A stretch of 64,000 nucleotides of DNA, taken from contig JAQUVS010000003.1 in the NCBI GenBank assembly GCA_028693275.1, forward strand, positions 6,046 to 70,045. Direction: 5' to 3'. The DNA is from Bacilli bacterium (GTDB taxonomy: Bacteria; Bacillota_I; Bacilli_A; RF39; UBA660). Positions within the stretch are counted from its first letter, which is position 1; each line of letters opens with the position of its first letter. The notes under the pieces were generated by a model. That model saw only the letters and a program-made list of their open reading frames with translations. It was not told where the DNA came from and made no database searches. Below are positions 1-64,000 of this stretch, one piece after another. The translations under genes and the position numbers were made by a program.

Positions 1-146
1 TTGATTTTGAAAATATTATAAATCAGCTAAATGATTAAAGAAAAAGATTATAAATAATCTTTTTTTCTTTATATTATATGGAATTTCTTGTATTTTATAT
101 TTATATTTGCTATGATAAGATTATGTATTTTAAAGGAGGACAATAT

Positions 147-1145
147 ATGAAGAAAATACTACCTTTGCTACTTATAACTACTTTATTCGTAACTGGTTGT
201 GGTGTAGCAAAACTTGAAAATGGTCAAGATGCTGTTGTTAAATTAAAAGGAGAAGATATCTCTGCTGATAAGCTATATGATCAATTAAAAGATAAGTATG
301 CAGTTAATGTACTTATTGATATGATTGATAAGCAAATTCTTGCTAAGGAATATAGTTCTGATGAAGTAAAAGAAGAAATAGAATCAAAAGTTCAATCACA
401 AATTGATAGTTGGTTAGAAAATTTCGGAGATGAAGCTACTTTATTAAAACAAACTTCTAGTTACTTTGGTGTAAGTACTATGGATGGATTAAGAGAATAT
501 CTTAATTTACAATTCTTAAGAACTAAGGCTGCTGAAGATTATGCTAAAACATTAGTAACTGATAAAGAAATTAAAAATTTCTATGATGAAACTATCTTTG
601 GAGACATTGAAGCAAGTCATATTTTAATTAAAGCAGATACTAAAGATGGTATGACTGATGAAGAAACTAAAGCTGCTGAAGCTAAAGCTTTAAAAGAAGC
701 TAAATCAATAATCGAAAAATTAAATAAAGGTGAAGATTTTGCTAAGTTAGCTAAAAAATATAGCGATGATGAAGGAAGCAAAGAAGATGGTGGAGAATTA
801 GGTTACTTCACACATGGTAAAATGGTTGCTGAATTCGAAGAAGCTGCAGTTGATTTAAAAGTTGGTAAATATACTACTGAACCTGTTAAGAGTTCATTTG
901 GTTACCATATAATTCTTAAAACTAATCAAAAAGAAAAAGCTTCTTTAGATAAAGTTAAGAGTGATATAATTGATGAAATTTCAGCTGATAAAATAGAAGC
1001 TGATTCTACTATAAATATTGATGCTATGGTTGAATTAAGAAAAGAATACAAAATTAGTTTTGAAGATTCTGACTTAAAGAAAAAGTATGAAGCATATATA
1101 GAAAGTTCAATTTCTAGTGCTAAAGAAACAGACGCAGCAAAATAA
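147..1145 (+). CDS. prsA: PrsA-like foldase lipoprotein (parvulin-type peptidyl-prolyl isomerase)
   Basis: RBS AAAGGAGGA ends 6 nt before ATG at 147; signal peptide plus lipobox LFVTGC; length and composition typical of PrsA; ORF-track start at 78 lacks RBS. Confidence 0.7.
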   Translation: MKKILPLLLITTLFVTGCGVAKLENGQDAVVKLKGEDISADKLYDQLKDKYAVNVLIDMIDKQILAKEYSSDEVKEEIESKVQSQIDSWLENFGDEATLLKQTSSYFGVSTMDGLREYLNLQFLRTKAAEDYAKTLVTDKEIKNFYDETIFGDIEASHILIKADTKDGMTDEETKAAEAKALKEAKSIIEKLNKGEDFAKLAKKYSDDEGSKEDGGELGYFTHGKMVAEFEEAAVDLKVGKYTTEPVKSSFGYHIILKTNQKEKASLDKVKSDIIDEISADKIEADSTINIDAMVELRKEYKISFEDSDLKKKYEAYIESSISSAKETDAAK

Positions 1146-1149
1146 AAAA

Positions 1150-1180
1150 ATAAGTACTTCATTAGAAGTACTTTTTATTT
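1150..1180. terminator. Bidirectional rho-independent terminator between prsA and recX
   Basis: hairpin AAGTACTTC-atta-GAAGTACTT flanked by A-run upstream and T-run downstream. Confidence 0.6.
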
Positions 1181-1912
1181 ATCATAAAAACCATTTTGAT
1201 ACATTTTTTGTTTTATTTTATATTCAAGTTCTTTATCTTTATATTTTTTTGATAATTTTTTTAATTGTTTTTCATATTCTTTTTTATATAAATCTTCATC
1301 ATTATAATTAAATTTTTCTAATGATGAAATTATCTTTTCTTTTTCATAACCTAAGTTTAGTAAGTACATTTCTATTTTTCTTTTTAAGATAACTCCTGAT
1401 TTATTTTTATTAATTTTTATCATTTTATTTATTATCTTGTCAATTCTTTCATATTGTAATTCATCAGAATAAACTTTAATCTTTTCAAGTATATTATCTT
1501 CAGAAAAACCATTTTGTTTTAATTCTTGTTTTATTTTTTCAGGGCCATATGAACTTAAATTTATTTTATCATGAATAAATGCTTCAATATAATGATTGTT
1601 ATTTAAGTACCCATTATTTTCTAGAATACTTGTAACTTCTTCAATATCTATATTGGAATATTCCTTTTTCTTTAGATATTCAGATATTTCTTTTTTACTT
1701 CTCATTTTTATAGAAATATACTTTAGAGCTACTTCATAAATTTCATATTTTTTGTTTTTTTCTATTAATTCATAAAGTACTTCATTTGATATTTCTTTAT
1801 TTATTATTAGTTTATATTCTAAAATTAAATCTTCATGTAGTCTATACTTTTTTTCATCAATATTTAGAATATACATTCCATTTCTACCTTTAGTGAATTT
1901 CTTGATTGTCAT
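1175..1912 (-). CDS. recX: RecX-family regulatory protein
   Basis: 245 aa with three-repeat helical architecture and RecX-like motifs (RSKKEISEYLKKK...GYLNNNHYIEAFI...GPEKIKQELKQNG). Confidence 0.6.
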   Translation of the reverse strand: MTIKKFTKGRNGMYILNIDEKKYRLHEDLILEYKLIINKEISNEVLYELIEKNKKYEIYEVALKYISIKMRSKKEISEYLKKKEYSNIDIEEVTSILENNGYLNNNHYIEAFIHDKINLSSYGPEKIKQELKQNGFSEDNILEKIKVYSDELQYERIDKIINKMIKINKNKSGVILKRKIEMYLLNLGYEKEKIISSLEKFNYNDEDLYKKEYEKQLKKLSKKYKDKELEYKIKQKMYQNGFYDK

Positions 1913-1963
1913 TAAATCACCTTCTTATAATTATATTATAACTAAAAAAAGATTAATATCAAA

Positions 1964-2164
1964 TTAATCTTTTTTTAAAGTCAATAAACCTTCTGAAACT
2001 TCTTCAAGAGCACGTCCAATATTTTTTCTTGATACATATTTATTAAGAGGCATTTGATAGTGAGATGTTCTTGACATTTCTTTACTTCTCTTGCTTGCAA
2101 TATGAACTAGTCTATATTTAGAGTCTATTGTATTCAACATTTTATCTATTGATGGATATATCAC
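1964..2164 (-). CDS. rpoZ: DNA-directed RNA polymerase subunit omega
   Basis: 66 aa; conserved omega motif DSKYRLVHIASKRSKEM. Confidence 0.8.
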   Translation of the reverse strand: MIYPSIDKMLNTIDSKYRLVHIASKRSKEMSRTSHYQMPLNKYVSRKNIGRALEEVSEGLLTLKKD

Positions 2165-2251
2165 TGTATCACCCTTCCCTATATTACTAGGATATATTTA
2201 TTTTTATTAATAGGCAAGGTATTTACAGTAATTAGACAATTATTTACATAA

Positions 2252-3559
2252 TTAAAATGGAAGTTTCATATTTCCGTTTGTAAATTGTTTCATCATTTTT
2301 TTCATTTGTTCAAATTGATTTAATAATTTATTTACATCTTGAACAGTTTGACCTGAACCCGATGCAATTCTTTGTTTTCTTGTTGCTTTTATCATGTCTG
2401 GATTTCTTCTTTCTTTAGGCGTCATTGATAATATTATAGCTTCTATATGAGCTAATTGTTTAGGATCTATATTTACATTTGATAAACCCATTTTTGATGC
2501 TCCAGGAATTAATTTAATTAAGTTTTCTAAAGGACCAAGTTTTTTTATTTGTTTCATATTCTTTAGAAAGTCTTCTAAATCAAATTTACCACTTTGCATT
2601 CTTTTTGCAGAATTCATAGCTTCTTTTTCATCTATTACTTCCTGAGCTTTTTCAACAAGAGATATAACATCTCCCATACCTATTATTCTTCCAGCCATTC
2701 TTTCAGGATCGAAACTTTCTAATCCATCCATTTTTTCACTTACACCAATAAATTTAATTGGTACATTTGTTAAGTGTCTTACTGATAAAGCAACTCCACC
2801 TCTTGTATCTCCGTCTAACTTAGTAAGAATAACACCAGTTAATGCTAAATTAGAATTGAAACCTTCAATAACATTAATAGCATCTTGTCCCATCATTGAA
2901 TCAATTACTAATAATTTTTCTTGAATAGAAAATTTTTCTTCAATCCCTTTTAGTTCATCCATTAAGTTTTCATCTATATGAAGTCTACCGGCAGTATCAA
3001 TTAATATATAGTTATGTCCGTTTTCCTTAGCATATTTTAAAGCATTTTCTATTATTTCAAGAGGATTTTTCTTTCCTTCTTCATAAACTTCTATACCTAA
3101 TTCTTTACCAATTTGTCTTAATTGATCAATTGCTGCTGGTCTATATATATCACATGCTACTAGTAAAGGTTTCTTACCATGTTTTTTTCTTAAGTAGTTA
3201 GCTAATTTACCTATAGTTGTTGTTTTACCACTTCCTTGAAGACCAACTAACATAAGCATAGCTGGATTCCCATCTGTGTTTATATATTTTTGTTCACCAC
3301 CAAGTAAGTTTGCTAATTCATCTTTTACGATTTTAACAAACATATCACCTGGTTTAATACTTTTGGCTACTTCTTCACCTAAAGCTTTTTCTTTTACGTT
3401 ATTTGTGAATTCTTTTACTACTTTATAGTTAACATCTGCTTCTAATAGAGCTAATCTTATTTCTCTCATCATTTCGCTGATGTTTTCTTCACTTATTTTT
3501 CCATATCCTTTGATTTTATCAATTGCGCTTTGCAATCTATCTCCTAGTGTTTCAAACAT
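2252..3559 (-). CDS. ffh: Signal recognition particle protein Ffh
   Basis: N domain MFETLGDRLQ..., GTPase motifs GLQGSGKTTT/DTAGR/TKLDG, Met-rich M domain at C-terminus. Confidence 0.95.
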   Translation of the reverse strand: MFETLGDRLQSAIDKIKGYGKISEENISEMMREIRLALLEADVNYKVVKEFTNNVKEKALGEEVAKSIKPGDMFVKIVKDELANLLGGEQKYINTDGNPAMLMLVGLQGSGKTTTIGKLANYLRKKHGKKPLLVACDIYRPAAIDQLRQIGKELGIEVYEEGKKNPLEIIENALKYAKENGHNYILIDTAGRLHIDENLMDELKGIEEKFSIQEKLLVIDSMMGQDAINVIEGFNSNLALTGVILTKLDGDTRGGVALSVRHLTNVPIKFIGVSEKMDGLESFDPERMAGRIIGMGDVISLVEKAQEVIDEKEAMNSAKRMQSGKFDLEDFLKNMKQIKKLGPLENLIKLIPGASKMGLSNVNIDPKQLAHIEAIILSMTPKERRNPDMIKATRKQRIASGSGQTVQDVNKLLNQFEQMKKMMKQFTNGNMKLPF

Positions 3560-3580
3560 AACAAAACCTCCTGTTGATTT

Positions 3581-5341
3581 TTATTTTTCTATATTTGTCC
3601 ATTTACTAACGACATTACAATTACTGCTTTGAGGAGCAGGATTAGGCATTTCTACTTTTACTATCATTGGTATTTTAAAAGCATTACCAAAGATTAAACA
3701 ATTACCTATTTGTAATGATTTTTGCTTTTCAATTATCTCATCAGTGATATTTGGAATCATTTTTGTAATATATTCTATATCTCTTGGATGACTCATTTTA
3801 AATATAATGAAATTAGAACATTGTGATAATACTGTTTCTGATAAATCTACTGGTCTTTGAGATATTAGATTTAATATTATACCATACTTTCTTCCTTCTT
3901 TTGATACTCTATCAAAAATATTATATCCAAATAGTCTTTCATCATCATCTTTTTGTACATATCTATGAGCTTCTTCTAAAAATAGATTAAAAGGTACACT
4001 TCCTCTTTCTATTTTTTTAGAAAAATCAAATAATAAATTAGTGAATATTTTTACTATTGCCTTAGCAAAGGCATCATCTATATCTTCTAAATTAATATTT
4101 AATATCTGATATTTTTTTCCATCTTTTATTATAAGATTAGATAGAAATTGATCTAATTTACAAAATTCTCTATAATCAAAAAATTTAGCATTTGGACCTA
4201 TTACTAATTCATGTAATTTTACTTTTAATGATATTGCATCTGCGTAAACATTATTATTACGTAACCAACCTTCTGAAATTAAAGCAAAGTTCAATGATTT
4301 TTCTAAATCTTTTAAATCAAATAATTTTTTTTGTTTTGGTTCATATGAAGATAATTCTGGAGATATATGATTATTTATATATTCAGTTAATAAAACTCTT
4401 TCAGCAAATTGATCTGTTGAGTCTATTAGAAAACATTCATGTAATTTTCTAGTATATCCTATTCCGTGAACTACTGCATTCATATTAAAGAAATCGGTAG
4501 GACAAATATTTAAGATAGAAAATATTTCATCTCTTTTACTTGATGTTCCTTGATTAGAATATAAAACTGTTAATATTGCTGTTGCTATTAAATGATTCTT
4601 ATATTTTTCTGATATATCATCTGATTGAGCAAAAATATTAGCTAATTTTAAAGTTTTTTCTATTATAGATATTTGAGTATGAGTATTAGCTGACAATATT
4701 AATGCTAAATCATTTACTCCAAGAAGCCATAAAGGTATTCTTAATAGATCTCCCTTATATGGACTATTTTCGTTAGTTGTTATAAAACGATAATTATAAT
4801 TAGGATTTATTTCATTTATTCTAGAGAATGAAGCATTATATTCACCTGTTGAATCAAATATTATAAAATTAGATCTATATGGAATAAAATTTGGAATATA
4901 AAATACATTTTGTAATAATCTTGCTACTCCACATGATTTACCACTACCAGTATTCCCAAAAATAGCCATATGATTACTAAATAAATCATTCATACTTGAA
5001 TATACTACTTTGTCATTATAGAACGGACTTTCCCCCATATTAATGAATCCATATTTGTTTTCCCCAACAATTAGTGGAAGTTCATTTTCTTCTAGTAATC
5101 TTATTGTTGCATCAGGATTTGGCTTTCTAAGTATTCCTCCAACAAAATTGTTATTAATAATTTCACCTAATAATCTTATTGTTGCTTCGTCTTTATTACA
5201 TTCTACTACTTCTCCAAGTAGTTTCTTACTATTGTCTTCAATTACTAAAGGCATGCTCATTATTTCAGGTTTTATTTCATTATTTTCAATTAAAGTTACT
5301 TTTATGCTTTTTTCAGCAATATTAATTATTTTACCAAACAT
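3581..5341 (-). CDS. HerA-like (DUF87) P-loop ATPase, paralog 2
   Basis: HAS-barrel-like N-terminus; Walker A FGNTGSGKSCGVAR; Walker B FLEEAHRY; ISQRP arginine-finger motif; about 55-60% identical to neighbour 5350..7113; RBS GGAGGA overlaps the neighbour's stop. Confidence 0.7.
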   Translation of the reverse strand: MFGKIINIAEKSIKVTLIENNEIKPEIMSMPLVIEDNSKKLLGEVVECNKDEATIRLLGEIINNNFVGGILRKPNPDATIRLLEENELPLIVGENKYGFINMGESPFYNDKVVYSSMNDLFSNHMAIFGNTGSGKSCGVARLLQNVFYIPNFIPYRSNFIIFDSTGEYNASFSRINEINPNYNYRFITTNENSPYKGDLLRIPLWLLGVNDLALILSANTHTQISIIEKTLKLANIFAQSDDISEKYKNHLIATAILTVLYSNQGTSSKRDEIFSILNICPTDFFNMNAVVHGIGYTRKLHECFLIDSTDQFAERVLLTEYINNHISPELSSYEPKQKKLFDLKDLEKSLNFALISEGWLRNNNVYADAISLKVKLHELVIGPNAKFFDYREFCKLDQFLSNLIIKDGKKYQILNINLEDIDDAFAKAIVKIFTNLLFDFSKKIERGSVPFNLFLEEAHRYVQKDDDERLFGYNIFDRVSKEGRKYGIILNLISQRPVDLSETVLSQCSNFIIFKMSHPRDIEYITKMIPNITDEIIEKQKSLQIGNCLIFGNAFKIPMIVKVEMPNPAPQSSNCNVVSKWTNIEK

Positions 5342-5349
5342 AAATCCTC

Positions 5350-7113
5350 CTACTCCTTAGCTATCCATCTGTTATAAACATCAGCATTACTACTTTCAGG
5401 TAATGGATCTGGTAATTCCATTCTAATAATTGTTGGAATTCTAAATGCCTTACCAAAAGCAACACAATTTCCTATTTGCAGAACTTTTTGTTTATCTACA
5501 ATTTCAGAATTTATGTTTGGAACCATTTTCTTTATGTATTCAACATCTCTAGGATGGTTCATTTTAAAAATTAAGAAATTAGAACATTGTGATATAACTG
5601 TATCTGAAATTTCTACTGGTCTTTGTGAGACAAAAGTCATTATTACTCCGTACTTTCTTCCTTCTTTCGAAATTCTTTCAAAGATATTATATCCTAATAA
5701 TTCTTTATCTCTATCTTCTTGTATATATCTATGTGATTCTTCTATTACAATATTAAATGGAATAGATCCTCTATTTTCTAGGTTTTTAGAAAATTCAAAT
5801 GTTATTCTACAAAATATTTTTACTAAAACTTTAGCAAAAGAATCATCTACATCTTCTAAGTTAAAATTTATTATTTGGAATTTTCTTCCATCTTCTGAAA
5901 ACAACATATCATGTAAGTATTCTCTTTTATCTATAAATTTGTCCAATTTAAAGAATCTAGAATATCCACCTATTACTAAATTATGAAGTTTAACTTTAAG
6001 AGTAATAGCATCACCATATGTATTCTTATTTCTTAGCCATCCTTCACTAATAAGAGTAAAGTTAAGGGCATCTTCCAAGTCTTCTAATGTAAAATAATGT
6101 AATCCTTTAGGTTCAAAAGTATCAAATTCTTCTTTTATGAATGAACCTATATATCTTGTTATTAATACACTTTCTGAAAACTGACCATTGGAATCAATGG
6201 CAAAACATTCTCTAAAATTTCTACTATAACCCACTCCTGTGATATCAGTTTCCAAATTAAGGTTATATGTATGGCATGATTCTAATATAGTAAAAATATC
6301 ATTTCTTTTACTCGCTGATGTTTCATTTGAATAAAGAATGCTCATTAAAGCTTTTGCGATAAGATGATCTTTAAAATCTTCTGTTTTTACATCAGGGGAA
6401 GCAAAGATATTAACTAATTGAACTGTTCTTTCAATTAGAGGAATTTGTGAGTGATTTGTTGCATTTAATAAAAGAGCAATATCATCTATACTTAATAACC
6501 AAAGAGGTATTTTTAGTTTTTCTACATCATCAACTATTTCACTACTTGTTGAATATAAATTATAGTGGTAATTTGGATTTATTTCATTTATTTTTGAAAA
6601 AGCTGTTTTATATTCTCCAGTTGAATCAAAAATTATAAAATTTGCATTAAATGGCAAAAACTCTGCTGTTTTAAAAACATTTTGGATTATTCTTGCTACA
6701 CCACATGATTTACCACTACCAGTATTTCCAAAAATAGCCATATGATTACTAAATAAATCATTTACCCTAGCTCTAATTGGATAACCATTATAAATCGGAC
6801 TATATCCTAGTAAAATTGAGTCTTTTGAATTTTCTGCAACTAAAAGAGAAAATTCTTCACTTGTTATTATTCTTACATTGGAGTTTAAACTTGGTTTTCT
6901 AATTATTCCACCTACAAAACCATTATTTACAATTTCTCCAAGAAATCTGGTACCTACAGTGTTTTCATCCATGTCTTCTATTTCGGCTATTATTTTTTTT
7001 TCTTCATCTTCAAACAAAACATGTAAATTCATTAAATCTTTATTTAATGAAAGAGCATCTGATATTTTTACTTTTGCACCAGTATCACTAATATATGTTA
7101 TTTTATCAAACAT
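5350..7113 (-). CDS. HerA-like (DUF87) P-loop ATPase, paralog 1
   Basis: Walker A FGNTGSGKSCGVAR; Walker B VIEESHRY; VSQRP motif; RBS AGGGGAA; starts 18 nt after ylxM stop. Confidence 0.7.
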   Translation of the reverse strand: MFDKITYISDTGAKVKISDALSLNKDLMNLHVLFEDEEKKIIAEIEDMDENTVGTRFLGEIVNNGFVGGIIRKPSLNSNVRIITSEEFSLLVAENSKDSILLGYSPIYNGYPIRARVNDLFSNHMAIFGNTGSGKSCGVARIIQNVFKTAEFLPFNANFIIFDSTGEYKTAFSKINEINPNYHYNLYSTSSEIVDDVEKLKIPLWLLSIDDIALLLNATNHSQIPLIERTVQLVNIFASPDVKTEDFKDHLIAKALMSILYSNETSASKRNDIFTILESCHTYNLNLETDITGVGYSRNFRECFAIDSNGQFSESVLITRYIGSFIKEEFDTFEPKGLHYFTLEDLEDALNFTLISEGWLRNKNTYGDAITLKVKLHNLVIGGYSRFFKLDKFIDKREYLHDMLFSEDGRKFQIINFNLEDVDDSFAKVLVKIFCRITFEFSKNLENRGSIPFNIVIEESHRYIQEDRDKELLGYNIFERISKEGRKYGVIMTFVSQRPVEISDTVISQCSNFLIFKMNHPRDVEYIKKMVPNINSEIVDKQKVLQIGNCVAFGKAFRIPTIIRMELPDPLPESSNADVYNRWIAKE

Positions 7114-7130
7114 AATAATTCCCCTATTCT

Positions 7131-7421
7131 TTAAATTAATTCTTCTATTTTATTCTTTTTTTCTTCTTCTATATTTTTAATAATTTTCATTATCTTTTCT
7201 TTTTTTTCTAGGAGTTTTAATTTCTCTTCATAGAAAAAAAGTTTTTCTTCTACACTCTTAATCTGTAAGTGTACTGCATTTCTACTTATTGAATTATTCT
7301 CAGCTATTTCCCCTAATGATAAATCATCAAAGTAATAGTTTTCAAAATATTCTCTTTGCTTATTTGTAAATAATTCTGAATAGTAATCATAAAGTTGATT
7401 TAGATATATTTTTTTATCCAT
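7131..7421 (-). CDS. ylxM: YlxM/UPF0122 small helix-turn-helix protein of the SRP operon
   Basis: 96 aa; sigma-70 region-4-like HTH LSLGEIAENNSISRNAVHLQIK; sits between ftsY and ffh as in Bacillus. Confidence 0.75.
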   Translation of the reverse strand: MDKKIYLNQLYDYYSELFTNKQREYFENYYFDDLSLGEIAENNSISRNAVHLQIKSVEEKLFFYEEKLKLLEKKEKIMKIIKNIEEEKKNKIEELI

Positions 7422-7429
7422 TTTATCAC

Positions 7430-8422
7430 CTACATCATTTCTTTAAAGAGACTATAAATATATTTTTCTATATCGAATGGTTGTAAATCTTCTTTTGTTT
7501 CACCAAGACCAATATATTTAACTGGAATATTTACTTCTTCTTTGATTGCTAAAACTATTCCACCTTTTGCTGTTCCATCTAATTTTGTTAAAACTATACC
7601 AGTTATATTTGTTATTTCTTTAAAACTTTTTGCTTGACTGATACCATTTTGACCAGTTGTAGCATCTATTACTAGTAATGTTTCATGAGGAGCATTAGGT
7701 ATTTTTGTTCCTATTACTTTGTTTATTTTTTCTAGTTCCTTCATTAGATTTGTTTTATTTTGTAATCTTCCAGCTGTATCTATTAAAATTATATCTGCAT
7801 TTTCTTTTATTGCATTATCTATTCCTTTAAAGACTACTGCTGCAGGATCTACTCCTTCAGTTTCCCCTGTAAATAATGTATTTGTTCTATTTGCCCATTC
7901 TTCTAATTGAGCTGTTGCTCCTGCTCTAAAAGTATCTCCGGCAACAAGCATAACTTTTTTCCCTTGTTCTTTAAATTTCCATGCCATTTTACCAATTGTT
8001 GTTGTCTTGCCTACTCCGTTAACTCCTACAAATAAAATTACTGTTGGTCCTTCATTATTTATATTTATTTTATTAACGATTACTTCGTCATTTACATAAA
8101 TTATAAACAACTCATCAACTATTATTTCTTTTAATTCAACAGGATCTGTTATGTGTTCCTTCTTACATCTATTTTTAATTCTTTCTATAAAATCCATTAC
8201 AGTTTTAACGCCTATATCAGACATTATCAATATTTCTTCTAGTTCTAGAAAATAATCTTCTGTAATTTTATCATATCTGTTTGTTAGATTTATCAGCTTG
8301 GATACAAAATTTTCTCTAGTTTTTGATAATCCCTTATCATAAATATTTATATCTTCTTTTTCTTTTGTTGTTATTGTATTTTCTTTTGAAAAAACATTTT
8401 TAATTTTATCAAATAATCCCAT
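7430..8422 (-). CDS. ftsY: SRP receptor FtsY (short form, no acidic A domain)
   Basis: NG domain with GVNGVGKTTTIGK, DTAGR, TKLDG; N-terminal amphipathic MGLFDKIKN. Confidence 0.9.
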   Translation of the reverse strand: MGLFDKIKNVFSKENTITTKEKEDINIYDKGLSKTRENFVSKLINLTNRYDKITEDYFLELEEILIMSDIGVKTVMDFIERIKNRCKKEHITDPVELKEIIVDELFIIYVNDEVIVNKININNEGPTVILFVGVNGVGKTTTIGKMAWKFKEQGKKVMLVAGDTFRAGATAQLEEWANRTNTLFTGETEGVDPAAVVFKGIDNAIKENADIILIDTAGRLQNKTNLMKELEKINKVIGTKIPNAPHETLLVIDATTGQNGISQAKSFKEITNITGIVLTKLDGTAKGGIVLAIKEEVNIPVKYIGLGETKEDLQPFDIEKYIYSLFKEMM

Positions 8423-8520
8423 ATTCCCTCCTGTTATCTTTAATTAATTGTTAATACTTTTATTATATCAAATATTATTTTAATTTACTATAAAACTAAA
8501 TTATTTTATTGAAGTTAAAT

Positions 8521-8553
8521 AAAAAAAGTAATCCTTTTTTTAGAATTACTTTT
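8521..8553 (-). terminator. Rho-independent terminator downstream of 8552..9238
   Basis: minus-strand hairpin AAGTAATTCT-aaaaaa-AGGATTACTT followed by T7. Confidence 0.5.
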
Positions 8554-9238
8554 ATATTATTTCTTTTGCCTTATGTTTAATTTTTGTTTTTTTTGAACTT
8601 AATCTATCTAAATCAATTATTTCACCTGTTGTAAAATCAACTAGAGGAATAGTTAAAGCATTGATTGATAGTAGCTCACTTACTTTTTTTATGATATCTA
8701 TATCATAATGAGATTCTACTTCATCTCTTGTCCAATTATAATCTTTTCTACTTTTAAAGGCTATTGCTTTTATATATCCCAAAGGAATTCTTTTATAAAC
8801 ATTAATAGTTCCATCTTTTCCTTTATGATGTGGTAACTCAAATAATATTTTTTCATCTATTACTAGTATTAATTCTTGAAGAAAACATTTATATGGATTT
8901 TGAATTGTTTCTTTTTTATCTTGATGGATACTTCTTTTTGGATGTTCTACTAAAGAAATAAAATCATATTCACTTTTACATGATGATAATTCTAAATTAA
9001 TATTTTTATTTTGACTTTTTATTTCATTATATGATAATATTTCTCCACTTTCAAAAATACTATTAAGTTTAAAGAAACTATTAACTAGTGGTATTTTTTG
9101 ATTTAATTCTATGTGAGATATAGTTTCTACTCCGTTTATTTTTACTGTTTGACTATTAAAATAAATCTTCTTATTTGTTATTCCGTGAAATAGATAATTT
9201 CTTAAATCTTTACTTGAATCTAAATATACTTTTTCCAT
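8552..9238 (-). CDS. Hypothetical protein (no recognisable domain)
   Basis: 228-aa ORF with its own terminator; no motif recognised by eye. Confidence 0.45.
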   Translation of the reverse strand: MEKVYLDSSKDLRNYLFHGITNKKIYFNSQTVKINGVETISHIELNQKIPLVNSFFKLNSIFESGEILSYNEIKSQNKNINLELSSCKSEYDFISLVEHPKRSIHQDKKETIQNPYKCFLQELILVIDEKILFELPHHKGKDGTINVYKRIPLGYIKAIAFKSRKDYNWTRDEVESHYDIDIIKKVSELLSINALTIPLVDFTTGEIIDLDRLSSKKTKIKHKAKEII

Positions 9239-9312
9239 ATTTGCTCCTTATTGGTGTATATTATAAAATACTAATTGTCTTTTAGCAATAGTCTTTTTAT
9301 AAATAATAATGG

Positions 9313-9348
9313 ACAAAAGTCCTTTTTTAGAGTATAATTTTATCGGTT
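9313..9348 (+). promoter_or_regulatory. Putative sigma-A promoter of rnj (TGGACA-17-TATAAT)
   Basis: -35 TGGACA, 17-nt spacer, -10 TATAAT about 40 nt upstream of rnj RBS. Confidence 0.4.
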
Positions 9349-9389
9349 AGTTCTTTTTGTATTAAAAATTAACTTTGAAAGGAGAAAAT

Positions 9390-11066
9390 ATGAAATTTAA
9401 TAAACCGGATGAAACTAAGTTTATAGTTCTTGGAGGTTTAGGTGAAGTTGGAAAAAACATGTATTGTGTAATGCATGAAGATGAAATAGTTATTATAGAT
9501 GCGGGGATTTCTTTCCCTGATGAAAGTGTATATGGGGTTGATTATGTTATACCTGATTATACTTTCTTAAAACAAAATCAAGATAAAATAAAAGCTTTAG
9601 TAATAACACATGGTCACGAGGACCATATAGGAGGGATTCCTTTTTTATTACAAAGTTTATCTATTCCAGCTATTTATGCGCCTAGACAAGCTAAAGAATT
9701 AATAGCTTTAAAACTAGAAGATAGAAATATTCGTTATGATTTTTTAAATGTATATGACGATACTACTATTTTAAATTTTAAGAATATTAAAATAGAATTT
9801 TTTAAAACAACCCATTCTATACCTGATTCTCATGGTATTTCAATTACTACAAAGAATGGAACAATTGTAACAACAGGAGACTTTAAGTTTGACTTTACTC
9901 CAATTGGTCCAATGGCTGATTTACACAAAATGGCAGAAATTGGGAAAAGAGGAGTAGATTTATTAATTAGTGATTCTACTAATGCCCTTAATGAAGGAAT
10001 TAGTACTAGTGAATCAAAAGTTGATGATGCTTTAAATGCTTTCTTTGATGATTATAAAGATAGTAGAATAATTATTGCTACTTTTGCTTCTAATATATAT
10101 AGATTGAAACATATTGTTGAAACTTGTCACAAATATGGAAGAAAAATTTGTGTATTTGGTAGAAGTATGGAAAATAACTTGAAGATATCTACAGGTGGCG
10201 GATATATTGAGCATGGAGATATATTAATTAATGCTGATGAAGCTAATAATTTGAAGCCAGGAGAAGTTTGTTTACTTTGCACTGGTTCTCAAGGGGAACC
10301 ACTAGCTGCTTTATCTAGAATATCTGATGGAACTCATAGACAAATAAAATTGAGACCTGATGATGTTGTAGTTTTCTCATCTTCACCAATTCCAGGTAAT
10401 GCTCTTAGTATTTCTAAGACAATAAATAAGCTTTACCTAAAGGGTGTTAAAGTATTTACTGCTAATAGCAATAATGATTTACATACTTCTGGTCATGCAA
10501 ACCAAGATGAATTGAAATTAATGATCAGACTTCTAATGCCTAAATTTGTAATGCCGTTCCATGGTGATTATAGAATGTTAAAGAAACATGCTGATGTAGC
10601 TATGGATTGTGGAGTTCCTAAGGAAAATACTTTTGTTATTGATAATGGTAATGTTCTTACATTATACAATCATGTAGTTACAAAAGATGAAGAAAAGGTT
10701 CAAGCAGGGGAAGTTTATATCGATGGAAACCGTATTGGTGAAATTGGTGGTGCTGTTTTAAAAGATAGAAAGATTATGTCAAACGATGGTATACTTGTTG
10801 TTATTGCTAACGTTGATATTGTAAATAGAAAAATATTAATAAAACCAAATATTACTACTAGAGGATTTGTACTTGTAAATGAAAATGAAGAACTAATCAA
10901 GAATATTGAAAAAATGTCTTATAATATTATTAATGATAGATTAACAAAATCTCATGATTCTATAATAGATATTAAATCAAAAGTTGCAAGTGAATTATCC
11001 CCTTATATAGAAAATATTACGGGAAGAAAACCAATTATTTCAACAATGATTGTGGAAATAAAGTAA
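9390..11066 (+). CDS. rnjA: Ribonuclease J (metallo-beta-lactamase/beta-CASP)
   Basis: HGHEDHIGG motif; beta-CASP region; RBS AAAGGAG before ATG at 9390. Confidence 0.9.
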   Translation: MKFNKPDETKFIVLGGLGEVGKNMYCVMHEDEIVIIDAGISFPDESVYGVDYVIPDYTFLKQNQDKIKALVITHGHEDHIGGIPFLLQSLSIPAIYAPRQAKELIALKLEDRNIRYDFLNVYDDTTILNFKNIKIEFFKTTHSIPDSHGISITTKNGTIVTTGDFKFDFTPIGPMADLHKMAEIGKRGVDLLISDSTNALNEGISTSESKVDDALNAFFDDYKDSRIIIATFASNIYRLKHIVETCHKYGRKICVFGRSMENNLKISTGGGYIEHGDILINADEANNLKPGEVCLLCTGSQGEPLAALSRISDGTHRQIKLRPDDVVVFSSSPIPGNALSISKTINKLYLKGVKVFTANSNNDLHTSGHANQDELKLMIRLLMPKFVMPFHGDYRMLKKHADVAMDCGVPKENTFVIDNGNVLTLYNHVVTKDEEKVQAGEVYIDGNRIGEIGGAVLKDRKIMSNDGILVVIANVDIVNRKILIKPNITTRGFVLVNENEELIKNIEKMSYNIINDRLTKSHDSIIDIKSKVASELSPYIENITGRKPIISTMIVEIK

Positions 11067-11118
11067 AATAAGAAAAGAGTAATTGTTGATAGAATTTACT
11101 ATCTAGTCAATTACTCTT
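11067..11118. terminator. Bidirectional terminator between rnj and 11119..11763
   Basis: hairpin AGAGTAATTG ... CAATTACTCT followed by T-run. Confidence 0.5.
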
Positions 11119-11763
11119 TTATTTTTCTTCTTCTATATCTAAAACTGTTATTGTTCTTGTTTGAGTTGTTATATTACCTGCAATATCTTCAGCGTTGTAT
11201 GTTACTGTATATGTTCCAGGAACTGAAGTATTGATTGTTAACGGGTCAGTTGTATATAGCTTACCTACTCCTGATTCTTTATCAGAAACTGTTACTCCTG
11301 TTCTTAACGAAAAAATTGAGTTTTTATAGATAGAATTTTGTTCTGGTAATTTTATTACTGGTGGAATTTTATCTATTTTTTTTATTTCTACATCTATCTT
11401 TTCACTAAGAAGATTTTTTGTATCTCTTACCATTATAGTAACATTTTGATTATCTGAAAAATCTTTTTTGTTTTCTTTTTGCCAAGTTTTTCCACCATCA
11501 AAAGAATATTCTTTTATAAGTTTTTTATCTTCATCAACAATTACTGTTAATTTTTCGTTAGACCACTTATCTTCTTCTATATAAGCGTTTGGTATTTTTA
11601 TATATGGAGTTTTTCTTTCGATATCTTCTAAATTTTTATTATAAAAATATAGGGAAGTCAAAACTATGGCAATAACAAATATTATACATGTTATTATAAT
11701 TGCTACAAGTTTAACATTCATACTTCTTGGTTTCTCAAATTCATCTGTGTACATTTTTATCAC
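11119..11763 (-). CDS. Membrane-anchored protein with C-terminal bacterial Ig-like domain
   Basis: N-terminal TM helix; C-terminal VPGTYTVTYNAEDIAGNITTQTRTITV Ig-like signature. Confidence 0.5.
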   Translation of the reverse strand: MIKMYTDEFEKPRSMNVKLVAIIITCIIFVIAIVLTSLYFYNKNLEDIERKTPYIKIPNAYIEEDKWSNEKLTVIVDEDKKLIKEYSFDGGKTWQKENKKDFSDNQNVTIMVRDTKNLLSEKIDVEIKKIDKIPPVIKLPEQNSIYKNSIFSLRTGVTVSDKESGVGKLYTTDPLTINTSVPGTYTVTYNAEDIAGNITTQTRTITVLDIEEEK

Positions 11764-11835
11764 TCCTACTATAAATATGATTATATCATATTGTTTTTTC
11801 TTCTACAACAAAGAAAAAAAGTAACAACGTTACTT

Positions 11836-13386
11836 TTATTTTGCTTCTTCTTGAACTCTAGTTTCTCTTATAACAGTTACTTTTATTGTTCCAGGATATT
11901 GCATTGTATTTTCTATTTCTTCTTTGATATCTCTTGCAATTTTGTGACTCTTAACATCATCTATTTCTTCAGGTTTAACAATAACTCTTAATTCTCTACC
12001 TGCTTGAACAGCAAATGTTTTTTCTACACCCTTAATATCATTTCCGATTTTTTCTAGTTGTTCTAATCTCTTTATGTAGTTTTCTAATGAATCATTTCTT
12101 GCTCCAGGTCTTGAAGCTGAAAGTGCATCAGCAATAGCTACTAATACAGAAATTATACTTGTCGCTTCTTTATCTCCGTGGTGAGATGCTATTGAATTTA
12201 CAACAACATCATGTTCACCATATTTTTTAGCTAAATCTATACCAATATCAACATGGCTTCCTTCTACTTCGTGGTCAATTGCTTTTCCTATATCATGAAG
12301 TAAACCTGCTCTTTTTGCTAAAGCAACATTTTCTCCTATTTCAGCAGCCATTATACCTGCTAAATTAGCAACTTCTATTGAATGTTGTAAAGCGTTTTGT
12401 CCAAAACTTGTTCTAAATTTAAGTTTACCAACTGTTTCAACAAGCACAGGATCAACTTTTGTGATTCCTAATTCAAATAAGGCTTCGTTTCCATATTCTA
12501 TTATTTTTGTCTTCATTTCTTTAGAAGTTTTATCATATAATTCTTCTATTCTTGTTGGATGAATTCTTCCATCTTTTAGTAATGTTTCAAGAGTTTGTCT
12601 AGCAATTTCTCTTCTTAATGGATCAAAACTAGATAAAACAACTGCTTCTGGAGTATCATCAATTATTAAGTCAACTCCTGTTATTGCTTCTATTGTTCTG
12701 ATATTTCTTCCTTCTCTACCTATTATTCTTCCTTTAAGATCATCATTAGGTAGATTAACTACTGTAATTGTTTGTTCATTAGCTATATCAGCTGCAAATT
12801 TTTGCATTGACATAACTAATAAGTCTTTTGCTTTTTTATCTGCTTCTAATTTTGCTTCGTTTTCTCTTTCTTTTATGTATGAAGCAATATCTATAGCCAT
12901 AGCTGCTTCAACTTTTTCCATAACAAGTTTTTCAGCTTGTTTTCTATCTATTTTAGATATTTCTTGTAATAATTCTAGTTGCTGTTGTTTTATTTCTTCC
13001 ACTTTTGCTTGTTCATTTTGGATATCTTTTTGTTTTTCAAAAATCTTTTCTTCTTTTTCATCAAGTGTCAATTCTCTTTTTTGATAAAGTTCATCACGTT
13101 TATCCATATTTTTTTCTCTTTGGATCAAACGTTCTTCAGCTTCTTTTAATTCTTGTTTTTTCTCTTTTAATTCTTTTTCAAATTCTATTTTTTGTTTATG
13201 AATCTCTTCTTTAGATTCTAAAACTGATTCTCTTTTTAATTTTTCAGAATCTTTTTTAGCCTTTTCTATAATATCTTCGGCTTTGTTTCCAGCATTTTTA
13301 ACTTTTAAAGAATATAGGACTGCTTTTGTCGTATATCCGGTACCTAATCCAACAATGACTAGCAGAGTGGTAATAAATATTTCCAT
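11836..13386 (-). CDS. rny: Ribonuclease Y (N-terminal TM, coiled coil, KH and HD domains)
   Basis: KH motif [13 protein letters not shown]; HD motif GLLHDIGKA; RBS GGAGGT. Confidence 0.9.
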
Positions 13387-13475
13387 ATTTTACCTCCATC
13401 TACTATGTTACTTAGTAACATCTAATTACATTTTAAGTTGCTTTTAGTAATAAGTCAAGAAAAAGGAAACTTACT

Positions 13476-13499
13476 GAAAAAAAAAGACAACTTTTGTTG
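13476..13499 (-). terminator. Terminator downstream of the pilin-like gene 13501..14742
   Basis: minus-strand hairpin AGACAAC-aaaa-GTTGTCT followed by T9. Confidence 0.5.
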
Positions 13500-13500
13500 T

Positions 13501-14742
13501 CTATAATCCTGAAGTTCTTGATGAATATGTTCCACCATAATGATTAAATATACCTAATGTTCTTGAAATTGAATAACCTGATGCATTGGTATTTTCTATT
13601 TTTCCACCATACTGATTTAATATTGCTGTTGCAACATTATTAGAAAATATTGTTGATGCATATGCTGTGTAATAATTTCCACTATAAATGTTCATTATAC
13701 CTGAATTTGTTATGATTGGACTTATAGCATCATTTCTATATACTTCAGTGTCATATAAATTCATAACTGACTTACCATTGTTACTATTCCAAATTGCAAC
13801 TGCAGAAGTTGTTGTGTTAGTTACTGTTACATCTTTTAAAGTCATTATAGAGTAATTTACTAAACTTTTTGTATATGTTGCAGTTACTGTATTTGTAATT
13901 ACTCCAGGCCCCTCAATAATCATATCACCATAATTCGTAATAGCATCCATTCCAACACCATCGATTTTGTGACCATTAAGTTTTAAAGTAATTATTTTCC
14001 CATTACTAACAGTAGCATTACCATTGTAATCTTTAGTCATATATATAATTGTTTCTTTATCTAATTCAGCAGCTGAAAAAGCATCATACATGGAATTATA
14101 ACCTACATTATTGACTTTAAAACTAAAAGTAGTTGGAGTAAAATCGATATTACAATTTTCATTTGAGTATACATCATCATGATTTAGTTTCCACTCTTTT
14201 GAGTTCCATGATTGGCCTATTTCAGATGAACAAGTTATTGTTTTTACATCATATAAATTACCATCTGGAGCAGTAGCTACAGCACTACTATCAATACTAT
14301 AAGTAATTAATACTTGTCTTTTACCTGTATCATTACAATCTGCTACAAATTCTCCTTCAAATAATTCGGGATTTTTATCTTCGTTTACGGTTACTATATT
14401 GTCACCATATTTTAAGACATAATCGACAACTTCATTATTTTTAACATAAACGCAACTATTTCCCTCTGGAGCTTCTCCCGTAATTGATACGGTCACCTCT
14501 TGGTTAGATAAATCATTAAGGGTATAACTTCCATCGGCAATTATGGCGCTGTCGCCGTTACTTTCTATTAAATACAATTTATCATTTGTTGCTTTCACAT
14601 ATTCTCTAGCTGAAATTAATAATGATTTTAACTCAGCTCTCTTTACTGTGTTCATGATTTCAGGAATAGCTATTAACATTATTGTACCTAATATAACAAT
14701 TACACCTAATATTTCAATTAAAGTAAATCCCTTTTTATTCAT
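13501..14742 (-). CDS. Type IV prepilin-like protein with large C-terminal beta-helix-like domain
   Basis: Class III signal MNKKG|FTLIEILGVIV (Glu at +5); C-terminal approx 180 aa of N/T/S-rich repeats typical of a parallel beta-helix. Confidence 0.6.
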   Translation of the reverse strand: MNKKGFTLIEILGVIVILGTIMLIAIPEIMNTVKRAELKSLLISAREYVKATNDKLYLIESNGDSAIIADGSYTLNDLSNQEVTVSITGEAPEGNSCVYVKNNEVVDYVLKYGDNIVTVNEDKNPELFEGEFVADCNDTGKRQVLITYSIDSSAVATAPDGNLYDVKTITCSSEIGQSWNSKEWKLNHDDVYSNENCNIDFTPTTFSFKVNNVGYNSMYDAFSAAELDKETIIYMTKDYNGNATVSNGKIITLKLNGHKIDGVGMDAITNYGDMIIEGPGVITNTVTATYTKSLVNYSIMTLKDVTVTNTTTSAVAIWNSNNGKSVMNLYDTEVYRNDAISPIITNSGIMNIYSGNYYTAYASTIFSNNVATAILNQYGGKIENTNASGYSISRTLGIFNHYGGTYSSRTSGL

Positions 14743-14811
14743 AAAATAGCCTCCAATTTTATAGTTACCTACTATATATAATTTTACACCATTTTTTATT
14801 TAAAGCAATAA

Positions 14812-15822
14812 TTATTTTGTTTTAATCAATATACCATAATATTCTCTTGTCTTTAATTCGATTTCTTCTGCTAATTTTTTATTGTCTTTTAAGATAAGTT
14901 TTACATTTTCTTTTCCTTGACCTAATTTTTCTCCATTATAAGAATACCATGCTCCTGATTTTTCTACTATTCCAGCATCTGAAGCTAAATCTACTAATTC
15001 ACCTTCTCTGCTTACTCCTTCTCCATACATTATATCAACTATAGCTGCTTTGAAAGGAGGGGCAACTTTATTCTTAACCACTTTTACAGTTGTTTTATTA
15101 CCAATTATTCCTTCTCCTATTTTTAGTGCTTCATTTCTTCTTACATCTAGTCTTATAGTTGAATAGAATTTCAATGCTCTTCCACCTGGAGTTGTTTCTG
15201 GATTACCAAACATAACCCCTACTTTTTCTCTTAATTGGTTGATAAAAATTGCTGTTGTTTTAGTTTTATTTATTGTTCCAGAAAGTTTTCTTAATGCTTG
15301 AGACATCAATCTTGCTTGAAGGCCAACATGGGAATCACCCATTTCTCCATCAATTTCTGCCTGAGGAACTAATGCTGCAACTGAATCTATAACAACTATA
15401 TTAACTGCTTCGCTTCTAACTAAAGCTTCGCATATTTCAAGTGCTTGTTCACCTGTATCTGGTTGAGCTAATAATAATTCATTTATATTTACTCCTAAAT
15501 TTTTGGCATAAACTGGATCAAGGGCATGTTCAGCATCTATAAACGCTGCTCTTCCACCTTGTTTTTGAACTTCAGCTATTGCATGAAGGGCAAATGTTGT
15601 TTTACCACTAGATTCTGGTCCGTATATTTCGATTATTCTTCCTTTAGGATATCCACCAACACCAAGTGCAATATCTAATGATATACTACCACTAGAAGTC
15701 ACATCAAGTTCCATATGTTTATTTTCTCCCAATCTCATTATTGAACCTTTACCAAATTGTTTTTCTATATCATTTAGTACTTGTTCTAATGCTTTATCTT
15801 TATCCGTTACTATTTTACTCAT
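14812..15822 (-). CDS. recA: Recombinase RecA
   Basis: Walker [10 protein letters not shown]; near-canonical RecA sequence throughout. Confidence 0.97.
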
Positions 15823-15847
15823 AAATCCTCCTAATATTTTGGCTTAC

Positions 15848-15901
15848 AAATATATGATAAACTATTTTTTTATAAAATGCAATACATTTTCGAACAAATG
15901 T
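15848..15901 (-). promoter_or_regulatory. recA promoter (TTGCAT-17-TATCAT) with adjacent Cheo/LexA-like box
   Basis: minus strand AAACATTTGTTCG, one mismatch to CGAAC-N4-GTTCG, immediately upstream of -35. Confidence 0.45.
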
Positions 15902-15990
15902 TTTATTTTGTTTTTAGTGTTTTTTTTCAACTAAAAAAGCAATTTCACCCTATTAAAATAAGATTTTATTGCTTTTTATTCTTTTAATTT

Positions 15991-16593
15991 TTATTTTTCG
16001 TTTGAAAAAATAATTTTTTTATTTAGATTAAAATATTCATATAGTGATATCAGTGACATAATTGTTGCAAAATACATGAAGAATAAATCAACTCTTATTC
16101 CGCTACCTATTAATTCAAACGGTAAGTTACTCGCAAAAATTAAAACCATACCAATCATTAAACTTGCTGTTTTTATTTTTCCTGATTTTATTGCAGCAAC
16201 TACTTTACCTTTACTAGCTGCTTCCATCTTTATTGCATTTACTACTATATCTCTTAAAATAATAATTACTGGAACTATTGCATTAATTCTTTGATCTGCT
16301 GCAAAAATAATTAATACCGAATTAACAAGTATTTTATCTGCTATTGCATCTAACATTTTACCTGTATCAGTTACTAAATTATCTCTTCTTGCTATATATC
16401 CATCTAAGAAATCTGTAAAACTTGCAATCATAAATAATATTCCTGCTATTATATATTTACTGCTTATAGCTACTCCTGAAATAATATATTCGGGGAATGT
16501 TAATCCTACTTCATAAAATGGGAATAGCATTAATATAATTATCATAATTGCCATTATTATTCTTACTATCGTTAATTTTGTTGGTAAATTCAT
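15991..16593 (-). CDS. pgsA: CDP-diacylglycerol--glycerol-3-phosphate 3-phosphatidyltransferase
   Basis: CDP-alcohol phosphatidyltransferase motif DFLDGYIARR; RBS GGAGGAA before ATG at 16593; the start overlaps the upstream stop by 1 nt (TAATG). Confidence 0.85.
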   Translation of the reverse strand: MNLPTKLTIVRIIMAIMIIILMLFPFYEVGLTFPEYIISGVAISSKYIIAGILFMIASFTDFLDGYIARRDNLVTDTGKMLDAIADKILVNSVLIIFAADQRINAIVPVIIILRDIVVNAIKMEAASKGKVVAAIKSGKIKTASLMIGMVLIFASNLPFELIGSGIRVDLFFMYFATIMSLISLYEYFNLNKKIIFSNEK

Positions 16594-17072
16594 TATCTTT
16601 CCTCCATAGTACAACAAATTGCTTTTAATTCTGAATTTATTGTGTTTTCATCATTTCCACAAATCATTATTACATAAGCTATTAACATTGTTACTGTTAA
16701 TATAAGTAATATCACTAATAGTGGAATTGTTTTTATTTTCTTCTTCTTTTTTACTGTGTATGGTGAAATTACTTCTTTTTCTTTTTTTACTACGCTCTTT
16801 AATTCCTTTAAATCTTCTAAGGAAATTTTTGATGTGTGTTCAAATAAAAAATCATTAAATTCATCTACTATTTTTTCTGAATCAAGCCCTAAATATTTTG
16901 CATATATTTTAACTATTTCTCTTAAAACATATACATCTTTAAAAGCTCTCACATTTCCTTCTTCTAGGTTTTCTAATTGAATAGCAGTAATATTTAAATC
17001 TTCTGCTGTTTCTTCAATACTAACACCATTTTTTATTCTAGTCTCTTTTAAATACTCTCCTATTTCTTTCAA
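16593..17072 (-). CDS. rodZ: RodZ/YmfM-like XRE-family HTH membrane protein
   Basis: N-terminal XRE HTH, single TM helix; TTG start with RBS AAGAGGTG; ymfM-pgsA-recA neighbourhood conserved with Bacillus. Confidence 0.6.
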   Translation of the reverse strand: MKEIGEYLKETRIKNGVSIEETAEDLNITAIQLENLEEGNVRAFKDVYVLREIVKIYAKYLGLDSEKIVDEFNDFLFEHTSKISLEDLKELKSVVKKEKEVISPYTVKKKKKIKTIPLLVILLILTVTMLIAYVIMICGNDENTINSELKAICCTMEER

Positions 17073-17099
17073 TATTACACCTCTTTAAATAAAAAAAAT

Positions 17100-17450
17100 A
17101 ATACTTTATAAGCCATGTTCTGTTCCTATTTCTAGGCGACAAACATCTATCTACCAATTTCTTGGTCCCTAACTTAGTTATTAGTTCCTTCGTTAGAGCT
17201 CCCCTACCATAATTTGGGTTTCTCACTCGTGGGGTTTACCGCGTTTCAATTAACCGTTTCCGATTAATATCGTCTCTGTGGCACTTTACAATTACTTTAA
17301 TCATATCCTAAGACTTAGATTATTTCATCGCCGTTAGCAAAGCTACCCAAGGTTATTTTTTCCCTTGGCACGAACATTAAAAACATTCCAGTTTTTGTGA
17401 GCATGGACTTTCCTCTATATTACTTGAATACAGCGTTTGTCAAAGTATTA
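17100..17450 (-). ncRNA. rnpB: RNase P RNA, type B
   Basis: minus strand carries GAGGAAAGTCCATGCTC (P4 5' strand) and ACAGAACATGGCTTAT (P4 3' strand); P1 pairing AATACTTT/AAAGTATT; located next to gpsB as in B. subtilis. Confidence 0.85.
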
Positions 17451-17771
17451 ATCATCTTTTCCGTAAACTATTTTTTCTAGATTTGAAACTCTTCTTAAAA
17501 TATCAATATTATTTACTTCTTTGTCTTCACTTCTTGCAATATCAATACTCATTTTAACATTTCTTAATTCTTGTTTTAATTTCATTACTTCATTCATTAA
17601 TTCTTCTTTTTCTTTAGTTAATTCTTTTATAATACCAAAGAAACCTTCATAATCATTAATAATTTGATCTAGAAATTGATCTACTTCTTTTAATCTGTAA
17701 CCTCTTGTATCAATCTTAAACTCTTTTTCTAATATGTCTTGAGTTGTTAAAGATATCTTATCTTGAAACAT
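17448..17771 (-). CDS. gpsB: Cell-cycle protein GpsB (DivIVA domain)
   Basis: 107 aa; DivIVA-like N-terminus LTTQDILEKEFKIDTRGYRLKEVDQFLDQI. Confidence 0.85.
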   Translation of the reverse strand: MFQDKISLTTQDILEKEFKIDTRGYRLKEVDQFLDQIINDYEGFFGIIKELTKEKEELMNEVMKLKQELRNVKMSIDIARSEDKEVNNIDILRRVSNLEKIVYGKDD

Positions 17772-17901
17772 ATTTTATCACCAATCCCTTATGTTATTAT
17801 TATTACAAATTAGTAAGTTTTTGTCAAATAGTTTTAAATTAGTAAATATTAAAATAGGATAGAAAAATATACTAATATATAGTATAATATTTAAAGGTGA
17901 T

Positions 17902-18480
17902 TTGATGAAATATCCTAAGGGGACAGTTAATATATGTAATAACACTAAAAATAATACTGTTTTTAGTAATAGAGGGATGTCTTTAGAAAAAGATATTAAT
18001 AGTACTAATAAATATTATTCTGATAATAGTATTGCTTTTATATATAAAAAACCTACTCCTATTAAGATATTAGAATTTGATAGGAAAACTGTTACTATTA
18101 AGAAAGCTGTTTTTGAAGCTCCATCTACCACTGATTATAATGGTTTATATAGAGGTAGGTATATTGATTTTGAGGCTAAAGAAACGGACAGTAAAGAAGG
18201 TTTCCCTTTAATTAATATTCATAAACATCAAATTAATCATATTAGAAATATAGTTAAATGTGGAGGTATTGCCTTTCTTATAATTAGATTAAATAGTTAT
18301 TCTAAGACTTTTGTTTTAGAGGGAAATGTTTTTATAGATTATATAGATAATAATTTATGTAAATATGTTCCTGTTGAATTATTTAATAATAAAGGACATG
18401 AAATTATGGAAAAGTATGCTCCTAGATTAGATTATCTTAAAATTATCGATAAAATATACGGAGGGATATTAGATGAGTAA
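17902..18480 (+). CDS. recU: Holliday junction resolvase RecU
   Basis: RecU family sequence; 8-nt overlap with ponA as in Bacillus. Confidence 0.85.
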   Translation: MMKYPKGTVNICNNTKNNTVFSNRGMSLEKDINSTNKYYSDNSIAFIYKKPTPIKILEFDRKTVTIKKAVFEAPSTTDYNGLYRGRYIDFEAKETDSKEGFPLINIHKHQINHIRNIVKCGGIAFLIIRLNSYSKTFVLEGNVFIDYIDNNLCKYVPVELFNNKGHEIMEKYAPRLDYLKIIDKIYGGILDE

Positions 18481-21403
18481 AAATAATAGTATAAAAGGAC
18501 AAGGAATTAAAAATAATAGCAGAACATATTCTGTAAATTCTAAAGGTAAGAAAAATCTTGCTAGTAAGAAAAATGTTACAGTTTATTCTTCAAGGGAAGC
18601 TGCTAAACGTAAGAAAAGAGGATTTTCTATAAAAAATATTGATAAAAGAATTATTATTGGAATATCTATAATCATAGGTATAGTTTTAATTCATTCTATT
18701 TTAGGAACTACTCTTACAGTAGGAATTATTGCTTTATTAGGAATAGTTTTTGGAATAACTAGACTTCTTGATAGAACTAAATCAATGAAGAAAAAGAGAA
18801 AGATCATTAATATAGTTCTTATTATCTTTTTAACACTTTGTATTACAGGAGTTATTGGAGTAAGTGGTTTTATATTTTATGTAATTAAATCAGCACCAGA
18901 CTTTAATGTTAGTCAATTAGAAGAAAAGGAATCTACTATAATTTATGATTCTGAGGGAAAAGAAATTGTTAAATTAGGGGCTGAGCTAAGAGAAAATATT
19001 AGTTATGATGAACTTCCTGAAGTATTTGTAGATGCTTTAGTATCTATAGAAGATTCAAGATTCTTTCAACATAATGGATTTGATGCTCCTAGATTTATTA
19101 AAGCATCATTAGGACAACTTGCTGGTAACAATGCTGCTGGTGGTGGTTCTACATTATCGATGCAAGTTATTAAAAATAGTTTTACTAATACTAAGTCTAG
19201 AGGTTTCCAAGGACTTGTAAGAAAGTTTACAGATATATATTTAGCTGTATTTAAATTGGAAAAGAATTTTACTAAAGAAGAAATAATAGAATTTTATGTA
19301 AATAATCACTTTTTATCAAGTAATGCTTATGGAGTGGAAGCTGCTTCACAAGTTTATTTCGGAAAAAGTGCAAGAGATATGAATTTAAGTGAAGCCGCTA
19401 TGATTGCTGGTATGTTTAAGGCTCCTTCTAATTATGATCCTTATTTATACCCAGATAAAACATATGCTAGAAGAGCACAAGTATTAAATCAAATGGTTAA
19501 TCATGGATATATTACAAGAGAAGAAGCAAATTTAGCTAATAGTGTTCCTATTACTTCACTTCTTGTTGGTAAAAGTACTACTAGATTAGCTTATCAAGGT
19601 TATATCGATACAGTTATTACGGAATTAAAAAATAAATATGGAATTGATCCTACTTCTACTCCTTTATTAATTTATACTAATATGGATAGAAGTAAACAAC
19701 AATCATTAGATGATATTTTTAACGGAAAAACATTTACTTGGGTTAATGATGTTGTTGAAAGTGGGGTAGCTGTTGTTGATAATTCAACAGGTAAATTAAT
19801 TGCTGTTGGTGCTGGTAGAAATAAAACTACTGCTCTATCTTATAACTTTGCAACTATGTCTAATAGACAAATTGGTTCTACAGCAAAACCGATATTCGAT
19901 TATGCTCCTGGTATGGAATATAATAACTGGAGTACTTATACGCAATTCGATGATTCGGAATACACATATTCTAATGGTGTAGCAATAAACAACTCTGATA
20001 GAACATATATGGGTCAAATAAGTTTAAGAACTGCTTTGGCACAATCAAGAAATATACCTGCATTGAAAGCTTTCCAAGCAGTTAGTAATAAAAAAATTGT
20101 GGATTTTGTTCAATCTTTAGGAATTACTCCTGAAATTAGTGGTGGAAAAATTCATGAAGCTCATGCTGTTGGTGCCTTTAATGGTGCTTCTCCTTTACAA
20201 ATGGCTGCTGCATATTCTGCATTTGCCAATGGAGGATATTATAATGAACCTTTAAGTGTTAATAAAATTATTTATAGAGATACTAAAGAAGAAGTTGTAT
20301 ATCAAGCTGAGAAAAAACAAGTAATGTCTGATTCAACTGCATTTATGATAACTGATTCATTAGTAACTGCTGTTAATTCGGGATTAAGTAATGGTGCTAA
20401 AGTAAATGGTGTTACATTGGCTGCTAAAACTGGTACTTCTAGTTTTGATGATACTACTAAGAAAAATTATAAATTACCAGATGATGCTGTTAATGATGCA
20501 TGGATAGTAGGATATGATCCTGATATTACAATAAGTATGTGGTACGGATATGAAAATATAAATAAAGACTATGTAAATAGAAGTGTTCCTGCAGTTATTC
20601 AAAGAGGAAAATTATATAGAGCCATTGGTAGTGCTTTGTTTACTAAAGATAATCAACAATTTAAAGTTCCTACTAGTGTTGTTAAAGTAGGAATAGAAAC
20701 AGGTTCTAATCCAGCATTATTACCTAGTGCTAATACTCCTGTTGATCAAATTACTTATGAATATTTTAAAAAAGGTACTGAGCCTACTGAGGTTTCTACT
20801 AAATATAAAAAATTAGATAACGTAACTAATTTAAAAGTTTCATATGATAGTTCAACTTCTAAAGTTAACTTAAGTTGGTCTAGTGTAAATGAACCAAGTG
20901 CTAATAGTAGTTATGGATCATTTGGATATAGAATCTACTATAATGGTGGATTAGTTGGATTTACTACAGAAAGTAGTTATAGTATAACTGCTACTACTAA
21001 TATGAGTGGTACTTATAGAGTAGTTACATGTTTTGAAAAATTCACTTCTAATCAAAGTGATGGAACAACATATGACTTACTTTATACTTCTAATAATGCA
21101 AATGATATATATACATTGAAATTAAATGGTTTAGCTAGTTATGTTGTAAATCCAAGTGGAAGTTATACTGATTCTGATCCTGCTGTAAGTTTATTACAAG
21201 GAACATTAGAAGTAGATGTTAATTTGGATACTAATTTAAAAACAACAGTTTCTTATAACAATGGAACTCCAGCTACAGTTAATGGAATTTTCTCATTAAA
21301 TGGAAGTTCAACTGCTATACCTACTGGGAAGTATGTACTTACTTATACTCTTACTTATAATAATAAAACTTATGTTAAGTCTAGAGTAATTTTAGTACAA
21401 TAA
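18473..21403 (+). CDS. ponA: Class A penicillin-binding protein PBP1A with about 250-aa C-terminal FN3/Ig-like extension
   Basis: GT51 motifs EDSRFFQHNGFD and GGSTLSMQ; transpeptidase STAKP, SRN, KTGT. Confidence 0.9.
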   Translation: MSKNNSIKGQGIKNNSRTYSVNSKGKKNLASKKNVTVYSSREAAKRKKRGFSIKNIDKRIIIGISIIIGIVLIHSILGTTLTVGIIALLGIVFGITRLLDRTKSMKKKRKIINIVLIIFLTLCITGVIGVSGFIFYVIKSAPDFNVSQLEEKESTIIYDSEGKEIVKLGAELRENISYDELPEVFVDALVSIEDSRFFQHNGFDAPRFIKASLGQLAGNNAAGGGSTLSMQVIKNSFTNTKSRGFQGLVRKFTDIYLAVFKLEKNFTKEEIIEFYVNNHFLSSNAYGVEAASQVYFGKSARDMNLSEAAMIAGMFKAPSNYDPYLYPDKTYARRAQVLNQMVNHGYITREEANLANSVPITSLLVGKSTTRLAYQGYIDTVITELKNKYGIDPTSTPLLIYTNMDRSKQQSLDDIFNGKTFTWVNDVVESGVAVVDNSTGKLIAVGAGRNKTTALSYNFATMSNRQIGSTAKPIFDYAPGMEYNNWSTYTQFDDSEYTYSNGVAINNSDRTYMGQISLRTALAQSRNIPALKAFQAVSNKKIVDFVQSLGITPEISGGKIHEAHAVGAFNGASPLQMAAAYSAFANGGYYNEPLSVNKIIYRDTKEEVVYQAEKKQVMSDSTAFMITDSLVTAVNSGLSNGAKVNGVTLAAKTGTSSFDDTTKKNYKLPDDAVNDAWIVGYDPDITISMWYGYENINKDYVNRSVPAVIQRGKLYRAIGSALFTKDNQQFKVPTSVVKVGIETGSNPALLPSANTPVDQITYEYFKKGTEPTEVSTKYKKLDNVTNLKVSYDSSTSKVNLSWSSVNEPSANSSYGSFGYRIYYNGGLVGFTTESSYSITATTNMSGTYRVVTCFEKFTSNQSDGTTYDLLYTSNNANDIYTLKLNGLASYVVNPSGSYTDSDPAVSLLQGTLEVDVNLDTNLKTTVSYNNGTPATVNGIFSLNGSSTAIPTGKYVLTYTLTYNNKTYVKSRVILVQ

Positions 21404-21440
21404 TAAAAAACCTCAATTAATTGAGGTTTTTCTTTTTTTC
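21404..21440. terminator. Bidirectional terminator between ponA and nth
   Basis: hairpin AAACCTCAATTAATTGAGGTTT followed by T-run. Confidence 0.6.
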
Positions 21441-22055
21441 TATACATATTTCTTTTAGTTCACAATCTATACAGTTAGGTTTTATTGCCTTACAGTAATA
21501 TCTTCCAAACATAACTAATTGGTGATGAAATCTTGACCAATTTTCTTTTTTTATTTTTTTAGTTAGTTTTAATTCTACAATTTCCACATTATCGTCTTTA
21601 TTGGCTATTTTAAGACGTTTTGAGACTCTTTCTACATGTGTATCAACTGCAATTCTAGGTATCTTATAAAATTCGCTTAAAAAGACATTTATTGTCTTTC
21701 TTCCTACACCTGGCATCTCTAATAATTTATTATCTTCTATTGGAACAATACTATTATATTTATCTACTAAGATTGTAGCTATTTCCTTAATAAAAATAGC
21801 TTTTTTCTTATATGTTCCAATTATTCTTATAATCTTTTCTAAGTCTTCTAAGTTAGCATCTTTTAATTCATTTAAAGACTTATATTTATTAAAGAGAATC
21901 TTTGTAACTTCGTTTACTCTTTTATCTGTTGTTTGAGCACTTAAAACAATAGCTATTAATAACTCATAATCTTTTTGATATTCTAATTCACAAACAGGAT
22001 TAGGGATTATTTTATCTAGATAATTTTCTATTTTAGTTATTTTATTCATCTTCAT
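21417..22055 (-). CDS. nth: Endonuclease III
   Basis: HhH-GPD motif LLEMPGVGRKTINVFL; C-terminal 4Fe-4S cysteines C-x6-C-x2-C-x5-C; start chosen at MKMNK. Confidence 0.85.
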   Translation of the reverse strand: MKMNKITKIENYLDKIIPNPVCELEYQKDYELLIAIVLSAQTTDKRVNEVTKILFNKYKSLNELKDANLEDLEKIIRIIGTYKKKAIFIKEIATILVDKYNSIVPIEDNKLLEMPGVGRKTINVFLSEFYKIPRIAVDTHVERVSKRLKIANKDDNVEIVELKLTKKIKKENWSRFHHQLVMFGRYYCKAIKPNCIDCELKEICIEKKKNLN

Positions 22056-22710
22056 CAAACCAATCAAAATCAAAGTATTCTTCTTTTTCTTTTTTTGTTT
22101 GTTCTTCTCTAAATTTAGATTTACTTTTTTCTACATCTTCTTTTGTCTTAAATCCTTTTTTAGTCCATTCATAAATAATTTTATCCATGTATCTTAAATT
22201 ACTTACTCCATTAAAAACTGTTTCTTTTAGAGCTTCTTCTATAAGTTCTTCTTTTACTCCACCATCTAGCCAAGCTTTTATTATTTCAAATTCTATTGGG
22301 CTTAATGGTCGGCAGAAACCTTTTTCAATTGACTTAAATATATCAATTGTTTCTTCCTTATTACTAATATTATTTATTTCATCTATTGTTATTGATGATA
22401 ATTTCTCATAAAAAGGTTTTAACGTTATATATTCTTCTCTTATGTTTCTATCATTTTTTATTATTTCTAGATTTAATAATTGTTTTTCTTTTAAAACCGA
22501 TACCATTTCCATAACTTTATATACATCCATATTTAAATCTTCTGAAATGAAAGCTGCATCAAATAGGAACCTTTCATTAATATTTGTTAAGTATATTAGA
22601 AATATATAAGTTTCAAAGTCTAAATCAAATTTATCTCTGTTTTTATATAAATATTTAGAAATAACAAAATTCCCTGATTTCATTAGGTCCATCAATTTCT
22701 TTGTTTTCAT
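22042..22710 (-). CDS. dnaD: Replication initiation/membrane attachment protein DnaD
   Basis: DnaD-type C-terminal domain; conserved dnaD-nth arrangement. Confidence 0.7.
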   Translation of the reverse strand: MKTKKLMDLMKSGNFVISKYLYKNRDKFDLDFETYIFLIYLTNINERFLFDAAFISEDLNMDVYKVMEMVSVLKEKQLLNLEIIKNDRNIREEYITLKPFYEKLSSITIDEINNISNKEETIDIFKSIEKGFCRPLSPIEFEIIKAWLDGGVKEELIEEALKETVFNGVSNLRYMDKIIYEWTKKGFKTKEDVEKSKSKFREEQTKKEKEEYFDFDWFDEDE

Positions 22711-22735
22711 TAATACACCACCTTTTTTCTAAATA

Positions 22736-23833
22736 TTATAACATATTATTATAAGTATTTATAATATAATCTTTAATTATATATCTGTCGTTTTCTAATT
22801 TTCCTGTTACTATTTTATATTCTATATCATTTATAATATTTTTTAGATATGAACCTGGTTCTTTATTTAAAATATCTGCTATTTCTATTGGAAATATATC
22901 TATATCTTTTTTGTTTTTTATTGGGAGATTTTTATATGTTTCATTAATATTTTTTTTATCCATATTTTTAATATCACAAACTATTAACGTAATATATAAA
23001 CCAAATTCATATATAAAATATTTATCTATATCTCTATTTAGGGCATCTCTTATTTTTTTTATGTTTTCTTTTTCTACTTTATTAAATGGATATTTATCTG
23101 AATATTCTAATTGAGCCCAAATACCATTTATATCGTTTACTGGAATTATTTTATCTATATTTTTAATTTCTAAAACTTCTCCTAGATTAAATCTGTTTAT
23201 CATTTTTATTCCATCTAGGGAGTTTTTTGATAGAAATATTTTTTGTAGTTCTTCTTTTTTTCTTTGATAAGATAAATTTTTAAGTAAATTTTTATTATTG
23301 ATAATTGCATCTTCTATTTCTATACTTAGTGTAAATTTTAAGGTAGTAGCTATTCTAATTGCTCTTAATATTCTTAATGAATCTTGATTAAATTTATAAT
23401 TACTATCTCCTACTACCTTTAAAATCTTATTTTCCAAGTCTTTTTTACCATCAAGAAGATCTATAATATTTTTATCTTTATCCATACAAATAGTATTAAT
23501 AGTAAAGTCTCTTCTTAATAGGTCCGTTTTTAAATCATCTATATATTCTATTTCATCTGGTTTTCTATTATTTAAGTAAGATAGTTCTTTTCTAAAAGTT
23601 GTTATTTCAAATCTTATATCTTTATATGTTAATGTTACTGAACCATATTCTTCTGGTGGCAAACAAGACTCTTTAAAGATATTTCTTAAATCTACTGCTC
23701 TTGCATTTGTACAAATATCAACATCATTAGATTCAATACCTAAAATATAGTCTCTTACAAATCCACCAACTATATAGGCTTCAAAGCCTGCATCATTTAT
23801 TTTTTTTAATAATTTTAATGAAGTTTCTAACAT
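22736..23833 (-). CDS. cca: CCA-adding tRNA nucleotidyltransferase
   Basis: PolyA-polymerase head GGFVRDY...DVDICT. Confidence 0.8.
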   Translation of the reverse strand: MLETSLKLLKKINDAGFEAYIVGGFVRDYILGIESNDVDICTNARAVDLRNIFKESCLPPEEYGSVTLTYKDIRFEITTFRKELSYLNNRKPDEIEYIDDLKTDLLRRDFTINTICMDKDKNIIDLLDGKKDLENKILKVVGDSNYKFNQDSLRILRAIRIATTLKFTLSIEIEDAIINNKNLLKNLSYQRKKEELQKIFLSKNSLDGIKMINRFNLGEVLEIKNIDKIIPVNDINGIWAQLEYSDKYPFNKVEKENIKKIRDALNRDIDKYFIYEFGLYITLIVCDIKNMDKKNINETYKNLPIKNKKDIDIFPIEIADILNKEPGSYLKNIINDIEYKIVTGKLENDRYIIKDYIINTYNNML

Positions 23834-23951
23834 ATTATCACCACCTTTATTATACCATATATAGGTATGTTATTTTTTTAGTAAAAGTAATTTAATAGTA
23901 AAATTATGTATATAAATACCAAAAAAAAAAGCCAAAAGGCTTTTTCTTTTT

Positions 23952-24227
23952 TTATTTATTAACTGCGTCTTTTAATGCTGAACCAGCTTTGAAAGCTACA
24001 GCATTTCTTGCTGCTATTTTAACTGTTGCTCCTGTTTGAGGATTACGTCCTTCACGAGCAGCTCTTTTTGAAACACCGAATGTTCCAAAACCAACTAGTG
24101 GTACTTTGTCTCCCTTAACTAATGCTTCAGTAATTACATCGAATACTGCATCGATTGAACGTGTTGCATCTGCTTTAGTAAGACCTGTCTTTTCAGCTAC
24201 TGCTTCTACTAATTCTACTTTTTTCAT
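23952..24227 (-). CDS. hup: DNA-binding protein HU
   Basis: 91 aa, canonical HU sequence GFGTFGVSKRAAREGRNPQTG. Confidence 0.95.
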   Translation of the reverse strand: MKKVELVEAVAEKTGLTKADATRSIDAVFDVITEALVKGDKVPLVGFGTFGVSKRAAREGRNPQTGATVKIAARNAVAFKAGSALKDAVNK

Positions 24228-24345
24228 TTAAAAACCTCCATTTTTAATTTAAGCACATTATGCTTACATATATAAATTATCACGTTTTTATTATAAAATC
24301 AACAATTTTGCGTAGAAATACTAGTTTTATTACTTATTTTTATTA

Positions 24346-25653
24346 TTATTCTTCATTTTTGTTCTTAAAGATTATTTCTATTGGGGTTCCTTCAAAATCA
24401 AAGTTTTCTCTTAGTTTATTTTCTAGATATCTTTCATAAGAAAAATGAACTAAATTTTTACTATTTACTTGGAAGATAAATCTAGGAGGTTTAGTCCCTT
24501 TTTGGTTAACAAAATAAATTTTTAATCTTTTACCTTTATATGAAGGTGGGATATTAAGTGCATAGGCATCCATTATTACTCTATTTAAAACACTTGTCTT
24601 TATTTCTCTGTTTATATTTTCTTTTACTTTTACTACTTCTGGCATAATAGTGTGAATTCTTTTTTTAGTTGTAGCCGATGTAAATACTATTGGAGCATAT
24701 GTTAAGAATTGAAATTCTGATCTTACTAACTTAGTGTATTCTTTAATATCCATATCAGTTACAGTATCCCATTTATTTACTACAATTATTAGACCCTTAC
24801 CTTTTTCTAGTGCATATGAAGCAATATGTTTATCGTGTTCAATTATTCCTTCTTCTGCTGAAATTACAAGTAAGCATATATCACTTCTATCAATAGCTTT
24901 TAAACTTCTAAGTAAACTATATTTTTCTATTGATTCAAATACTCTACCTTTTTTTCTCATACCTGCAGTATCTATAATAACGAATTCTTCTTTATTGTAT
25001 GAAAAAACTGTATCTATAGAATCTCTAGTAGTTCCTGCTACATCACTAACGATTACTCTTTCTTCATTTAAAAGAGCATTTACTAAACTGCTTTTACCTA
25101 CATTTGGTCTTCCTATTAGTGATATTTTTAGTCTGTCATCTTCTTCTACATCTTCATATTCTCTAAAATCTTTTACTATTTCATCTAAAAGTTCATAGAA
25201 ACCAATATTATGTTCAGCTGATACAGGAATATAAGTATCAAATCCTAATTCATAGAAATCATATAAATGTTCTTTTGATAATTTATTATCAATCTTATTT
25301 ATAGCAACGATTACTCTTTTGTCACTTTTTCTAAGTAGATCTCTTACAACTAAATCATTAGAAGTAATACCATCTATTCCATCTACGACAAAAACAACAA
25401 CATCGCTTTCTTTTATAGCTATTTCTGCCTGAACTTTTATTTCACTGTTAAAAATATCTTCTGAAACATCTATTCCACCAGTATCTATTACATTAAAACG
25501 ATAATCATTGTAATTTCCTTCGCTATATAGTCTATCTCTTGTTACACCAGGAGTATCTTCTATAATTGCTATTTTCTTTCCTACTATTTTGTTGAAAATA
25601 GTACTTTTTCCTACGTTTGGTCTCCCTACTAGGGCTATAGTCGGTATTCTCAT
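24346..25653 (-). CDS. der: Ribosome-biogenesis GTPase Der/EngA (tandem GTPase domains)
   Basis: two G1 motifs GRPNVGKS, C-terminal KH-like domain; RBS AAGAGGTGG before ATG at 25653. Confidence 0.9.
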   Translation of the reverse strand: MRIPTIALVGRPNVGKSTIFNKIVGKKIAIIEDTPGVTRDRLYSEGNYNDYRFNVIDTGGIDVSEDIFNSEIKVQAEIAIKESDVVVFVVDGIDGITSNDLVVRDLLRKSDKRVIVAINKIDNKLSKEHLYDFYELGFDTYIPVSAEHNIGFYELLDEIVKDFREYEDVEEDDRLKISLIGRPNVGKSSLVNALLNEERVIVSDVAGTTRDSIDTVFSYNKEEFVIIDTAGMRKKGRVFESIEKYSLLRSLKAIDRSDICLLVISAEEGIIEHDKHIASYALEKGKGLIIVVNKWDTVTDMDIKEYTKLVRSEFQFLTYAPIVFTSATTKKRIHTIMPEVVKVKENINREIKTSVLNRVIMDAYALNIPPSYKGKRLKIYFVNQKGTKPPRFIFQVNSKNLVHFSYERYLENKLRENFDFEGTPIEIIFKNKNEE

Positions 25654-25725
25654 TAGTCCCACCTCTTTTTCTCGTTAGTATTATAACAAAAAAAAGTAAA
25701 TAAAGATAGACTCTATTTACTTTTG

Positions 25726-26328
25726 TTAAAATGTTTCTATTACTAAATCTTCTAACTTCTTTAATACTTCATCTTTACCTTGTTTTGTTACGCTTGAGAA
25801 TAATATAAGATCATCACCCATAACTAGGTCGATAGTATCTTTTATCATTTTCAAGTTTTTATCTTTTTTGCTTCCACCAACTTTATCAACTTTGGTTGCA
25901 ATAATTGTTACTGGAATATTGTAGTACTTTAAGAAATTATACATAATTACATCATCTTCTGTTGGTTTTAATCTAAAATCAATTAACATGAAGACTCTTC
26001 TTAATTCGTCTCTTTTTTCTAAGTACTCTTCTATCATTTTACCAAATTTTTCTTGAGTTTTTTTATCTACAGATGCATAACCATAACCAGGTACATCTAC
26101 AAAATAAAAACTATTATTTATAAGATAGAAGTTAAGTGTTTGTGTTTTACCAGGTCTACTAGATATTCTAGCAATATTTTTTCTATTACACATAGCATTG
26201 ATAAAACTACTCTTTCCTACATTACTTCTTCCTACTAACATAAATTCTGGAAATGATGTTTCTGGATATTGACTTCTACGAACTGCTATTAGCGGTTCTT
26301 TTACGTCTACTATTTTCAATTTAAACAC
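25726..26328 (-). CDS. engB: Ribosome-biogenesis GTPase EngB/YsxC
   Basis: G1 GRSNVGKSS; EngB family length. Confidence 0.85.
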   Translation of the reverse strand: MFKLKIVDVKEPLIAVRRSQYPETSFPEFMLVGRSNVGKSSFINAMCNRKNIARISSRPGKTQTLNFYLINNSFYFVDVPGYGYASVDKKTQEKFGKMIEEYLEKRDELRRVFMLIDFRLKPTEDDVIMYNFLKYYNIPVTIIATKVDKVGGSKKDKNLKMIKDTIDLVMGDDLILFSSVTKQGKDEVLKKLEDLVIETF

Positions 26329-26330
26329 CC

Positions 26331-27284
26331 CTATTCAAAGTTTTCTTTGATATATTTTTCACATTCTCTATCTAGATCGTTTATTAATAATTTAGCTTCT
26401 TCCATAGATGACACTCTTGCACCTGAGGCAAATCTATGTCCTCCACCTCTATAATTTTCAGCTACTTTATTAATTTCTGGTCCTCTAGACCTAATACTTA
26501 TTTTAATAGTATCATTTTTATTATCTTCTGAGATTGTTAACCATACTAAGATATCTTCAATATAATTAAAATTATTTACAATATTGCCTGCAGAAGATGA
26601 ATCTACATTAAATTTATTTATGATAGTGTTAGTTATTTCTATATAACCTACACCATTTTCTGTTACTTGCATATTTTGACTTATATATCCTTGGAATCTT
26701 ATTTCACTTAAAGGTCTCATATACAAATCTGAATATAATGCTGGTAAATCCAGATTATAATCTTTTACTATTTGAGATACAATTTTAAATGTTGATGCTG
26801 TTGAGTTTTGAAATAAAAATCTATTTGTATCAGATACTAATCCTTGGAATAATTTTCCAATTATTTCTTTATCTCTTTTTAATTTAGTATTATAGATCAT
26901 TTCAATTATCAATTGGCATGTTGATGATGATTCTTCATTCATAATTTCTATATCACAAAATTTTTCCACAAAAGGATGATGATCTATTTTAATAGAATAA
27001 GAATAATTAATACCTTCTATCCCATCTACTCTTCTTTTATCAGGAGTATCTAAAACTATAAGTAAAGTTGGTTCTTCTGTTGGTTCATACTTATCTAATT
27101 TTCCTAAATAAGTAAACTTAGTAGAACCATTACCTATGGCATATACTTTTTTGTTTGGGAAAGTTTTAATTATTGAATCTCTTAAGGCTATTTGACTAGC
27201 CATTGCATCAGGATCAACACCAATGTGTCTAGCAATAACGATATTATTATATTTTTTTATTGCCTTGTATACTTTTTTATACAT
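26331..27284 (-). CDS. nrnA: DHH/DHHA1 phosphoesterase (NrnA-like nanoRNase/pAp phosphatase)
   Basis: N-terminal DHH region HIGVDPDAM; DHHA1 motif GGGHRFASGA. Confidence 0.7.
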   Translation of the reverse strand: MYKKVYKAIKKYNNIVIARHIGVDPDAMASQIALRDSIIKTFPNKKVYAIGNGSTKFTYLGKLDKYEPTEEPTLLIVLDTPDKRRVDGIEGINYSYSIKIDHHPFVEKFCDIEIMNEESSSTCQLIIEMIYNTKLKRDKEIIGKLFQGLVSDTNRFLFQNSTASTFKIVSQIVKDYNLDLPALYSDLYMRPLSEIRFQGYISQNMQVTENGVGYIEITNTIINKFNVDSSSAGNIVNNFNYIEDILVWLTISEDNKNDTIKISIRSRGPEINKVAENYRGGGHRFASGARVSSMEEAKLLINDLDRECEKYIKENFE

Positions 27285-27300
27285 ATAAATTCTTCCTATT

Positions 27301-28479
27301 CTATTTTATTAAACTAAGAGTATTTTCAGCTATCATTAATTCTTCATCAGTAGGTACAACATATACTTTTACTTTTGAATCTTTTTTAGATATTTCTCTT
27401 ATTTCTCCTCTTACATTGTTCTTTTCTTCATCTAATGTAATTCCTAAACAAGCTAATTTATCAACAATCATTTTTCTAACTAAAACAGCATTTTCTCCTA
27501 CTCCAGCAGTCAAACAAATAACATCTGCTCCTTCTAATTCTACATAGTAACTAGATATATAATTAACAATTGTTCTTACATATTTTTCTAATGTTATTTT
27601 TGCTTGTTCATTGTTTTCATTTATAGCATTTTCTATATCTCTACAATCACTTGATAATTGTGACATTCCAAGTAATCCTGATTTTTTATTTAATATATCT
27701 ATTACTTCAGATGCATTTAATCCTTCTTTTTCCATAATATAAGGGATAATTGATGGATCTATATCTCCACTTCTTGTTCCCATCATTACACCTGCTAATG
27801 GAGTAAATCCCATTGTTGTATTAACGCATTTTCCGTTTTTAACAGCAGAAATAGAAGCCCCAGATCCTATATGGCAAATAATTGCTTTTAGATCTTCTGT
27901 ACCTAGAATTTCTGATATTTTTTTAGTTATATAAGCATGGCTTGTTCCATGAAAACCAAATTTTCTAACACCATAATTTGTATACCATTCATATGGAACT
28001 GGATACAAATAATTTACTTTTTCCATTGTTTGGTGGAAAGCAGTATCAAAAACAGCAACCATTTTAACTTCTGGAAGGGCTTTTTTAATTGCTTCTATTC
28101 CTAAAACATTAGCTGGATTATGAAGTGGTGCAAAATCAGAGAATTTTCTTATATCTTCAATTATGTCATCAGTAATTACTACTGATCTGTTATATTTATC
28201 AGAACCATGAACAACTCTATGACCAACACCATCGATTTCATCAAGGGAATCGATTATATTTAAAGCTATTAATTTTTCAAGCATTACTTCTACCGCAACT
28301 GTGTGATTTGGCATTTCTACTTCTTCTCTTATTTTATCTCCATTATATTTAATTGTATAAAAACTATTTGGTATTCCTACCCTTTCAAAGTATCCAGATG
28401 CAATAACTTCTTTAGTATTCATATCAAATAAACTAAATTTAAGTGAACTGCTTCCTGCATTTATTGACATTATTTTCAT
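27301..28479 (-). CDS. ackA: Acetate kinase
   Basis: Acetokinase signatures INAGSSSLKF and VHGG-type region; 392 aa. Confidence 0.9.
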   Translation of the reverse strand: MKIMSINAGSSSLKFSLFDMNTKEVIASGYFERVGIPNSFYTIKYNGDKIREEVEMPNHTVAVEVMLEKLIALNIIDSLDEIDGVGHRVVHGSDKYNRSVVITDDIIEDIRKFSDFAPLHNPANVLGIEAIKKALPEVKMVAVFDTAFHQTMEKVNYLYPVPYEWYTNYGVRKFGFHGTSHAYITKKISEILGTEDLKAIICHIGSGASISAVKNGKCVNTTMGFTPLAGVMMGTRSGDIDPSIIPYIMEKEGLNASEVIDILNKKSGLLGMSQLSSDCRDIENAINENNEQAKITLEKYVRTIVNYISSYYVELEGADVICLTAGVGENAVLVRKMIVDKLACLGITLDEEKNNVRGEIREISKKDSKVKVYVVPTDEELMIAENTLSLIK

Positions 28480-28544
28480 ATTTAACTACCTCATCTCTAT
28501 ATTATATATTATACTATATTTATTTTTTATTTCAAACAATTATA

Positions 28545-29732
28545 TTATAAAAGATCTTGATAATTATTTTTATCTTTTTCTCTTATTGTTATTGTCTTAA
28601 TATTTTTCATAACTGTATTTATTTGTTCTTCAAAATCAAATTTTTCTTCATTAATAAGACATTCTTCTAATGTAGGATTTATAACTGGATGTTTTGGAAC
28701 AAATACTGTACAGCAATCTTCAAATGGAAGGATACTTGTTTCATAAGTATCTATTTTTCTTGCTATATCTATTATTTCTAATTTATCTAAACAGGCTACT
28801 GGTCTAATTACAGGCATATTTGTTACTTCATTTATTACTGACATACTATGTAGTGTTTGTGAAGCCACTTGTCCTATTGATTCACCATTAGATATTACTA
28901 AAGCCTTTTTTCTTTTTGCTAATCTTTCAGTTATTCTATACATCATTCTTCTCATAATAGTTATTGTATAATCTGGATTACAATTCTTATATATTGATTC
29001 TTGAATTTCTGTAAAAGGAATAATATGTACATCTATTTTATTACAATATTTAGATAATTTTTTAGCTAGTGAAAGAACTTTGTCTCTTGCTTCTAATGAT
29101 GTATGTGGAATTGCTTCAAAGTATATACAATCTAATTTTACACCTCTTTTTAGCATTAAATATCCAGCTACAGGTGAATCTATTCCTCCACTTAACATTA
29201 ATATTGACTTAGGTTGTGTACCAACAGGATATCCTCCTAAACCAGCATAACTATTAGTATAAATATATGTGAATTCTGGTAATATTTCTATATTAACAAG
29301 TAAGTCAGGATTGTGAACATCTACTTTAACATTATTAACATTTTTTAAAATTAATCCACCTATTACATTATTAAAATCCATGCTATTTATTTCAAATCTT
29401 TTATCACTTCTTTTAGTATTTACTTTAAATGTATCAAAAGATATATTTTTAATAGCATCTAAAACACTTTCTTTAATAGTTTCTTGATCTGATGATACTT
29501 TATAAGCTACATGATACTTATGTATTCCGAATACTTCGTTGATCTTACTTAAAATTATTTTTAAGTCTTTATCTTCAAATTCAATATACATTCTAGAAAT
29601 ATCTTTTTTTATATTTACTTGATAATCTTGCAATTTGTTCTTAATATTTTCATATAGTACTTTTATAAAAAAGTTTCTATTTCCTTTTTTTGTTGTTAAT
29701 TCTCCATATTTAATTAATATTACTCTGTTCAT
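28545..29732 (-). CDS. thiI: tRNA 4-thiouridine synthase ThiI
   Basis: THUMP region, PP-loop SGGIDSPVA; RBS TGAGGT before second ATG (29732). Confidence 0.85.
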   Translation of the reverse strand: MNRVILIKYGELTTKKGNRNFFIKVLYENIKNKLQDYQVNIKKDISRMYIEFEDKDLKIILSKINEVFGIHKYHVAYKVSSDQETIKESVLDAIKNISFDTFKVNTKRSDKRFEINSMDFNNVIGGLILKNVNNVKVDVHNPDLLVNIEILPEFTYIYTNSYAGLGGYPVGTQPKSILMLSGGIDSPVAGYLMLKRGVKLDCIYFEAIPHTSLEARDKVLSLAKKLSKYCNKIDVHIIPFTEIQESIYKNCNPDYTITIMRRMMYRITERLAKRKKALVISNGESIGQVASQTLHSMSVINEVTNMPVIRPVACLDKLEIIDIARKIDTYETSILPFEDCCTVFVPKHPVINPTLEECLINEEKFDFEEQINTVMKNIKTITIREKDKNNYQDLL

Positions 29733-29805
29733 AATATACCTCATTTCTTAATGACTTAGATATTATAACAAAAAAATAAGTATATTTCTATACTTATTGT
29801 TTTTA

Positions 29806-31518
29806 TTACTTATTATAAAAGGCCATTATTTTTTTACTAATACCTGGTTCTATTGTATTAAGAGTATTTGTAGTTACTTCTAAAGCACCTTTATAATTAC
29901 CTTTGTAATATAAGTTTTCTGCTTGACTTAGACCTAAATCAACACTGTTATATGTACTTCTATATCTATTTCCATAAACAATAGCAATTTCTGTCATTTT
30001 AGCAGTTTTTATCATGTCATTAGTAGTATTAAATAATTTTAAAACTAAATCTCTTGCTGTATCAACTCTTGTATTTAAAGTTTTTATAACTATTGGTTTT
30101 TTACCTAACTCTTTAATTATTTCAAGAATTGCTTCATTAGCTTCTGATAACTCTATAAAATAATTATTAGTAATGATAGGTAATTTATAACTTCTTATTT
30201 TTGATTTACATTGATTTAATATTTCTTGGATTTCATCTAATTGTTCTCTTGCTCTTTGCTCATCATCATACATGCTTCCTAAAGATTTAAGTGATATTTC
30301 TACTTCATCATCTAATTTAATTAAAGTTTCTATTAAATTCGATATTTCTATATTTAATTTACTATAAGACATCTCATTTTTACTTAATGTTACTGATAGA
30401 AGTTTATAATCACTATTTAAATATTTTAATTTTTCATTTATATCATGCATAACTTTAATATCTTTTTCTTTTAGATCATACATATTTTTAATATCATCTA
30501 ATTGATCCATAATATCTTTTACTGTTTTATTTAATTTTTTTAATTTAGATTGAAATTCTTTGTTAGTTGTTTCAAATTCTTTTTTAGCGACTTTTTCTAA
30601 GTCAAATTCATTAAAGATAGAGTCTAAATAATCAAGAATTGTTTTTAATTCAAACATACATTCTTCTAAATTTAAGACTTTGATTCTGTCCATAATATTA
30701 TTTACTTTTTTAGATACTTCTTCCATATTAGATTTAATATCTAAATGTCCAAGAAAAAAACCTTTTTCTGTCATTTCTTTTTCTGTTTCTATTATTAGTT
30801 CTATCTTTTTTGGAAGTAATTTTTCAGCTAGTAGAACTAAATTAGGAACTTCATCTACGACTATTCCTATATGATCAATCATATTATCAAGAGCTTTAAC
30901 TATATGGACTACTTCATCATACTCATTATTTTCCATGATGATTTCAAAATCTTGAAACCTTTTTTCTATATTTTCGAATTGTAGTTCAATAACATCTTTG
31001 ATTCCTTCGTAATCATTTTTATTATTATTAAATGAATTAAATAATTCTCTATATTTGGCTTTTAATTTAATTACTATGTTTCTATATTTTTCTTCACTTA
31101 ATGTTATTTCTTTTATTTCATTTAGTAATTCGTCGGCTGAAGTTTTTGCTTTATAAAGTTCAAGTTCTGCCTTAGCTATCTTATGATTAATGTTTTTTGT
31201 TAATTTTTCTTTAGAATGAAGATCTATTTCTATAATTAAATCATTTATTTGACTAATTCTATCGTTTTTTATGGTGTTAAATCTATTTTGCCAACTTTTA
31301 TACTTTTCCTCCATCTTTTCATTTTTAACAATTGATTCTACTTTTGATAATTCAGATAAAACAGGTGTAGAAGCTACTATGTTTTTTGTTTTGTCTAAAT
31401 TTTCTATTTGTTTTTTTATTGTCTTATATTTTTGTTTTTGAATGAAAACCAAAGATATTGTTATTAATACTGCTAAAGATATTACCATTATTAATATAAA
31501 CCATGCTCCTTCTGTCAC
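29806..31518 (-). CDS. ezrA: Septation ring formation regulator EzrA
   Basis: N-terminal TM helix then approx 540-aa coiled coil; GTG start 31518 with RBS AAGGAGGA. Confidence 0.8.
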   Translation of the reverse strand: MTEGAWFILIMVISLAVLITISLVFIQKQKYKTIKKQIENLDKTKNIVASTPVLSELSKVESIVKNEKMEEKYKSWQNRFNTIKNDRISQINDLIIEIDLHSKEKLTKNINHKIAKAELELYKAKTSADELLNEIKEITLSEEKYRNIVIKLKAKYRELFNSFNNNKNDYEGIKDVIELQFENIEKRFQDFEIIMENNEYDEVVHIVKALDNMIDHIGIVVDEVPNLVLLAEKLLPKKIELIIETEKEMTEKGFFLGHLDIKSNMEEVSKKVNNIMDRIKVLNLEECMFELKTILDYLDSIFNEFDLEKVAKKEFETTNKEFQSKLKKLNKTVKDIMDQLDDIKNMYDLKEKDIKVMHDINEKLKYLNSDYKLLSVTLSKNEMSYSKLNIEISNLIETLIKLDDEVEISLKSLGSMYDDEQRAREQLDEIQEILNQCKSKIRSYKLPIITNNYFIELSEANEAILEIIKELGKKPIVIKTLNTRVDTARDLVLKLFNTTNDMIKTAKMTEIAIVYGNRYRSTYNSVDLGLSQAENLYYKGNYKGALEVTTNTLNTIEPGISKKIMAFYNK

Positions 31519-31596
31519 TTGTCTATCCTCCTTTACTATAACTATTATGATTATATACAAAAAAGAAAGAAAAATCTACATATTTGTTGACTTTAT

Positions 31597-31625
31597 TTGT
31601 TTTTTTTAATATAATTTAACTTGCA
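31597..31625 (+). promoter_or_regulatory. Consensus sigma-A promoter of rpsD (TTGACT-17-TATAAT)
   Basis: -35 TTGACT, 17-nt spacer, -10 TATAAT; about 150-nt leader before rpsD (autoregulatory S4 leader expected). Confidence 0.6.
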
Positions 31626-31783
31626 TATTCATTGAACAGCAATATTTAAAATTTATTAACGTGTTCTCTATGGAATTAGTAACCTTGGCTGTTAGGGTGA
31701 AAAAAATTAAAGAGGACTCCCTAGTAAATATTTAAATATATCTTCAATGGTTATGAATATCGAACATTGAAGGAGGTAATAAA

Positions 31784-32386
31784 ATGTCAAGATATACAGG
31801 TCCTAGTTTTAAACAAGCTAGAAGAACTGGATTCTCAGTTCTAGAGACAGGTAAAGATTTAGCTAAACGTCCATACAGACCAGGTCAACATGGACAAGCT
31901 CGTGCTGGAAAACTTTCTAACTACGGGGAACAATTAAAAGAAAAACAAAAAGTAAGATTCATGTATGGATTAAACGAAAGACAATTTAGAAAAACTTTTG
32001 AAGAAGCTTCTAAATTAAAAGGTATTCATGGGGAAAACTTCTTAAGATTATTAGAATCAAGATTAGATAACTTAGTATACCGTTTAGGATTTGCAAGTAC
32101 TCGTCGTGCTGCAAGACAATTAGTTAATCATGGACACATAACAGTAGATGGAGCTAAAGTAGATATTCCATCTTATAGAGTAAAGGTTGGTTCAACAATT
32201 TCACTTAAAGAAAATTCAAAAGACCATCCTGCTGCTAAAAATGCTTTAGAAGCTACTACTAAGAGAGCAGAATTTGTTACATTTGATGCAAATAAAAATG
32301 AAGGTAAATATGTAAGATTACCTGAAAGAAATGAATTAAATATGGACATTAACGAATCTCTAATAGTTGAATTCTATAACAGATAA
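31784..32386 (+). CDS. rpsD: 30S ribosomal protein S4
   Basis: canonical S4 sequence [16 protein letters not shown]...; RBS GGAGG. Confidence 0.97.
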
Positions 32387-32387
32387 A

Positions 32388-32420
32388 AATTTGCAACCAA
32401 TTTGGTTGCTTTTTTTTGTG
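32388..32420 (+). terminator. rpsD terminator
   Basis: hairpin GCAACCAAATTGGTTGC followed by T8. Confidence 0.6.
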
Positions 32421-32455
32421 CTTTTATTTATAATTTATATGATATGGAGGTTTAG

Positions 32456-33418
32456 ATGAAGATAAAAAAATTGAATAAATATGGATTTACTTTAATTGAA
32501 TTACTTGCTGTTATAGTAATCCTTGGAGTAATAATGGTAATTGCAATACCTTTTATTACAGGTTATATAGAACGTAGTAAAAAAGATGCATTTGATGTTT
32601 CAGCATATAATATACTTGATGCTGGGAGTAAATTTTATGTCAGTGAGATGGATTATATAGATGGAATAGCTTCTGGAAAGATTTCTTTTGAAATAATAAA
32701 TAAAGAATTAGTTGGAATAGATGGAAATACTAAGAAAATAGATTTCAAGGGTACTTTACCTGATTTTGGTAAAATGCAAATTAATAGTAGTGGAGATATT
32801 GAATTATCTCTTTGTGATAAAACTTTTTGTGCTTGTAAGGCATTTACTGATAATAAAATTATTATGCAAGAAGATAATTGTTTTGTTAATAGTGAAACAG
32901 GTAATGTTGAGACAACTACTGAACCTACTACTAATACTTCTAGTACAATTACTGGAACTATAATTAGTTTTTTAAGTACTTCTACTCCTGAGGGCTATGT
33001 TAAATGTGATGGAACTATTTATAATATAGTTGATTATCCAAAGCTAGCTAATTTCATAAAAAATCAATATGGTAGTTTTAGCTTTTTTGGAGGAGATGGA
33101 ACAAATACATTTGCTGTTCCCAATATTAACGATAGGTATTTAAAAGGTTCATCTAATCCTGGTCAATATGAAAATGCGGGATTACCAGAAATATCAGGTA
33201 CTTTATCACCTAGTAGTGATGTTGGTTTTAGAAGTAATGCTTCAAGTTATGGTGGTTCTTTTTATGCTACAACTACTAAAAGAAACTTTGTCTCATCTGG
33301 AGTATCAGAACAAACATCAGTTGTAGGATTTAAAGCATCTCTTTCAAGTCCTATTTATGGTAGTTCTTCTACTGTAACTCCAAATAATTTTTCAGTGGTT
33401 TTTTATATTAAGTATTAA
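32456..33418 (+). CDS. Type IV prepilin-like protein fused to C-terminal phage tail-collar (MdpB-like) domain, copy A
   Basis: Class III signal KYG|FTLIELLAVIV; tail-collar signature YVKCDGTIYNIVDYPKLANFI...GGDGTNTFAVPNINDRYLKG; C-terminal TVTPNNFSVVFYIKY. Confidence 0.65.
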   Translation: MKIKKLNKYGFTLIELLAVIVILGVIMVIAIPFITGYIERSKKDAFDVSAYNILDAGSKFYVSEMDYIDGIASGKISFEIINKELVGIDGNTKKIDFKGTLPDFGKMQINSSGDIELSLCDKTFCACKAFTDNKIIMQEDNCFVNSETGNVETTTEPTTNTSSTITGTIISFLSTSTPEGYVKCDGTIYNIVDYPKLANFIKNQYGSFSFFGGDGTNTFAVPNINDRYLKGSSNPGQYENAGLPEISGTLSPSSDVGFRSNASSYGGSFYATTTKRNFVSSGVSEQTSVVGFKASLSSPIYGSSSTVTPNNFSVVFYIKY

Positions 33419-33419
33419 A

Positions 33420-33447
33420 AAAAAGAGAAAAGGTAAACTTTTCTCTT
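33420..33447. terminator. Bidirectional terminator between convergent pilin-like genes
   Basis: hairpin AGAGAAAAG-gtaaa-CTTTTCTCT with A/T runs on both sides. Confidence 0.55.
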
Positions 33448-34404
33448 TTAATATTTTATAAAATATAATACCGATACATTTTCAGGTGTTACAGTTGTTG
33501 ATTTTCCATATATTGGATTGGATAAGCTTGCATCAAATAGCGCATCAATAACACCGTATCCTCCACTTCCAACAGGACTTCTTGATGTTCCGTTATAGAA
33601 TGCCCCGGTTCTTCCGATCCAAGAAATAGTACTTCCTAAACCTCCTGTTATATTAGGTAAGCCCGCTTCTTCAAGTGTTCCGGCAACAGTTGCTCCTTTT
33701 AAAAATTTATTTACATAATTTGGTAGATTAAATGTCGTTGTTCCGTCTCCTGAACCATATTTTGTTCCTATAATATCAAATAAATTTTTATATGTTGTTC
33801 TAGATATTTCTCTACCGTCGCAAAGGATATATCCTGAAGGAACAGTTGGAGCAGCACTAGCAAAAATAGTTCCTATTGGAGTTGAGTCACTTTTTGCGGA
33901 TAACTCATTTACCTTTTGCTGTAATTCTATAACTAGATTAGTTAATTCTTGATTATTATATTCTGTTATAGTTGCTTCACTACCAAGATATATTGCACTT
34001 GTTCCTAATGGTATATTACAATTTTCTCCACTAACAGTTGTTACTTCTTTGTCACTATAGTTTTTATATGCAGTATACTTACCATTATTTATACATACTG
34101 CTACATTTCCTAATCTATCTACAAGCATAGAACCATCTTCTATTTTTCCTTTGTATTCTAATCTTTCACCATCTGGTGTTGTTAAATTTCCATTTACTAA
34201 ATCAAATCTTTGACTAGTATCTACTTCTTTTTCTGTATAATACCAACTAAGGACATCAATTATTCCATATGCACTTTTTTCTACTGATTTTAAATTAGCT
34301 TTAACTATATAATTGGTTACCATAGGTATAGATATTGTTGAAATAATTGTTACAATTAAAATAACTGCAAGTAATTCTATTAATGTAAATCCCTTTTTAT
34401 TCAT
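33448..34404 (-). CDS. Type IV prepilin-like protein fused to C-terminal phage tail-collar (MdpB-like) domain, copy B
   Basis: MNKKG|FTLIELLAVILIV; tail-collar signature GTIFASAAPTVPSGYILCDGREISRTTYKNLFDIIGTKYGSGDGTTTFNLPNYVNKFLKG; C-terminal TVTPENVSVLYFIKY. Confidence 0.65.
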   Translation of the reverse strand: MNKKGFTLIELLAVILIVTIISTISIPMVTNYIVKANLKSVEKSAYGIIDVLSWYYTEKEVDTSQRFDLVNGNLTTPDGERLEYKGKIEDGSMLVDRLGNVAVCINNGKYTAYKNYSDKEVTTVSGENCNIPLGTSAIYLGSEATITEYNNQELTNLVIELQQKVNELSAKSDSTPIGTIFASAAPTVPSGYILCDGREISRTTYKNLFDIIGTKYGSGDGTTTFNLPNYVNKFLKGATVAGTLEEAGLPNITGGLGSTISWIGRTGAFYNGTSRSPVGSGGYGVIDALFDASLSNPIYGKSTTVTPENVSVLYFIKY

Positions 34405-34412
34405 AAATCCTC

Positions 34413-35639
34413 CTAAAGATATTTGTAAAGGAAATATTTTTTCTTTCCTTTTCTTACTACAATGTATTTATTATCTATTGTTAAATTTTTATCTACTATT
34501 TTGTCTAAGTCCATTATTTTATTACCATTGATAGTAATTGTACCAGCTGTAATAAATTCTCTAGCTTCTCTTTTACTTGTTGCTATATTGTTATTTACTA
34601 GGAAGTCAACAATGTTTATATCCTCAGATATATTAGAGATATTTTCATTTTTGAAAACTTCTTCTATCTCTTCTATTGTTAACTCATTAATATTTCCATT
34701 AAATAAGATATTTGTTAATCTTAGGGCTTTTTGATATTCTAGGTCACCATGGATATCTGTTATTATCTCTTTTGCAAGAATTTTTTGGGCATCTCTATAT
34801 TCAGGATGTTCTTTATGTTTTAATTCTATTTCATCTATTTGTTCTTTTGTTAAAAATGTTAATTTTTTTAAATAAGAAATTATCATAGAATCTTCTAAGT
34901 TTATTAGATATTGATATAACTCGTAGCTTGATGTTTTATTTTTATCTAACCATAATGCGTTTCCTTCAGTTTTTCCAAATTTAACACCGTTTGAATCTGT
35001 TACTAGAGGCATTACCATCCCGTATGCTTCTTTTCCTAGTTTCTTTCTTATTAATTCTATTCCAGAAGTTATGTTTCCCCATTGGTCTGAACCTGCTACT
35101 TGTAGTGTACAATTTCTATTTTCGTATAAGTACATAAAATCTAAGGCTTGTAAAATCATATAAGAAAATTCAGCATAAGTTATTCCTGTTTCTAATCTTG
35201 ATTTAACTTTATCTTTTGCTAACATATAGTTGATATTAAAGTATTTTCCATAATCTCTTAAAAAATCTATAACATTAATATCTTTAGTCCAATCCCAATT
35301 ATTCACTACTTCAAAGCCAAAAATTCTTTCAGCTTGTTCTTTTAATCCTTTAAAATTCTTGTCTACTTCTTCTTTTGAAATCATTGGTCTTTCAGATGTA
35401 GGTTTTGGATCTCCAATTAATCCTGTTGCTCCACCTACAAGTAATATTGGATGATGATTTCCTTTAGCCAATCTTTTTGATATTAAAAAAGAAGAATAAT
35501 GTCCAATATGCATTGAATCTGCTGTTGGATCTGTTCCTATATAAAAAGTTAGTCCTCCATTGTTGATTTTTTCAATTAATGATTCATCACTTATATCTTG
35601 AACTAAACCTCTCCATTTTAAATCTTCAAATAAATTCAT
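34413..35639 (-). CDS. tyrS: Tyrosyl-tRNA synthetase
   Basis: HIGH (MHIGHYSS), KFGKT (KMSKS equivalent), C-terminal S4-like domain. Confidence 0.95.
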   Translation of the reverse strand: MNLFEDLKWRGLVQDISDESLIEKINNGGLTFYIGTDPTADSMHIGHYSSFLISKRLAKGNHHPILLVGGATGLIGDPKPTSERPMISKEEVDKNFKGLKEQAERIFGFEVVNNWDWTKDINVIDFLRDYGKYFNINYMLAKDKVKSRLETGITYAEFSYMILQALDFMYLYENRNCTLQVAGSDQWGNITSGIELIRKKLGKEAYGMVMPLVTDSNGVKFGKTEGNALWLDKNKTSSYELYQYLINLEDSMIISYLKKLTFLTKEQIDEIELKHKEHPEYRDAQKILAKEIITDIHGDLEYQKALRLTNILFNGNINELTIEEIEEVFKNENISNISEDINIVDFLVNNNIATSKREAREFITAGTITINGNKIMDLDKIVDKNLTIDNKYIVVRKGKKKYFLYKYL

Positions 35640-35651
35640 TTTTACCTCCTT

Positions 35652-35860
35652 ATAATAAAAAAAGACTATTCATCACATAAGGACGAATAATCGCGGTACC
35701 ACCTTAATTCATAGAAATATCCTATGCACTTGATACTATAAAGCGTTACCTTTTAAGCTCCAAAAATGTAATTCACAATTATTCCATGTTTATTTTCACC
35801 TACCATAAACTCTCTATGTATGAATTATAATTACTACTATTTTTCTTCATTGCTAATGAT
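35652..35860 (-). promoter_or_regulatory. T-box riboswitch leader of tyrS (Tyr specifier UAC)
   Basis: minus strand shows AGAGAG box, specifier ...GAAUUACAUU..., T-box AATTAAGGTGGTACCGCG, and terminator ATTATTCGTCC-ttat-GTGATGAATA followed by T7. Confidence 0.8.
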
Positions 35861-35882
35861 ATATATAATATCATATATATTA

Positions 35883-36281
35883 TTATTTTTCTAGTTTTTC
35901 TAGTATTTCTTTAACTACTTCAGCTGTTTTTTCTTTTAAATCATTAGCTGCTTTTTGAACAACTGGTGTACCTTTTTCTACTGCTAATTCTACTATTTCT
36001 TCAGTTTTATTTTTAATATCTTTAGCTTTTTCTTTTGCTATTTTTAAAACTTTTTCTTTATTTAAATCTTCTAATTCACTTTTTATTTCTTCAATCTTAT
36101 TTTCTAGATCATCTTTTACTTCTTCTAAATCTATTTCTTGAATTTTATTTTTAAGTTCATCAAATTTCTTAGCTAATTGTTTTCTTGTTTCGCTTCCTTT
36201 TGCAGGTGCAAATAATAATGCTAATCCTGCTCCAATTGCAGCTCCAAGAATAAACTTACCTGTTCCTTTTTTACTCATCAT
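35883..36281 (-). CDS. YtxH-like protein
   Basis: N-terminus MMSKKGTGKFILGAAIGAGLALLFAPAKGSETRKQL matches the YtxH family; coiled-coil C-terminus. Confidence 0.5.
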   Translation of the reverse strand: MMSKKGTGKFILGAAIGAGLALLFAPAKGSETRKQLAKKFDELKNKIQEIDLEEVKDDLENKIEEIKSELEDLNKEKVLKIAKEKAKDIKNKTEEIVELAVEKGTPVVQKAANDLKEKTAEVVKEILEKLEK

Positions 36282-36558
36282 CTTCACTCTCTTTCTTCTT
36301 CTTTTTTTTAAATAGACCACCTAAAAATGATAGTGTTCCATCTACGAAAGTATCACTTATTGAAGATACAACATCTGTTGTTCTATCAATGATACTAAAT
36401 AAACTATTTAATGATTTTGTCTTTTTTTCAACATCATCTAATATTTCTTTTGTTTGATCAACTGCTTTAATTAATTTTATTCCTAAAACTATTAAAACTG
36501 TTAATAATACTATACCAAGAATATATAGAAGTACTAATAATATTTCCATTAGTTCCAT
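36271..36558 (-). CDS. DUF948/YtxG-like small membrane protein
   Basis: N-terminal TM helix then helical domain; ytxG-ytxH order as in B. subtilis. Confidence 0.5.
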   Translation of the reverse strand: MELMEILLVLLYILGIVLLTVLIVLGIKLIKAVDQTKEILDDVEKKTKSLNSLFSIIDRTTDVVSSISDTFVDGTLSFLGGLFKKKKKKESEDDE

Positions 36559-36559
36559 A

Positions 36560-37498
36560 TTATTCCTCCTCTTTATACATTGAATCTATAAGATCAAATA
36601 AATTGTCTTCTAGTTTTTCATTTTCTGAAGCATCTTTTTCTAAAACTATTTCTTCTTCATCTTCTTCTATATCAAAATCAATATTGTCTTCTTCTATTTC
36701 TTCGTCTTCTTTAATATCTTCTATACTTGGAGTAGTTCTTACTCTTCTGCCAGTATATTTTTCGTGTTTAGCATCCTTATAATCTACATTATATTCTAAA
36801 CCTAAATCTTCAAAGTACTCTTCAGCATCAGCTAAAGTTACTTTTTCTACTGCTGGTGTAGTATCTACTTCGTTCATATCATAAAGAAGATTATCTTCAT
36901 AATTATCTACTTCTTCTACTGGTTCTTCTTTTTTTTCATTTAAATTTGTTAAACCTAAATCGTATGATAAATCTCCAAAAGCTTTTTCTCTTATTGAATC
37001 TAGATCAACATTTTTTCTTGATACATAGCTACTTGTTGGTTTAACACTCTTCTCTAATATTTCATCCTTTTTATAGTTTTTATCTAAAACTCCATAAATT
37101 GGTGAAATAATAGGCGTTGGTTGAAATTTTTTTGTATGTTCTTTTGTAGTAACTGTTTGAGAATATGTTTGTGAATAAGATGAATTACCATAAGGTTTAG
37201 ATGGTCTTTCATAAGTTGTTGTAGTAACTTCTTCTTTTTCTATAAAATCATCATCTTCAAAATATTTAATTTTAGTTGTTTCTTTTAAAATGTCTTTATC
37301 TGACATTATTTCTATTTCTTCTTTTTCCTCAATAATTGGTTCTTCTATTACTTCTTCAGCAACCGGAGCTACCTTTTTTTCTTCATAAATCTTTCTTGCC
37401 ACTACTTCACGTGGTTGTTTCTTTTCTTTTTGAGGTATTTCCTCTTCTACATATTCTTCTTCAAAGAATGTATTTTTAATTTTATCTAATAATCCCAT
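36560..37498 (-). CDS. Acidic (D/E-rich) low-complexity protein with N-terminal amphipathic MGLLDKIKN motif
   Basis: 312-aa ORF, more than 30% D+E; N-terminus nearly identical to the FtsY N-terminus. Confidence 0.45.
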   Translation of the reverse strand: MGLLDKIKNTFFEEEYVEEEIPQKEKKQPREVVARKIYEEKKVAPVAEEVIEEPIIEEKEEIEIMSDKDILKETTKIKYFEDDDFIEKEEVTTTTYERPSKPYGNSSYSQTYSQTVTTKEHTKKFQPTPIISPIYGVLDKNYKKDEILEKSVKPTSSYVSRKNVDLDSIREKAFGDLSYDLGLTNLNEKKEEPVEEVDNYEDNLLYDMNEVDTTPAVEKVTLADAEEYFEDLGLEYNVDYKDAKHEKYTGRRVRTTPSIEDIKEDEEIEEDNIDFDIEEDEEEIVLEKDASENEKLEDNLFDLIDSMYKEEE

Positions 37499-37510
37499 AA
37501 GAACACCATC

Positions 37511-38176
37511 CTACTCCGTTTCTTCTATTTCTATACTATTTTCATCAGGTAATTCACCTGAAGTATCTTCATAAGTACCATATTGTTCCACATAATCAAG
37601 AAAATTTCCTGTTTCTCTTTTTGATGTAAAAATATCATATACTTCCTCATTATAATTAAGGTTATTTGAACCAATTAATGAACCTATTATTAATTCATTA
37701 TATTTTATACTATTTAATATAATTGCTGAGTTTAATACTATATTATTAATGTCTTCATATTCTACATATGCTTCTATCTTTGCAAAATTGTACATAAATT
37801 CAATAAAATATTTATTGTAAACTTTATTTATTTCTAAATATCCTTTTTTGTTACCTATCTTAATTTCTTTAGAATAGAAACCTTTTTCATTTGTGCTATA
37901 AGTATTATCAACTTTATTATAGTATGAAATTATATCTACATATAAATATATTTTACTTTTATTGTAATATAAAATTGAATTTCTATCTGTTTTTGACTTT
38001 AAACTTATACCTTTTGGTAAATAATATTTATAGCCCTCTAATGACATGTTATTCATTTTTATTTTTTCATTTAATACTTTATTAGTTATTTCATCAATAC
38101 TTAAATTATCTGTTCTTACTATTTGACATCCTGTTATAAAAAAAACAGCAAAGAGTAATACCATTATTTTCTTCAT
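37511..38176 (-). CDS. Hypothetical lipoprotein
   Basis: signal peptide with lipobox FFITGC. Confidence 0.5.
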   Translation of the reverse strand: MKKIMVLLFAVFFITGCQIVRTDNLSIDEITNKVLNEKIKMNNMSLEGYKYYLPKGISLKSKTDRNSILYYNKSKIYLYVDIISYYNKVDNTYSTNEKGFYSKEIKIGNKKGYLEINKVYNKYFIEFMYNFAKIEAYVEYEDINNIVLNSAIILNSIKYNELIIGSLIGSNNLNYNEEVYDIFTSKRETGNFLDYVEQYGTYEDTSGELPDENSIEIEETE

Positions 38177-38230
38177 AATTCACCTACTCTTATATTATTA
38201 TATCAAAAATATTAATAAATAAAAATCTTT

Positions 38231-38866
38231 TTAATTATTTTTCTTTATTATCGCTTTTAGTCTGTATATCGGAAGATTTAATTTAACAAACTTATCCTCA
38301 AATTCTGTGGATATATTCTCTGTTAAATCATCTTTATATATGTCTAAAGATATTTCTTCTATCTCATATTTATATGTTGTTAACGATACTATAGAATACT
38401 CAAATAAATTCCTATTATCAGTTTTTTGAATAATTATATTATCATTTTTAAAAATATTTTTATATTTATCTAAAAATTGATGTGAAGTTAATCTTCTATC
38501 TTGATGTCTCTTTTTAGGCCATGGATCAGAGAAATTAAGGTAAATTACATCAATTTCTTTATCAAAAATATCTTCTATTTCCATTGCATTCATTCTTATC
38601 ATTCTTAAATTAGGTAATTCTTCTACCTTTTCTAAGGCTCTTGCTATCACACTATCATATTTTTCTATACCAATAAAGTTAATATCAGGATACTTAATAG
38701 CATTTTCGATGATAAACTTTCCTTTACCCATACCTATTTCTATATGTATAGGATTGTTATTCTTAAATACTTTATTCCAATTACCTTTATTTTTATTTGG
38801 ATTTTCTTCTAATGATTTTGCTTGTTTCATTATTTCATCTTTGTTTTTTACATTTCTTAGTCTCAT
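38231..38866 (-). CDS. trmB: tRNA (guanine46-N7)-methyltransferase
   Basis: TrmB motifs EIGMGKGKF and NFSDPWPKKRH. Confidence 0.85.
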   Translation of the reverse strand: MRLRNVKNKDEIMKQAKSLEENPNKNKGNWNKVFKNNNPIHIEIGMGKGKFIIENAIKYPDINFIGIEKYDSVIARALEKVEELPNLRMIRMNAMEIEDIFDKEIDVIYLNFSDPWPKKRHQDRRLTSHQFLDKYKNIFKNDNIIIQKTDNRNLFEYSIVSLTTYKYEIEEISLDIYKDDLTENISTEFEDKFVKLNLPIYRLKAIIKKNN

Positions 38867-38970
38867 CTTATCACCTTTATATATTATACATTAAAAGCCT
38901 TTATAAAGTAAATAAGGCTTTTTATTTTATTAAATAATGGTATAATATTAATTAGAAAGGCTATGATAGT

Positions 38971-40266
38971 ATGAAGTTTATAACTGATATTGATATAGAA
39001 AAATATGAAGATTTTGTTTCAAGTAACAAAGAAAAATCACATTTCTTACAAAGTAGTTTTTGGGGAAATTTTAGTCAAAAAGAGAAAAGAATGATACCTC
39101 ACTATGTGGGTATTACTGATGATAATGATAAATTATTAGCTAGTGCACTATTACTTGAGAAGAAGTTACCTCTTGGTTTTAGTTATTTTTATTCTCCTAG
39201 GGGATATGTAATGGATTTTAATGATGATAAATTACTTAGTTTTTTTACTAATAATATTAAGACATTTGTTAAAAATAAAAAAGGGATATTTATTAAAATT
39301 GATCCCGATTTAATAATAAATAAATGGGATAAAGATGATAATCATATTGATTTAGATAATGATTATAAGAAAATTTTTGATAATTTGATTTTTTTAGGAT
39401 ACAAACATAAAGGATTTACTAAAAACTTTGAAACTAATCAACCTAGATATACTTTTAGAATAGATTTTAGTAATAAAACGGCAGAAGAAATTTTAGATAA
39501 TTTTTCTAAGACTACTAAACAAAGAATTAAAAAAGCAAAAGACTTAAATGTAAATGTCTTTATAGGTGATGAAAGTAATATTCATGATTTTTATAAGTTA
39601 ATGGAAATTACAGAAAACAGAAAAGATTTTGTTTCCCATAACGAAGAATATTACAAAGTATTATATGATATTTTGAAGAAAGAAGATAAATGTAATATTT
39701 TTTTGGGTGAGGTTAATATAAAAGAAATTATAGATAAGTATTTATTGGAAGTTAAGGATATAGATTTAGAACTAGAAGATTTAAGTAAGGAACTTAATTT
39801 AAGTAAAACAAAAAATACTAGAAAAAAAGAAATTGAAAAAAGAAAAGAAAAACTATTAACAGATATTAGTAATTATAAAAATTTATCAACAGAATATGGG
39901 GATAGAATTATTACTAATGCTCACTTTATAGTTGAATATGGGGATAAAGCATGGGTTTTATATGCTGGTAACCATAATATTTTAACTGAAGTTTGTGGAA
40001 ATTATTTAACATATAGTAATCATATTGAATACTATAAGAATAAAGGTATTAAGATATATGATCAATTTGGAACAATTGGGGATTTAAATAATAAAGAATT
40101 ATTTGGACTTCATGATTTTAAGAAAAAATTTGGTGGAGATTATATAGAATTTATTGGAGAATTTGATTTAATAACTAATAAGTTTATGTATTTTGTTTTT
40201 GTTAACTTAATTCCTTTTTATAGAAATATGGTTAAGAAGATAGCTAAAAGGAGGAAAATAAAATGA
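38971..40266 (+). CDS. FemAB-family peptidoglycan interpeptide-bridge aminoacyltransferase, paralog 1
   Basis: FemABX N-terminal pattern (FLQSSFWGNF...YSPRG), central coiled-coil insertion, C-terminal GNAT-like half. Confidence 0.75.
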   Translation: MKFITDIDIEKYEDFVSSNKEKSHFLQSSFWGNFSQKEKRMIPHYVGITDDNDKLLASALLLEKKLPLGFSYFYSPRGYVMDFNDDKLLSFFTNNIKTFVKNKKGIFIKIDPDLIINKWDKDDNHIDLDNDYKKIFDNLIFLGYKHKGFTKNFETNQPRYTFRIDFSNKTAEEILDNFSKTTKQRIKKAKDLNVNVFIGDESNIHDFYKLMEITENRKDFVSHNEEYYKVLYDILKKEDKCNIFLGEVNIKEIIDKYLLEVKDIDLELEDLSKELNLSKTKNTRKKEIEKRKEKLLTDISNYKNLSTEYGDRIITNAHFIVEYGDKAWVLYAGNHNILTEVCGNYLTYSNHIEYYKNKGIKIYDQFGTIGDLNNKELFGLHDFKKKFGGDYIEFIGEFDLITNKFMYFVFVNLIPFYRNMVKKIAKRRKIK

Positions 40267-41594
40267 AATTAATAGTACTTAACGAAGAAGAATTTAATCT
40301 TTTCGCTAGTAAACATCCTCAAGCATCTTTTTATCAAACTACTGATTGGGGTCACTTGAAGAAAACAAATGGATGGGATATGCACCTTGTTGGTTTTAAA
40401 GATGATAACAATTCCATAGTAGCTGCAACAATGCTTCTTTTTAAAACTACTCCAATTAAGATGAATATGATTTATTCTCCTAGAGGTTTTTTAATTGATT
40501 TTGATAATTTGGAATTATTGAAAGAGTTTACTAAAGAAATTGTTAATTATGCTAAGAAAAATAAAGGAATATTTATAAAATTAGATCCTTATATTATGTA
40601 CAAAGAAAGAGATATTGATGGTAATATTGTAAATGATGGAGTTAATAACGAAAAGGCTTTCAAAAACTTAATTAATTGTAAATATAAGCATTTTGGTTTT
40701 AACTTAATGCAGGATGCTCTTCAACCTAGATTTATTTTTGTTACTAAGACAAAGAATAGAACTATTGATGAAGTTATGAGTGAGATGGATTCTAAGACTA
40801 GACAAATTATTAGAAAAAATGAGAGATTATGCATTAAAACAAGAGAAATTGGTTATGATGAACTTGATAAATTCAAAGATATAATGCAACATACTGGAGA
40901 TAGAAGAGATTTTATTGATAGACCTTTAAAGTATTATCAAAATATGTATAGTAATCTTTCTAAGTCTGGAATTATTAAAATACTTTTAGCTGAGTTAGAT
41001 ACTGTTTCTTTGATTGAAAGTCTTAATAAAGAAATTGATGAATTAAAAAAAGATTACGATGACAGAAAATATAAATATGATAACGGTATTAATAAGATGA
41101 ATATAGATAAATTTAATTTAAAACAGAAGGAAGTAACAACAAATATTGAAAGAGTTAATAAGAAACTCGATGAAGTTTTAACTTTACAAAAAGAAAATGG
41201 AGAGATAATTACTCTTGGAGGAATATTATTTTTAATCCATGGTGGTGAAGTTTTATCTTTAGTTGGTGGTTCATATAAAAAGTTTATGGAATATCAATCT
41301 GCTTATACTATTCACTGGGCTGGTGTAAAAATGGCCATTGAAGGTAATTATGATAGATATAATTTCTACGGTATAACAGGTGACTTTAATCCTTCAAATC
41401 CTTTACTTGGTCTTTATTTATTTAAGAAAAGTTTTGGTGGAGTAGTTGTAGAATTAATTGGAGAGTTTGACCTTATAGTTAATAAACCCTTATATATTGG
41501 GTATAAAATAGCATTCGGATTATACCATTTTCTAAAAAATGGTTATTCAAGACTTATAAAGGTTGTTAAAATTGTTTTTTCAAAGCAAAAATAA
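40263..41594 (+). CDS. FemAB-family aminoacyltransferase, paralog 2
   Basis: FYQTTDWGHLK...YSPRGF; coiled-coil arm; 4-nt overlap with paralog 1. Confidence 0.75.
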   Translation: MKLIVLNEEEFNLFASKHPQASFYQTTDWGHLKKTNGWDMHLVGFKDDNNSIVAATMLLFKTTPIKMNMIYSPRGFLIDFDNLELLKEFTKEIVNYAKKNKGIFIKLDPYIMYKERDIDGNIVNDGVNNEKAFKNLINCKYKHFGFNLMQDALQPRFIFVTKTKNRTIDEVMSEMDSKTRQIIRKNERLCIKTREIGYDELDKFKDIMQHTGDRRDFIDRPLKYYQNMYSNLSKSGIIKILLAELDTVSLIESLNKEIDELKKDYDDRKYKYDNGINKMNIDKFNLKQKEVTTNIERVNKKLDEVLTLQKENGEIITLGGILFLIHGGEVLSLVGGSYKKFMEYQSAYTIHWAGVKMAIEGNYDRYNFYGITGDFNPSNPLLGLYLFKKSFGGVVVELIGEFDLIVNKPLYIGYKIAFGLYHFLKNGYSRLIKVVKIVFSKQK

Positions 41595-41595
41595 G

Positions 41596-41620
41596 CATAT
41601 AAATGCTTATTTTTTTATTT
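41596..41620. terminator. Bidirectional terminator between femAB-2 and the sigma gene
   Basis: hairpin AAGCATATAAATGCTT followed by T7. Confidence 0.5.
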
Positions 41621-42375
41621 TATAATCTTTTTGTATTTATTTTGTCTGATTTTATAAACAAAACAACAAATAAAATCAAACTTATTACTGAAAGAATTAA
41701 TAAAAGGATATTTAAATCAAAGATTGGATTTGAACTACCTAATTTTGCCGTTTCTAGTACGAAACTATCATTAAGTGGGACACTCCTATCTGTAGGTATT
41801 TCTAGTGCCTTACTTCTATATATTAAACTTACTGTAGATATTATAAAAGTAGAGAATAATCCAGTTAGTACTGTTCTTAATTTTTTGATTGATGTGTTAT
41901 ATTTCCACATAACTGTTCCTATTGGAATATTTAACATATCTGAAATTTCTTTATGACTCAATCCACATATTATTTTTAATGTTACTATCTGTCTTTGTTG
42001 TTCATTTAATGAGTTTATTAAATGATTACAAGAATCCATATCAACTAAAGTTTCTATAGACTTATCAAGAACAGGTATTTCACTTATGTCGTCGATTGAT
42101 ATTTCTTTTTTTTCTTTTCTTAATAACTGTAATGTTTCATTCTTAACAACTTTGTACAACCAACTAAGTTCATTTTTTGTTGGATATTTATTTGAATTTA
42201 GTTTATATAAGTTAAGCATTGTATTTTGGATTGCATCCTTGCTTATTTCATCATCTCTACATATTGAAAATGCAACACCATACATTACTCTAAAGTAATT
42301 ATCATATAGTAATTTAAATCCATATGAATCATAATTTTTTAATAATTCAAATATTGTACTTAGTTTTATATTCAT
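41620..42375 (-). CDS. ECF-type sigma-70 factor fused to a C-terminal two-TM membrane anchor
   Basis: region 2 (DAIQNTMLNLYK, WLYKVVKNETLQLLRK) and region 4 (LSHKEISDMLNIPIGTVMWKYNTSIKKLR), then two predicted TM helices; ATG at 42375 lies 1 nt after the upstream stop. Confidence 0.7.
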   Translation of the reverse strand: MNIKLSTIFELLKNYDSYGFKLLYDNYFRVMYGVAFSICRDDEISKDAIQNTMLNLYKLNSNKYPTKNELSWLYKVVKNETLQLLRKEKKEISIDDISEIPVLDKSIETLVDMDSCNHLINSLNEQQRQIVTLKIICGLSHKEISDMLNIPIGTVMWKYNTSIKKLRTVLTGLFSTFIISTVSLIYRSKALEIPTDRSVPLNDSFVLETAKLGSSNPIFDLNILLLILSVISLILFVVLFIKSDKINTKRL

Positions 42376-42376
42376 G

Positions 42377-43615
42377 TTATTCACCACTTATTCCATTACT
42401 TACATGTACTTCTATATTTTCATTTATTGTAACAAATTCATTATATTTAGAAGTCCAAACGATTGTTCCCTTTTCTTTTTCTGAATTAATATACTTGACC
42501 GTATAAGTAAATTTTAAACCTTTTTGATTATACTCATAGAAGACTTTTGCTAATTCACTTTCACTTGTTCCAATCAAACTATTAAAATATGGTTTACCTA
42601 AAGAATAAATTAATTCAACCTTATTATCTGTTTCTAATTTTCTAGTACCAGCTTTAACAGATTGAGAAATTAATTGACCATAGCCAACGTTCATATTATA
42701 TAGTAATCTAATTTTAATATCAAGTTTGCTATTTAATGTTGAGGCGTTTTCGCTTGTTACACCATAGAAATTAGGGATTGTAATACCCTTACCTCCTGAT
42801 ACATTTAATTTTAATTTAGTTTCTATTGTTATTAAATCACCCATTTTTACTGATTGACTTGTTACTCTTCCGATTTCATATTTGTCATTTATAACATCAG
42901 TATAATTACAAATTATATTATTTTCAGTACACCACTTAGTAACATCCTCTTTTGATTTATCTATTAAGTTTGGTACTTCAATTTTTTTGTCATATTCAAC
43001 ATTTCCCTTAGAAATTACAATTTCTAGACTGTCACTTCTTGTAAAATTATTTTCATCCGTTGTAGCACTGGAAAAGGTATATTTTATTAACTTACCTTTT
43101 TCTATTTTTATAGAATTTTCTTCTGTGATTACTGTACATGTTAACTTATTCTTATCTATCCATTCTTTTATCTGTCTACCAGTCATGTTACTTAAATCTG
43201 GTACTTTTATTTTTTCTGATGGATCATTTCCTTTACTTATTATTATTTTAAAAGTAGAATTTTTATTTATTTTTTTTCCTGGTTTTATACTTTGTTTGAT
43301 AACAAAGTCTTCTAATATTTTATCATCATATTTTTCTTCTTCTATTAATTGTATTTTATTTTTATCTGCCCATTTTTTTGCTATAGAAGATAATTGATTA
43401 TTAAAGTCTGGTACTTCTACTTTAGATATATTGATATAAATAAATAATGATACAAGAGCTAATAATAAACCTAATGATACTTGGATTATTATTTTTTTCT
43501 TCTTTCTATTAGAATACTTTTGATCCTTTTCTATATCATATTCTACTTCTTTTATTCCTGTTTTTCTTTTGATATCTTTTTCTTCTTCTGTGAAGTTATC
43601 TAAAAAACTATTCAT
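42377..43615 (-). CDS. Kinase-less membrane protein with 4-5 extracellular PASTA repeats
   Basis: 40-aa cytoplasmic N-terminus, one TM, repeated units beginning VPD/VPN/IPN and ending ISKG/VSGG; start ATG overlaps the ABC ATPase stop (ATGAATAG). Confidence 0.7.
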   Translation of the reverse strand: MNSFLDNFTEEEKDIKRKTGIKEVEYDIEKDQKYSNRKKKKIIIQVSLGLLLALVSLFIYINISKVEVPDFNNQLSSIAKKWADKNKIQLIEEEKYDDKILEDFVIKQSIKPGKKINKNSTFKIIISKGNDPSEKIKVPDLSNMTGRQIKEWIDKNKLTCTVITEENSIKIEKGKLIKYTFSSATTDENNFTRSDSLEIVISKGNVEYDKKIEVPNLIDKSKEDVTKWCTENNIICNYTDVINDKYEIGRVTSQSVKMGDLITIETKLKLNVSGGKGITIPNFYGVTSENASTLNSKLDIKIRLLYNMNVGYGQLISQSVKAGTRKLETDNKVELIYSLGKPYFNSLIGTSESELAKVFYEYNQKGLKFTYTVKYINSEKEKGTIVWTSKYNEFVTINENIEVHVSNGISGE

Positions 43616-44285
43616 CTTTCTTTAGTATTCCTTTCTCAAGTATTAAAGTAACATCAGATTTTTTAGCAATTTCTTTGGAATGAGTAACCATTATTACACA
43701 TTTTTTATGCTCATGGGCTAAACTTGCAAATAGTTTAACTATTTCTTCTGACATTTCTTGATCTAAATTACCTGTTGGTTCATCTGCTAAAATCAGATTA
43801 ACATCTGTAGATAGTGCTCTTGCTATTGCAACTCTTTGTTGTTCACCACCTGATAATTTATTTATAGTTCTATTTCCTTTTATACTGTCTATTCCTACAT
43901 ATTTTAGGAGATTTTTTGCAACTGTTTCTTTATTTTCTGGTAATTTATTATTTGTAATACTCATTGCTACTAGAATGTTTTCTATTCCTGTCATATATGG
44001 AATTAAGTTGTAACTTTGAAAAATAATTCCTACTTTATTTCTACGATAATTATCTAATCCTATTTGTCTTATATTTATATTTTCATAATTTATTTGTCCA
44101 CTTTTTTGTTCTTCTAGGGCTGATATTAAAGATAGAAAGGTCGTTTTCCCACTTCCACTTTCACCTAAAATTGTATAAAATTTACCCTTTTCAAAATCGT
44201 ATGTTATATCCTTTAAAATGTGCCTTATTATATCTCCATCTTGATAAAAATAACTTAAATTTGAAACGCTTAATATATTTTCCAT
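43608..44285 (-). CDS. ABC transporter ATP-binding protein (MacB/FtsE-like)
   Basis: Walker A GESGSGKTT, signature LSGGEQQRVAIARAL, Walker B ILADEPTGNLD; RBS AAGGAGGT. Confidence 0.9.
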   Translation of the reverse strand: MENILSVSNLSYFYQDGDIIRHILKDITYDFEKGKFYTILGESGSGKTTFLSLISALEEQKSGQINYENINIRQIGLDNYRRNKVGIIFQSYNLIPYMTGIENILVAMSITNNKLPENKETVAKNLLKYVGIDSIKGNRTINKLSGGEQQRVAIARALSTDVNLILADEPTGNLDQEMSEEIVKLFASLAHEHKKCVIMVTHSKEIAKKSDVTLILEKGILKKDE

Positions 44286-44295
44286 ATTTACCTCC

Positions 44296-45723
44296 TTACA
44301 TTAATATCTTTCTTGGATTTATTTTTAAAGTGTAATATATTGGTAATAAAGTAGATAGAGTTACACTACCTAAGCAAACTATATATATTATAAATATGGT
44401 ATTTATATCTAAACTAACACTATATTTACTCATTATTTCTTTTTTATCTATATTATTTTGATATCCAAATTCATCATATGAAATATTATCTTCTTTAGAA
44501 CTAGAAGATATTTCATTATCTAACATCTTATTTGAAATGTTTTTTGCTAATAGATTACCACTGAATATAGATATTGATACTGCTAGTAAAGATATTATTA
44601 TTGTCTCTAAAAGAACTTGGATAGCTATATTCATTTTATATTCTCCTAAAGCTAAATATATACCTATTTCATGTTTTCTTTCTCTAAAAAATAATACTGT
44701 TATTAATCCTATTATTATTATTGAAGCTATTATTGATGCATACATTATAAAGTTAGATAAGCTTTGCATATTTTGCATTGGTCCTATAGTTTTATTATAT
44801 AATTCAGAGTTATCAGTAAATTTATATCCTGTTAACAATTTTTTTATGTTTTCATTTTTAAAGTCATCTAATTCATTTATATTTTTTAAATTAAATGTTG
44901 CTTTTATATCGAAACTATCATAATCTTCTATATTTAATTCATCATAAGAAGTTATTATTTTATTATGTATAAATTCCATAGTTTTATTAGGCATATAAAT
45001 GTAATCTACTAATGGGTTATACTCTTCTACTATTTTCCCATCTTCGTCTTTAATTAGGTTTGTTTTAGCTTCAAAGATTCCAATTACTTTGTATTCTTCC
45101 TTTATAGATTTTAAAATTTTAAAATCTACTCCTGAATAATCTTCTATATTTTTACCTAAAGTTATTGTTGAACCTACTTTTAGATTATTCTTTTTTGCTA
45201 ACTCTTTTGAAATGATTACTACATTATTTCCTTTTTCTATATCATCTTTTGTATATGTTTTTCCATCTATTATGTTAAATTTATCTAAAGTTATCTCTCT
45301 TATTATAGTACTATTTGATCCAATAATAGAAAAACTATTTTCCTGTCCTATAATAGATATTTTATCCTCAAGACTTGATGTTCTAAATAAAATGTTTTCA
45401 TTTACTAGTTTTAATGTAGTACTTTGTAAATTATAATTGTAAGAATAATAATAATCTTTTATATATGTTGATTTTCCTATTTGATTGATTTGCTTTTCTG
45501 TTAATTTTTCTGGTTCTTTATCAGTTATTTTTTCATAATCTAATTCTATTTTTATTTCTACTGGCATTTTTTCTGTGATAGATTTCTCCGTGTTTGCTAA
45601 AGCTTTTTTAACAGATATAGATCCTGCTATGACATTACTAATTAATAATATTGCCAAAAATAGTATTAATGATTTCCCTTTCCTTCTTATTATACTTGTG
45701 TAACTTCTTCTAAAAAAATTCAT
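44296..45723 (-). CDS. FtsX/MacB-type ABC permease with large extracytoplasmic domain
   Basis: N-terminal TM, approx 290-aa extracellular domain, three C-terminal TM helices; RBS GGGAG. Confidence 0.75.
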   Translation of the reverse strand: MNFFRRSYTSIIRRKGKSLILFLAILLISNVIAGSISVKKALANTEKSITEKMPVEIKIELDYEKITDKEPEKLTEKQINQIGKSTYIKDYYYSYNYNLQSTTLKLVNENILFRTSSLEDKISIIGQENSFSIIGSNSTIIREITLDKFNIIDGKTYTKDDIEKGNNVVIISKELAKKNNLKVGSTITLGKNIEDYSGVDFKILKSIKEEYKVIGIFEAKTNLIKDEDGKIVEEYNPLVDYIYMPNKTMEFIHNKIITSYDELNIEDYDSFDIKATFNLKNINELDDFKNENIKKLLTGYKFTDNSELYNKTIGPMQNMQSLSNFIMYASIIASIIIIGLITVLFFRERKHEIGIYLALGEYKMNIAIQVLLETIIISLLAVSISIFSGNLLAKNISNKMLDNEISSSSKEDNISYDEFGYQNNIDKKEIMSKYSVSLDINTIFIIYIVCLGSVTLSTLLPIYYTLKINPRKILM

Positions 45724-45838
45724 ATAAATCTCCCTTCTTTTTTTTAGATTTATCCCCCTATATATTTAGATGCAAAAAGGTGGATATTTTATTGGTTTTT
45801 AGATAAAAAAAAGAACAAATTTATTTTGTCCTTATATT

Positions 45839-47092
45839 TTATCTTCTAATTAAGTTTTTTATCTTCTTTATTAATTTATATATATAATAAAAGTTAGATA
45901 TCTTTAATTCAAATTGACCTATATATTCTATAACATTACCAGTGAATCCTTTTTTAAATTCATAAATACCATAGTATTTATTTTCTTTATTGAAGTCACC
46001 TGTTATACCATAAAAATTACAGTATTTAAAATTTTCTTGGTATGCATCTTTTATATGTTTATCATACATTGCATACTTTGGAGTGAAGCTCTTATATTCT
46101 TCTAATACTCCACTTGATAACGTTAAGTATTCATTCCCTGATTTTATTGATAATAGGCATCCTATATCTTTACCATTAGGATTCTCTTCCTTAAATTTTT
46201 TAGCTTTATCTAATTCTAATTGATATTTGTCTAAAAGCTTATCTGAAGTTTCTTTTTGATTTAGTAGCTTACTACCTACATTATCTTTATTTAGTTTTTC
46301 AATAATAATTTTATTATTTTCTAGTTCATTATTATATAATTCAAGAGTACTATTGTAGTAGATCGTTGGATCTAAATATGCTATATATATAGTCATGAGA
46401 TTACTCATGTTTTTATACATATTTTGATAATATTTTAGACTTCTATGAAAGAAGTCTTTTCTTTTAGATGTTAATTCAAATATTTCTGTTAGAGTTGGTA
46501 AATCTTCTATTTTACCTTTTCTTACTTGAAGACCTTTTTTATAACAAGAGTCTATATTTTTTCTTGTACTTTTTGAAAATTTTTGTTTTTTTGTTTCATA
46601 GTCTTCATCTAATTCTAATCTATATGCCCATCTTGCTTGAAGTGAATCTAAATAAATATTGAAACCAAAATGTTTATAATTTAATTTTTTTAGATTAGCT
46701 ATAGTAAAATCATCTTTATCATCATTTATTATTTCACCTTCACTACTTCTAGTTCTATAGATAACATTTGGATCAATAGTTAAGATGAATCCATTATTTT
46801 TCTTTATATATTTCTTTAATTCTTCTGTAAAAAAAGATAATAATTCATAGTTATGATAATCCAAAATCATTCCCCTAGGAGAATAAAAAATACTTTTATT
46901 TAAAATTGTTTTTGTTTCTAATAATAGAGATGTAGCTATTACTTTACCATCTTTTTTTATACCAACAAGATGAGGAATATCATTACTTTCTTTTTTTAAA
47001 TTACCTAGTTCTATTGTTTGCATGAAAGAGGTTTGACTATTATTACTTAAAAATTCATTATATTCATCTTTATTTAAAATCTCAAATTTCAT
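45839..47092 (-). CDS. FemAB-family aminoacyltransferase, paralog 3
   Basis: SFMQTIELGNLK...YSPRG; coiled-coil insertion; followed by short terminator GGACAAA/TTTGTTC + T8. Confidence 0.75.
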   Translation of the reverse strand: MKFEILNKDEYNEFLSNNSQTSFMQTIELGNLKKESNDIPHLVGIKKDGKVIATSLLLETKTILNKSIFYSPRGMILDYHNYELLSFFTEELKKYIKKNNGFILTIDPNVIYRTRSSEGEIINDDKDDFTIANLKKLNYKHFGFNIYLDSLQARWAYRLELDEDYETKKQKFSKSTRKNIDSCYKKGLQVRKGKIEDLPTLTEIFELTSKRKDFFHRSLKYYQNMYKNMSNLMTIYIAYLDPTIYYNSTLELYNNELENNKIIIEKLNKDNVGSKLLNQKETSDKLLDKYQLELDKAKKFKEENPNGKDIGCLLSIKSGNEYLTLSSGVLEEYKSFTPKYAMYDKHIKDAYQENFKYCNFYGITGDFNKENKYYGIYEFKKGFTGNVIEYIGQFELKISNFYYIYKLIKKIKNLIRR

Positions 47093-47096
47093 ATTA

Positions 47097-48737
47097 TTAC
47101 CTCTTTTTTCTTATTATTTTACTTATAAATTTATTAACTAATTCTTTTCCAAATATTCCAACTAGTACTCTATTTTTTAGATTTATTAAAACAAATATTC
47201 CTCCACCAACAATTGTATATAGTAATATTATTGGGATATTTAATAATCTATTAGTTTGATCTAATGGAATAACAAACTTCATTGATAAAAGAACTAAACT
47301 CATTATTATTACTGATACTATGATTTTAATTGTTTTATTAAGTGTGTCTTCATACTCTACTTTGTACTTACTATGTAAGAAGGCTAAACATATAATTACA
47401 CATATAAGGTATCCTAAAATTGTTGCTGTTGTTGCTCCATGATATGCTGGAATTCCTAATTTATGAAATCCATATACTAAAGGGGCATTGAAGATTACTT
47501 TTACTAATAATCCTGTAATTAGTGATATAAAGACAACTTTGTATTCTTTTAATACCTGAGTAATTGTAATTGTTGCTGTAAATAAAGTTGTTGCTAATGC
47601 AGTATAAATATAATAACTGAAAACATCTGTTCCTAATTTACTATATCCATAAAATATATCCCATACTGGTTGAGCTAAGATGCTTAAGCCAACTGTCATT
47701 GGTAATACTAAAAAGATTATTACTTGAATAGTTTGATTTATTTTTTTTCTAACATCAACTATGTCATTTTTAACAAAACTTCTAGTTAAATTTGGTATTA
47801 AACTTACCATTACTCCTGTTGCTATTGAGATAACTATCATAGTTAATTTAGAACCCCAAGTTGAAAATATACTTATTACTGATTCTGCTGTTGTTACCTT
47901 AAAAGATAGGTCATTAACTAATATTTTTACTAACATAACTACATCTACTGATGTATAAAGTGACTTAAATATATCTATCATTATAAAAGGGAAAGCATAT
48001 ATTAAAATTTTTCTTAATATTTGTTTATCAGAAATAAATGGTTCTTCTGTATTTGTGTTATTTTTTTCAAGTAATTCCTTGTGTTTATTGGATTTTCTTA
48101 CAAGGTATAACCAAGAAATGATGGCTCCTATTGTTGCAGAAAAGACTGATATACCTACTGTTGTTTTTAATGATAAGTTAAATACTTTTAATGATAAATA
48201 ACTTCCTAAAACTATAATTATTACTCTTACTAATTGTTCAAGTACTTGGGATACTGATGTTGGAGTAATAAATCTATGTCCTTGTAAGTACCCTCTGTAT
48301 ATACTTAATATTGGTACTATTAATATTGCTGTTGATATTACTCTAATAACAAATGTAATATCTTGGATTGAATTTCCACCTTCTACATTTCCTATTATTA
48401 AAATAGCTAATGGTTTTGCAAAGATCATTAAAATTAAGAAAGAAAATACTCCCATAATTGTTAATGCTTTTTTACCAATACTAAAAGCTCTTTCTTTTGC
48501 ATTATAATATCCTAAAACATTATATTCACTTATTATTTTACTCATTGCTAAAGGTATTCCTGCTGATGATATTCCTAAAAATATTGAATATATCGAATAG
48601 GCATATCCGTATAGTGCTCCACCTTGATTTCCAATTATTGCATAAAATGGAATAACATATATAATTCCTAAAATCTTACTTAATACAATACCCATTGTTG
48701 CTATAAATGCACCTTGGATAAACGAATTTTTTTTCAT
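47097..48737 (-). CDS. MurJ/MviN-family flippase (YtgP/SpoVB-like polysaccharide biosynthesis protein)
   Basis: 546 aa, about 14 TM helices; N-terminus LSKILGIIYVIPFYAIIGNQGGALYGYAY resembles B. subtilis YtgP. Confidence 0.75.
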   Translation of the reverse strand: MKKNSFIQGAFIATMGIVLSKILGIIYVIPFYAIIGNQGGALYGYAYSIYSIFLGISSAGIPLAMSKIISEYNVLGYYNAKERAFSIGKKALTIMGVFSFLILMIFAKPLAILIIGNVEGGNSIQDITFVIRVISTAILIVPILSIYRGYLQGHRFITPTSVSQVLEQLVRVIIIVLGSYLSLKVFNLSLKTTVGISVFSATIGAIISWLYLVRKSNKHKELLEKNNTNTEEPFISDKQILRKILIYAFPFIMIDIFKSLYTSVDVVMLVKILVNDLSFKVTTAESVISIFSTWGSKLTMIVISIATGVMVSLIPNLTRSFVKNDIVDVRKKINQTIQVIIFLVLPMTVGLSILAQPVWDIFYGYSKLGTDVFSYYIYTALATTLFTATITITQVLKEYKVVFISLITGLLVKVIFNAPLVYGFHKLGIPAYHGATTATILGYLICVIICLAFLHSKYKVEYEDTLNKTIKIIVSVIIMSLVLLSMKFVIPLDQTNRLLNIPIILLYTIVGGGIFVLINLKNRVLVGIFGKELVNKFISKIIRKKR

Positions 48738-48800
48738 CTCGTCACTTCCTATACCATATATATAATATCATATATTTCCTTTAAAAAAAATAAAAAGTGG

Positions 48801-51635
48801 CTATTTAGCCACTATGTTTACTATTCTATTTTTAATTACTATTACTTTTACTATTTCTTTTTCTTCTAAATGTTTTTGTACATTTGAGTCACTTAAAGCT
48901 TTTTCTTTTATTTCTTCTTCAGTATCATTAATTGCACAAATAATAGTTCCTCTTAATTTACCATTTACTTGAACAGCTATTTCTTTTTCTTCATCTATTA
49001 TTTTTTCTTCATCATATGTTGGCCATGCTGATTCACATAAAGGATTTCCTAAATGATTAATTTCATTTAATTCTTCTGTTATATGAGGAGCTATAGGATT
49101 TAATAAAGTAAGTAGTGTTCTATAGTCTTTTTGACTTATTTCTTCTTTATCAGTCATTTCATTAGTTAATATCATTAAAGCAGAAACTGCTGTGTTAAAT
49201 TTCATATTATCTATGTCTTCTGTGACTTTTTTTATTGTTTTATTAATTATCTTTTCTAAAGAAGATGAGTATTCATCTGAGTTATTTAATTTGTCTTGTA
49301 ATTTAATAACTTTATCTAAGAATCTTCTACAACCATTTAGACTTTGTTCGCTCCAAGCAGCTTCTTTTTCATAGTCTCCTATAAACATTTCATAGCATCT
49401 TAGTGCATCTGCTCCTTGTTTTTTTACAACGTCATCGGGATTTATAACATTACCCTTAGACTTAGACATTTTTTCTCCACCTTCACCAAGAATCATTCCG
49501 TGGGCTACTCTTGTCTTAAAAGGTTCTTTGTAAGGAACTAATCCAATGTTATATAGGAATTGATTCCAGAAACGAGCATATAATAAGTGTCTTGTAGCAT
49601 GTTCCATTCCACCATTATACCAATCAAGTTGTCCCCAATAATTCAATGCTTCTTTTGAAACAAATTCTTTATCATTTTTAGGATCCATGTATCTTAACCA
49701 GTACCAAGAAGATCCAGCCCAGTTAGGCATTGTATCTGTTTCTCTTTTAGCTGGTTTTCCGCATTTAGGACATGTTGTATTTACCCAACTTTCTATTTTA
49801 GCAAGTGGACTTTCACCATCATCTGTTGGTTCATACTCAGCTACATCTGGTAATAAAACAGGAAGGTCTTCTTCTTTAACTGGAACCCATCCACATTCAT
49901 CACAACATACTAAAGGTATTGGTTCTCCCCAGAATCTTTGTCTTGTAAATATCCAATCTTGTAATTTATAATTTGTTTTCTTATAACCGATTCCTTCTTT
50001 TTCTAAATACTCTAACATTTTATTTATAGATTCTTTTTTATTTGTTAAACCATTTAAGATACCAGAATTAACCATTTTGCCGTCTCCAGCATAATAATTA
50101 TTTTCTGCTAGTAAATTTCTGAATGTAGTAATATGTAATTCATCTTTTACTTCTTTTTCTATTATTTCTCTTGATACCCATTCAATTTCAAATTTACCTT
50201 TTTCGTCTTCATCAAGATTATTTGTTTCTTTCTTATCAGAAATAAGTTTAAATAATAATCCAATACTTTCTATTTCATAAGCTTTATTCTTATTATAAGC
50301 AAAATAATGATGATTAATTGGACTAATTTCTTTGATAAATCTAATATCTGTGTATCCAGTTTCTTCTTTTATTTCTCTTACAGCTGTTTCTAATGCAGTC
50401 TCATTATCTTTTCTTGTTCCCCCAATAAATAATCTTCCACCTAATTCTTTCCAATTAAGAGTTAAATATTTATTATTTTCTTCGTCATAAATAACTGCTA
50501 CTATACTATTTTTTTGTTCTTCATTTTCTCTTTGTTCACCAGTTATTTGTTCTATAACAGGGATTATTTCTATATTAAATTTACTTGCAAATTCATAGTC
50601 TCTATCATCATGTGCTGGAACAGCCATAATAGCTCCTGTTCCATAGTTCATCATAACATAATCTGAAATATAAATAGGAATTTCTTTATTTGTAATAGGA
50701 TTAATAGCTGTTAATCCATCAATTCTCACACCAGTTTTTTCTTTTGTCATATTTAATCTTTCAAATTCTGTTTTGAAATTTGTTTTTTCTCTATAATCTA
50801 TTATTTCATTCATGTTGTTTATTATTCCACTATATAGGTCTATATATGGATGTTCTGGGGCTATTACCATGAAAGTAACTCCATATAAAGTATCTGGTCT
50901 TGTTGTATATACTTTTAATTTTTCATCTATTTCTTTAATTTTAAAATCTACTTCTGCTCCTGTTGATTTTCCTATCCAATTGATTTGAGCAGTTTTTATT
51001 CTTTCTTGGAAGTCAGTCTCATCTAAACCTGTTATTAAGTCTTCTGCATAGTCTGACATTCTTAGTACCCATTGGTCTTTTTCTTTTTGAACTACAACTG
51101 ATCCACATCTTTCACAAGTTCCTCCGCTAGAATCTTCATTTGATAAACCTGTTTTACAATTAGGGCACCAGTTTATACTTTTTTTAGCTTTATATGCCAT
51201 ATCGTGTTCATAAAATTTAATAAATTGCCATTGAGTCCATTTATAGTATTCTGGATCAGTAGTAGAAAATTCTCTACTCCAATCAAATGAAATACCAAGA
51301 TCTTTTATTTGTCCCTTAAATGTTTTTATGTTTTCAGCTACTGCTTCTTTAGGATGAATATGATTTTTAATAGCATATTGTTCTGCTGGAGCCCCAAAAG
51401 CATCCCATCCCATTGGAAATAATACATTATATCCCATCATTCTTTTCTTTCTTGCCATTGTATCAATTGCTGTATAGCTTCTTACATGACCAACATGTAA
51501 TCCAGATCCAGATGGATATGGAAATTCTACAAGATAAAAATATTTTTCCTTATCACTATTATTTTTTGCAACAAAAGTATTATTATCATCCCAATATTTT
51601 TGCCATTTTTTTTCTATATCATTTATTGTCATCAT
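48801..51635 (-). CDS. leuS: Leucyl-tRNA synthetase carrying an inserted Nudix hydrolase domain
   Basis: HVGH and KMSKS motifs, CP1 editing domain; about 150 extra residues including a perfect Nudix box between ...IPVIEQI and AGDGKMVNSG; terminator hairpin AGTGGCTAAATAGCCACT + T-run at the 3' end. Confidence 0.95.
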   Translation of the reverse strand: MMTINDIEKKWQKYWDDNNTFVAKNNSDKEKYFYLVEFPYPSGSGLHVGHVRSYTAIDTMARKKRMMGYNVLFPMGWDAFGAPAEQYAIKNHIHPKEAVAENIKTFKGQIKDLGISFDWSREFSTTDPEYYKWTQWQFIKFYEHDMAYKAKKSINWCPNCKTGLSNEDSSGGTCERCGSVVVQKEKDQWVLRMSDYAEDLITGLDETDFQERIKTAQINWIGKSTGAEVDFKIKEIDEKLKVYTTRPDTLYGVTFMVIAPEHPYIDLYSGIINNMNEIIDYREKTNFKTEFERLNMTKEKTGVRIDGLTAINPITNKEIPIYISDYVMMNYGTGAIMAVPAHDDRDYEFASKFNIEIIPVIEQITGEQRENEEQKNSIVAVIYDEENNKYLTLNWKELGGRLFIGGTRKDNETALETAVREIKEETGYTDIRFIKEISPINHHYFAYNKNKAYEIESIGLLFKLISDKKETNNLDEDEKGKFEIEWVSREIIEKEVKDELHITTFRNLLAENNYYAGDGKMVNSGILNGLTNKKESINKMLEYLEKEGIGYKKTNYKLQDWIFTRQRFWGEPIPLVCCDECGWVPVKEEDLPVLLPDVAEYEPTDDGESPLAKIESWVNTTCPKCGKPAKRETDTMPNWAGSSWYWLRYMDPKNDKEFVSKEALNYWGQLDWYNGGMEHATRHLLYARFWNQFLYNIGLVPYKEPFKTRVAHGMILGEGGEKMSKSKGNVINPDDVVKKQGADALRCYEMFIGDYEKEAAWSEQSLNGCRRFLDKVIKLQDKLNNSDEYSSSLEKIINKTIKKVTEDIDNMKFNTAVSALMILTNEMTDKEEISQKDYRTLLTLLNPIAPHITEELNEINHLGNPLCESAWPTYDEEKIIDEEKEIAVQVNGKLRGTIICAINDTEEEIKEKALSDSNVQKHLEEKEIVKVIVIKNRIVNIVAK

Positions 51636-51993
51636 TTTTATCATTTCTCTCTTTCTTTATTATGTTTGCAAGGATGTTAAACGAAACTAAAATTATAGGT
51701 ATTAATATTACAAATCCTACTATCATTTGTAGTACAGGATTTTCTATTACAGAAATAATAGTTACTACGATAGATACATCTAAAGCAACCATTTTTGCTA
51801 TTTTTTCCATTACTTTTTTACCATTAATCTTAGATAAATCTAGTTTATATTTGTATACTAAAAACTGTAATTCTATAGGTGTTTTCTTTTTATCACTCTT
51901 TTTATATTTTCTAACATAAAGTATATAGTATAAAAAATATACACTTAAAAATGTGAGTAAGAATAAAATACCTTTGTCATATAAATCTTTCAT
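51619..51993 (-). CDS. Small two-TM membrane protein encoded between the leuS T-box leader and leuS
   Basis: RBS GGAGGAGAGG 7 nt before ATG 51993; two hydrophobic helices with a basic loop; 3' end overlaps the leuS start. Confidence 0.45.
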   Translation of the reverse strand: MKDLYDKGILFLLTFLSVYFLYYILYVRKYKKSDKKKTPIELQFLVYKYKLDLSKINGKKVMEKIAKMVALDVSIVVTIISVIENPVLQMIVGFVILIPIILVSFNILANIIKKERNDKNDDNK

Positions 51994-52014
51994 AATAAAC
52001 CTCTCCTCCATAAA

Positions 52015-52211
52015 AAAAGATTATTCATCACATAAGGACGAATAATCGCGGTACCACCTTAATTCATAGAAATATTTTCTATGCACTTAAATCTTTAACG
52101 CTGAAGAGCGTTGTACTTAATTAGAAAGCAAGTTCATATAATAATATTCTTAGTTTTCACCATCCACTAAGTCTCTTGAAATATTATTTATACTAATACT
52201 CTTTCAGGTAC
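52015..52211 (-). promoter_or_regulatory. T-box riboswitch leader of leuS (Leu specifier CUU)
   Basis: minus strand shows AGAGA box, specifier ...UGAACUUGC..., T-box AATTAAGGTGGTACCGCG, terminator identical to the tyrS leader, T-run. Confidence 0.8.
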
Positions 52212-52218
52212 AAGTTAT

Positions 52219-52247
52219 TGATATTATATTAAATTTGTTCAATATAT
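52219..52247 (-). promoter_or_regulatory. Putative promoter of the leuS T-box leader (TTGAAT-17-TATAAT)
   Basis: minus-strand -35 TTGAAT and -10 TATAAT with 17-nt spacer, overlapping the GH31 gene stop. Confidence 0.45.
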
Positions 52248-54643
52248 TCAAGTAATTTTAAGAATAATTTAATATATTCCTTAGAAAGTCCATATCTTTT
52301 TAGTTTTCTAACTTCGATTCTTTTCTTTTTAACTGAAATACTACTAAATACAATAACTGATATTTTTTCTTTTAAAACAGTATTTATCGGTAAATCTGAT
52401 AAAATACTATCTATATCATCATTTATAACTCTTATTGCATCTATTTCTATATTTGTTCCTTTACAGTTAATTGTTACTTGTCCTACTGTTGGTACTTTTT
52501 TTAATTCTACAATAAAGTCATTATCATATACATAAGATTTAGTTTCAATAACAGTATCATTGTAGTATGCTGTTACTTTTTCTGCTTTTTTAGTATTTCT
52601 AAATTTTATTTTATAATCTCTAAACTCTGGAACAATACCATTTTTTCCATCTATTGATCTAATTATTACAGTATAATTACTTGGTAAATAATTATAATCT
52701 ATTGATGTAGAAAGATGATATCCTTCTTTATATAAGGAAGTTATTCCATCGTCTTCATATAAATTATATGTATTATTTTGTCCTGGGAAAACATGTATTT
52801 CCATTTCCTTTGGACTATTAGTATTATTGTTTTCAATATCTTTTGCTAAAGGGATGATTGCTCCATTTTTTACAAAGTATGGGTAGTCTTCATCTTTATA
52901 GAAAGAAATGTATCCTTTATTACCAGGGAATTTCTTACCTGTTTTAAAATCATACCAAGTACCTTCTGGAATAAAGAATTTATGAACTGTCCTATTCATC
53001 AATAAATCTTTTTTATTTAATATGGGAGCTACCATTATTTCTTCACCAAGATAATATTGATTACTATAATTAACATCATCATAAGTCCATGGTAATGAGT
53101 GGTATAATGGCCTAATTAATGGCATACCAAATTTATGATATCTATAAGATTCTGTGTATAAATAAGGAATTAGTTTATGTCTTAAACTTAGATAATCTCT
53201 TGCTACTTCTAAAGTTTTTACATCCCATCTCCATGGTTCTCTTTTATAATATTTTCCTCTTGATGCAGAGAATCTTAATATAGGTGAAAAAGTAGCTAAC
53301 TGTATTGATCTAATATATAATTCTGCTTCTTCTACTCCACCAAAATTTCCTGCTACATCATAACTCCAGAAAGATACCCCTATATTTGAAGAAATTTGAT
53401 TATACATAGGTATTTTTCTTAAAATTTCCCAACTTACTAAAGTTTTACCTGAATAAGAAATCGGATATCTATGAGAAGCTATTAAAGAATTTCTAGCTAA
53501 TATTAATTCTCTTTTACTTTTATCCTTTAAAGTATCATATGTATAATAATGATTTAGTAACCATAAATTTTTAGTGTCTTTATCATTTTCTTTCCAATCA
53601 TTCCAAAAAAAGTCTATTCCTTTTGATTCTAATGGATTAATTATATTTTTAAAATATGAATTTAGTAAACTATAATTTTTTACATCAAAGGCTATTGTTT
53701 TACCATCTGATATTCCAAATTCATTTGCAACTGATTGATAATTTTCTTCATCTTTACCTATTCCTTCAATAGGATTAATATTAAGACCAACTCTTATATT
53801 TTTAGTGTGAAGATCCTTTAGTAAATTTTCTGGTTCTTTTATTAAATCATTATTAAAGGTAAATCCTGTTTTTTTCTTAGTATTATCTTCATTAATTGTT
53901 TTATGCCAAGCTTCATCAAATAATAAAACTGATAATGGTATTCCTTTTTTAGTAAAATCCTCTAATAATTCATTTATATCATCATTAGTATATTCGTAAT
54001 CTCTACTCCACCAATTACCCAGAGCATATCTTGGTATTAATGGGGGAAATCCTGTTAGTTTAAAGTAGTCTTGAAGAGCTAAATAAAAATCCTTGTTATA
54101 CATAAATAAATATGTATCAATACCTTTAGTTGTTTTTTCTGTTAATTCTCCTGATTCATTAAATAGCATTGAATTACTATCATCAATTGATGCAAATCCA
54201 TCTAATGAGTATAGTCCATTTCTTTGTTTTCTATCATTATCTGTTCCATCAAAAGATACATAATTACCTTTATAATTTCTTACTTCAGGATGATTATAAT
54301 GCCAAACTTTATCAGTTTCTTTTAAAGAAATTCTTAAATTACTTAATGGAAGCATCTTACCACCATCAAAATTCTTTTCTTTTGTGTATTCTAATCTAAA
54401 ATATTTTGTATCTATTTGAAGATACCTATCATCTTCTTTTACTTCAAAGACAGGAGGGTTAAAGTTTCTATTGATAACTAATTGAGTTAAATTATCATTA
54501 AATATTCCTTCTTGGCTATATTCAAGTCTTATTAGTCTTTCAGTAAGAACTGTTATTCTATATTTTTGTCCTTGAAAAATACAATCTTTTTTAGACTTAC
54601 CGTTTTCTAAATTTAATTTGAAGTGTTCCCCTAAATTACTCAT
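52229..54643 (-). CDS. Glycoside hydrolase family 31 alpha-glucosidase (no signal peptide)
   Basis: 804 aa; GH31 catalytic region including the WNDW motif (FWNDWKEND...) and a downstream catalytic-acid segment. Confidence 0.85.
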   Translation of the reverse strand: MSNLGEHFKLNLENGKSKKDCIFQGQKYRITVLTERLIRLEYSQEGIFNDNLTQLVINRNFNPPVFEVKEDDRYLQIDTKYFRLEYTKEKNFDGGKMLPLSNLRISLKETDKVWHYNHPEVRNYKGNYVSFDGTDNDRKQRNGLYSLDGFASIDDSNSMLFNESGELTEKTTKGIDTYLFMYNKDFYLALQDYFKLTGFPPLIPRYALGNWWSRDYEYTNDDINELLEDFTKKGIPLSVLLFDEAWHKTINEDNTKKKTGFTFNNDLIKEPENLLKDLHTKNIRVGLNINPIEGIGKDEENYQSVANEFGISDGKTIAFDVKNYSLLNSYFKNIINPLESKGIDFFWNDWKENDKDTKNLWLLNHYYTYDTLKDKSKRELILARNSLIASHRYPISYSGKTLVSWEILRKIPMYNQISSNIGVSFWSYDVAGNFGGVEEAELYIRSIQLATFSPILRFSASRGKYYKREPWRWDVKTLEVARDYLSLRHKLIPYLYTESYRYHKFGMPLIRPLYHSLPWTYDDVNYSNQYYLGEEIMVAPILNKKDLLMNRTVHKFFIPEGTWYDFKTGKKFPGNKGYISFYKDEDYPYFVKNGAIIPLAKDIENNNTNSPKEMEIHVFPGQNNTYNLYEDDGITSLYKEGYHLSTSIDYNYLPSNYTVIIRSIDGKNGIVPEFRDYKIKFRNTKKAEKVTAYYNDTVIETKSYVYDNDFIVELKKVPTVGQVTINCKGTNIEIDAIRVINDDIDSILSDLPINTVLKEKISVIVFSSISVKKKRIEVRKLKRYGLSKEYIKLFLKLLEYIEQI

Positions 54644-54655
54644 TTTTAATTCCTC

Positions 54656-56005
54656 CTATAATTGATTTTCGTATGCTCCTATTAATGATAAGAATAAAGT
54701 ATTTTCTCTTGCTAAATTATACATATTTTGTACTTCTATTTCTGTTAAATCTTCTAATCTTTTTGAATTAGCTAATTCTTCTAAAGTTATTTCTTTTCCT
54801 TTAGATAAAGTAGACGAACCTTTTATATTTAAAGTTCCTGATATACCTAAGGTATTTGGAGTAGAAATATCTATCTTTATATTTTGAGTTGTTTCTAAAG
54901 ATTCCTCTTTTACTGTTGTTTCAGTTTTAATTGTTGTAGAAACACTTTCTTTTTGACCATCTTCAGTTTCCATTTCTAGATTTAAGTTAAACTCATTTTT
55001 ATCATAGTTTCCTGTAATAGTTATTATATCTGAAATATATCCATTAAGCTCTTTATCTTTTGATGTTAGACTAAATAAATTATTTTCTGTTTCTGAACTA
55101 TAAAGATTAATTGTTTTTCTGTTTTCATTTCTAAAATAAGATAATTTATAAGATACTAAGTCTATTTCACTCATTACAACTTTATTAAATCCACTATAGT
55201 AAACATTATAGAAGAATATTACTTCATCGTTATCTTTATAAGATTCAATACTTTTTATTATTTCATCATATGTTTTAGCAGAATCTTTTTCTTCTATTTG
55301 GAAATTATTACATATAACTTTGTTTAACTCTTTATTATTGTTTACCTTTTCAAAAAACTTAGACATATAAGTATATATGTTTGATTTTTTTACTGCGTAA
55401 GAAAGTTTAGTAAAGCTAACATCTTCGCTTCCTTCAATTGCAGCAGGTTCTTTTGTTATTTCATCATCTTTTGTATTTTCAATTAAAGTTTCTTTGATAG
55501 CATTCATCATTAACTTATAATCTTCTTCATTAATAGTTGTTTTTTCTAGTAATGATTGAAATTCTAATTCTGTAGATAAAAGTGTTTCTGTTATTCCTTC
55601 TATACCTACATAAATATTATTATTAGCTAAATATGATTTTACATTTGCTGTTCCTATTCCATCTTTATTAATTGTTGCTAATAATTTTGTTATCTCTTTT
55701 TCTCTGTTTTCATTTAATTCTAGATTTAAATCTAACTTATTAAAAGGAAGAAGAGAAATATTTTCGTTTGTTATTTCTAATTTTGATAATAAATTTAAAT
55801 TTTTATTTTCTTTTATAAAATTTGATACAGGATTTTCATCATCTACGTAATTGCTTACATTAGTGAATAAATTATTAATATCTGCTAATATTATATTTTT
55901 TGGTAGTGATACTATGTGTAATCCTGCTACTATTAATCCTACTGATACCAAAAACATAATGATTGACATTACTAAAAGTCTTTTTTTTGTACTATTATTT
56001 TTCAT
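54656..56005 (-). CDS. Membrane-anchored hypothetical protein
   Basis: N-terminal TM helix then 420-aa low-complexity extracellular region; 13 nt upstream of the GH31 gene. Confidence 0.45.
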   Translation of the reverse strand: MKNNSTKKRLLVMSIIMFLVSVGLIVAGLHIVSLPKNIILADINNLFTNVSNYVDDENPVSNFIKENKNLNLLSKLEITNENISLLPFNKLDLNLELNENREKEITKLLATINKDGIGTANVKSYLANNNIYVGIEGITETLLSTELEFQSLLEKTTINEEDYKLMMNAIKETLIENTKDDEITKEPAAIEGSEDVSFTKLSYAVKKSNIYTYMSKFFEKVNNNKELNKVICNNFQIEEKDSAKTYDEIIKSIESYKDNDEVIFFYNVYYSGFNKVVMSEIDLVSYKLSYFRNENRKTINLYSSETENNLFSLTSKDKELNGYISDIITITGNYDKNEFNLNLEMETEDGQKESVSTTIKTETTVKEESLETTQNIKIDISTPNTLGISGTLNIKGSSTLSKGKEITLEELANSKRLEDLTEIEVQNMYNLARENTLFLSLIGAYENQL

Positions 56006-56098
56006 TTTTAAACCTCTTTCTATTATAAGTAAATTGTATCAACAAAAACTTTAAATTGCAATAAATATCCGTGATATAATATAGTTGGTGATGTAAAT

Positions 56099-57259
56099 AT
56101 GAAAAGAGCAATTGTTCTATCTGGTGGCGGTGGAAAAGGAGCCTATCAGATAGGTGTTATTAAAGGTTTTAAAAAACTAAGAATAAAATACGATATAGTT
56201 ACAGGTACTTCTGTTGGTGCCCTTAATGGGGCTATTATTGCTCAAAAAGATTATAGAAAAGCTGTTAGATTATGGAAAGAAATGAACTTTGATGTAATAT
56301 TTAGTAAAGAAGATTTAGAAAAGTATAATAATGCTTCTACTACAAAAGATATGGTTAGTATGTTTATGAATAATATATTATCTGGAGGAATGGAAGTTTC
56401 TAATTTAGAAAATTTATTATTAAATAAGATTAAGTTTAAGAAATTATTAAAGAGTAAAATAGATTTTGGATTTGTTGTATATAACCTTAGTAAACTTAAA
56501 GGTATGTATATTACTAAAGAAATGATCAATAAAGATAATTGTGTAGATTATCTAATTGCTTCTGCTTCTTGTTATCCTTTTTTTAGAAAGAAAAAAATTT
56601 CTAACCAATATTTTATAGATGGTGGTTTATATGATAATTTACCTATCGATCTAGCTATTGAGCTTGGAGCTGATGAAATTATTGCAGTTAATTTGAATGC
56701 TCCAGGTATTATAAGAAAGTATAACGGAGATAATATTATTAATATAACAGCAAGAAATAAACTTGGTTCTTTTTTAGAATTTGATAAAGATAAGTCATTG
56801 AAAGCTATTAAATATGGATATAATGATACTTTAAAAGTATATAAAAAATTACTTGGTAATAAATTTGCTTTTAGAAATGTTAGTAATTCATCTATTGATA
56901 AATATATTTTTAATATTTCTAACACTTTAAATGAATATGGGCTTAAAAGTATAAATAATATAGATTTCTTTAAAGGCCTTGATAAATTAGGTTATCTTTT
57001 TGATTTTAGAGATGAGAAGATATATAAAATTAGAAAGTTTATTAAAAAATCAATAAAAATTGCGTTAAGTTCTGATGATATTAGTATCAAAAGTTTTAAA
57101 TTAACAGAAAATAAGTCAATTATTCCTAATAAGATAAGTATTATTAAATTTTTCTATATACAACTACTTAATAAGAACAGGAAGGAAATAAATAAGTGGA
57201 ATACAATATTTAAAAACGAATTTGTTATAGCAACTTATTTATATAGCATGGTGAAATAA
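56099..57259 (+). CDS. Patatin-like phospholipase
   Basis: oxyanion hole GGGGKG, nucleophile elbow GTSVG, catalytic DGG. Confidence 0.8.
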   Translation: MKRAIVLSGGGGKGAYQIGVIKGFKKLRIKYDIVTGTSVGALNGAIIAQKDYRKAVRLWKEMNFDVIFSKEDLEKYNNASTTKDMVSMFMNNILSGGMEVSNLENLLLNKIKFKKLLKSKIDFGFVVYNLSKLKGMYITKEMINKDNCVDYLIASASCYPFFRKKKISNQYFIDGGLYDNLPIDLAIELGADEIIAVNLNAPGIIRKYNGDNIINITARNKLGSFLEFDKDKSLKAIKYGYNDTLKVYKKLLGNKFAFRNVSNSSIDKYIFNISNTLNEYGLKSINNIDFFKGLDKLGYLFDFRDEKIYKIRKFIKKSIKIALSSDDISIKSFKLTENKSIIPNKISIIKFFYIQLLNKNRKEINKWNTIFKNEFVIATYLYSMVK

Positions 57260-58717
57260 TTGATTAATAGATATAATAATACTAATAATAATAAAAGATA
57301 TTATACTCTTGATTATTATTATAAAAATAAATATAAAAATAAAATTGCTAAAATTAGTTTAAATGGTGGTTTTACTTGTCCTAATAAAGACGGAAGTAGA
57401 GGTACAGGTGGTTGCATTTATTGTTCTAAACTTGGTAGTGGTGATTTTGCAGGTAGTCTTAGAAATTCATTAATTGAACAGTTTTATGAAGTTAAAGAAA
57501 AGATGGATATGAAGTGGCCAGGTTGTTTTTACATAGGTTATTTTCAAGCAAATACTAATACCTATGCCAAAGTTGATGTGTTGAAACAAAAATACGAACC
57601 AATATTAGAATTAGATAAAGTTGTTGGACTTGCAATAGCTACTAGACCAGATGCCATTAATGATGAATGTTTGGAATACTTAGATGATTTAAATAAGAGA
57701 ACTAATTTAACTATTGAACTTGGTTTACAGAGTATTCATGAAGAAACTACAAATTTTATTAATAGAGGCCATGATTTAACTTGTTTTGTTGAAATGGTTA
57801 AAAAGCTTAGAGATAAAAATATAGAAGTTGTAGTTCACATAATAAATGGTTTTCCAAATGAAACTAAGGAAATGATGATTGAAACAATTAAATTTATTAA
57901 TAAGCTTGATATTCAAGGAATAAAAATTCATATGTTACATGTTATTAAAAACACAAAATTAGAAGATATATACATGAGAGATAAATTTCATCTTTTAACA
58001 AAGGAAGAATATGTAGATATTGTTTGTGATCAAATTGAAATTCTTAATAAAGGTATTGTTATTCATAGAGTTACAGGAGATGCAGATAAAGATGAGTTAA
58101 TTTCTCCTATCTGGACATTGAAAAAGCTTGATGTTATTGATGCTATTGATATGGAATTAGAAAAAAGAGGTACATATCAAGGATTTAATGAATCAATACT
58201 TAATAGAGTTAGAGAACGAATGGATAAATATGTTAAATATAAAGATATTGTTATTGATGCTACGTTAGGAAATGGGAAAGATGCTTTATTTCTTGTTAAC
58301 AAAGTAAAAGATGGTTATTTATTTGGTTTTGATATTCAGGAACAAGCAATAGAGAATACTAAAGAGTTATTAAAAGATAAGACAAATTATCAATTATTTA
58401 ATATTGGTCACGAAAATATGCTTAACATTTTAGAAAATTATAAAGGTAAAATAAGTCTTATTAATTTTAATCTTGGTTTTTTACCTAAAGGAGATAAAAG
58501 TATTACAACTAAATGGGAAACTACAATGAAAGCAATTGAAGATTCTCTTGTTCTTCTTAATAATAAAGGTAGAATTCTAATTACTATTTATCCTGGACAT
58601 CCAGAAGGAAAAATAGAGAAAGAAATGATTTTAAAAACATATAAAAATAAAATTATTAATTATTATTATAATGATGATAAAGAGAACTCTCCATTTTTAA
58701 TTGAACTAGGAAAATAG
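57260..58717 (+). CDS. Fusion of radical-SAM TIGR01212 protein (YtqA/MnmL-like) and SAM-dependent methyltransferase (YtqB/MnmM-like)
   Basis: N-terminal KISLNGGFTCPNKDGSRGTGGCIYC radical-SAM region; C-terminal approx 170 aa with DATLGNGKDALFL Rossmann MTase motif; TTG start directly after the patatin stop. Confidence 0.7.
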   Translation: MINRYNNTNNNKRYYTLDYYYKNKYKNKIAKISLNGGFTCPNKDGSRGTGGCIYCSKLGSGDFAGSLRNSLIEQFYEVKEKMDMKWPGCFYIGYFQANTNTYAKVDVLKQKYEPILELDKVVGLAIATRPDAINDECLEYLDDLNKRTNLTIELGLQSIHEETTNFINRGHDLTCFVEMVKKLRDKNIEVVVHIINGFPNETKEMMIETIKFINKLDIQGIKIHMLHVIKNTKLEDIYMRDKFHLLTKEEYVDIVCDQIEILNKGIVIHRVTGDADKDELISPIWTLKKLDVIDAIDMELEKRGTYQGFNESILNRVRERMDKYVKYKDIVIDATLGNGKDALFLVNKVKDGYLFGFDIQEQAIENTKELLKDKTNYQLFNIGHENMLNILENYKGKISLINFNLGFLPKGDKSITTKWETTMKAIEDSLVLLNNKGRILITIYPGHPEGKIEKEMILKTYKNKIINYYYNDDKENSPFLIELGK

Positions 58718-58808
58718 TATACATTACATGTGTAAAGTAAAAATATATTTTTATTAATATCAGTTGTTAACTGGTATTTTTTTGTTATACTTAAAAAAAG
58801 GAGGATTT

Positions 58809-59900
58809 ATGAATCGTAAAATAAGAATTGTTCAATATGGAACAGGGAAAATGTCTATTTATACTATGAGATATGCTATTGAAAAAGGAGCTGAAATCGT
58901 TGGTGCAATAGACGTTAATCCTGATATTATTGGAAAAGATGTTGGTGAGGTTATTGGTTTAGGTAAAACTGGAGTATTAGTTTCTAGCGCTGAAAACGCT
59001 AAGGAATTACTAACTAGTCTTAAACCTGATGCTTGTATTGTTACAACAATGAGTCTTTTAAATGATCTAGAAAATCCATTAATGATGTGTGCTGAATTAG
59101 GAATTAATGCTATTACAACTTGTGAAGAAGCATTTTATTCATTTAATTCAAATCCAGTTTTAACTGAAAAAGTTAATCAATTAGCAAAAAAGAATGATTG
59201 TACTATTGCCGGTAGTGGATATCAAGATATTTTTTGGGGTTCTCTAGTAAGTGATTTAGCTGCTTCTACACATAAGATTACTAAAATTAAAGGTAGTTCT
59301 TGGTATAATGTAGAAGAATACGGAATTGCTTTAGCTAAGGCTCATGGAGCAGGATTAACTATTGAAGAATTTAATAAAGAAATAGCAAGTGCCGATGCTA
59401 TTTCAGATGAAGATAGAAATACCTTAATTAATTCTGGTAGTTTTTTACCTTCTTATATGTGGAACGTTAACGGTTGGCTATGTAAGAAGTTAGGATTAAC
59501 AGTTAAAACTCAAACACAAAGATGTGTTCCTCAAACTCATACTGAAGATATTGATTCTTCTACATTGGGAATGACTATTAAGTCAGGAATGGCTACAGGA
59601 ATGAGTGCTGTTGTTACAACTGAAACAGAAGAAGGAATAACTCTTGAAACTGAATGTGTTGGTAAAGTTTATTCTAGTGAAGAATTTGATATTAACGAGT
59701 GGACAGTAATGGGAGAACCAGAAACTACTCTTGTGATAAAGAGACCATCAACAGTAGAATTGACTTGTGCAACTGTTGTTAATAGAATACCAGACCTTAT
59801 AAATGCAAGAAGCGGTTTCATTGCTACTTGCGAAATGGATGAATTAAAATATAGACCTAAATCATTAGAAAAATATGTTAATGAACTTCCAATTATATAA
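58809..59900 (+). CDS. NAD(P)-dependent dehydrogenase with DapB-like N-terminal fold (amine dehydrogenase / 2,4-diaminopentanoate dehydrogenase-like)
   Basis: RBS AAAGGAGGA before ATG 58809; Rossmann N-terminus KIRIVQYGTGKMS. Confidence 0.45.
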   Translation: MNRKIRIVQYGTGKMSIYTMRYAIEKGAEIVGAIDVNPDIIGKDVGEVIGLGKTGVLVSSAENAKELLTSLKPDACIVTTMSLLNDLENPLMMCAELGINAITTCEEAFYSFNSNPVLTEKVNQLAKKNDCTIAGSGYQDIFWGSLVSDLAASTHKITKIKGSSWYNVEEYGIALAKAHGAGLTIEEFNKEIASADAISDEDRNTLINSGSFLPSYMWNVNGWLCKKLGLTVKTQTQRCVPQTHTEDIDSSTLGMTIKSGMATGMSAVVTTETEEGITLETECVGKVYSSEEFDINEWTVMGEPETTLVIKRPSTVELTCATVVNRIPDLINARSGFIATCEMDELKYRPKSLEKYVNELPII

Positions 59901-59901
59901 A

Positions 59902-59940
59902 AATAGAGAGCTAAATTAAGCTCTCTATTTTTTTATTTTT
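59902..59940. terminator. Bidirectional terminator
   Basis: hairpin AATAGAGAGCT-aaatta-AGCTCTCTATT followed by T-run; overlaps the stop of 59925..60524. Confidence 0.6.
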
Positions 59941-60524
59941 ATTAAGTTATCTCCAAAACATATATTTATATCATAATTATCAAGTGTAGTTTGTTTATCA
60001 ATCTCAGTTATTAACCATATATTTTCTGTTTGGTTAGGTTTAATACTAACAATTGTTGTTAATCTATTGAGTACTCCTTCTTTCTTTAATTGAAGAACTG
60101 TTGTACTATTATAATTTTTTTCTTCATTATTTAAAATGATATTTGGTTTACAAAGTGTAGAACCATCTCCATCTAGTTCTAAGGAATTCAATTCTATACT
60201 ACCAATATTATTCATTGTAAGATCAATTTTTAAGTATTTTTTACCTAAATTATTTTCATATTTTACTACATTTGTATATTGAGGTAATGGTGCCTCTATT
60301 TTATCTTCTATTGATATACTATTTATAGTTACATTAGCAGCTATTTCTTCATCGTTATATATTCCTTTTATAGTTTTATTAGTATTAAGTGCTAATTGAG
60401 AATATTTTTCAACATCATCTGATGCATATGAAGTTGAATTACTACTACTTATTACTATATATACTCCTAGTAATAGTAAAGTTAAAACAATTATGGAAGT
60501 TCCTAAATATTTTATTATTTTCAT
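59925..60524 (-). CDS. Hypothetical secreted/membrane-anchored protein
   Basis: N-terminal hydrophobic signal anchor; 4-nt overlap with fhs. Confidence 0.4.
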   Translation of the reverse strand: MKIIKYLGTSIIVLTLLLLGVYIVISSSNSTSYASDDVEKYSQLALNTNKTIKGIYNDEEIAANVTINSISIEDKIEAPLPQYTNVVKYENNLGKKYLKIDLTMNNIGSIELNSLELDGDGSTLCKPNIILNNEEKNYNSTTVLQLKKEGVLNRLTTIVSIKPNQTENIWLITEIDKQTTLDNYDINICFGDNLIKIKK

Positions 60525-62101
60525 GATAAACCTCTTATATTACCATCTTCATCTATTTTTATTAACTCATAATTTGGATTTTCTGGTAGTCCTGGCATTG
60601 TTATAATATCATTTAAATATACAACAATCATTTTTGCTCCGTTTAGTACTTCTATCTTATTAACTTTTATTTCATCTTCAGAAATTTTATATTGTTTTTT
60701 AGCTATACAAATTGGATAATTATATTTATCTAAATCTTTCATTTGATTTTCAATATTATCTTCATAAATTATATTTGAATTATTATAGATATTTTTACAA
60801 ATGGATTCTATTTTCTCTTTTGTAGTTAGATTATTATCATATAAATAATTAAAATCATTTTCTTTTTTAGATAATTCAATTACCTTTTTTGCTAATTTAA
60901 TAGAACCTTTTCCACCTAATGTATATGATTCACATATTTCAAAAGCTACTTTTTGTTTTTTACATAAATCTCTAATACTTTTTATTTCTATTTTAGTATC
61001 TGTACTATATTTATTTAAAGTTACAATTATATTATTTTGAAATTGTTTTAATATTTTAATATGGGCTTCTAAGTTTTTAAGTCCTTTTTTTAATTCTCTA
61101 TGGTGTTTCTTTAAAATGTCTTCTTTTTTTATTCCAGCATGATATTTTAAAGCTTTTGTAGTTACTACTAAAACTGTTACATCGGGTTTAATATTAGCTA
61201 TTTTACATTTGATGTTATAAAATTTTTCTGCGCCTAAATCAGAACCAAATCCAGCTTCTGTTATTACATAATCAGAAATATCTAATCCTATTTTTGTAGC
61301 CATTATGCTACTACAACCATGGGCAATATTTGCAAAGGGTCCTCCATGGATTATGATTGGATTATTTTCTAAACTTTGTACTAAGTTAGGATGGAAAGCT
61401 TCTTTTAGAATAACTGCTAAAGAATCATCAATATTTAAATCTTTTGCATAGATTGGTTCTTCTTTATCGTTATATCCTACTATTATATTCTTTAATCTGT
61501 TATGTAAATCATTAAAGTCATTTGCTAGAGTAAAAATAGCCATAATTTCACTTGCTGCGGTTATTGTAAAAGTTGTTTTTTTATTATTTATTTCTACTTC
61601 TCTTAAACTTCTATCATTAACATCAAGACATCTTTTTACAGAGACTTTCTTTATATTTAATTTATTACCATTATATATATGATTATCAACAGCTGCACAA
61701 AGAAGGTTATTTGCGGAAGTTATTGCATCTATATCTCCATTTAATCTTAGATTTATATCAGCCATTGGATTAGCTTGAGAATATCCTCCTCCAGTAGCAC
61801 ATCCTTTAAAACCAAATACAGGTCCTCTAGAGGGTTCTCTTAGTGAAACTATAGATTTATACTCCATAGTATTAATTGCATCGTTTAATCCTATTGTAAC
61901 AGTTGTTTTACCTTCTCCATAAGGACTTGGACTAATTGCTGTTACTAGAATTAGTTTACCATCTTTAGATTTAGTATGATTTTTTATTTTACCTTTATAT
62001 TTTCCATATAATTCTATATCATCTTCCTCTAAATTGATTTTCTTACCTATTTCAGTTATTGGTAACATTATTGCATTTTTGCTTATATCAAGATCATTCA
62101 T
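60521..62101 (-). CDS. fhs: Formate--tetrahydrofolate ligase
   Basis: conserved FTHFS blocks LILVTAISPSPYGEGKTT and REPSRGPVFGFKGCATGGGYSQ. Confidence 0.85.
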   Translation of the reverse strand: MNDLDISKNAIMLPITEIGKKINLEEDDIELYGKYKGKIKNHTKSKDGKLILVTAISPSPYGEGKTTVTIGLNDAINTMEYKSIVSLREPSRGPVFGFKGCATGGGYSQANPMADINLRLNGDIDAITSANNLLCAAVDNHIYNGNKLNIKKVSVKRCLDVNDRSLREVEINNKKTTFTITAASEIMAIFTLANDFNDLHNRLKNIIVGYNDKEEPIYAKDLNIDDSLAVILKEAFHPNLVQSLENNPIIIHGGPFANIAHGCSSIMATKIGLDISDYVITEAGFGSDLGAEKFYNIKCKIANIKPDVTVLVVTTKALKYHAGIKKEDILKKHHRELKKGLKNLEAHIKILKQFQNNIIVTLNKYSTDTKIEIKSIRDLCKKQKVAFEICESYTLGGKGSIKLAKKVIELSKKENDFNYLYDNNLTTKEKIESICKNIYNNSNIIYEDNIENQMKDLDKYNYPICIAKKQYKISEDEIKVNKIEVLNGAKMIVVYLNDIITMPGLPENPNYELIKIDEDGNIRGLS

Positions 62102-63899
62102 ATTTTGACCTCCTTTTAATAATTAATTTTATTAAAATTATTAAGATAAAATATACAATTTCTATTGTTAAGTAAATAAATATATTTTTAATATCTATTA
62201 AGTAAAGTATAAACAAGAATATTTTCAATAATATATATGTCAAAATATTAGTTTTTATTCCTATGGAATATTTTTTACTTGCTATAAATAATTGTTTTAT
62301 TTTATTTAACCTATTTTCTAATAAGATTATATCATACTTTTTAAGATCATTTTTATTTTTATAGTAACCAAAAGATATATCTACATTTTCTATGATATTT
62401 TTATCTTTTTCTATATCACCAATGTAACCAGTTAAACCCTTAGAGTTTTCATTAATATAATTTAACCAGAATATTTTGTCTTTTTCTTGCAAATTAGAGT
62501 ATTTTTCTTTGATATTTAATTCACTACTTATAGCATTAACTATTCTTTCGTTATCTCCAGAAAAGATTATTGTTTTTATATTTGAATTCTTATTAAAGTT
62601 TTTTATATCTTCTATAACATTTTTTCTTATCTTATCACTAATTTCTATATGTCCTAATAATTCATTATCAACAACTAAATAAATTATTGTTGCTACTTTC
62701 TTAATTTTATTAATAGGAATATTATTTTCTTGCATATAATAACTATTTCCAATTAAGACATTTTTACCCTCTATTTTTACTTTTATTCCTAAGCCTTCTG
62801 TAAATGTATAGTTTTTAATTATTTTTTTATTTATCTTTTGATCATAATAATTCTTAATAGTTATTGCTATATCATTATCACAGTTGAACTCTCCATGTAA
62901 TAAATAATAGAAAAATTTGTCATAGTCTTTAGTTACTACTTTATCTATAGTTAAAATATTTTCAGTTATTATTCCTTTTTTTCTAAAGATAAGGTTCTTA
63001 ATTTTAGAAATTTTATTTATAACATTTATTTTGCTAACAAGTATTTTATTTTTTAATTGATAATTAAAGTAATTTATATAAAGATTTTGAATAAATGTTA
63101 AAATTAGTTTATTATCACTAATTAATAATAAGATCATTATATCTTTTAAATATTCTTTTTCTATATAACTTTCTGTAAGAATAGGGATTATAATATACAT
63201 AGAAACTATAAACTTAACAATAATAGAATAAACTTTACTAAATGTCATAATTTTTTTTAAATTTCTATCATATTCTAAAATTGAATCATATAATTCTTTA
63301 TATGATGAATCTTTATAATCTTCAGTGACTTCAACAGTTATTTTATCCCCAATATTTGTGGATAGAAAGTTTATTCTGTTATCTTTTTCTTTAGTTGATA
63401 TTTTATTATTGTTTAGAAAATTATCTTTTATAAATGCTTTATCTGAAACTAAAATACAATTAAAAGGAATTAATTGATTTTTTAATATTTCTAGATACGT
63501 ATTTTTTTTGATCTTATTGATATTTATTTCTTTAATATTATTTTTTCTAAGAGTAATAATAGTTTTGGTACTAATAATTTTCTTGTATAAATTATTTTTA
63601 TTTTTATTATCTATTATTAGAGTAATTGCTGTATAAAAAATTAGTAAAATATTTAATTGTGCTAGATCCTTTTCTATTAATAAAATTATTATTAAAGGAA
63701 TAATTATTGTATTATTATAATTATATATTTGCTTATCTTTTATACTTTTTATTAATATGTTTAGGACAGTTTTTCCTAATATTATTATACTTATGATAGT
63801 TAATATATTATTCATAAGTGGGTATCCTTTAAATAAAAGAGATACGAGGAATAATTCTATTGCTAAGAGGATAGTTGTTTGTTTTTTTATATTATTCAT
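62094..63899 (-). CDS. Degenerate P1B-type ATPase homolog (catalytic motifs lost)
   Basis: N/P-domain block alignment to heavy-metal ATPases (…TIIFSGDNERIVNAISSELNI… and GYIGDIEKDKN spaced 47 aa apart), but DKTGT is RKKGI, TGES is absent, GDGxND is GDIEKD; multiple TM helices. Confidence 0.5.
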   Translation of the reverse strand: MNNIKKQTTILLAIELFLVSLLFKGYPLMNNILTIISIIILGKTVLNILIKSIKDKQIYNYNNTIIIPLIIILLIEKDLAQLNILLIFYTAITLIIDNKNKNNLYKKIISTKTIITLRKNNIKEININKIKKNTYLEILKNQLIPFNCILVSDKAFIKDNFLNNNKISTKEKDNRINFLSTNIGDKITVEVTEDYKDSSYKELYDSILEYDRNLKKIMTFSKVYSIIVKFIVSMYIIIPILTESYIEKEYLKDIMILLLISDNKLILTFIQNLYINYFNYQLKNKILVSKINVINKISKIKNLIFRKKGIITENILTIDKVVTKDYDKFFYYLLHGEFNCDNDIAITIKNYYDQKINKKIIKNYTFTEGLGIKVKIEGKNVLIGNSYYMQENNIPINKIKKVATIIYLVVDNELLGHIEISDKIRKNVIEDIKNFNKNSNIKTIIFSGDNERIVNAISSELNIKEKYSNLQEKDKIFWLNYINENSKGLTGYIGDIEKDKNIIENVDISFGYYKNKNDLKKYDIILLENRLNKIKQLFIASKKYSIGIKTNILTYILLKIFLFILYLIDIKNIFIYLTIEIVYFILIILIKLIIKRRSKYE

Positions 63900-63956
63900 G
63901 TTATCACCAATCTCCTTATATAAATTATATATTTTTACTGATTAAAAGGCAAATAA

Positions 63957-63980
63957 AAGCGTAGATTAATTCATCTACGC
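63957..63980 (-). terminator. Terminator of a minus-strand gene lying beyond the window end
   Basis: perfect 9-bp stem AGCGTAGAT-taattc-ATCTACGCT followed on the minus strand by TTTTATTTGCCTTTT. Confidence 0.4.
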
Positions 63981-64000
63981 TATCATTAATTTGCTAATAT

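Follow-up and report, generated by a model that had tools for sequence, protein, structure and literature searches.

Bacterial HerA ATPases are now treated almost solely as scaffolds of abortive infection, in the SIR2-HerA and DUF4297-HerA systems, or as partners of NurA. The HerA protein of SIR2-HerA (Nezha; PADLOC model PDLC04102; PDB 8wiv/8wld, 8j4u and 8su9) is built from a HAS barrel, a RecA-like ATPase into which a helical part is inserted, and a segment at the C-terminus. SIR2-HerA has ATPase and helicase activity, the N-terminus of E. coli HerA forms part of the Sir2 interface, and in the solved systems HerA alone is a weak ATPase that is stimulated by its partner (PMC11472057). The gene of the PD-(D/E)xK nuclease adjoins that of HerA in DUF4297-HerA (PDB 9c1m, 8xau and 8ziq). 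HerA of this system is a hexamer that encircles and translocates double-stranded DNA, and its trans-acting arginine finger in the 8xau structure is R455/K456 (PMC11291478). The HerA-NurA machinery of archaea and Deinococcus (PDB 4d2i) is a DNA end-resection helicase with a housekeeping role in repair and no role in defence, whose operon partner is NurA, often accompanied by Mre11 and Rad50. FtsK, SpoIIIE and SftA belong with all of these proteins to the ASCE FtsK-HerA superfamily.

Here we describe two HerA-family paralogs encoded in a 64 kb stretch of DNA from a Bacilli bacterium (the whole stretch analysed, hereafter the window). They have the same domain order as the HerA of SIR2-HerA. Whereas true members of that system carry an adjoining or overlapping SIR2_2 gene and lie in defence islands, the window pair is SIR2-free, and its clade occupies a syntenic, vertically inherited housekeeping context.

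Gene organization of the locus

ORF calling gave the minus-strand gene order ftsY, ylxM, HerA1, HerA2, ffh. The run is headed by ftsY, encoding the SRP receptor (7430..8422; Pfam SRP54, 258 bits, and SRP54_N), followed by ylxM, which encodes a UPF0122 helix-turn-helix protein (7131..7421; Pfam UPF0122, 96 bits). The upstream paralog HerA1 (5350..7113, 587 aa) and the downstream paralog HerA2 (3581..5341, 586 aa) come next, and ffh (SRP54; 2252..3559; Pfam SRP54, SRP_SPB and SRP54_N) lies 21 nt past HerA2. Last in the same-strand run come rpoZ (1964-2164; Pfam RNA_pol_Rpb6) and recX (1175-1912; Pfam RecX_HTH1/2), both on the minus strand, an order downstream of ffh that is also found in relatives. 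The recA gene is present in the same neighbourhood as recX.

The ORFs thus bear out the initial annotation, which had placed a tandem HerA-like pair, tightly packed, between ylxM and ffh. The intergenic gaps are 17 nt (ylxM/HerA1), 8 nt (HerA1/HerA2) and 21 nt (HerA2/ffh); the last two were given correctly before, and the first had been put at 18 nt. Each ribosome binding site had been said to overlap the preceding stop codon, which holds at the HerA1/HerA2 junction only, the Shine-Dalgarno sequences of the other two junctions sitting just past the stop. Scanning positions 1100-9500 revealed a single terminator-like hairpin, bidirectional and located between recX and prsA (1152..1173, both strands), and no intrinsic-terminator-like site on the minus strand from ftsY to recX. 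Because such a site is absent, co-transcription is compatible with the data, and the run from ftsY to recX is consistent with one transcript. The promoter scan of this AT-rich DNA returned 62 sites for 62.4 expected.

Family, motifs and predicted fold of the two proteins

HerA1 and HerA2 are 53% identical over 583 aa, slightly below the 55-60% first estimated. Both match Pfam DUF87 (80.2 bits for HerA1 and 66.5 bits for HerA2; cut-off 23.2) and align over their full length with the PADLOC HerA model PDLC04102, at 349 and 335 bits respectively, less than half of the 740-800 bits reached by true SIR2-HerA members. The first ~36 positions of this SIR2-type profile are left uncovered by the window proteins. 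The best PDB sequence match is the DUF4297-type HerA 9c1m (E=1e-44 for HerA1), which HerA2 matches at E=6e-45. Sulfolobus HerA 4d2i, which is of the same family and fold class, was matched at E=4e-25 to 5e-31, the HerA-NurA type being more distant from the pair than the SIR2 and DUF4297 types. The NCBIfam models for anti-phage HerA (NF042944, cut-off 850, and NF042943, cut-off 800) gave 153-162 bits, and those for HerA of double-strand break repair (NF040937, cut-off 800, and NF040819, cut-off 970) gave 88-134 bits, so that none of these cut-offs was reached.

Matches to other members of the superfamily were weak and confined to the P-loop region. Pfam FtsK_SpoIIIE (PF01580) scored 21.6 and 18.2 bits over ~30-40 residues, below its cut-off of 24. 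Type IV secretion coupling and VirB4-type models matched ~50 residues at or below cut-off: T4SS-DNA_transf remained below it, and TrwB_AAD_bind was marginally at it for HerA2 only (20.6 versus 20.5 bits). The conju_CD1110 model scored 20-21 bits against a cut-off of 325. Pfam revealed no transmembrane or secretion-system domain in HerA1 or HerA2, and no gamma (KOPS-reading) domain was detected; where FtsK has an N-terminal membrane domain, the window proteins have a HAS barrel. A long disordered C-terminal tail ending in a short motif was found in 49 of the 94 HerA sequences taken from the window and from its relatives (loci L001-L086), an arrangement that may resemble the linker-plus-anchor logic of FtsK.

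The motifs announced in the initial annotation (Walker A, Walker B with EEAHRY or EESHRY, and SQRP) are all present in both paralogs. Walker A, GNTGSGKS, occupies residues 129-136 of HerA1 (6706..6729, minus strand), where it aligns with the P-loop of solved HerA proteins, and the same residues of HerA2 (4934..4957, minus strand). Walker B is IVIEESH in HerA1 (aa 455-461; 5731..5751, minus strand) and LFLEEAH in HerA2 (aa 453-459; 3965..3985, minus strand). Across the 94 proteins, EE[AS]HRY is found in all, and the P-loop G[NS][ST]GSGKS in 90. SQRP had been taken for the arginine finger, an assignment that has to be revised: in the alignment of HerA2, R455/K456 of 8xau falls on the RK pair of EGRKYG and not on SQRP. 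This arginine-finger motif is identical in HerA1 (aa 484-489; 5647..5664, minus strand) and HerA2 (aa 482-487; 3881..3898, minus strand), and is shared, together with Walker A and Walker B, by the SIR2-type HerA proteins.

The AlphaFold2 model of HerA1 is of moderate quality (pLDDT 67 on average and under 50 in the P-loop region). It contains a beta-rich region of nine strands at residues 1-116, where the pLDDT means of 10-residue blocks were mostly about 63-87. A comparison with HerA folds, as the initial annotation had proposed, was made by Foldseek and returned full-length matches to 8yhx, 8wld, 8xav and 9c1m with a probability of 1.0 and TM values of 0.5-0.65, anti-phage HerA proteins of the SIR2 type being among the top structures; identity in the alignments to DUF4297-type HerAs was about 20-24%. 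Residues ~244-400, which form the helical insertion, could not be aligned by sequence with solved HerA proteins, and R284/K287, through which the insertion subdomain of 8xau contacts DNA, fall where the window proteins do not align. Pfam, PADLOC, PDB and AlphaFold2/Foldseek agree with the earlier assignment: HerA1 and HerA2 are HerA-family (DUF87) ATPases in which a HAS-barrel-like N-terminus precedes a RecA-like core.

Search for a partner or effector

No known companion of HerA had been noticed nearby, and this proved correct. With two SIR2_2 proteins as tblastn queries, neither the 64 kb window nor any of the core loci yielded a SIR2 homolog. A DUF4297 nuclease gene adjoining the pair, as in DUF4297-HerA, is also absent since the pair is flanked by ylxM and ffh, at 17 and 21 nt. 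NurA, Mre11 and Rad50, the operon partners in HerA-NurA, are adjacent to HerA neither here nor in any locus with identified neighbours. No conjugation gene was found in the neighbourhood of the pair in the window. By comparison, SIR2_2 was adjacent to or overlapped the SIR2-linked HerA genes in all 17 metagenome loci with an upstream flank, obtained by an alignment-based scan where a single-protein query had matched nothing, and in both genomic loci. The two annotated genomic loci lie amid restriction-modification, GmrSD, Mrr and Schlafen genes.

A conserved effector downstream of HerA was considered and discarded. No recurring partner was seen in the sampled loci in which ffh is not the next gene, and the genes past HerA in L004, L007, L017, L040, L054, L061, L064 and L082 are mutually unrelated: they encode an uncharacterised protein of 472 aa, a DUF5684 protein, ArgRS, a SpaA/TED surface protein, PFOR, a PHP/ABC-like protein, LDH and further unknowns. 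Pilin-like proteins also occur among the sampled loci. The apparent gaps of 400-850 nt between HerA and ffh in relatives were likewise considered as sites of a hidden RNA gene, such as SRP RNA. Rfam found nothing there, and these gaps correspond to C-terminal disordered extensions of HerA. As the HerA ATPase is partner-stimulated in the solved systems, a HerA without adjacent effector may need an unlinked partner.

Distribution, synteny and phylogeny of the clade

At least 491 species-level genomes matched the window HerA, and an ortholog is carried by all of the 80 that were inspected. Of 69 informative species-level loci, 63 have ylxM no more than 400 nt upstream of HerA, and 64 have an upstream ftsY, with 62-76% identity to the window ftsY. 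In 42 of 63 relatives ffh starts no more than 400 nt from the HerA stop, ffh being detached in about one third of the SRP-type loci. HerA is 56-74% identical to the window proteins, for medians of 68% (ftsY), 56% (ylxM) and 79% (ffh); judged from these values, its identity scales as for a housekeeping gene. The pair had been described as inserted into the SRP operon, but ftsY-ylxM-HerA(-ffh) is an ancestral and near-universal arrangement across a large, uncultured radiation of Bacilli. It is old and no recent insertion, and it is ubiquitous in the lineage, with no known function attached to it.

Orthologs of the same clade are found in other contexts. In sister clades HerA follows yqeG-yqeH, and elsewhere jag-yidC-rnpA, on the opposite strand, is followed by HerA-dnaA-dnaN-comK-recF. 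HerA also comes after AspRS-gatCAB, BipA, RNase III or TruA, and adjoins a nucleoside phosphorylase gene in the same clade. Since sister-clade orthologs sit in these other housekeeping operons, the SRP linkage would be a lineage-specific synteny and no functional signature.

The effector-less HerA proteins form a monophyletic group (bootstrap 100/100) in a neighbour-joining tree rooted on a Bacteroidota SIR2-HerA, in which SIR2-linked HerA proteins fall outside and are the nearest group. All trees were built by neighbour-joining. The HerA1 and HerA2 clades each received a bootstrap value of 100%, the SRP group 68%, and the relation of HerA1 to HerA2 only 16%. These data indicate that the clade is probably a core gene, kept at a single locus and inherited vertically, in uncultured Bacilli that live with hosts and have small genomes, and that the tandem duplication probably occurred in the subclade of the window.

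Discussion

Directly observed are the family membership of the pair, its fold and motifs, the lack of an effector gene beside it, the synteny and monophyly of its clade and the range of housekeeping contexts. Our best explanation, to which we give an even chance, is that the pair belongs to a lineage-fixed housekeeping motor, a hexamer acting on DNA, which comes from the effector-less HerA clade and was duplicated in the subclade of the window. From the way HerA proteins work, we infer a hexameric, ATP-driven and sequence-independent translocase or helicase of double-stranded DNA. Its putative role would be in chromosome maintenance, through DNA segregation or clearance or through end processing in recombinational repair, and would include neither abortive-infection defence nor SRP targeting. 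Co-transcription with the SRP genes would provide constitutive expression of HerA, and a shared pathway would not be required. HerA1 and HerA2 may form mixed rings, a hetero-oligomer of the two being possible.

A specific sub-case of this housekeeping motor would be one for resection of double-strand ends, as in archaeal and Deinococcus HerA-NurA, which would act together with a nuclease encoded elsewhere and make up for a lack of AddAB/RecBCD-type enzymes. The homology to 4d2i and to the NCBIfam repair models, the presence of recX and recA in the neighbourhood and the adjacency of recF in the dnaA-type clade speak for it; we nevertheless find it unlikely, as the scores against those models remain far from the cut-offs, the proteins are nearer to SIR2-type than to NurA-type HerA, and NurA, Mre11 and Rad50 are not adjacent in the loci with identified neighbours. 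The location among SRP genes had been taken as a possible sign of translocation at the membrane, and a motor cooperating with FtsY, YlxM and Ffh, for instance by moving a substrate there, would fit the tight, terminator-free packing with ftsY-ylxM and ffh, as well as the ftsY-ylxM-HerA linkage kept in 63-64 of 69 relatives. Across clades, the upstream neighbours FtsY, YqeH and BipA are all ribosome-associated GTPases, but such neighbours are expected by chance, since translation genes dominate the housekeeping operons of small genomes. The dnaA-dnaN-recF, gatCAB, RNase III, TruA and nucleoside phosphorylase loci without SRP genes, together with those beside yqeG-yqeH and BipA, the detachment of ffh in roughly one SRP-type locus out of three and the lack of Pfam transmembrane or secretion-system domains in the pair make this reading very improbable.

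Defence, also suggested at first, deserves separate consideration because the nearest relatives by profile and by structure are without exception anti-phage HerA proteins, PDLC04102 aligns across the full length, and SIR2-linked HerAs lie just outside the effector-less clade. The pair could then be a fixed module of anti-phage immunity or genome surveillance, a stripped-down descendant of SIR2-HerA whose ring, made here of two paralogs, still recognises DNA that is foreign or aberrant and arrests growth, alone or through an unlinked effector. Against this, SIR2 is absent from the window and the core loci, and the tight neighbours leave no room for an effector; the PDLC04102 scores do not reach half of the values of true members, and the NCBIfam scores are far below the cut-offs of 800-850; and the ~36 uncovered N-terminal positions belong to the end of the protein that, in E. 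coli HerA, contributes to the Sir2 interface (PMC11472057). A single locus with conserved synteny in at least 80 species, in housekeeping operons instead of defence islands, is also at odds with it. A classical defence role is thus unlikely, and the fixed module appears rather improbable to us. A related scenario, which we put forward tentatively and consider less probable than not, is that a defence-type motor of SIR2-HerA ancestry was domesticated after losing its effector. Across an order-level radiation of small-genome gut Bacilli it would now be an essential ATPase for chromosome handling, under constitutive expression, maybe replacing a missing FtsK/SftA-type or AddAB-type function, with an obligate two-paralog hetero-hexamer in the subclade of the window.

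Our literature search returned no paper on this clade, and the words orphan, standalone, solo and housekeeping are all absent from a 2026 classification of Sir2-HerA. The clade described here has conserved synteny and occurs in hundreds of uncultured gut species, within SRP, yqeH, dnaA and gatCAB operons. As a practical warning, profile-based defence finders match the window pair at E=1e-100 to 1e-105 though the partner that defines the system is absent. The clade would exemplify exchange between immune and housekeeping machinery, and the reverse polarity, in which defence HerAs were recruited from a housekeeping clade, would be equally notable if true. It would also mark an uncharacterised and probably important DNA motor in a common human and animal gut lineage without a cultured model.

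A pair of HerA-family ATPases in the ftsY-ylxM-ffh gene run

A tight run of genes on the minus strand (window 1100-8500) comprises ftsY (7430-8422), ylxM (7131-7421), two long ORFs and ffh (2252-3559), followed by rpoZ and recX at its end. Pfam identified ftsY and ffh as SRP genes and ylxM as YlxM. The two ORFs, HerA1 (587 aa, 5350-7113) and HerA2 (586 aa, 3581-5341), matched DUF87 ("Helicase HerA, central domain") with 80 and 66 bits, the Pfam cut-off being 23 bits. ORF coordinates, Pfam matches and gaps bear out the anatomy proposed in the initial annotation, namely two HerA-like ORFs tightly packed among ftsY, ylxM and ffh, while several of its details had to be corrected. The two proteins are indeed paralogs, but they are 53% identical over 583 residues rather than 55-60%; the gaps between ylxM and HerA1, HerA1 and HerA2, and HerA2 and ffh are 17, 8 and 21 nt, only the first differing from the earlier count (18 nt); and overlap of the ribosome-binding site with the preceding stop codon, claimed for every gene, was found for one of the three sites and not for the other two. 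The only terminator-like hairpin within 1100-9500 lies 3' of recX (1152-1173), and base composition is uniform over this region (about 22-31% GC). The HerA pair is probably co-transcribed with constitutive genes.

All lines of evidence agree that both proteins belong to the HerA family. PADLOC HerA models covered them over their full length, the best being PDLC04102, the HerA profile of SIR2-HerA (Nezha) anti-phage systems (335 and 349 bits). The NCBIfam models for anti-phage and double-strand break repair HerA gave 88-162 bits, far below their equivalog cut-offs of 800-970. Matches to FtsK_SpoIIIE, TrwB and VirB4-like models were confined to the P-loop region, at or below cut-offs. The closest solved structures are the HerA subunits of the DUF4297-HerA and SIR2-HerA defence complexes and Sulfolobus HerA. 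An AlphaFold2 model of HerA1, of moderate quality (mean pLDDT 67), gave full-length Foldseek matches to HerA chains with a probability of 1.0 and TM scores of 0.5-0.65; its beta-rich residues 1-116 are consistent with a HAS barrel. The Walker A and Walker B motifs are intact in both paralogs. The SQRP segment had been labelled as the arginine finger. However, the arginine finger of DUF4297-HerA, defined from its structure as R455/K456 (PMC11291478), aligns with the EGRKYG motif of the window proteins and not with SQRP.

Conservation and duplication of HerA in relatives

A scan with one genome per GTDB species revealed at least 491 loci with HerA relatives, of which the best 80 were fetched and inspected. 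The HerA gene was present in all of these 80. Among the 69 loci with enough flank, ylxM was found at most 400 nt upstream of HerA in 63 and ftsY in 64, indicating that the arrangement is ancestral and not a local insertion into the SRP operon, as had been supposed. In 42 of 63 loci, no more than 400 nt separated the HerA stop from the start of ffh. Elsewhere in the loci sampled, HerA was followed by genes for ArgRS, LDH, PFOR, pilin-like or surface proteins, or unknowns, and no recurring 3' partner gene was seen in these loci without ffh as next gene. Among fetched loci, HerA was 56-74% identical to the window proteins, against medians for its neighbours of 68% (ftsY), 56% (ylxM) and 79% (ffh), which is the pattern of a gene that is passed on vertically and maintained by purifying selection. 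The window pair is an intact ASCE ATPase of HerA fold, without adjacent effector, fixed in its lineage and syntenic.

Most species carry a single HerA, tandem copies being restricted to the nearest relatives of the window (loci L004-L008); three other loci (L072, L073 and L160) retain the HerA2-type copy only. In neighbour-joining trees the HerA1 and HerA2 clades each received 100% bootstrap support and their mutual relation 16%. This suggests that the duplication is older than the subclade. A different situation was observed at locus L054 (8001-15913), where a second, divergent HerA (46% identical) of the yqeH-type clade described below lies 1 kb downstream of the SRP-type copy. Two small proteins bearing a prepilin-type N-terminal methylation motif lie between the copies; PFOR follows. 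A genome can therefore contain members of two core-type HerA lineages. Two of the close relatives with the tandem pair have an extra gene between HerA2 and ffh that has no counterpart in the window: a 472-aa helical protein without family match (L004:11552-12970) and an unrelated 505-aa protein with DUF5684 (L007:11625-13142).

A C-terminal low-complexity tail of 35-360 residues, rich in N, S, P, V and T, was found in 49 of 94 extracted HerA proteins (L034:7992-10499 and 48 others from loci L009-L085), the longest protein reaching 942 aa. A PL[IV]x[LIV] or PEINI-like motif occurs in the tail of 28 of the 49, usually some 7-13 residues before the C-terminus; some other tails end in an acidic DDxxPDFS tip resembling an SSB tail. 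Such terminal motifs suggest that the tail tethers HerA to a partner. Neither window paralog has a tail, but the gene is duplicated there.

Other genomic contexts and relation to SIR2-HerA systems

Among 1.84 billion representative proteins searched, 4,519 clusters matched at E values up to 1e-3, and the contexts of ever more distant relatives were examined. In a sister clade (P0124 type, about 43% identity), the order yqeG-yqeH-HerA recurs in three independent lineages as well as in additional metagenome loci. In a clade at about 50% identity, HerA lies directly upstream of dnaA, jag-yidC-rnpA on the opposite strand being followed by HerA-dnaA-dnaN-comK-recF. The ComK-family gene between dnaN and recF (for example L147:10878-11327; also L149, L150, L153, L155, L156, L166-L168 and L171) is an unusual occupant of an origin-proximal dnaA operon. 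Further members were found as AspRS-gatC-gatA-gatB-HerA, BipA-HerA, RNase III-HerA, TruA-HerA and pyrimidine nucleoside phosphorylase-HerA. No SIR2 homolog was found in any locus of the yqeH, dnaA, gatCAB, BipA, RNase III, TruA or phosphorylase type. The SRP link is lineage-specific, and the trait common to these loci is a conserved housekeeping operon.

The true fits to PDLC04102 are Bacteroidota HerAs (740-800 bits), which are preceded by an overlapping gene for SIR2_2, the effector domain of these systems, in islands with restriction-modification, GmrSD, Mrr and Schlafen-like genes. A group in between (P0135 type; 500-586 bits) shares 33-36% identity with HerA1, and in each of its 17 metagenome loci that include upstream flank, the gene immediately preceding HerA is SIR2_2. 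In a neighbour-joining tree rooted with the Bacteroidota SIR2-HerA proteins, all effector-less HerAs fell into one clade (100 of 100 bootstraps), whose subclades follow genomic context (dnaA group 100, yqeH group 80, SRP group 68).

Other features of the window and its relatives

Genes for a class A PBP, EzrA, RecA and RNases Y and J elsewhere in the window indicate a low-GC member of the Bacilli that has a cell wall. At gathering thresholds, Rfam detected in the window only a class B RNase P RNA (17104-17448, 284 bits) and two T-box leaders (35676-35859 and 52031-52212), all on the minus strand. The latter leader lies upstream of a 947-aa leucyl-tRNA synthetase (48801-51644, minus strand) with a NUDIX match at residues 380-495 (40 bits, cut-off 21), inserted directly after the editing domain. 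Between RNase Y and recA lies the gene for a 413-aa protein (13501-14742, minus strand) whose N-terminus has a prepilin-type methylation motif. Directly upstream of ftsY is a 228-aa ORF (8552-9238, minus strand) without Pfam or PADLOC match; in relatives this slot holds an unannotated 319-aa ORF on the strand opposite to ftsY (L001:5413-6372). Between ftsY and ylxM, many relatives encode a small protein (roughly 100-128 aa, with hydrophobic stretches; L021:7311-7697) whose ORF overlaps the ftsY end; the ftsY-ylxM spacer measures 250-320 nt in many loci, compared to 8 nt in the window. In relatives, the gene after ffh encodes a small protein of some 115 aa that gave a CotD-like match (L001:11279-11626; L004:14430-14774, the only one above cut-off). 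The window lacks this gene, rpoZ being next after ffh there.

Possible function of the effector-less HerA

Characterised HerA relatives form hexameric rings that translocate along or unwind DNA without sequence specificity (PMC11291478, PMC11472057). By analogy, the window HerA would assemble as a hexameric ring and could translocate or unwind DNA independently of sequence. Since its distribution is that of a core gene, we favour a role in chromosome maintenance over one in abortive infection; HerA would serve either segregation or clearance, or the processing of ends in recombination. A variant of this housekeeping reading, in which HerA would be an end-resection motor served by an unlinked nuclease, seems quite unlikely.

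That the pair is a defence module fixed in the lineage, acting through an unlinked effector or with no effector at all, appears unlikely. By the tests that define SIR2-HerA, DUF4297-HerA and NurA-HerA systems, the window pair is none of the three. The window proteins leave the first 36 or so positions of the SIR2-type HerA profile uncovered; published structures of SIR2-HerA place the effector on the HAS-barrel face and, for the E. coli complex, on the N-terminus of HerA (PMC11472057). The initial annotation had also taken the position in the SRP operon as a hint of membrane translocation or defence, but this is unsupported, the same clade occurring in varied housekeeping operons without SIR2. 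A motor linked to SRP or to the membrane is very improbable; in our view, the SRP genes provide HerA with an expression context.

No description of this effector-less HerA clade was found in the literature searched, nor by a search for terms in a recent Sir2-HerA classification paper. What is new here is a HerA ATPase with a housekeeping-like evolutionary status.

Follow-up and report, generated by a model that had tools for sequence, protein, structure and literature searches.

Modular pilins are widespread (PMC8179133). In Streptococcus sanguinis, PilB (a pilin joined to vWA) and PilC (a pilin joined to a lectin) are encoded in the pil operon and have been proposed to act as tip-exposed adhesins (PMC8179133, PMC9934059). 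In CofB of ETEC CFA/III and TcpB of V. cholerae, a pilin domain is followed by homotrimerising, β-rich C-terminal domains; the trimer, located at the tip of the pilus, primes its assembly and bears the binding site (PMC6048534, PMC5207764). For the minor pilin CofB, trimerisation by way of the C-terminal domains has been described (PMC6048534). The only published fusion of a pilin to a Collar domain that we found, UCP91044.1, joins a shufflon PilV to a phage tail collar, and its authors proposed that the phage-type tip sets the binding specificity of the pilus (PMC9881135). Among 264 modular-pilin architectures, Collar occurs only behind FN3 or a PilV shufflon domain, in one protein each, and the plain IPR012902-IPR011083 combination is missing (PMC8179133).

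Two genes of such a plain combination, ORF1 and ORF2, face each other in the 64-kb stretch of DNA analysed here (the window; Table 1), which comes from an uncultured, low-GC gut member of the Bacilli. The initial annotation had described them as paralogs with prepilin-like N-termini and phage tail-collar domains, and its coordinates and lengths for both agree exactly with the sequence. In each protein the leader of the class III signal ends in Gly and is followed by FTLIE, with Glu at +5 (MKIKKLNKYG/FTLIELL in ORF1, MNKKG/FTLIELL in ORF2). Pfam scans placed both domains above the gathering thresholds in the same polypeptide: N_methyl (threshold 21.2) scored 30.3 bits in ORF1 (residues 7-31) and 26.9 bits in ORF2 (residues 2-25), and Collar PF07484 (threshold 24) scored 51.5 bits (residues 167-227) and 69.6 bits (residues 178-234). 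The pilin family TIGR02532 (IV_pilin_GFxxxE; cut-off 16.3) gave 30.4 bits for ORF1 and 27.6 bits for ORF2. The two proteins are 34% identical over their full length (E 2e-47), and their C-terminus, TVTPxNxSVxxFIKY, fits the consensus of 90 Collar proteins (...IYGxSxTVQPPAxTxxYxIKY), in keeping with the resemblance suggested earlier.

The pairing of a pilin module with a phage receptor-binding-type domain was borne out by these HMMs, by two structure models and by fold searches. AF2 models of the monomers (pLDDT 84.7 for ORF1, 87.1 for ORF2) show a linker between two separately folded domains. The first has the pilin fold, a long N-terminal α-helix packed on an antiparallel β-sheet (α1 at 13-63 and sheet at 75-138 in ORF1; 8-59 and 65-125 in ORF2), and the second has the fold of the gp12, gp37 and A-1(L) fibre tips. 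The pilin module of ORF1 carries Cys at 120, 125, 127 and 142. The connector of ORF1 has no helical neck; that of ORF2 does, with hydrophobic residues at 4-3-4-3 spacing (L..LV..L...V..L). In the tip of ORF2, a Collar core (173-238) is followed by variable loops (about 239-300) and a conserved C-terminal strand.

Table 1. Coordinates of the features in the window; residue ranges (aa) refer to the encoded proteins.
Feature	Position	Strand	Remarks
Third prepilin-type modular protein	13501..14742	-	413 aa; lone gene between recA and rny
rpsD terminator hairpin	32393..32409	+	46 nt upstream of ORF1
ORF1, prepilin-type modular protein	32456..33418	+	320 aa; MDD3241466.1, NCBI name 'tail fiber protein'
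ORF1 leader (aa 1-10, MKIKKLNKYG) and pilin module (aa 11-145)	32456..32890	+	
ORF1 Thr/Ser-rich flexible linker (aa 146-164)	32891..32947	+	pLDDT <50 at residues 147-160
ORF1 tail-fibre-type tip (aa 165-320)	32948..33415	+	Collar domain and C-terminal strand
Bidirectional intrinsic-terminator-like hairpin	33421..33449	.	common to convergent ORF1 and ORF2
ORF2, prepilin-type modular protein	33448..34404	-	318 aa; MDD3241467.1, NCBI name 'phage tail protein'
ORF2 tail-fibre-type tip (aa 173-318)	33451..33888	-	
ORF2 linker and helical neck (aa 136-172)	33889..33999	-	helix 151-170 in model
ORF2 leader (aa 1-5, MNKKG) and pilin module (aa 6-135)	34000..34404	-	
tyrS with T-box leader	34413..35859	-	T-box 35676-35859; Rfam T-box 108.5 bits

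A phage Collar tip on a pilin module is a variation on the known modular-pilin idea, and the differences from the described systems lie in the grafted part and in the gene context. Like PilB and PilC, ORF1 and ORF2 belong to a monoderm host and are here proposed as tip-exposed adhesins; unlike them, the graft is a phage tail-fibre tip (with a coiled-coil neck in ORF2), and the genes stand alone amid housekeeping genes rather than in a pil operon. CofB and TcpB offer the best model, by analogy, for a trimeric knob on a pilus, and a trimer in ORF1 and ORF2 would follow that example; the C-terminal part is however unrelated in sequence and fold (H-type lectin versus Collar), and ORF1 and ORF2 are not accompanied by a T4b operon. 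UCP91044.1 begins with a PilV shufflon domain (PF04917); its gene has pilus genes as neighbours and owes its variation to programmed inversion of DNA. In contrast, neither ORF1 nor ORF2 matched PF04917 in the Pfam scan, and their variation comes from paralogs and strain divergence, with no recombinase in the window. The phage tips compared were those of the cyanophage A-1(L) fibre (8kec), T4 gp12 (1ocy/5lye), T4 gp37 (2xgf) and the Pseudomonas phage Pa223 fibre (9nxk). Unlike these, ORF1 and ORF2 are found outside a phage, lack a fibre shaft, carry a pilin N-terminus and have no HxH metal sites; there is no His anywhere in either protein, and hence none of the HxH of gp12/gp37-type tips. Free Collar proteins (MdpB/COG4675-type; Bizionia C24, 6ov6) have the Collar domain and the C-terminal motif in common with ORF1 and ORF2, but have a Sec signal or none and no pilin module; a MAG of related gut Bacilli (L053) encodes versions that are secreted through Sec. 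Some Collar-only relatives bear the JGI name 'microcystin-dependent protein', and a literature search on MdpB returned nothing informative. The earlier label 'MdpB-like' states the presence of a Collar domain and says nothing beyond that.

ORF1 and ORF2 lie between rpsD (assigned from its translation) and tyrS (from its NCBI name and a Pfam match on the strain variant), as had been annotated, with ezrA, thiI and ackA also among the neighbours and housekeeping genes on both flanks. The terminator said to be shared by the two genes is present, with a 12-bp stem, a 5-nt loop and T-runs on both strands. ORF2 starts 8 nt past the tyrS stop codon, its Shine-Dalgarno sequence overlaps that stop, and no terminator was found between the two genes; the spacing is identical in the strain variant L187. 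From this arrangement, ORF2 is probably co-transcribed with tyrS. After the rpsD terminator, TATAAT (32429-32434) and GGAGG (32447-32451) were read by eye, and the former is a weak candidate for the ORF1 promoter. The order tyrS-ORF2-ORF1 is collinear in another sample (L187) at 91% nucleotide identity. The genes have a GC3 of 0.09-0.11 (mean of the window, 0.124), and the tips one of 0.08-0.14, in line with the genome. Recent horizontal acquisition of the tips was rejected on this ground, and their higher total GC is attributable to amino-acid composition. To judge from sequence, ORF1 and ORF2 are native chromosomal genes.

The NCBI names of the two proteins and the strong Collar match would be expected of tail-fibre genes left over from a prophage, the pilin-like N-terminus then being a chance resemblance. 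This reading is scarcely credible, and it was rejected because the 64-kb window holds no phage genes and the codon usage is native. Neither ORF is placed in a tail or baseplate module, and the locus is conserved beside tyrS in another sample. Moreover, the N-terminal halves score above the cut-offs of curated HMMs for pilins and have the pilin fold, and the pilin module is covered by none of the best 80 IMG/VR matches: 79 of these span the tip half only, and the sole match of extended coverage (L094) has no prepilin N-terminus. A programmed inversion or shufflon was rejected too. The single long inverted repeat at the locus is the conserved sequence that codes for the signal peptide (49 nt), and a repeat of about 178 nt with 70% identity lies where the C-termini are encoded. 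Both are shared coding sequence, as expected of two convergent paralogs, and no recombinase is encoded in the window.

The tip is akin to phage proteins. A tblastn search with the last 147 aa of ORF2 retrieved 492 phage records that bear the annotation tail fibre or minor tail protein, and PHROG tail-fibre families match the tip. The closest relatives of the ORF2 tip (49-53% identity) are Collar proteins that are not pilins, and one of these belongs to a phage baseplate/tail module. The protein P0021, whose gene follows those for Baseplate_J and Mu Gp48 and precedes one for Amidase_3, is 53% identical to ORF2 residues 152-318. When the two halves were searched separately, the best relatives of residues 1-150 were all prepilins (42-49% identity), whereas those of residues 151-318 were all non-pilin Collar proteins (own 90% cluster left out); the neck falls within the segment common to phage fibres. 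ORF2 is therefore a mosaic gene, a pattern which supports the unusual origin suggested in the initial annotation.

Around 25 related proteins were found in metagenomes of low-GC gut Bacilli, always as lone genes amid housekeeping genes. Mean pairwise identity within the family (n=21) is 0.67 for the N-terminal part of α1, 0.46 for the globular part of the pilin module, 0.61 for the Collar core and 0.67 for the C-terminal strand, and falls to 0.27 in the loops (239-300). The same distribution is seen at shorter distances. Three paralogs in the MAG RGIG8886 are 100% identical in α1, 80-95% in the scaffold and 29-40% in the loops. Strain variants of ORF2 are 98.7% identical in the pilin half and 94% or 85% in the tip, with the differences clustered at 255-294, next to a tyrS that is 93% identical. 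In ORF1 of L187, 8 of the 10 substitutions fall within residues 146-168. The length of the neck varies across the family mostly by steps of 7 residues, which fits a coiled coil, and the heptad neck of ORF2 and its relatives, with these steps, lends indirect support to a predicted homotrimer. One and the same pilin carrier is joined to at least 6 different C-terminal ends, and the relatives with Gp10_C-type tips (P0065, P0066, P0086) carry HxH. As separate observations on the pilin reading, the absence of a helical neck in ORF1, its weak promoter-like site and tips devoid of HxH all count against it.

Rapid diversification of the loops between strains and paralogs, as in an arms race, together with the resemblance of the tip to gut-phage fibres (49-53% identity), could also be explained by an anti-phage decoy or receptor mask, in which the displayed or released tip would occupy the cell's own receptor and block phages. 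We consider such a function very improbable. The phage with the closest fibre has 34% GC versus 26% for this genome, and is therefore not an evident candidate for infecting this host; a decoy could do without a conserved pilin module and neck; and no defence genes are adjacent, as determined by Pfam on the window ORFs.

An assembly machinery was searched for in the window and beyond it. As the initial annotation had reported, assembly genes are absent from the window: Pfam detected no T2SSE, T2SSF or Peptidase_A24 among all ORFs of at least 90 aa in the 64 kb. A prepilin peptidase, an assembly ATPase and a platform protein are likewise missing from the 3 kb past its right end and from the ±10-kb flanks of eight relatives; the flanks of relatives in which assembly genes were looked for amount to about 200 kb. 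A scan of all retrieved loci for GspE and A24 signature motifs gave nothing for this genome, and a metagenome scan with the carrier module recovered just 12 contigs, mostly short, with no machinery for this genome. This negative outcome is the main weakness of the pilin reading. In other low-GC gut Bacilli, a GspE/PilB-type ATPase adjoins prepilin-type genes, one of which encodes a lectin-bearing protein of 919 aa. These ATPase-bearing genomes are only loosely tied to the lineage of ORF1 and ORF2: their GC is 27-31%, and UvrC, compared with that of one family-bearing genome, shows 64% identity over its N-terminal 203 aa. A comparison of neighbouring NCBI accession numbers gave no link between the ATPase and the present genome.

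A regular expression for the prepilin motif, run in six frames, returned only ORF1, ORF2, a third gene and one false match inside rpsD. The third prepilin-type gene, absent from the initial annotation, encodes a protein whose C-terminal part of about 280 aa matches no Pfam family. In some phyla, proteins with prepilin-type N-termini form large families without a demonstrated pilus role, which also weighs against the pilin reading.

Since every pilin-like gene of the lineage that was examined stands alone amid housekeeping genes with no assembly operon nearby, the proteins might be displayed on the surface without a pilus, either with the N-terminus as a membrane anchor (cleaved or not) or in a short pseudopilus or 'bindosome'-like assembly. 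A carrier that takes so many C-terminal ends resembles a general display scaffold, and a precedent for surface display exists in archaea, where sugar-binding proteins carry class III signals. Such display is unlikely, though it deserves to be kept in mind. Conservation extends beyond the hydrophobic helix to the whole pilin globular module, including two invariant Cys (Cys104 and Cys129 of ORF2), and Glu5 is kept in all members of the family. It is the packing of a filament, not anchoring, that requires the globular module and Glu5, and both therefore argue against a mere anchor, as does the PilB-type ATPase beside prepilin genes in related gut Bacilli.

Minor pilins of a competence (Com) pseudopilus, with the tip adapted to catch DNA or DNA-bearing material, were also considered. 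The host belongs to the monoderm Bacilli, a class in which Com pili are reported to be common (PMC7212644). The NCBIfam models ComGC, ComGD and ComGE gave weak, sub-threshold matches in the N-terminal helix, but these reach 23-26 bits against cut-offs of 49-75 and are confined to the first 30-50 residues or so; over the models ComGC to ComGG, scores are 15-26 bits against cut-offs of 49-80. No comG operon is present in the window, and receptors on the cell surface are what the family of the tip binds, as T4 gp12 binds lipopolysaccharide. A role in competence is thus quite improbable.

The reading we favour takes ORF1 and ORF2 as minor type IV pilins of the modular kind, with an adhesin tip that is derived from phage and probably trimeric; we hold it to be probable, with some reserve. 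Each protein consists of three parts, namely a class III signal with a complete pilin module, a connector (flexible and rich in Thr/Ser in ORF1, a short helix of heptads in ORF2) and a tail-fibre-type receptor-binding knob. Prepilin peptidase would cleave after the leader Gly, and the hydrophobic α1 would allow the protein to be extracted from the membrane by a type IV filament machine whose genes would lie elsewhere in the genome. Since the knobs and necks of tail fibres form homotrimers, it is probable that three copies come together through these two parts, and the trimer would cap the tip of the filament, as the trimeric minor pilin CofB does. The variable loops of the knob would then bind a surface ligand, most plausibly a glycan or a cell-wall polymer, presented by another bacterium or by the mucus of the host. 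The two paralogs differ in loops and connectors and therefore probably in specificity. Processing, incorporation into a filament, trimerisation, location at the tip and the ligand are what we infer; most likely, the two genes would serve to place a borrowed viral 'grappling hook' on a pilus.

More speculatively, and with considerable doubt on our part, low-GC gut Bacilli might tip their type IV filaments with interchangeable phage knobs, drawn from the gene pool of phage host recognition, to recognise and hold specific bacteria such as partners, prey or DNA donors. In that case a single pilin-plus-neck carrier would take many tips, and specificity between cells would evolve by tip swapping and loop hypervariation, much like phage host range.

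If the favoured reading of ORF1 and ORF2 as modular minor pilins is true, these bacteria would carry on their pili a module taken over from phages, where it serves host recognition, and a trimeric viral knob would join the modular-pilin repertoire. The names 'tail fiber protein' and 'phage tail protein' would then mislead prophage finders and functional surveys. The family would also provide a natural system of one carrier and many tips, in which the evolution of pilus specificity would be testable with recombinant tips, and would point to a possible means of attachment to partners or mucus in gut Bacilli that are poorly known.

The convergent genes ORF1 (MDD3241466.1) and ORF2 (MDD3241467.1) lie at exactly the coordinates, and have exactly the lengths, proposed for them in the initial annotation. 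Its assignment of pilin-type N-termini was borne out by the Pfam N_methyl scan (30.3 and 26.9 bits for ORF1 and ORF2, threshold 21.2), and both proteins also score over the cut-off of NCBIfam TIGR02532. The class III leader read in each ends in Gly followed by FTLIE, which places Glu at +5. The phage tail Collar domain recognised in both was likewise recovered (51.5 and 69.6 bits, threshold 24). The two are indeed paralogs over their full length (34% identity, E 2e-47), and the terminator they were said to share is a hairpin with a 12-bp stem and T-runs on either strand.

Location of the genes and loci discussed in the text (window coordinates, except for loci designated by L-numbers, which belong to relatives)
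Feature	Position	Strand	Remarks
ORF1	32456-33418	+	320 aa
ORF2	33448-34404	-	318 aa
ORF1/ORF2 terminator hairpin	33421-33449
tyrS-ORF2 region	34404-35859	-
Third prepilin-type gene	13501-14742	-	413 aa; N_methyl 25.9 bits; MDD3241448.1
HerA/DUF87-type ATPase genes	3581-5341 and 5350-7113	-	586 and 587 aa
PF16403 protein gene	11119-11763	-	214 aa; 35.8 bits
Leucyl-tRNA synthetase gene	48801-51644	-	947 aa
L185, ATPase gene	10001-11338
L185, prepilin-type genes beside ATPase	7144-9903 and 6662-7132	-
L053, three Collar protein genes	27-2487	+
Ruminant MAG paralogs, L005	9803-10921 and 10932-11915		tandem
Ruminant MAG paralog, L004	2291-3361		contig JAGAYJ010000014.1
Carrier plus neck with other ends	L173, L176, L177/L180, L178		metagenome contigs

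A Pfam scan of all ORFs of at least 90 aa in the 64-kb window revealed the housekeeping run of a Firmicute with a cell wall and 26% GC (ffh, ftsY, rnj, rny, recA, recU, a class A PBP, der and ackA, and further thiI, ezrA, tyrS, three FemAB genes, leuS and fhs). As had been noted from the sequence, no pilus ATPase, platform protein or prepilin peptidase was found among these ORFs. A third prepilin-type gene, overlooked in the initial annotation, stands alone between recA and rny; no Pfam family matched the Thr/Asn/Gly-rich C-terminal part (~280 aa) of its product. Near it, flanked by rnj and rny, is the gene for a protein with a bacterial surface Ig-like domain (PF16403). Elsewhere in the run, tandem HerA/DUF87-type ATPase paralogs are inserted between ffh and ylxM-ftsY. 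In the leucyl-tRNA synthetase a NUDIX hydrolase domain (residues 380-495, 40 bits, GA 21.1) is inserted right behind the editing domain; the enzyme of the relative L001 has 803 aa.

Family alignments gave confident AlphaFold2 models, with a mean pLDDT of 87.1 in ORF2 and 84.7 in ORF1. In both, an N-terminal helix of ~50 residues packs against a small beta-sheet, and this front half resembles Thermus PilA4 (6.2 and 6.4), with further matches to gonococcal pilin, GspH, GspK, PilX and the S. sanguinis minor pilin PilA. In ORF2 the pilin part is followed by a low-confidence hinge, a helix (151-170) and the knob (175-318); in ORF1 a Thr/Ser-rich disordered linker (147-160) replaces the helix and the knob spans 165-320. 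The fibre tips matched by these knobs are homotrimers, every one. Unlike gp12 and gp37, ORF1 and ORF2 have no HxH metal sites, since neither contains a single His.

The two halves of ORF2 have different relatives. Those nearest to residues 1-150 are prepilins only (42-49% identity), whereas those nearest to residues 151-318, ranked outside ORF2's own 90% cluster, are Collar proteins throughout, none of them with a pilin front (49-53%). One of the latter, P0021, is encoded on a 61-kb contig directly behind Baseplate_J and Mu-Gp48 genes, with an amidase next. By these relationships the ORF2 gene is a mosaic in which a pilin carrier is joined to a fibre neck plus knob. With the last 147 residues of ORF2, tblastn retrieved 492 phage records whose annotation is tail fibre or minor tail protein, and PHROG tail-fibre families were matched by ORF1 and ORF2 alike. 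The IMG/VR scan gave matches of tail-fibre type only. Among the best 80, 79 cover just the tip half; the one exception, locus L094, covers more of the query and is an ordinary tail fibre lacking a prepilin front. Third-position GC is 0.09-0.11, against 0.124 +/- 0.023 in the window's genes. The pilin-tip fusion is old.

A search of 5.8 billion proteins recovered ORF2 itself, as NCBI "MAG: phage tail protein [Bacilli bacterium]", along with ~25 proteins, 320-400 aa long, that combine N_methyl with either Collar or the related T4 Gp10_C domain. In all contexts fetched their genes are lone, amid housekeeping genes of spore-forming Firmicutes with 22-27% GC (for example downstream of pnp, dnaJ, htrA, greA or ddl). 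Record titles and the best phage match suggest samples from the guts of animals and humans. Among 21 members, mean pairwise identity is 0.67 in the signal peptide and helix, 0.46 in the globular pilin part, 0.61 in the Collar core and 0.67 in the last strand, and falls to 0.27 in the loops between core and last strand. Three pilin-Collar paralogs of a ruminant MAG are identical over residues 1-60 and 80-95% identical in their scaffolds, with just 29-40% identity in the tip loops. Across the family, the spacing between the NQELT motif and the start of the knob varies mostly by multiples of seven residues, as would be expected of a coiled coil. The same carrier and NQELT neck are also joined to at least four other, unrelated C-terminal ends, neither Collar nor Gp10_C.

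In a strain variant (L187) the tyrS-ORF2-ORF1 order is collinear at 91% nucleotide identity. Within ORF2, identity is 98.7% in the pilin half and 85% in the tip, the changes being grouped at 255-294; tyrS is 93% identical, and the changes in ORF1 fall mostly within the linker. The spacing between tyrS and ORF2 is unchanged. In the window the ORF2 start lies 8 nt downstream of the tyrS stop codon, which the ORF2 Shine-Dalgarno overlaps; no terminator was found between the two genes, and the tyrS leader is a T-box (Rfam 108.5 bits). From this arrangement, ORF2 is probably co-transcribed with tyrS, and its expression may rise with uncharged tRNA-Tyr. ORF1 is placed after the rpsD terminator, with only a weak promoter-like site.

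The most economical reading is that ORF1 and ORF2 are modular minor pilins. We infer that their processing and assembly would depend on a type IV filament machine whose genes lie elsewhere, that three copies would unite through neck and knob to cap the filament, and that the variable tip loops would bind a surface ligand. Precedents exist for a functional module grafted on a pilin (PMC8179133) and for a trimeric C-terminal domain at a pilus tip, in CofB (PMC6048534). Other low-GC gut Bacilli possess a very conserved GspE/PilB-type ATPase with prepilin-type genes on its flanks, their pilus genes being scattered and not operonic. At one such locus, L185, a 919-aa prepilin-type protein starts MKRVNNRG|FLLAE and carries Ricin-B lectin and glycine-rich ALK_LTK_GRD domains; at L053 and L089 a pseudopilin-like protein of 176-183 aa occupies the same ATPase-side position. 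L053 also encodes, ~6 kb from the PilB-type ATPase, three tandem Collar proteins with HxH repeats, two of which have ordinary Sec signal peptides in place of prepilin N-termini. Surface display of ORF1 and ORF2 without a filament keeps an appreciable probability, because the ATPase is not placed in this MAG and the sole bridge between an ATPase-bearing and a family-bearing genome is a UvrC fragment of 64% identity.

Modular pilins as such are already known, and 264 architectures have been catalogued (PMC8179133). There, Collar occurs just behind an FN3 or a PilV shufflon domain, in one protein each, and the plain N_methyl-Collar form of the minor pilin candidates ORF1 and ORF2 is missing. Programmed inversion has been reported to act on one PilV-shufflon/Collar fusion (PMC9881135); in contrast, ORF1 and ORF2 have no PilV domain, recombinase or invertible segments. 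Pilin-Collar genes are currently annotated as phage tail protein. The novelty lies in a family, spread across the lineage, whose pilin carrier, in many cases with a coiled-coil neck, displays exchangeable, hypervariable phage-fibre tips.

Follow-up and report, generated by a model that had tools for sequence, protein, structure and literature searches.

The locus lies on the minus strand of a 64-kb window, by which we mean the whole stretch of DNA analyzed (64,000 nucleotides). Checking of the open reading frames confirmed the four genes that had been predicted at 44296..45723, 43608..44285, 42377..43615, and 41620..42375. In 5′ to 3′ order, these encode a MacB/FtsX-type permease (475 aa), an ABC ATPase (225 aa), a PASTA protein without a kinase domain (412 aa), and an ECF sigma factor with a two-helix membrane anchor (251 aa). 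The tight packing and coupling expected of them were borne out at each junction. A 10-nt spacer containing GGAGG separates the permease stop from the ATG of the ATPase gene. At the next junction, the end of the ATPase gene and the start of the PASTA gene share 8 nt (ATGAATAG), an overlap likewise seen in the other permease-ATPase-PASTA triads for which gene coordinates were read. The PASTA gene ends with TAA, separated by 1 nt from the sigma ATG at 42375. This ATG was preferred to the GTG at 42387 as the sigma start because the N-termini of homologs favor it.

Hairpins were located on both sides of the genes, as had been predicted. The upstream terminator-like hairpin (45805..45833, minus strand), with a 9-bp stem and U8, is weak (−6.6 kcal/mol, z = −2.1); it ends the upstream FemAB gene and delimits the unit on its 5′ side. 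A hairpin plus T-run was also found at the equivalent position in loci L001, L008, and L009. The stronger downstream terminator hairpin (41585..41614, minus strand; −11.5 kcal/mol, z = −4.3) closes the 3′ end of the unit and is so placed that it may serve the convergent FemAB gene as well. Neither hairpin was detected by the standard terminator scan because that scan requires at least 3 G-C pairs. Since a conserved promoter precedes the first gene, terminators lie on either side, and the gene order is kept, the four genes are best regarded as one transcription unit, as previously supposed. When the gene neighborhood of the sigma protein was searched, the four-gene order was found again in at least 11 loci with differing flanks; the arrangement is, therefore, not due to chance.

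The permease matched FtsX (PF02687, 5.8e-11) and MacB_PCD (PF12704, 2.7e-9) in Pfam, and MacB was its sole match, a weak one, in a PDB sequence search. Hydropathy indicated four TM helices (aa 20–38, 326–344, 366–384, and 442–460), with an extracytoplasmic domain of ~285 aa between TM1 and TM2. The ATPase belongs to the MacB/LolD/FtsE-like subfamily (ABC_tran, 8e-32). Judged by these domains, the two proteins are a type VII (MacB/FtsX-like) ABC transporter, and the label of an FtsX-type transporter given to them earlier holds. Orthology to FtsE and FtsX was rejected, with scores of 166.8 vs 264.85 for FtsE (TIGR02673) and 18.9 vs 250 for FtsX (FtsX_actino, NF038346). A BceAB-type transporter, defined by a permease of ten TM helices whose outside domain lies between TM7 and TM8 and by a paired two-component system, was also rejected, since this permease has four TM helices and the operon encodes neither a histidine kinase nor a response regulator. 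The permease shares 47–48% identity with its counterparts in ABC–PASTA triads that have other regulators.

The 412-aa protein begins with a disordered cytoplasmic N-terminus of ~30 residues, followed by a single-pass TM helix (aa 32–63) and five PASTA units (aa 66–128, 138–204, 212–275, 278–338, and 343–406). Pfam recognized PASTA repeats in four stretches (PF03793, 2.1e-32), and AlphaFold2 (AF2) modeled five alpha+beta units with pLDDT of ~90, each conforming to the PASTA fold of one helix and three strands in ~65 aa per repeat. The best Foldseek matches were the ectodomains of PrkC (3.8e-13) and PknB (1.6e-11). Against the Stk1/PrkC kinase model NF033483, the protein scored 129.7 bits (cutoff 450) and aligned with model positions 313–523 only. 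The Pfam search revealed no kinase domain (no Pkinase match) and no PBP domain, and neither Pfam nor AF2 revealed a hydrolase or coiled-coil activator domain. Thus, the original prediction of a PASTA protein lacking a catalytic domain was upheld on both points. Conservation is highest in the distal unit (26/64 positions invariant). Muropeptides, lipid II, and beta-lactams are ligands associated with PASTA domains, but it should be kept in mind that not all of these domains bind muropeptides.

Comparison of orthologs further identified a motif, MxSFLxxFxEE, at aa 1–12 of the PASTA protein (codons 43580..43615, minus strand). The motif is kept alike in orthologs under a sigma factor of the present type (hereafter sigma-2TM) and under a sigma/anti-sigma pair, and in decayed loci it has been deleted along with the ABC genes. 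Because it is conserved whatever the regulator, the motif suggests docking of the PASTA protein to the ABC transporter and not to the sigma factor. The 1-nt PASTA–sigma junction would also fit a stoichiometric PASTA–sigma complex.

The 251-aa product of the last gene contains sigma-2 (aa 23–90), sigma-4 (aa 119–167), TM1 (aa 168–190), and TM2 (aa 221–243). An outside loop at about aa 191–220, variable in sequence and disordered in AF2, connects the two helices, and a basic cytoplasmic tail follows TM2. Pfam matches to Sigma70_r2 (1.6e-7) and r4/r4_2 (5e-11) and a score of 66.9 bits against the ECF model TIGR02937 (cutoff 42.9) upheld its membership in the sigma-70 family. The profile search also matched the structures of SigW, SigH, and SigE, SigW being the best solved relative. 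By these matches, the protein is a genuine ECF (group 4) sigma factor. That it carries its own membrane anchor, as had been proposed, was likewise evident, since two hydrophobic helices were found by hydropathy and AF2. In the AF2 model, sigma-2 is confidently folded (pLDDT >90), the linker between sigma-2 and sigma-4 (aa 92–110) is long and disordered, and one helix (aa 152–190) joins sigma-4 to TM1. Domain searches and AF2 revealed no anti-sigma domain in the extension or in any neighboring gene product, and no anti-sigma or zinc-finger domain lies between the end of sigma-4 (~aa 167) and the start of TM1 (aa 168). Across the sigma-2TM family, small residues or glycine often occupy the outer end of TM1, and we propose TM1 (codons 41806..41874, minus strand) as the candidate site of intramembrane release.

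A family-specific ECF-type promoter, CCAATAAAAT-N12-GCATCTAAAT, was identified at 45764..45795 (minus strand), ending ~40 nt before the start codon of the permease gene. Its consensus, CCAATAAAAT-N12-RCATCYAAAT, is kept before the permease gene in four orthologous loci whose flanks are unrelated and whose intergenic DNA is otherwise divergent. In the scan, which covered the 64-kb window only, the motif occurred once. The motif of the whole sigma-2TM family, CAAY-AAAA, N12–13, GCATCYAA, lies in front of either the operon or the sigma gene and always on the coding strand. It precedes the sigma gene in 30 of the 86 family loci and recurs at the 3′ end of that gene in 38 of the 86; the opposite strand gave 0 hits, compared with ~2.5 hits expected from shuffles. 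In this wider family, CAACAAAA-N13-GCATCTAA overlaps the last sigma codons such that its final three bases form the stop codon. The window retains at 41620..41649 (minus strand) a degenerate remnant of this embedded promoter of the family's "+1 gene," together with the conserved tail (SDKINTKRL plus stop); it shows mismatches and wrong spacing, and probably is not functional here. Since the conserved ECF-like promoter upstream of the permease is shared with the sigma-2TM family, the operon is probably autoregulated, that is, under the control of its own sigma factor. The promoter scan revealed no sigma-A-type promoter for basal expression; as a guess, read-through of the weak upstream terminator might prime the loop.

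The operon had been described as embedded in a cell-wall locus, flanked by three FemAB paralogs and a MurJ-family flippase. The three FemAB proteins were confirmed. The 546-aa flippase matched Polysacc_synt (88.6 bits) and scored 22.6 against MurJ, below the cutoff of 27.4; it is therefore assigned to the MOP family and is not proven to be MurJ. These flanks recur in an 87%-identical relative only and are absent from relatives at 56–61% identity, and the window scan revealed no copy of the sigma promoter at the FemAB and flippase genes. The idea of a cell-wall locus was thus not supported, as the flanks are not kept and the promoter motif occurs once in 64 kb.

The sigma factor and the transporter genes differ in their distribution. 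The sigma-2TM family comprises 218 clusters at 50% identity (E ≤ 1e-30). Its usual partner is a downstream (+1) lipoprotein gene, not PASTA, and most of its genes have no PASTA or ABC neighbor within 8 kb. Only the window clade, nested inside the lipoprotein-partnered family, carries ABC–PASTA. The permease-ATPase-PASTA triad forms a cassette of its own with a wider distribution; orthologous triads (47–51% identity) lie beside a different ECF sigma with its own anti-sigma, either upstream or downstream, or beside an XRE or MerR regulator. The anti-sigma of such pairs has its own outside domain of ~130 aa, and the XRE-type regulator beside some intact triads is a 78-aa protein with HTH domains only. 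In one lineage, the cassette is decaying and dispensable. By these distributions, the operon is an assembly of two separable modules, sigma-2TM and the ABC–PASTA triad, and not a single sensor chain. Therefore, of the proposal that PASTA senses and ABC transduces, the parts stood as real and conserved, whereas a dedicated chain from PASTA through ABC to sigma was not supported, because sigma-2TM genes mostly lack these neighbors, triads occur under other regulators, and the N-terminal motif is independent of the regulator. The system had been called unrecognized, and indeed neither module was found described in the literature searched.

We consider it somewhat probable that these two modules together make up an autoregulated ECF sigma operon, and our best reading is a membrane-held envelope-stress sigma factor that would induce itself and an ABC–PASTA effector. 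The first module would be an ECF sigma without an anti-sigma domain, whose last sigma-4 helix continues into a two-helix membrane hairpin and which would recognize CAAY-AAAA, 12–13 nt, GCATCYAA. The second would comprise the type VII transporter and a single-pass accessory subunit with five PASTA units and no kinase. The tethered sigma is presumed inactive because sigma-4 is pinned at the membrane, and it would be freed by intramembrane cleavage of TM1, a step modeled on pro-sigma-K/SpoIVFB and on the fused sigma/anti-sigma IutY. Since the sigma promoter precedes the permease gene in the window lineage, active sigma would then induce the transporter, the PASTA protein, and more sigma. The PASTA protein would be a transporter subunit, docked via its N-terminal cytoplasmic motif and TM helix, and the complex would be the response effector and not the primary sensor. 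Its target may be linked to peptidoglycan or lipid II, as in protection against a cell-wall-directed compound.

Alternatively, ABC–PASTA could bind a cell-wall ligand, and the sigma anchor could read the transporter cycle within the membrane, whereby sigma is freed or activated; the transporter would then be sensor and output both. Co-transcription is conserved, the PASTA–sigma junction is 1 nt long, and the anchor, with its short, variable, disordered outside loop, resembles intramembrane-sensing kinases. Those of the BceS type depend on an ABC partner (BceS/BceAB). The triad has also acquired two unrelated kinds of membrane-bound ECF regulator, and with such regulators (sigma-2TM or anti-sigma), the transporter could be a sensor, as in Bce systems. 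This reading is nevertheless rather unlikely. Most sigma-2TM genes lack an ABC or PASTA neighbor within 8 kb, and the family therefore does not depend on them for signaling; the anti-sigma of linked triads has its own outside domain, intact triads also lie beside the small HTH regulator, and the PASTA motif does not vary with regulator type.

Quite unlikely, in our view, is a sigma that is active while tethered and recruits RNA polymerase to membrane-proximal DNA, with conformational gating by the hairpin and no proteolysis. Membrane-bound one-component regulators such as ToxR, CadC, and BcrR exist, the sigma-2/sigma-4 linker is long and disordered, and no anti-sigma domain holds sigma-2 and sigma-4 apart. 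However, the last sigma-4 helix is continuous with TM1 in AF2 and thus leaves little room for the beta-flap and −35 DNA, and the known membrane-fused or -associated sigmas, IutY (PMC8999054) and pro-sigma-K, are activated by cleavage.

The operon could also encode an FtsEX-like morphogenetic device that governs a peptidoglycan hydrolase or synthase in growth, with sigma as a lineage-specific expression switch and no stress response. The type VII fold, the large outside domain, and the FemAB and flippase genes adjoining the operon in the window genome agree with it, as does the pairing of FtsEX with extracytoplasmic proteins (PcsB, CwlO, EnvC, and RipC). Yet it is highly improbable, as the transporter proteins are not FtsE/FtsX orthologs, neither a hydrolase nor a coiled-coil activator domain is present in the PASTA protein, the cassette is dispensable and in decay in one lineage, the regulators beside it belong to the stress or resistance type, and the flanks are not conserved. 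Fortuitous adjacency without any functional sigma–ABC–PASTA link is scarcely credible: the modules do occur apart, but gene order and the relocated sigma promoter are kept at 56–61% protein identity amid unrelated flanks, and an unrelated ECF pair is joined to the same triad elsewhere.

Among known systems, SigW-RsiW, SigV-RsiV, and SigE-RseA share with the preferred reading a group 4 sigma with sigma-2 and sigma-4 only (SigW being the best solved match), a bipartite −35/−10 promoter, positive autoregulation, and membrane sequestration, here predicted. In those systems, sigma is released by regulated intramembrane proteolysis. The window sigma differs in having neither a separate anti-sigma nor an anti-sigma domain; as sigma is itself the membrane protein, the protease would act on it instead of on an inhibitor. 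In the IutY/ECF243 fusion, ECF48/52/53 (such as SCO4117), and ECF263, a C-terminal TM extension similarly replaces the stand-alone anti-sigma, and activation by proteolysis was shown for IutY and proposed for other TM-extended ECF sigmas (PMC8999054, PMC7826278). In contrast, the extensions of those proteins place an anti-sigma or zinc-finger domain ahead of the membrane and carry large domains outside it, and ECF263 has 5–7 TM helices compared with two here; in the window sigma, TM1 begins within a few residues of sigma-4, and the outside loop has ~30 variable residues. The hosts of sigma-2TM, unlike theirs, are low-GC Firmicutes. In pro-sigma-K/SpoIVFB, too, sigma itself associates with the membrane, is inactive, and is switched on by a site-2-type intramembrane protease, as proposed here, although pro-sigma-K is a group 3 sporulation sigma with an N-terminal prosequence and no true TM hairpin.

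In BceRS-BceAB and other resistance ABC transporters linked to regulators of envelope stress, a type VII ABC transporter is likewise tied genetically to a membrane-embedded transducer that has hardly any outside domain, and the transporter is induced by the regulator; the window operon differs by a permease of 4 and not 10 TM helices, a sigma factor in place of histidine kinase and response regulator, and a PASTA accessory protein. FtsEX and MacAB/YknXYZ, which act by mechanotransmission, share the MacB_PCD plus FtsX permease with its ATPase as a separate protein, and their operons encode a further envelope protein, whereas here that partner, a TM-anchored PASTA chain, has no hydrolase, coiled-coil, or membrane-fusion domain. 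With PrkC, Stk1, PknB, and StkP, the PASTA protein shares a TM helix and a PASTA chain homologous to the kinase ectodomain. It differs from these and from PASTA-bearing PBPs by the lack of a kinase or transpeptidase domain, and from the PASTA kinases by its short, disordered cytoplasmic part carrying the conserved motif.

All four minus-strand genes of the predicted operon were found at their coordinates, encoding a permease (44296..45723), an ATPase (43608..44285), a PASTA protein (42377..43615), and an extracytoplasmic function (ECF) sigma factor (41620..42375). The junctions are tight. The ATPase ATG is preceded by a 10-nt spacer containing GGAGG after the permease stop, the ATPase stop and PASTA start overlap by 8 nt, and a single base separates the PASTA stop from the sigma ATG at 42375, a start favoured over the GTG at 42387 by the N-termini of homologs. 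Terminators had been predicted at both ends, and direct folding of the DNA confirmed a hairpin at each: an AT-rich one followed by U8 lies 3′ of the upstream FemAB gene (45805..45833, -6.6 kcal/mol), and a stronger one lies 3′ of the sigma gene (41585..41614, -11.5 kcal/mol). A pattern-based terminator scan of the window picked up neither hairpin, because it demands three G-C pairs.

Domain searches assigned a function to each product. The permease (475 aa) contains MacB_PCD and FtsX domains with four hydrophobic helices and, when compared with the PDB by sequence, matched MacB alone and weakly. The ATPase (225 aa) belongs to the MacB/LolD/FtsE-like ABC proteins. The 412-aa protein matched PASTA at 2e-32 and no other domain, in agreement with the claim that it carries no catalytic domain; the match of the Stk1-family kinase model to it was confined to the ectodomain part of that model (positions 313-523). 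The 251-aa protein contains sigma-70 regions 2 and 4 and scored above the ECF superfamily cutoff, so that its assignment to the sigma-70 family also held. In the predicted structure of the PASTA protein, a disordered N-terminus (aa 1-30) and one transmembrane helix (aa 32-63) are followed by five alpha+beta units with pLDDT around 90, which Foldseek groups with the PASTA domains of PrkC, PknB, and PBP2x. Conservation is highest in the fifth, membrane-distal unit, where 26 of 64 positions are invariant.

In the structure model of the sigma factor, sigma-2 is predicted confidently (pLDDT above 90) and is joined by a disordered linker (aa 92-110) to sigma-4, whose last helix runs unbroken into the first membrane helix (aa 152-190). 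After a disordered loop on the outside (aa 191-220), the chain enters a second membrane helix (aa 221-243). This layout indicates that the sigma factor carries its own membrane anchor, as had been proposed, and that the anchor directly follows sigma-4. The model showed no trace of an anti-sigma domain and has no room for one.

An exact-sequence lookup of the window sigma returned no match; the entry on record, P0001, is a 254-aa call of the same gene. A word-index search recovered 122 relatives, nearly all of 240-280 aa and thus carrying the C-terminal extension. We refer to these ECF sigma factors with a two-helix C-terminal anchor as sigma-2TM. An exhaustive profile search at E<=1e-30 yielded 218 clusters at 50% identity, clearly apart from ordinary ECFs, and 238 matching stretches were confirmed as relatives in a scan of species-representative genomes, from which the 80 loci kept were mostly of Clostridia. 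The top identity to the window sigma in the representative genome set was 61%. The family alignment showed that sigma-2 and sigma-4 are conserved, that TM1 begins directly after sigma-4, and that a variable loop separates TM1 from TM2; the C-terminal tail (..SDKIPTKR..RI) is conserved as well. Sigma-2TM forms a distinct family of uncharacterised sigma factors that are integral membrane proteins in their own right and have a clear promoter signature.

ORFs were called in the 86 homologous loci from other genomes (designated L plus a number) fetched by then, and were queried with the four window proteins. The permease-ATPase-PASTA-sigma order did recur, but in the closest sigma clade only (56-61% sigma identity; L001-3, L007-9), and later lookups found it also in L089, L091, L092, L094, and L119. 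PASTA and FtsX were absent within 8 kb of every other sigma-2TM member among the 86 loci. Elsewhere, the gene downstream of sigma-2TM encodes a product whose N-terminus is hydrophobic and often includes a lipobox, and these products are of several unrelated kinds (DUF3221, DUF4362, trypsin-like, and SLH-bearing). In a neighbour-joining tree, the window clade was nested within the sigma-2TM family, indicating that the link to the ABC transporter and PASTA protein is derived.

The DNA upstream of the permease was aligned for the window, L001, L008, and L009. One conserved island, CCAATAAAAT-N12-RCATCYAAAT, stands out from otherwise divergent DNA, directly after the upstream terminator. No further copy was detected in the window with <=3 mismatches or variable spacing; thus, the FemAB and flippase genes nearby are not predicted targets. 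Across the family, the same bipartite motif, in the form CAACAAAA-N13-GCATCTAA, precedes the sigma start by 50-60 nt in 30 of the 86 loci, and in 38 there is a second copy where the sigma ORF ends. The opposite strand of the same loci gave 0 matches, with about 2.5 expected in shuffles. In the wider family (L004-L086), the predicted promoter of the downstream lipoprotein gene occupies the final ~29 nt of the sigma coding sequence (for example, L005:8728-8756 and L010:8716-8744), and CCA-ACA-AAA-CGx within the motif codes for the conserved PTKR. Of the 38 loci with a 3′ copy, 27 have the sigma stop codon as the final triplet of the motif; in a few loci, the motif comes after the stop codon. The conserved sigma tail is therefore predicted to be largely a shadow of this promoter, and the loci with the motif past the stop codon led us to set aside a protein-level regulatory role of the SDKIPTK tail. 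We regard this overlap of promoter and stop codon as a clean example of how a signal in the DNA can shape a conserved stretch of protein.

In the window clade, the downstream lipoprotein gene and its promoter are gone, and the window sigma tail, SDKINTKRL, is degenerate with the wrong motif spacing. The upstream copy would now drive all four genes as one ~4.2-kb transcript, with a single predicted start ~7 nt past GCATCTAAAT. These promoter sequences provide strong, though indirect, evidence that the operon is sigma-dependent and autoregulated.

The permease-ATPase-PASTA triad was also found under other regulators. Full-length, kinase-less relatives of the PASTA protein (403-449 aa) are numerous, and some are found on hundreds of gut-metagenome contigs; context lookups together with a metagenome scan recovered triads at 47-51% identity. 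In L087, L096, L097, L103, L108, L111, L114, L118, and L121, an ECF sigma factor of ordinary length (183 aa), distinct from sigma-2TM, lies in front of the triad together with a 206-aa single-pass protein, which looks like its anti-sigma; in L090, the same pair comes after the triad. The 183-aa sigma shares about 30% identity with the window sigma over just 54 residues and has its own ECF-like upstream motif, TGTAAGRTTT..TCGTTA. In L087:4560-4740, L097, L103, L108, L118, and L121, this motif (with a spacer of N~13) lies upstream of the 183-aa sigma gene and is preceded by an extended -10 element (TGnTAAAAT), an arrangement that suggests dual promoters in these cassettes. A divergent XRE-type regulator adjoins the triad in L100-102, L109, and L113, and a MerR regulator in L088. 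The 8-nt ATPase-PASTA overlap was retained wherever triad gene coordinates were read, and the cytoplasmic PASTA motif MSSFLExFxEE..GI was retained under either sigma type. We rejected the PASTA N-terminus as an anti-sigma because it is short and disordered and its conservation does not depend on the type of sigma. We also observed decay of the cassette in one gut lineage, where the permease is split into two ORFs (L088:6323-7311, L095:2695-3684), and L122:5929-7086 has lost the ABC genes and the PASTA 5′ end, leaving an N-terminally truncated PASTA protein. At L100:180-3261, an intact XRE-linked triad sits beside a second ABC system with a 789-aa double-FtsX permease, which hints at a clustering of envelope-resistance transporters.

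The exchange of sigma-2TM, sigma/anti-sigma pair, XRE, and MerR is typical of effector or resistance cassettes. The PASTA protein stays with the transporter whichever regulator is present, and we therefore read it as a putative accessory component of a type VII ABC transporter complex. The unit joins two modules, a swappable regulator and an ABC–PASTA transporter, and we read sigma-2TM as a lineage-specific, self-amplifying switch. The membrane-tethered sigma is probably inactive, since in the model sigma-4 and TM1 share one continuous helix, and it may be freed by intramembrane cleavage, by analogy the simplest mechanism. Pro-sigma-K is a conceptual precedent for such release. IutY provides a further precedent (PMC8999054).

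The original prediction was correct in its observations and in part only in its interpretation, a chain in which PASTA senses the cell wall, the ABC transporter transduces, and the membrane-held sigma responds. The swappable regulators argue against this chain; a Bce-like version is conceivable, and less parsimonious than two joined modules. In the boldest reading, sigma-2TM would be a one-component, intramembrane-sensing sigma that reads the ABC cycle while the PASTA subunit grips lipid II or nascent peptidoglycan, which we consider unlikely. If true, it would be the sigma-factor counterpart of Bce-type flux sensing, and the PASTA protein would be the first kinase-less one acting as substrate-recognition subunit in an ABC system that guards the cell-wall precursor cycle. 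The triads indicate that a PASTA protein without a kinase can serve as the dedicated partner of a MacB-type ABC transporter, a combination widespread in gut Firmicutes that extends the PASTA role past that in kinases and PBPs. The cassette is a candidate resistance determinant, provided that it gives protection against cell-wall-active compounds.

The operon had also been described as embedded in a cell-wall locus. Three FemAB paralogs do flank it: two on the plus strand (38971..41594) share 4 nt (40263..40266) and run towards the operon terminator from the opposite side, and the third lies upstream (45839..47092). The 546-aa flippase further upstream (47097..48737) is of the MOP family by Polysacc_synt; MurJ, the family that had been claimed, scored below its cutoff. 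The embedding itself was not supported, as the flanks of the closest clade differ from those of the window; the LeuRS-flippase-FemAB flanks are common only to an 87%-identical relative. Three FemAB genes in 8 kb suggest a multi-residue peptidoglycan cross-bridge in this organism. Elsewhere in the window, the leucyl-tRNA synthetase (48801..51644, minus strand), with a T-box leader upstream (52031..52212), contains a NUDIX domain (aa 380-495, 4.3e-10) directly after its editing domain (aa 222-377), an insertion also present in the relative L089. Two pilin-like proteins with an N-terminal methylation motif and a phage tail-collar domain are encoded between rpsD and tyrS (32456..33418, plus; 33448..34404, minus). 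The class B RNase P RNA (17104..17448) and the EzrA homolog (29806..31560), both on the minus strand, together with the rpsD-tyrS arrangement and about 25% GC, fit a low-GC Firmicute.

The literature searched contained no description of this system, in accordance with the original prediction. Searches on membrane-tethered sigma factors and TM-extended ECFs returned general ECF reviews or unrelated papers only, and those on kinase-less PASTA proteins, or on PASTA with MacB, FtsX, or anti-sigma, found nothing relevant. ECF diversity reviews describe C-terminal TM-helix extensions in Actinobacteria and Proteobacteria, as well as group ECF263 with a 5-7-TM extension (PMC7826278, PMC8999054). However, the bare two-helix anchor of sigma-2TM in Firmicutes and the PASTA link are absent from these reviews. 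The unit fits the definitions of ECF sigma factors, PASTA proteins, and MacB-type ABC transporters, but falls outside PASTA kinases, FtsEX, BceAB, and the fused sigma/anti-sigma ECFs. It demonstrates no new principle as yet; it combines an uncharacterised family of membrane-integral ECF sigma factors with an ABC–PASTA cassette that had not been described before and that the sigma has been rewired to drive.

Follow-up and report, generated by a model that had tools for sequence, protein, structure and literature searches.

The last gene of a four-gene operon in the window (the whole stretch of 64,000 nucleotides analysed here) encodes a bona fide ECF (group 4) sigma factor, and its chain is predicted to end in a hairpin of two membrane helices that follows directly on the DNA-reading domain. 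The same architecture recurs in a large family of relatives, and control by sequestration or proteolysis appears to be the most reasonable reading of it. The sequence-only reading had set a membrane-integral sigma factor against classical ECF systems; such a sigma is not without precedent, since ECFs with a membrane anchor are already recognised in IutY, ECF48/52/53 and ECF263 (PMC8999054, PMC7826278). Membrane-anchored ECFs are thus an established category, and the bare-hairpin family is a variant within it.

Table 1. Features of the hairpin sigma gene and its operon (window positions; residues count from the sigma start)
Feature	Position	Strand	Basis or detail
ECF sigma factor with C-terminal two-helix membrane hairpin, 251 aa	41620..42375	-	
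Sigma region 2, residues 23-90	42106..42309	-	Pfam Sigma70_r2 PF04542, E 1.6e-7
Sigma region 4, residues 119-167	41875..42021	-	Pfam Sigma70_r4_2 PF08281 / Sigma70_r4 PF04545, E 5e-11 / 1e-8
TM1, residues 168-191, marginally hydrophobic	41803..41874	-	Kyte-Doolittle 1.68
Predicted extracytoplasmic loop, residues 192-216, variable, acidic	41728..41802	-	pLDDT < 50
TM2, residues 217-244, strongly hydrophobic	41644..41727	-	Kyte-Doolittle 3.46; AlphaFold2 helix 217-244
Basic tail KINTKRL, predicted cytoplasmic	41623..41643	-	Degenerate remnant of family tail SDKIPTK
Kinase-less PASTA protein	42377..43615	-	Pfam PASTA, 4 stretches, E 2e-32
ABC transporter ATPase	43608..44285	-	Pfam ABC_tran, E 8e-32
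ABC permease, FtsX/MacB type, first operon gene	44296..45723	-	Pfam FtsX, E 5.8e-11; MacB_PCD, E 2.7e-9
Operon ECF-type promoter CCAATAAAATATCCACCTTTTTGCATCT	45768..45795	-	-35-like CCAATAAA, fixed 15-nt spacer, -10-like (G)CATCT(AA)
A/T-flanked hairpin between convergent FemAB gene and sigma gene	41582..41619		RNAfold 12-bp stem, -11.5 kcal/mol, then U-run

The region 2 and region 4 motifs recognised from the letters alone were borne out, and matches in Pfam, NCBIfam and the PDB agree on an ECF sigma. Region 2 includes the family-invariant WLYxVVKNE (invariant alignment columns W72, V76, K78, N79 and E80), and region 4, in which P151, G153, T154 and W157 are invariant, terminates in the recognition helix PIGTVMWKYNTSIKKLR. 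The protein scores 66.9 bits against the NCBIfam model TIGR02937 (sigma70-ECF), for which the cut-off is 42.9, and the PDB matches (SigH, SigW, SigK and SigE) all stop at or before query residue 171. Pfam finds neither Sigma70_r3 nor region 1 in the sigma protein, and residues 91-111, the linker between sigma2 and sigma4, are disordered in the AlphaFold2 model, as ECF group 4 requires. There is no Pfam match past residue 167 and no room between sigma4 and TM1, and we therefore conclude that the protein has no anti-sigma domain; an HxxxCxxC motif was not seen in its sequence. On the minus strand, the gene runs from an ATG at 42375-42373 to a TAA stop at 41622-41620, with alternative GTG starts at 42387 and 42384; the ATG is favoured by the alignment of relatives at MRIKLNTIF / MGIKLDTIF and by a GGTGA Shine-Dalgarno-like sequence.

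Of the claim that the C-terminus holds two strongly hydrophobic helices, one half stands: both strings are present, and on the Kyte-Doolittle 19-residue mean TM2 is indeed strong, whereas TM1 is only marginal. The helices were assigned from hydropathy, charge bias and the AlphaFold2 model (mean pLDDT 70.9), in which the sigma4 recognition helix and TM1 form a single unbroken helix from residue 152 to 191. Small and polar residues abound in TM1, which continues the sigma4 helix with no linker; the loop that follows, about 25-35 aa in this protein, is modelled as disordered. The same design is found across the family. Exactly two hydrophobic segments lie in register in 102 of 115 homologues, and in 158 of 181 in a larger set, and the start of TM1 falls at -4 to +6 residues relative to where the sigma4 KKLR motif ends. 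TM1 is the weaker helix in 91 of 101 relatives (family medians 1.77 for TM1 and 2.95 for TM2) and has the higher fraction of G/S/T/N/Q/P/C (0.30 versus 0.19); a small/polar pair near its inner face and a GxG near its outer face are conserved. Family loops span 18-82 aa, with a K+R density of 0.06 and about five acidic residues on average; the density is 0.32 in the tail of 7-27 residues after TM2, and the 12 residues preceding TM1 hold 2.4 K/R. Hydropathy, this positive-inside charge pattern and the AlphaFold2 helices together support a predicted topology with the N-terminus in, the loop out and the C-terminus in. A tail-anchored topology, with TM2 as the only anchor and a cytoplasmic loop, is ruled out by the charge distribution. 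The loop is short and variable, and an extracytoplasmic sensor domain is absent.

At E <= 1e-30, the family comprises 244 clusters (50% identity), and the same architecture of ~250 aa occurs in 316 loci of species-representative genomes, mostly Clostridia; it is common among gut and anaerobic Clostridia, and cultured carriers include Acetobacterium carbinolicum, Lacrimispora amygdalina, Clostridium boliviensis, Hathewaya proteolytica and Wukongibacter. Because the architecture recurs so widely, with two segments in register, we conclude from the comparison that it is not a chance product. One could still imagine an artefact, be it chance read-through, a frameshift fusion of two genes or a mis-called ORF: the genome is AT-rich (25.8% GC), such DNA readily encodes Ile/Leu/Phe-rich stretches, and TM1 is only marginally hydrophobic. 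We find this scarcely credible, however: homologues as distant as 33-40% identity, in genomes that differ widely in GC content, retain the uninterrupted architecture, the family keeps its charge bias and register, and the identical gene is present in the independent assembly Logan SRR22315505; judged by conservation, the artefact is effectively refuted. We found no literature on the family under membrane-tethered, membrane-bound or fused sigma factors. Among the ECF Hub groups, ECF262, listed with a regulatory extension of unstated nature in Ruminococcus albus (SFB89493.1), is one candidate, and our homology search returned no named Ruminococcus albus member to tie the family to it; ECF263, described with 5 or 7 TM helices, is a poor fit to the two found here.

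The operon reads, in order, FtsX/MacB permease, ABC ATPase, PASTA protein and sigma, and it sits among FemAB and MurJ-like genes. The permease has four hydrophobic segments, taken as TM helices, with a large domain outside the cytoplasm; its synteny is kept in relatives L001-L003, L081, L082 and L083-L094. For the ATPase, the best NCBIfam matches (lactococcin-972-type exporter, DevA, LolD and FtsE ATPases) all fall under the cut-off. The PASTA protein starts with a cytoplasmic N-terminus of 42 aa carrying the conserved motif M(N/S)SFLDNFTEEE, continues with a single TM helix near residues 43-62 and ends in at least four extracellular PASTA repeats, and it matches PknB/Stk1-type kinases in the extracellular part only. 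Pfam detects no anti-sigma domain in any protein encoded in the operon. The genes are tightly packed: the end of the ATPase gene shares 8 nt with the beginning of the PASTA gene, and the PASTA stop (42379-42377) is separated from the sigma ATG by 1 nt, just as the sequence-only reading had it. At the other end of the sigma gene, the A/T-flanked hairpin may be a bidirectional intrinsic terminator, to go by its predicted fold; a consensus terminator scan made no call, because the stem has fewer than three G-C pairs.

The promoter of the operon ends 45 nt 5' of the permease ATG and follows the family consensus CCAAYAAA-N15-CATCY, which has one match in the 64-kb window where 0.04 would be expected by chance. 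Across the window and related loci, we count 78 instances, all with the same 28-nt geometry and all lying 5' of the sigma gene or the operon that contains it; they have the form typical of ECF promoters, being bipartite, with an AAC-containing -35 and a fixed spacing that is conserved in the group. From this co-occurrence we infer that the family sigma recognises the conserved promoter, and since the operon carries it, autoregulation is very probable. The scan, with its single match, gives no further regulon members in the window. Sigma-70-type promoter matches in the operon number 28, fewer than the 38.6 in shuffles, and are uninformative.

The surroundings of the gene suggest what the hairpin replaces. 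ABC-PASTA neighbours accompany only the closest relatives, at >=55% identity (L001-L003, L081, L082 and L098). The permease-ATPase-PASTA cassettes of L084, L085, L092, L094 and L099 are without a hairpin sigma; these sister cassettes have instead, immediately upstream and overlapping, a 192-aa ECF sigma, which shows no direct similarity to the hairpin sigma, and a 196-aa single-pass membrane protein, a putative anti-sigma. As a soluble sigma and a putative anti-sigma take this place in the sister cassettes, the hairpin probably stands in for the anti-sigma. The sister cassettes also keep the PASTA N-terminal motif, as MSSFL(D/E)xF(T/N)EE, beside an unrelated sigma, and on that ground we assign the PASTA protein to the transporter module, which is probably a device protecting or remodelling the cell wall (lipid II or muropeptide). 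Stoichiometric coupling of PASTA and sigma, proposed from their spacing, is not supported by the comparison: tight spacing reflects operon packing, and PASTA is missing from most family loci. The PASTA protein was also considered as the cognate anti-sigma and rejected, its 42-aa N-terminus having no anti-sigma domain in Pfam, the protein being absent from most loci and the motif persisting beside the other sigma/anti-sigma pair.

The same comparison bears on a reading in which, in the clade of the window protein, sensing is done by the ABC transporter and PASTA protein, and the hairpin, as a short-loop intramembrane-sensing module comparable to BceS with BceAB, reads their state by helix-helix contacts that govern release or activity of the sigma. 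PASTA domains bind cell-wall ligands in the PknB/PrkC/StkP families, the loop is too short for a ligand-binding domain of its own, and the genes are co-operonic, closely packed and syntenic in the close relatives listed above. Most family members, however, lack an ABC or PASTA neighbour, so the basic mechanism cannot depend on this module; the same cassette and PASTA motif occur with another sigma/anti-sigma pair or with none adjacent, and the sequences are too few for co-variation. We consider such sensing unlikely.

Rather than ABC-PASTA neighbours, most family members have a downstream (+1) gene for an exported protein, and the promoter of this gene lies within the final codons of the sigma gene; an example is the embedded promoter at 8724-8751 of relative L009. 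There, Pro-Thr-Lys is written CCA-ACA-AAA and forms the -35, and the family tail SDKIPTK thus coincides with the -35 box; the synonymous sites are fixed, with CCA in 39/40 against a background of 0.33 and ACA in 40/40 against 0.40. A role of SDKIPTK as a protein docking or degron motif is largely rejected by this coincidence and the fixed synonymous sites. SDK(I) persists in the window clade, where the embedded promoter has decayed, and a residual role at the protein level is therefore not excluded. What looks like a peptide motif would really be a DNA signal, a caution for motif-based annotation. The +1 products in relatives are DUF3221 lipoproteins, SLH proteins and a secreted protease, and we found no cytoplasmic domain in them.

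This arrangement lends itself to a sigma that works while anchored, recruiting core RNA polymerase at the membrane and acting in cis like ToxR, TcpP and CadC: only promoters of its own locus, kept near the membrane because transcription is coupled to translation and insertion, would be fired, and proteolysis, if any, would be an off switch against which the +1 exported protein would shield the sigma in the manner of TcpH and ToxS. The regulon that can be detected is confined to the locus, consisting of the sigma's own promoter and, in relatives, the one embedded in its 3' end, every target is a membrane or exported protein (permease, PASTA, sigma and the +1 products), and the position of the +1 gene mirrors tcpPH and toxRS (PMC10202637). 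Small local regulons are, however, common to most ECFs anyway, and zero to few residues separate the sigma4 recognition helix from TM1, the two being one rigid helix in the AlphaFold2 model, so that the -35 DNA and the beta-flap would be forced against the bilayer. The membrane-bound DNA-binding regulators known to us have linkers. We regard activity in the anchored state as rather unlikely, and think it similarly doubtful that the sigma is never released at all and serves as an RNA polymerase subunit integral to the membrane, its stability tuned by the +1 protein or the ABC-PASTA module.

The reading that we put at about an even chance, by analogy with SREBP and IutY, is that the hairpin holds the sigma at the membrane and proteolysis frees it. 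The hairpin would replace the usual separate anti-sigma factor: with sigma4 fixed straight onto the bilayer, the full-length protein should hardly form, or not form at all, a productive holoenzyme on DNA. In response to an envelope signal the exposed loop would be cut (site 1), and a RasP/RseP-type site-2 protease acting within the membrane would then cleave TM1, a helix that may suit such proteases by its type II orientation and helix-destabilising residues. A soluble sigma of about 170 residues would be released and would transcribe its own operon, yielding more of the ABC-PASTA module. The family loop alignment shows no evident common site-1 motif, as the loop is poorly conserved. Proteolytic release has precedents in IutY (Prc and RseP) and pro-sigma-K (SpoIVFB) and is predicted for ECF48/52/53 (PMC8999054, PMC10202637). 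Against it, sigma4 would keep a hydrophobic C-terminal stub after the site-2 cut, which could turn the sigma itself into a Clp substrate; a strictly local regulon of membrane and exported proteins would fit a membrane-working sigma equally well.

The marginal TM1 and the extreme C-terminal position of the hairpin, with only the short tail after TM2, allow one further reading, in which membrane insertion competes with core binding and uninserted sigma activates the operon when insertion capacity or membrane integrity is low. Insertion would be post-translational (YidC or SRP), since both helices fall within the final 80 residues and translation terminates with TM2 still inside the ribosome tunnel. 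Sigma32 is regulated by membrane targeting, and MifM monitors YidC activity. Uninserted hydrophobic tails usually aggregate or are degraded, however, and this reading does not account for the varied exported proteins that accompany the sigma at the +1 position; we judge this competition quite improbable.

If sequestration holds, the family would be a minimal one-component design, a sigma kept off by a hairpin welded to its DNA-reading helix. Should proteolytic release be true, bacteria would have their own version of the SREBP hairpin logic, and synthetic biology in Firmicutes would gain a very compact and portable stress switch; should the sigma never be released, it would be the first sigma factor with demonstrated initiation of transcription from within the membrane. 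Cultured species carry the family, and the question is therefore directly testable.

One of the closest known systems is SREBP, in which a cytosolic N-terminal transcription domain is followed by TM1, a luminal loop of ~30 aa and TM2, and release requires a site-1 protease to cut the loop, S2P to cleave TM1 and helix-breaking residues in TM1. The hairpin sigma shares the order of factor domain, TM1, short loop and TM2 with both ends cytosolic (here by prediction), an analogy with no homology; SREBP differs in its large C-terminal SCAP-binding regulatory domain, where the hairpin sigma family has only its short tail. Like IutY of Pseudomonas putida, an ECF243 sigma/anti-sigma hybrid that is activated by Prc and the site-2 protease RseP and becomes constitutively active on truncation, the protein is a single polypeptide that begins as an ECF sigma and ends in a part that spans the membrane (PMC8999054, PMC10202637). 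IutY contains a full anti-sigma domain of the FecR type, spans the membrane once and reads a TonB-dependent receptor through a large periplasmic domain; the hairpin sigma, from a Gram-positive host, has no anti-sigma domain, two TM helices and a short loop. The actinobacterial ECF48, ECF52 and ECF53 (e.g. SCO4117) and ECF263 carry C-terminal TM extensions, with no separate anti-sigma, and proteolysis is predicted for them (PMC8999054, PMC7826278). Those of ECF48/52/53 reach up to 400 residues, with zinc-finger anti-sigma and extracytoplasmic domains, and ECF263 has 5-7 TM helices, in contrast to a bare hairpin of ~80 residues that starts from the last turn of sigma4. Of the traits of the fused hybrids (IutY and ECF48/52/53), the C-terminal TM segments are thus present, two of them in register, and the anti-sigma domain between sigma4 and TM1, FecR-type or zinc-finger, is absent, as is the adjacent anti-sigma gene that is typical, if not universal, of ECFs.

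In pro-sigma-K of Bacillus subtilis, the sigma itself is the membrane-associated substrate of the S2P-family protease SpoIVFB (PMC10202637, PMC6242693), though this group 3 sporulation sigma has a short N-terminal pro-sequence in place of a C-terminal TM hairpin. TcpP-TcpH and ToxR-ToxS of Vibrio cholerae pair an anchored regulator with a co-transcribed downstream exported partner and involve Tsp/RseP proteolysis (PMC10202637), and most family members likewise combine a membrane-anchored regulator with a downstream gene for an exported partner; TcpP and ToxR are, however, winged-helix activators that span the membrane once and carry a periplasmic domain; they act while anchored and are inactivated by proteolysis. 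With SigW-RsiW and SigV-RsiV, the reading proposed here shares an envelope-stress output, an autoregulated operon and RIP-based activation; those are two-protein systems in which a cytoplasmic anti-sigma domain binds sigma2 and sigma4, whereas in the hairpin sigma tethering alone would inhibit. A putative pair of the SigW-RsiW kind occupies the regulator position of the sister ABC-PASTA cassettes, and this natural swap of hairpin sigma and classical pair at the same cassette offers a ready comparison of the two designs.

That a single polypeptide joins ECF sigma domains to two C-terminal hydrophobic helices, as the sequence-only reading had proposed, is confirmed by Pfam, NCBIfam, hydropathy, AlphaFold2 and an architecture conserved among relatives, and both hydrophobic strings quoted at the time lie within the last 80 residues. 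The window sigma matches TIGR02937, the NCBIfam model for the ECF superfamily, at 66.9 bits (cut-off 42.9) and reaches no NCBIfam equivalog model; the closest solved structures are the ECF sigmas SigH, SigW, SigK and SigE, all alignments ending at or before query residue 171. Both helices had been called strongly hydrophobic, which on the Kyte-Doolittle scale is true of TM2 (3.46, very strong) but not of TM1 (1.68, marginal). The AlphaFold2 model, built on a 32-sequence alignment (mean pLDDT 70.9), contains an unbroken helix at residues 152-191, in which the sigma4 recognition helix runs into TM1; residues 192-216 are disordered, and 217-244 form another helix. Translation could also begin at either of two in-frame GTG codons, 42387 and 42384, the latter used by a public gene call; the ATG is the likely start because aligned relatives begin MRIKLNTIF or MGIKLDTIF and GGTGA lies 6 nt 5' of it.

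The design is widespread. About 115 full-length relatives, each ~250 aa long, came from a word-indexed search; an exhaustive profile search gave 244 clusters (at 50% identity) with E <= 1e-30, compared with 15,093 generic ECF matches at E <= 1e-10. Scanning one genome per species gave 316 loci, nearly all Clostridia/Bacillota, with Acetobacterium carbinolicum, Clostridium boliviensis, Lacrimispora amygdalina, Wukongibacter, Pseudoflavonifractor gallinarum and Hathewaya proteolytica among the cultured carriers. Genomes may hold two paralogous loci, as in one Anaerovoracaceae MAG (L005 and L010) and one Clostridia MAG (L062 and L070, the latter with an additional weak sigma match 5 kb downstream). 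After sigma4, 102 of the 115 relatives and 158/181 of an enlarged set have two hydrophobic segments, no more and no fewer; that the hairpin is an artefact seems extremely improbable. Counted from where the KKLR motif ends, TM1 begins at -4 to +6 residues; the loop spans 18-82 aa and the tail 7-27 aa. With a mean of 2.4 K/R in the 12 residues preceding TM1, a K+R density of 0.06 in the loop (which has ~5 acidic residues) and 0.32 in the tail, the charges show the positive-inside signature and predict a hairpin with both termini inside and the loop outside. In 91 of 101 relatives TM1 is the less hydrophobic of the two helices (median 1.77, vs 2.95 for TM2); it also has more small and polar residues than TM2 (fraction 0.30 vs 0.19), and conserves an S/T/G-S/A/N pair toward the inner face and GxG toward the outer face.

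In the window, the hairpin sigma is the fourth gene of an operon whose ATPase and PASTA genes share 8 nt and in which, as noted earlier, the PASTA stop lies 1 nt from the sigma ATG. When upstream regions were compared, a bipartite motif, CCAAYAAA-N15-CATCY, most often of the form CCAACAAAA...GCATCTAA, proved to be strongly conserved. Exactly one copy occurs in the 64-kb window (0.04 expected by chance), and all 78 copies across the window and the loci are 28 nt long, in a search that permitted spacers of 10-15 nt. By its fixed geometry and position the motif behaves as an ECF autoregulatory promoter, so that the product of the last gene most likely drives transcription of the operon, a reading based on co-occurrence. 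The strictly local regulon also fits the main rival explanation, in which the sigma stays anchored and is active there on promoters of its own locus, which encodes membrane proteins; the absence of any linker speaks against this, and we consider it unlikely. Past the sigma stop, an AT-rich hairpin and U-tract may terminate both convergent transcripts, although a consensus terminator scan did not call it.

Among the first 80 loci, 22 carry the motif twice, the second copy typically beginning 29 nt before the sigma stop, within the last ~10 codons. There the -35 box is Pro-Thr-Lys as CCA-ACA-AAA and the -10 box the final Arg-Ile-stop as CGC-ATC-TAA. The family alignment has a conserved C-terminal peptide, F-F-K-x-S-D-K-I-P-T-K, but its synonymous positions are fixed at CCA (39/40; same-gene background 0.33) and ACA (40/40; background 0.40), so the peptide motif is largely a DNA signal driving the downstream gene. 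The products of that gene are exported in every case but differ in kind: DUF3221 (YobA-like) lipoproteins (28/65 loci); proteins with a conserved unknown domain (FDFxxNDxGFTPIF...GNNHSDDLFMGY; 12/65, e.g., L017, L028 and L045), in some cases with SLH repeats after it; a small TM peptide; a DUF4358 protein; or, in one relative, a secreted trypsin-like protease, conceivably a site-1 protease. The window clade has no such gene downstream of sigma, and the window tail KSDKINTKRL (DNA AATACAAAA, without the -10) is a decayed remnant of the embedded promoter.

The PASTA protein had been called the sensor, and a stoichiometric coupling to the sigma had been suggested; this part of the earlier interpretation is not supported, whereas the fused membrane sigma is. 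The permease-ATPase-PASTA-sigma order is limited to the nearest relatives, at 55-71% identity (genomes L001-L003; metagenome contigs L081, L082 and L098). In other cassettes the encoded permease, ATPase and PASTA protein are 47-50% identical to those of the window, and the hairpin sigma is missing. Five of them (L084, L085, L092, L094 and L099) have two further genes in front of the permease, one for a 192-aa soluble ECF sigma (Sigma70_r2 and r4_2), with no similarity to the window sigma found on direct comparison, and one, overlapping its end, for a 196-aa single-pass membrane protein, a putative anti-sigma factor of classic position and shape. A remnant of its last codons (24-34 aa) alone remains in L087, L088, L091 and L093. 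As cassettes of both groups keep the PASTA protein with its invariant N-terminal motif, MSSFL(D/E)xF(T/N)EE, it belongs to the transporter module rather than to the sigma. The hairpin sigma thus fills the regulatory slot taken elsewhere by a sigma and putative anti-sigma pair, the best available support, if indirect, for a hairpin that does the work of an anti-sigma factor. Reliance on the ABC-PASTA module in the manner of Bce systems, which could supplement either proteolytic release or anchored activity in the window clade, cannot be the basic mechanism of the whole family, and we regard it as more doubtful still than anchored activity. The L003 contig (CAYURI010000002.1), which has the full operon, carries the label of an uncultured Muribaculaceae (Bacteroidota) MAG, but may have been binned wrongly, since its genes look Firmicutes-like.

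The output of the operon is probably cell-wall related. PASTA repeats of characterised proteins bind muropeptides or lipid II; the nearest NCBIfam models of the ATPase, all below cut-offs, are lactococcin-972-type, DevA, LolD and FtsE ATPases; and the operon is flanked by three FemAB paralogues, which have pairwise identities of 29-35%, and by a membrane protein of the MurJ/Polysacc_synt type, a flanking not kept in L001-L003.

Features of the window and of related loci (window coordinates unless a locus is named)
Feature	Position	Strand	Remark
FtsX/MacB-type permease	44296-45723	-	first of four head-to-tail genes
ABC ATPase	43608-44285	-	second gene
PASTA protein	42377-43615	-	third gene; kinase-less, one TM helix
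Hairpin sigma	41620-42375	-	ATG 42375-42373, stop TAA 41622-41620
Sigma70_r2	sigma residues 23-90		Pfam
Sigma70_r4_2/r4	sigma residues 119-167		Pfam
CCAAYAAA-N15-CATCY	45768-45795	-	ends 45 nt upstream of permease ATG
FemAB paralogues and MurJ-like gene	38971-40266, 40263-41594; 45839-47092, 47097-48737	+, +; -, -	
Embedded promoters	L009 8724-8751; L004 8715-8742		examples from L004-L059
Trypsin-like protease	L024 8834-9847		
Swapped cassettes	L085 3534-8025; L092 160-4650; L094 3742-8233		
Remnant of 196-aa protein	L087 4801-4898		
Leucyl-tRNA synthetase	48801-51644	-	947 aa; NUDIX (PF00293, residues 380-495, E 4e-10) inserted directly past editing domain
T-box leader	52031-52212		precedes leucyl-tRNA synthetase gene
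T-box leader, second	35676-35859	-	upstream of tyrosyl-tRNA synthetase gene (34413-35639)
Class B RNase P RNA	17104-17448	-	fits Bacillota host, 25.8% GC
318-aa protein	33448-34404	-	N-terminal prepilin-type methylation motif (N_methyl), phage tail collar domain
Acidic 312-aa protein	36560-37498	-	no Pfam match
221-aa lipoprotein-like protein	37511-38176	-	no Pfam match
449-aa protein	54656-56005	-	no Pfam match

Beyond the anatomy, family, promoter geometry and regulator swap, which were observed, we infer the remainder of the mechanism. With no linker, sigma4 would be pinned to the bilayer and hindered in binding the beta-flap and -35 DNA. A type II orientation and helix-destabilising residues are required by site-2 proteases (e.g., RseP, RasP and S2P), and TM1 appears to have both; with the loop and TM2 still attached it would be protected until the loop is cut, after which site-2 cleavage of TM1 would release the sigma. 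For these reasons we favour a model in which the sequestered sigma is set free by proteolysis in two steps, to which we give an even chance; an insertion-competition model is graded as improbable. The proposed release resembles that of SREBP and of the Pseudomonas hybrid IutY (PMC8999054, PMC10202637).

A literature search found no experimental paper on the family, which may already be catalogued in the ECF Hub. Membrane-anchored ECFs are an accepted category; examples include IutY (ECF243), ECF48/52/53, in which zinc-finger anti-sigma domains are combined with one or two TM helices, and ECF263, which has five or seven (PMC8999054, PMC7826278). For ECF262, listed for Ruminococcus albus, an extension is mentioned whose type is not stated. 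An anchored ECF would in itself be no great surprise to specialists; the minimal design, abundance in Clostridia, embedded promoter and natural regulator swap make this a clean, testable system. Unlike the characterised anchored ECFs, the hairpin sigma has neither an anti-sigma nor a sensor domain, its own feature being a bare two-helix hairpin that starts at the end of sigma4; in these respects it departs from the hybrid class and yet plausibly works like it.
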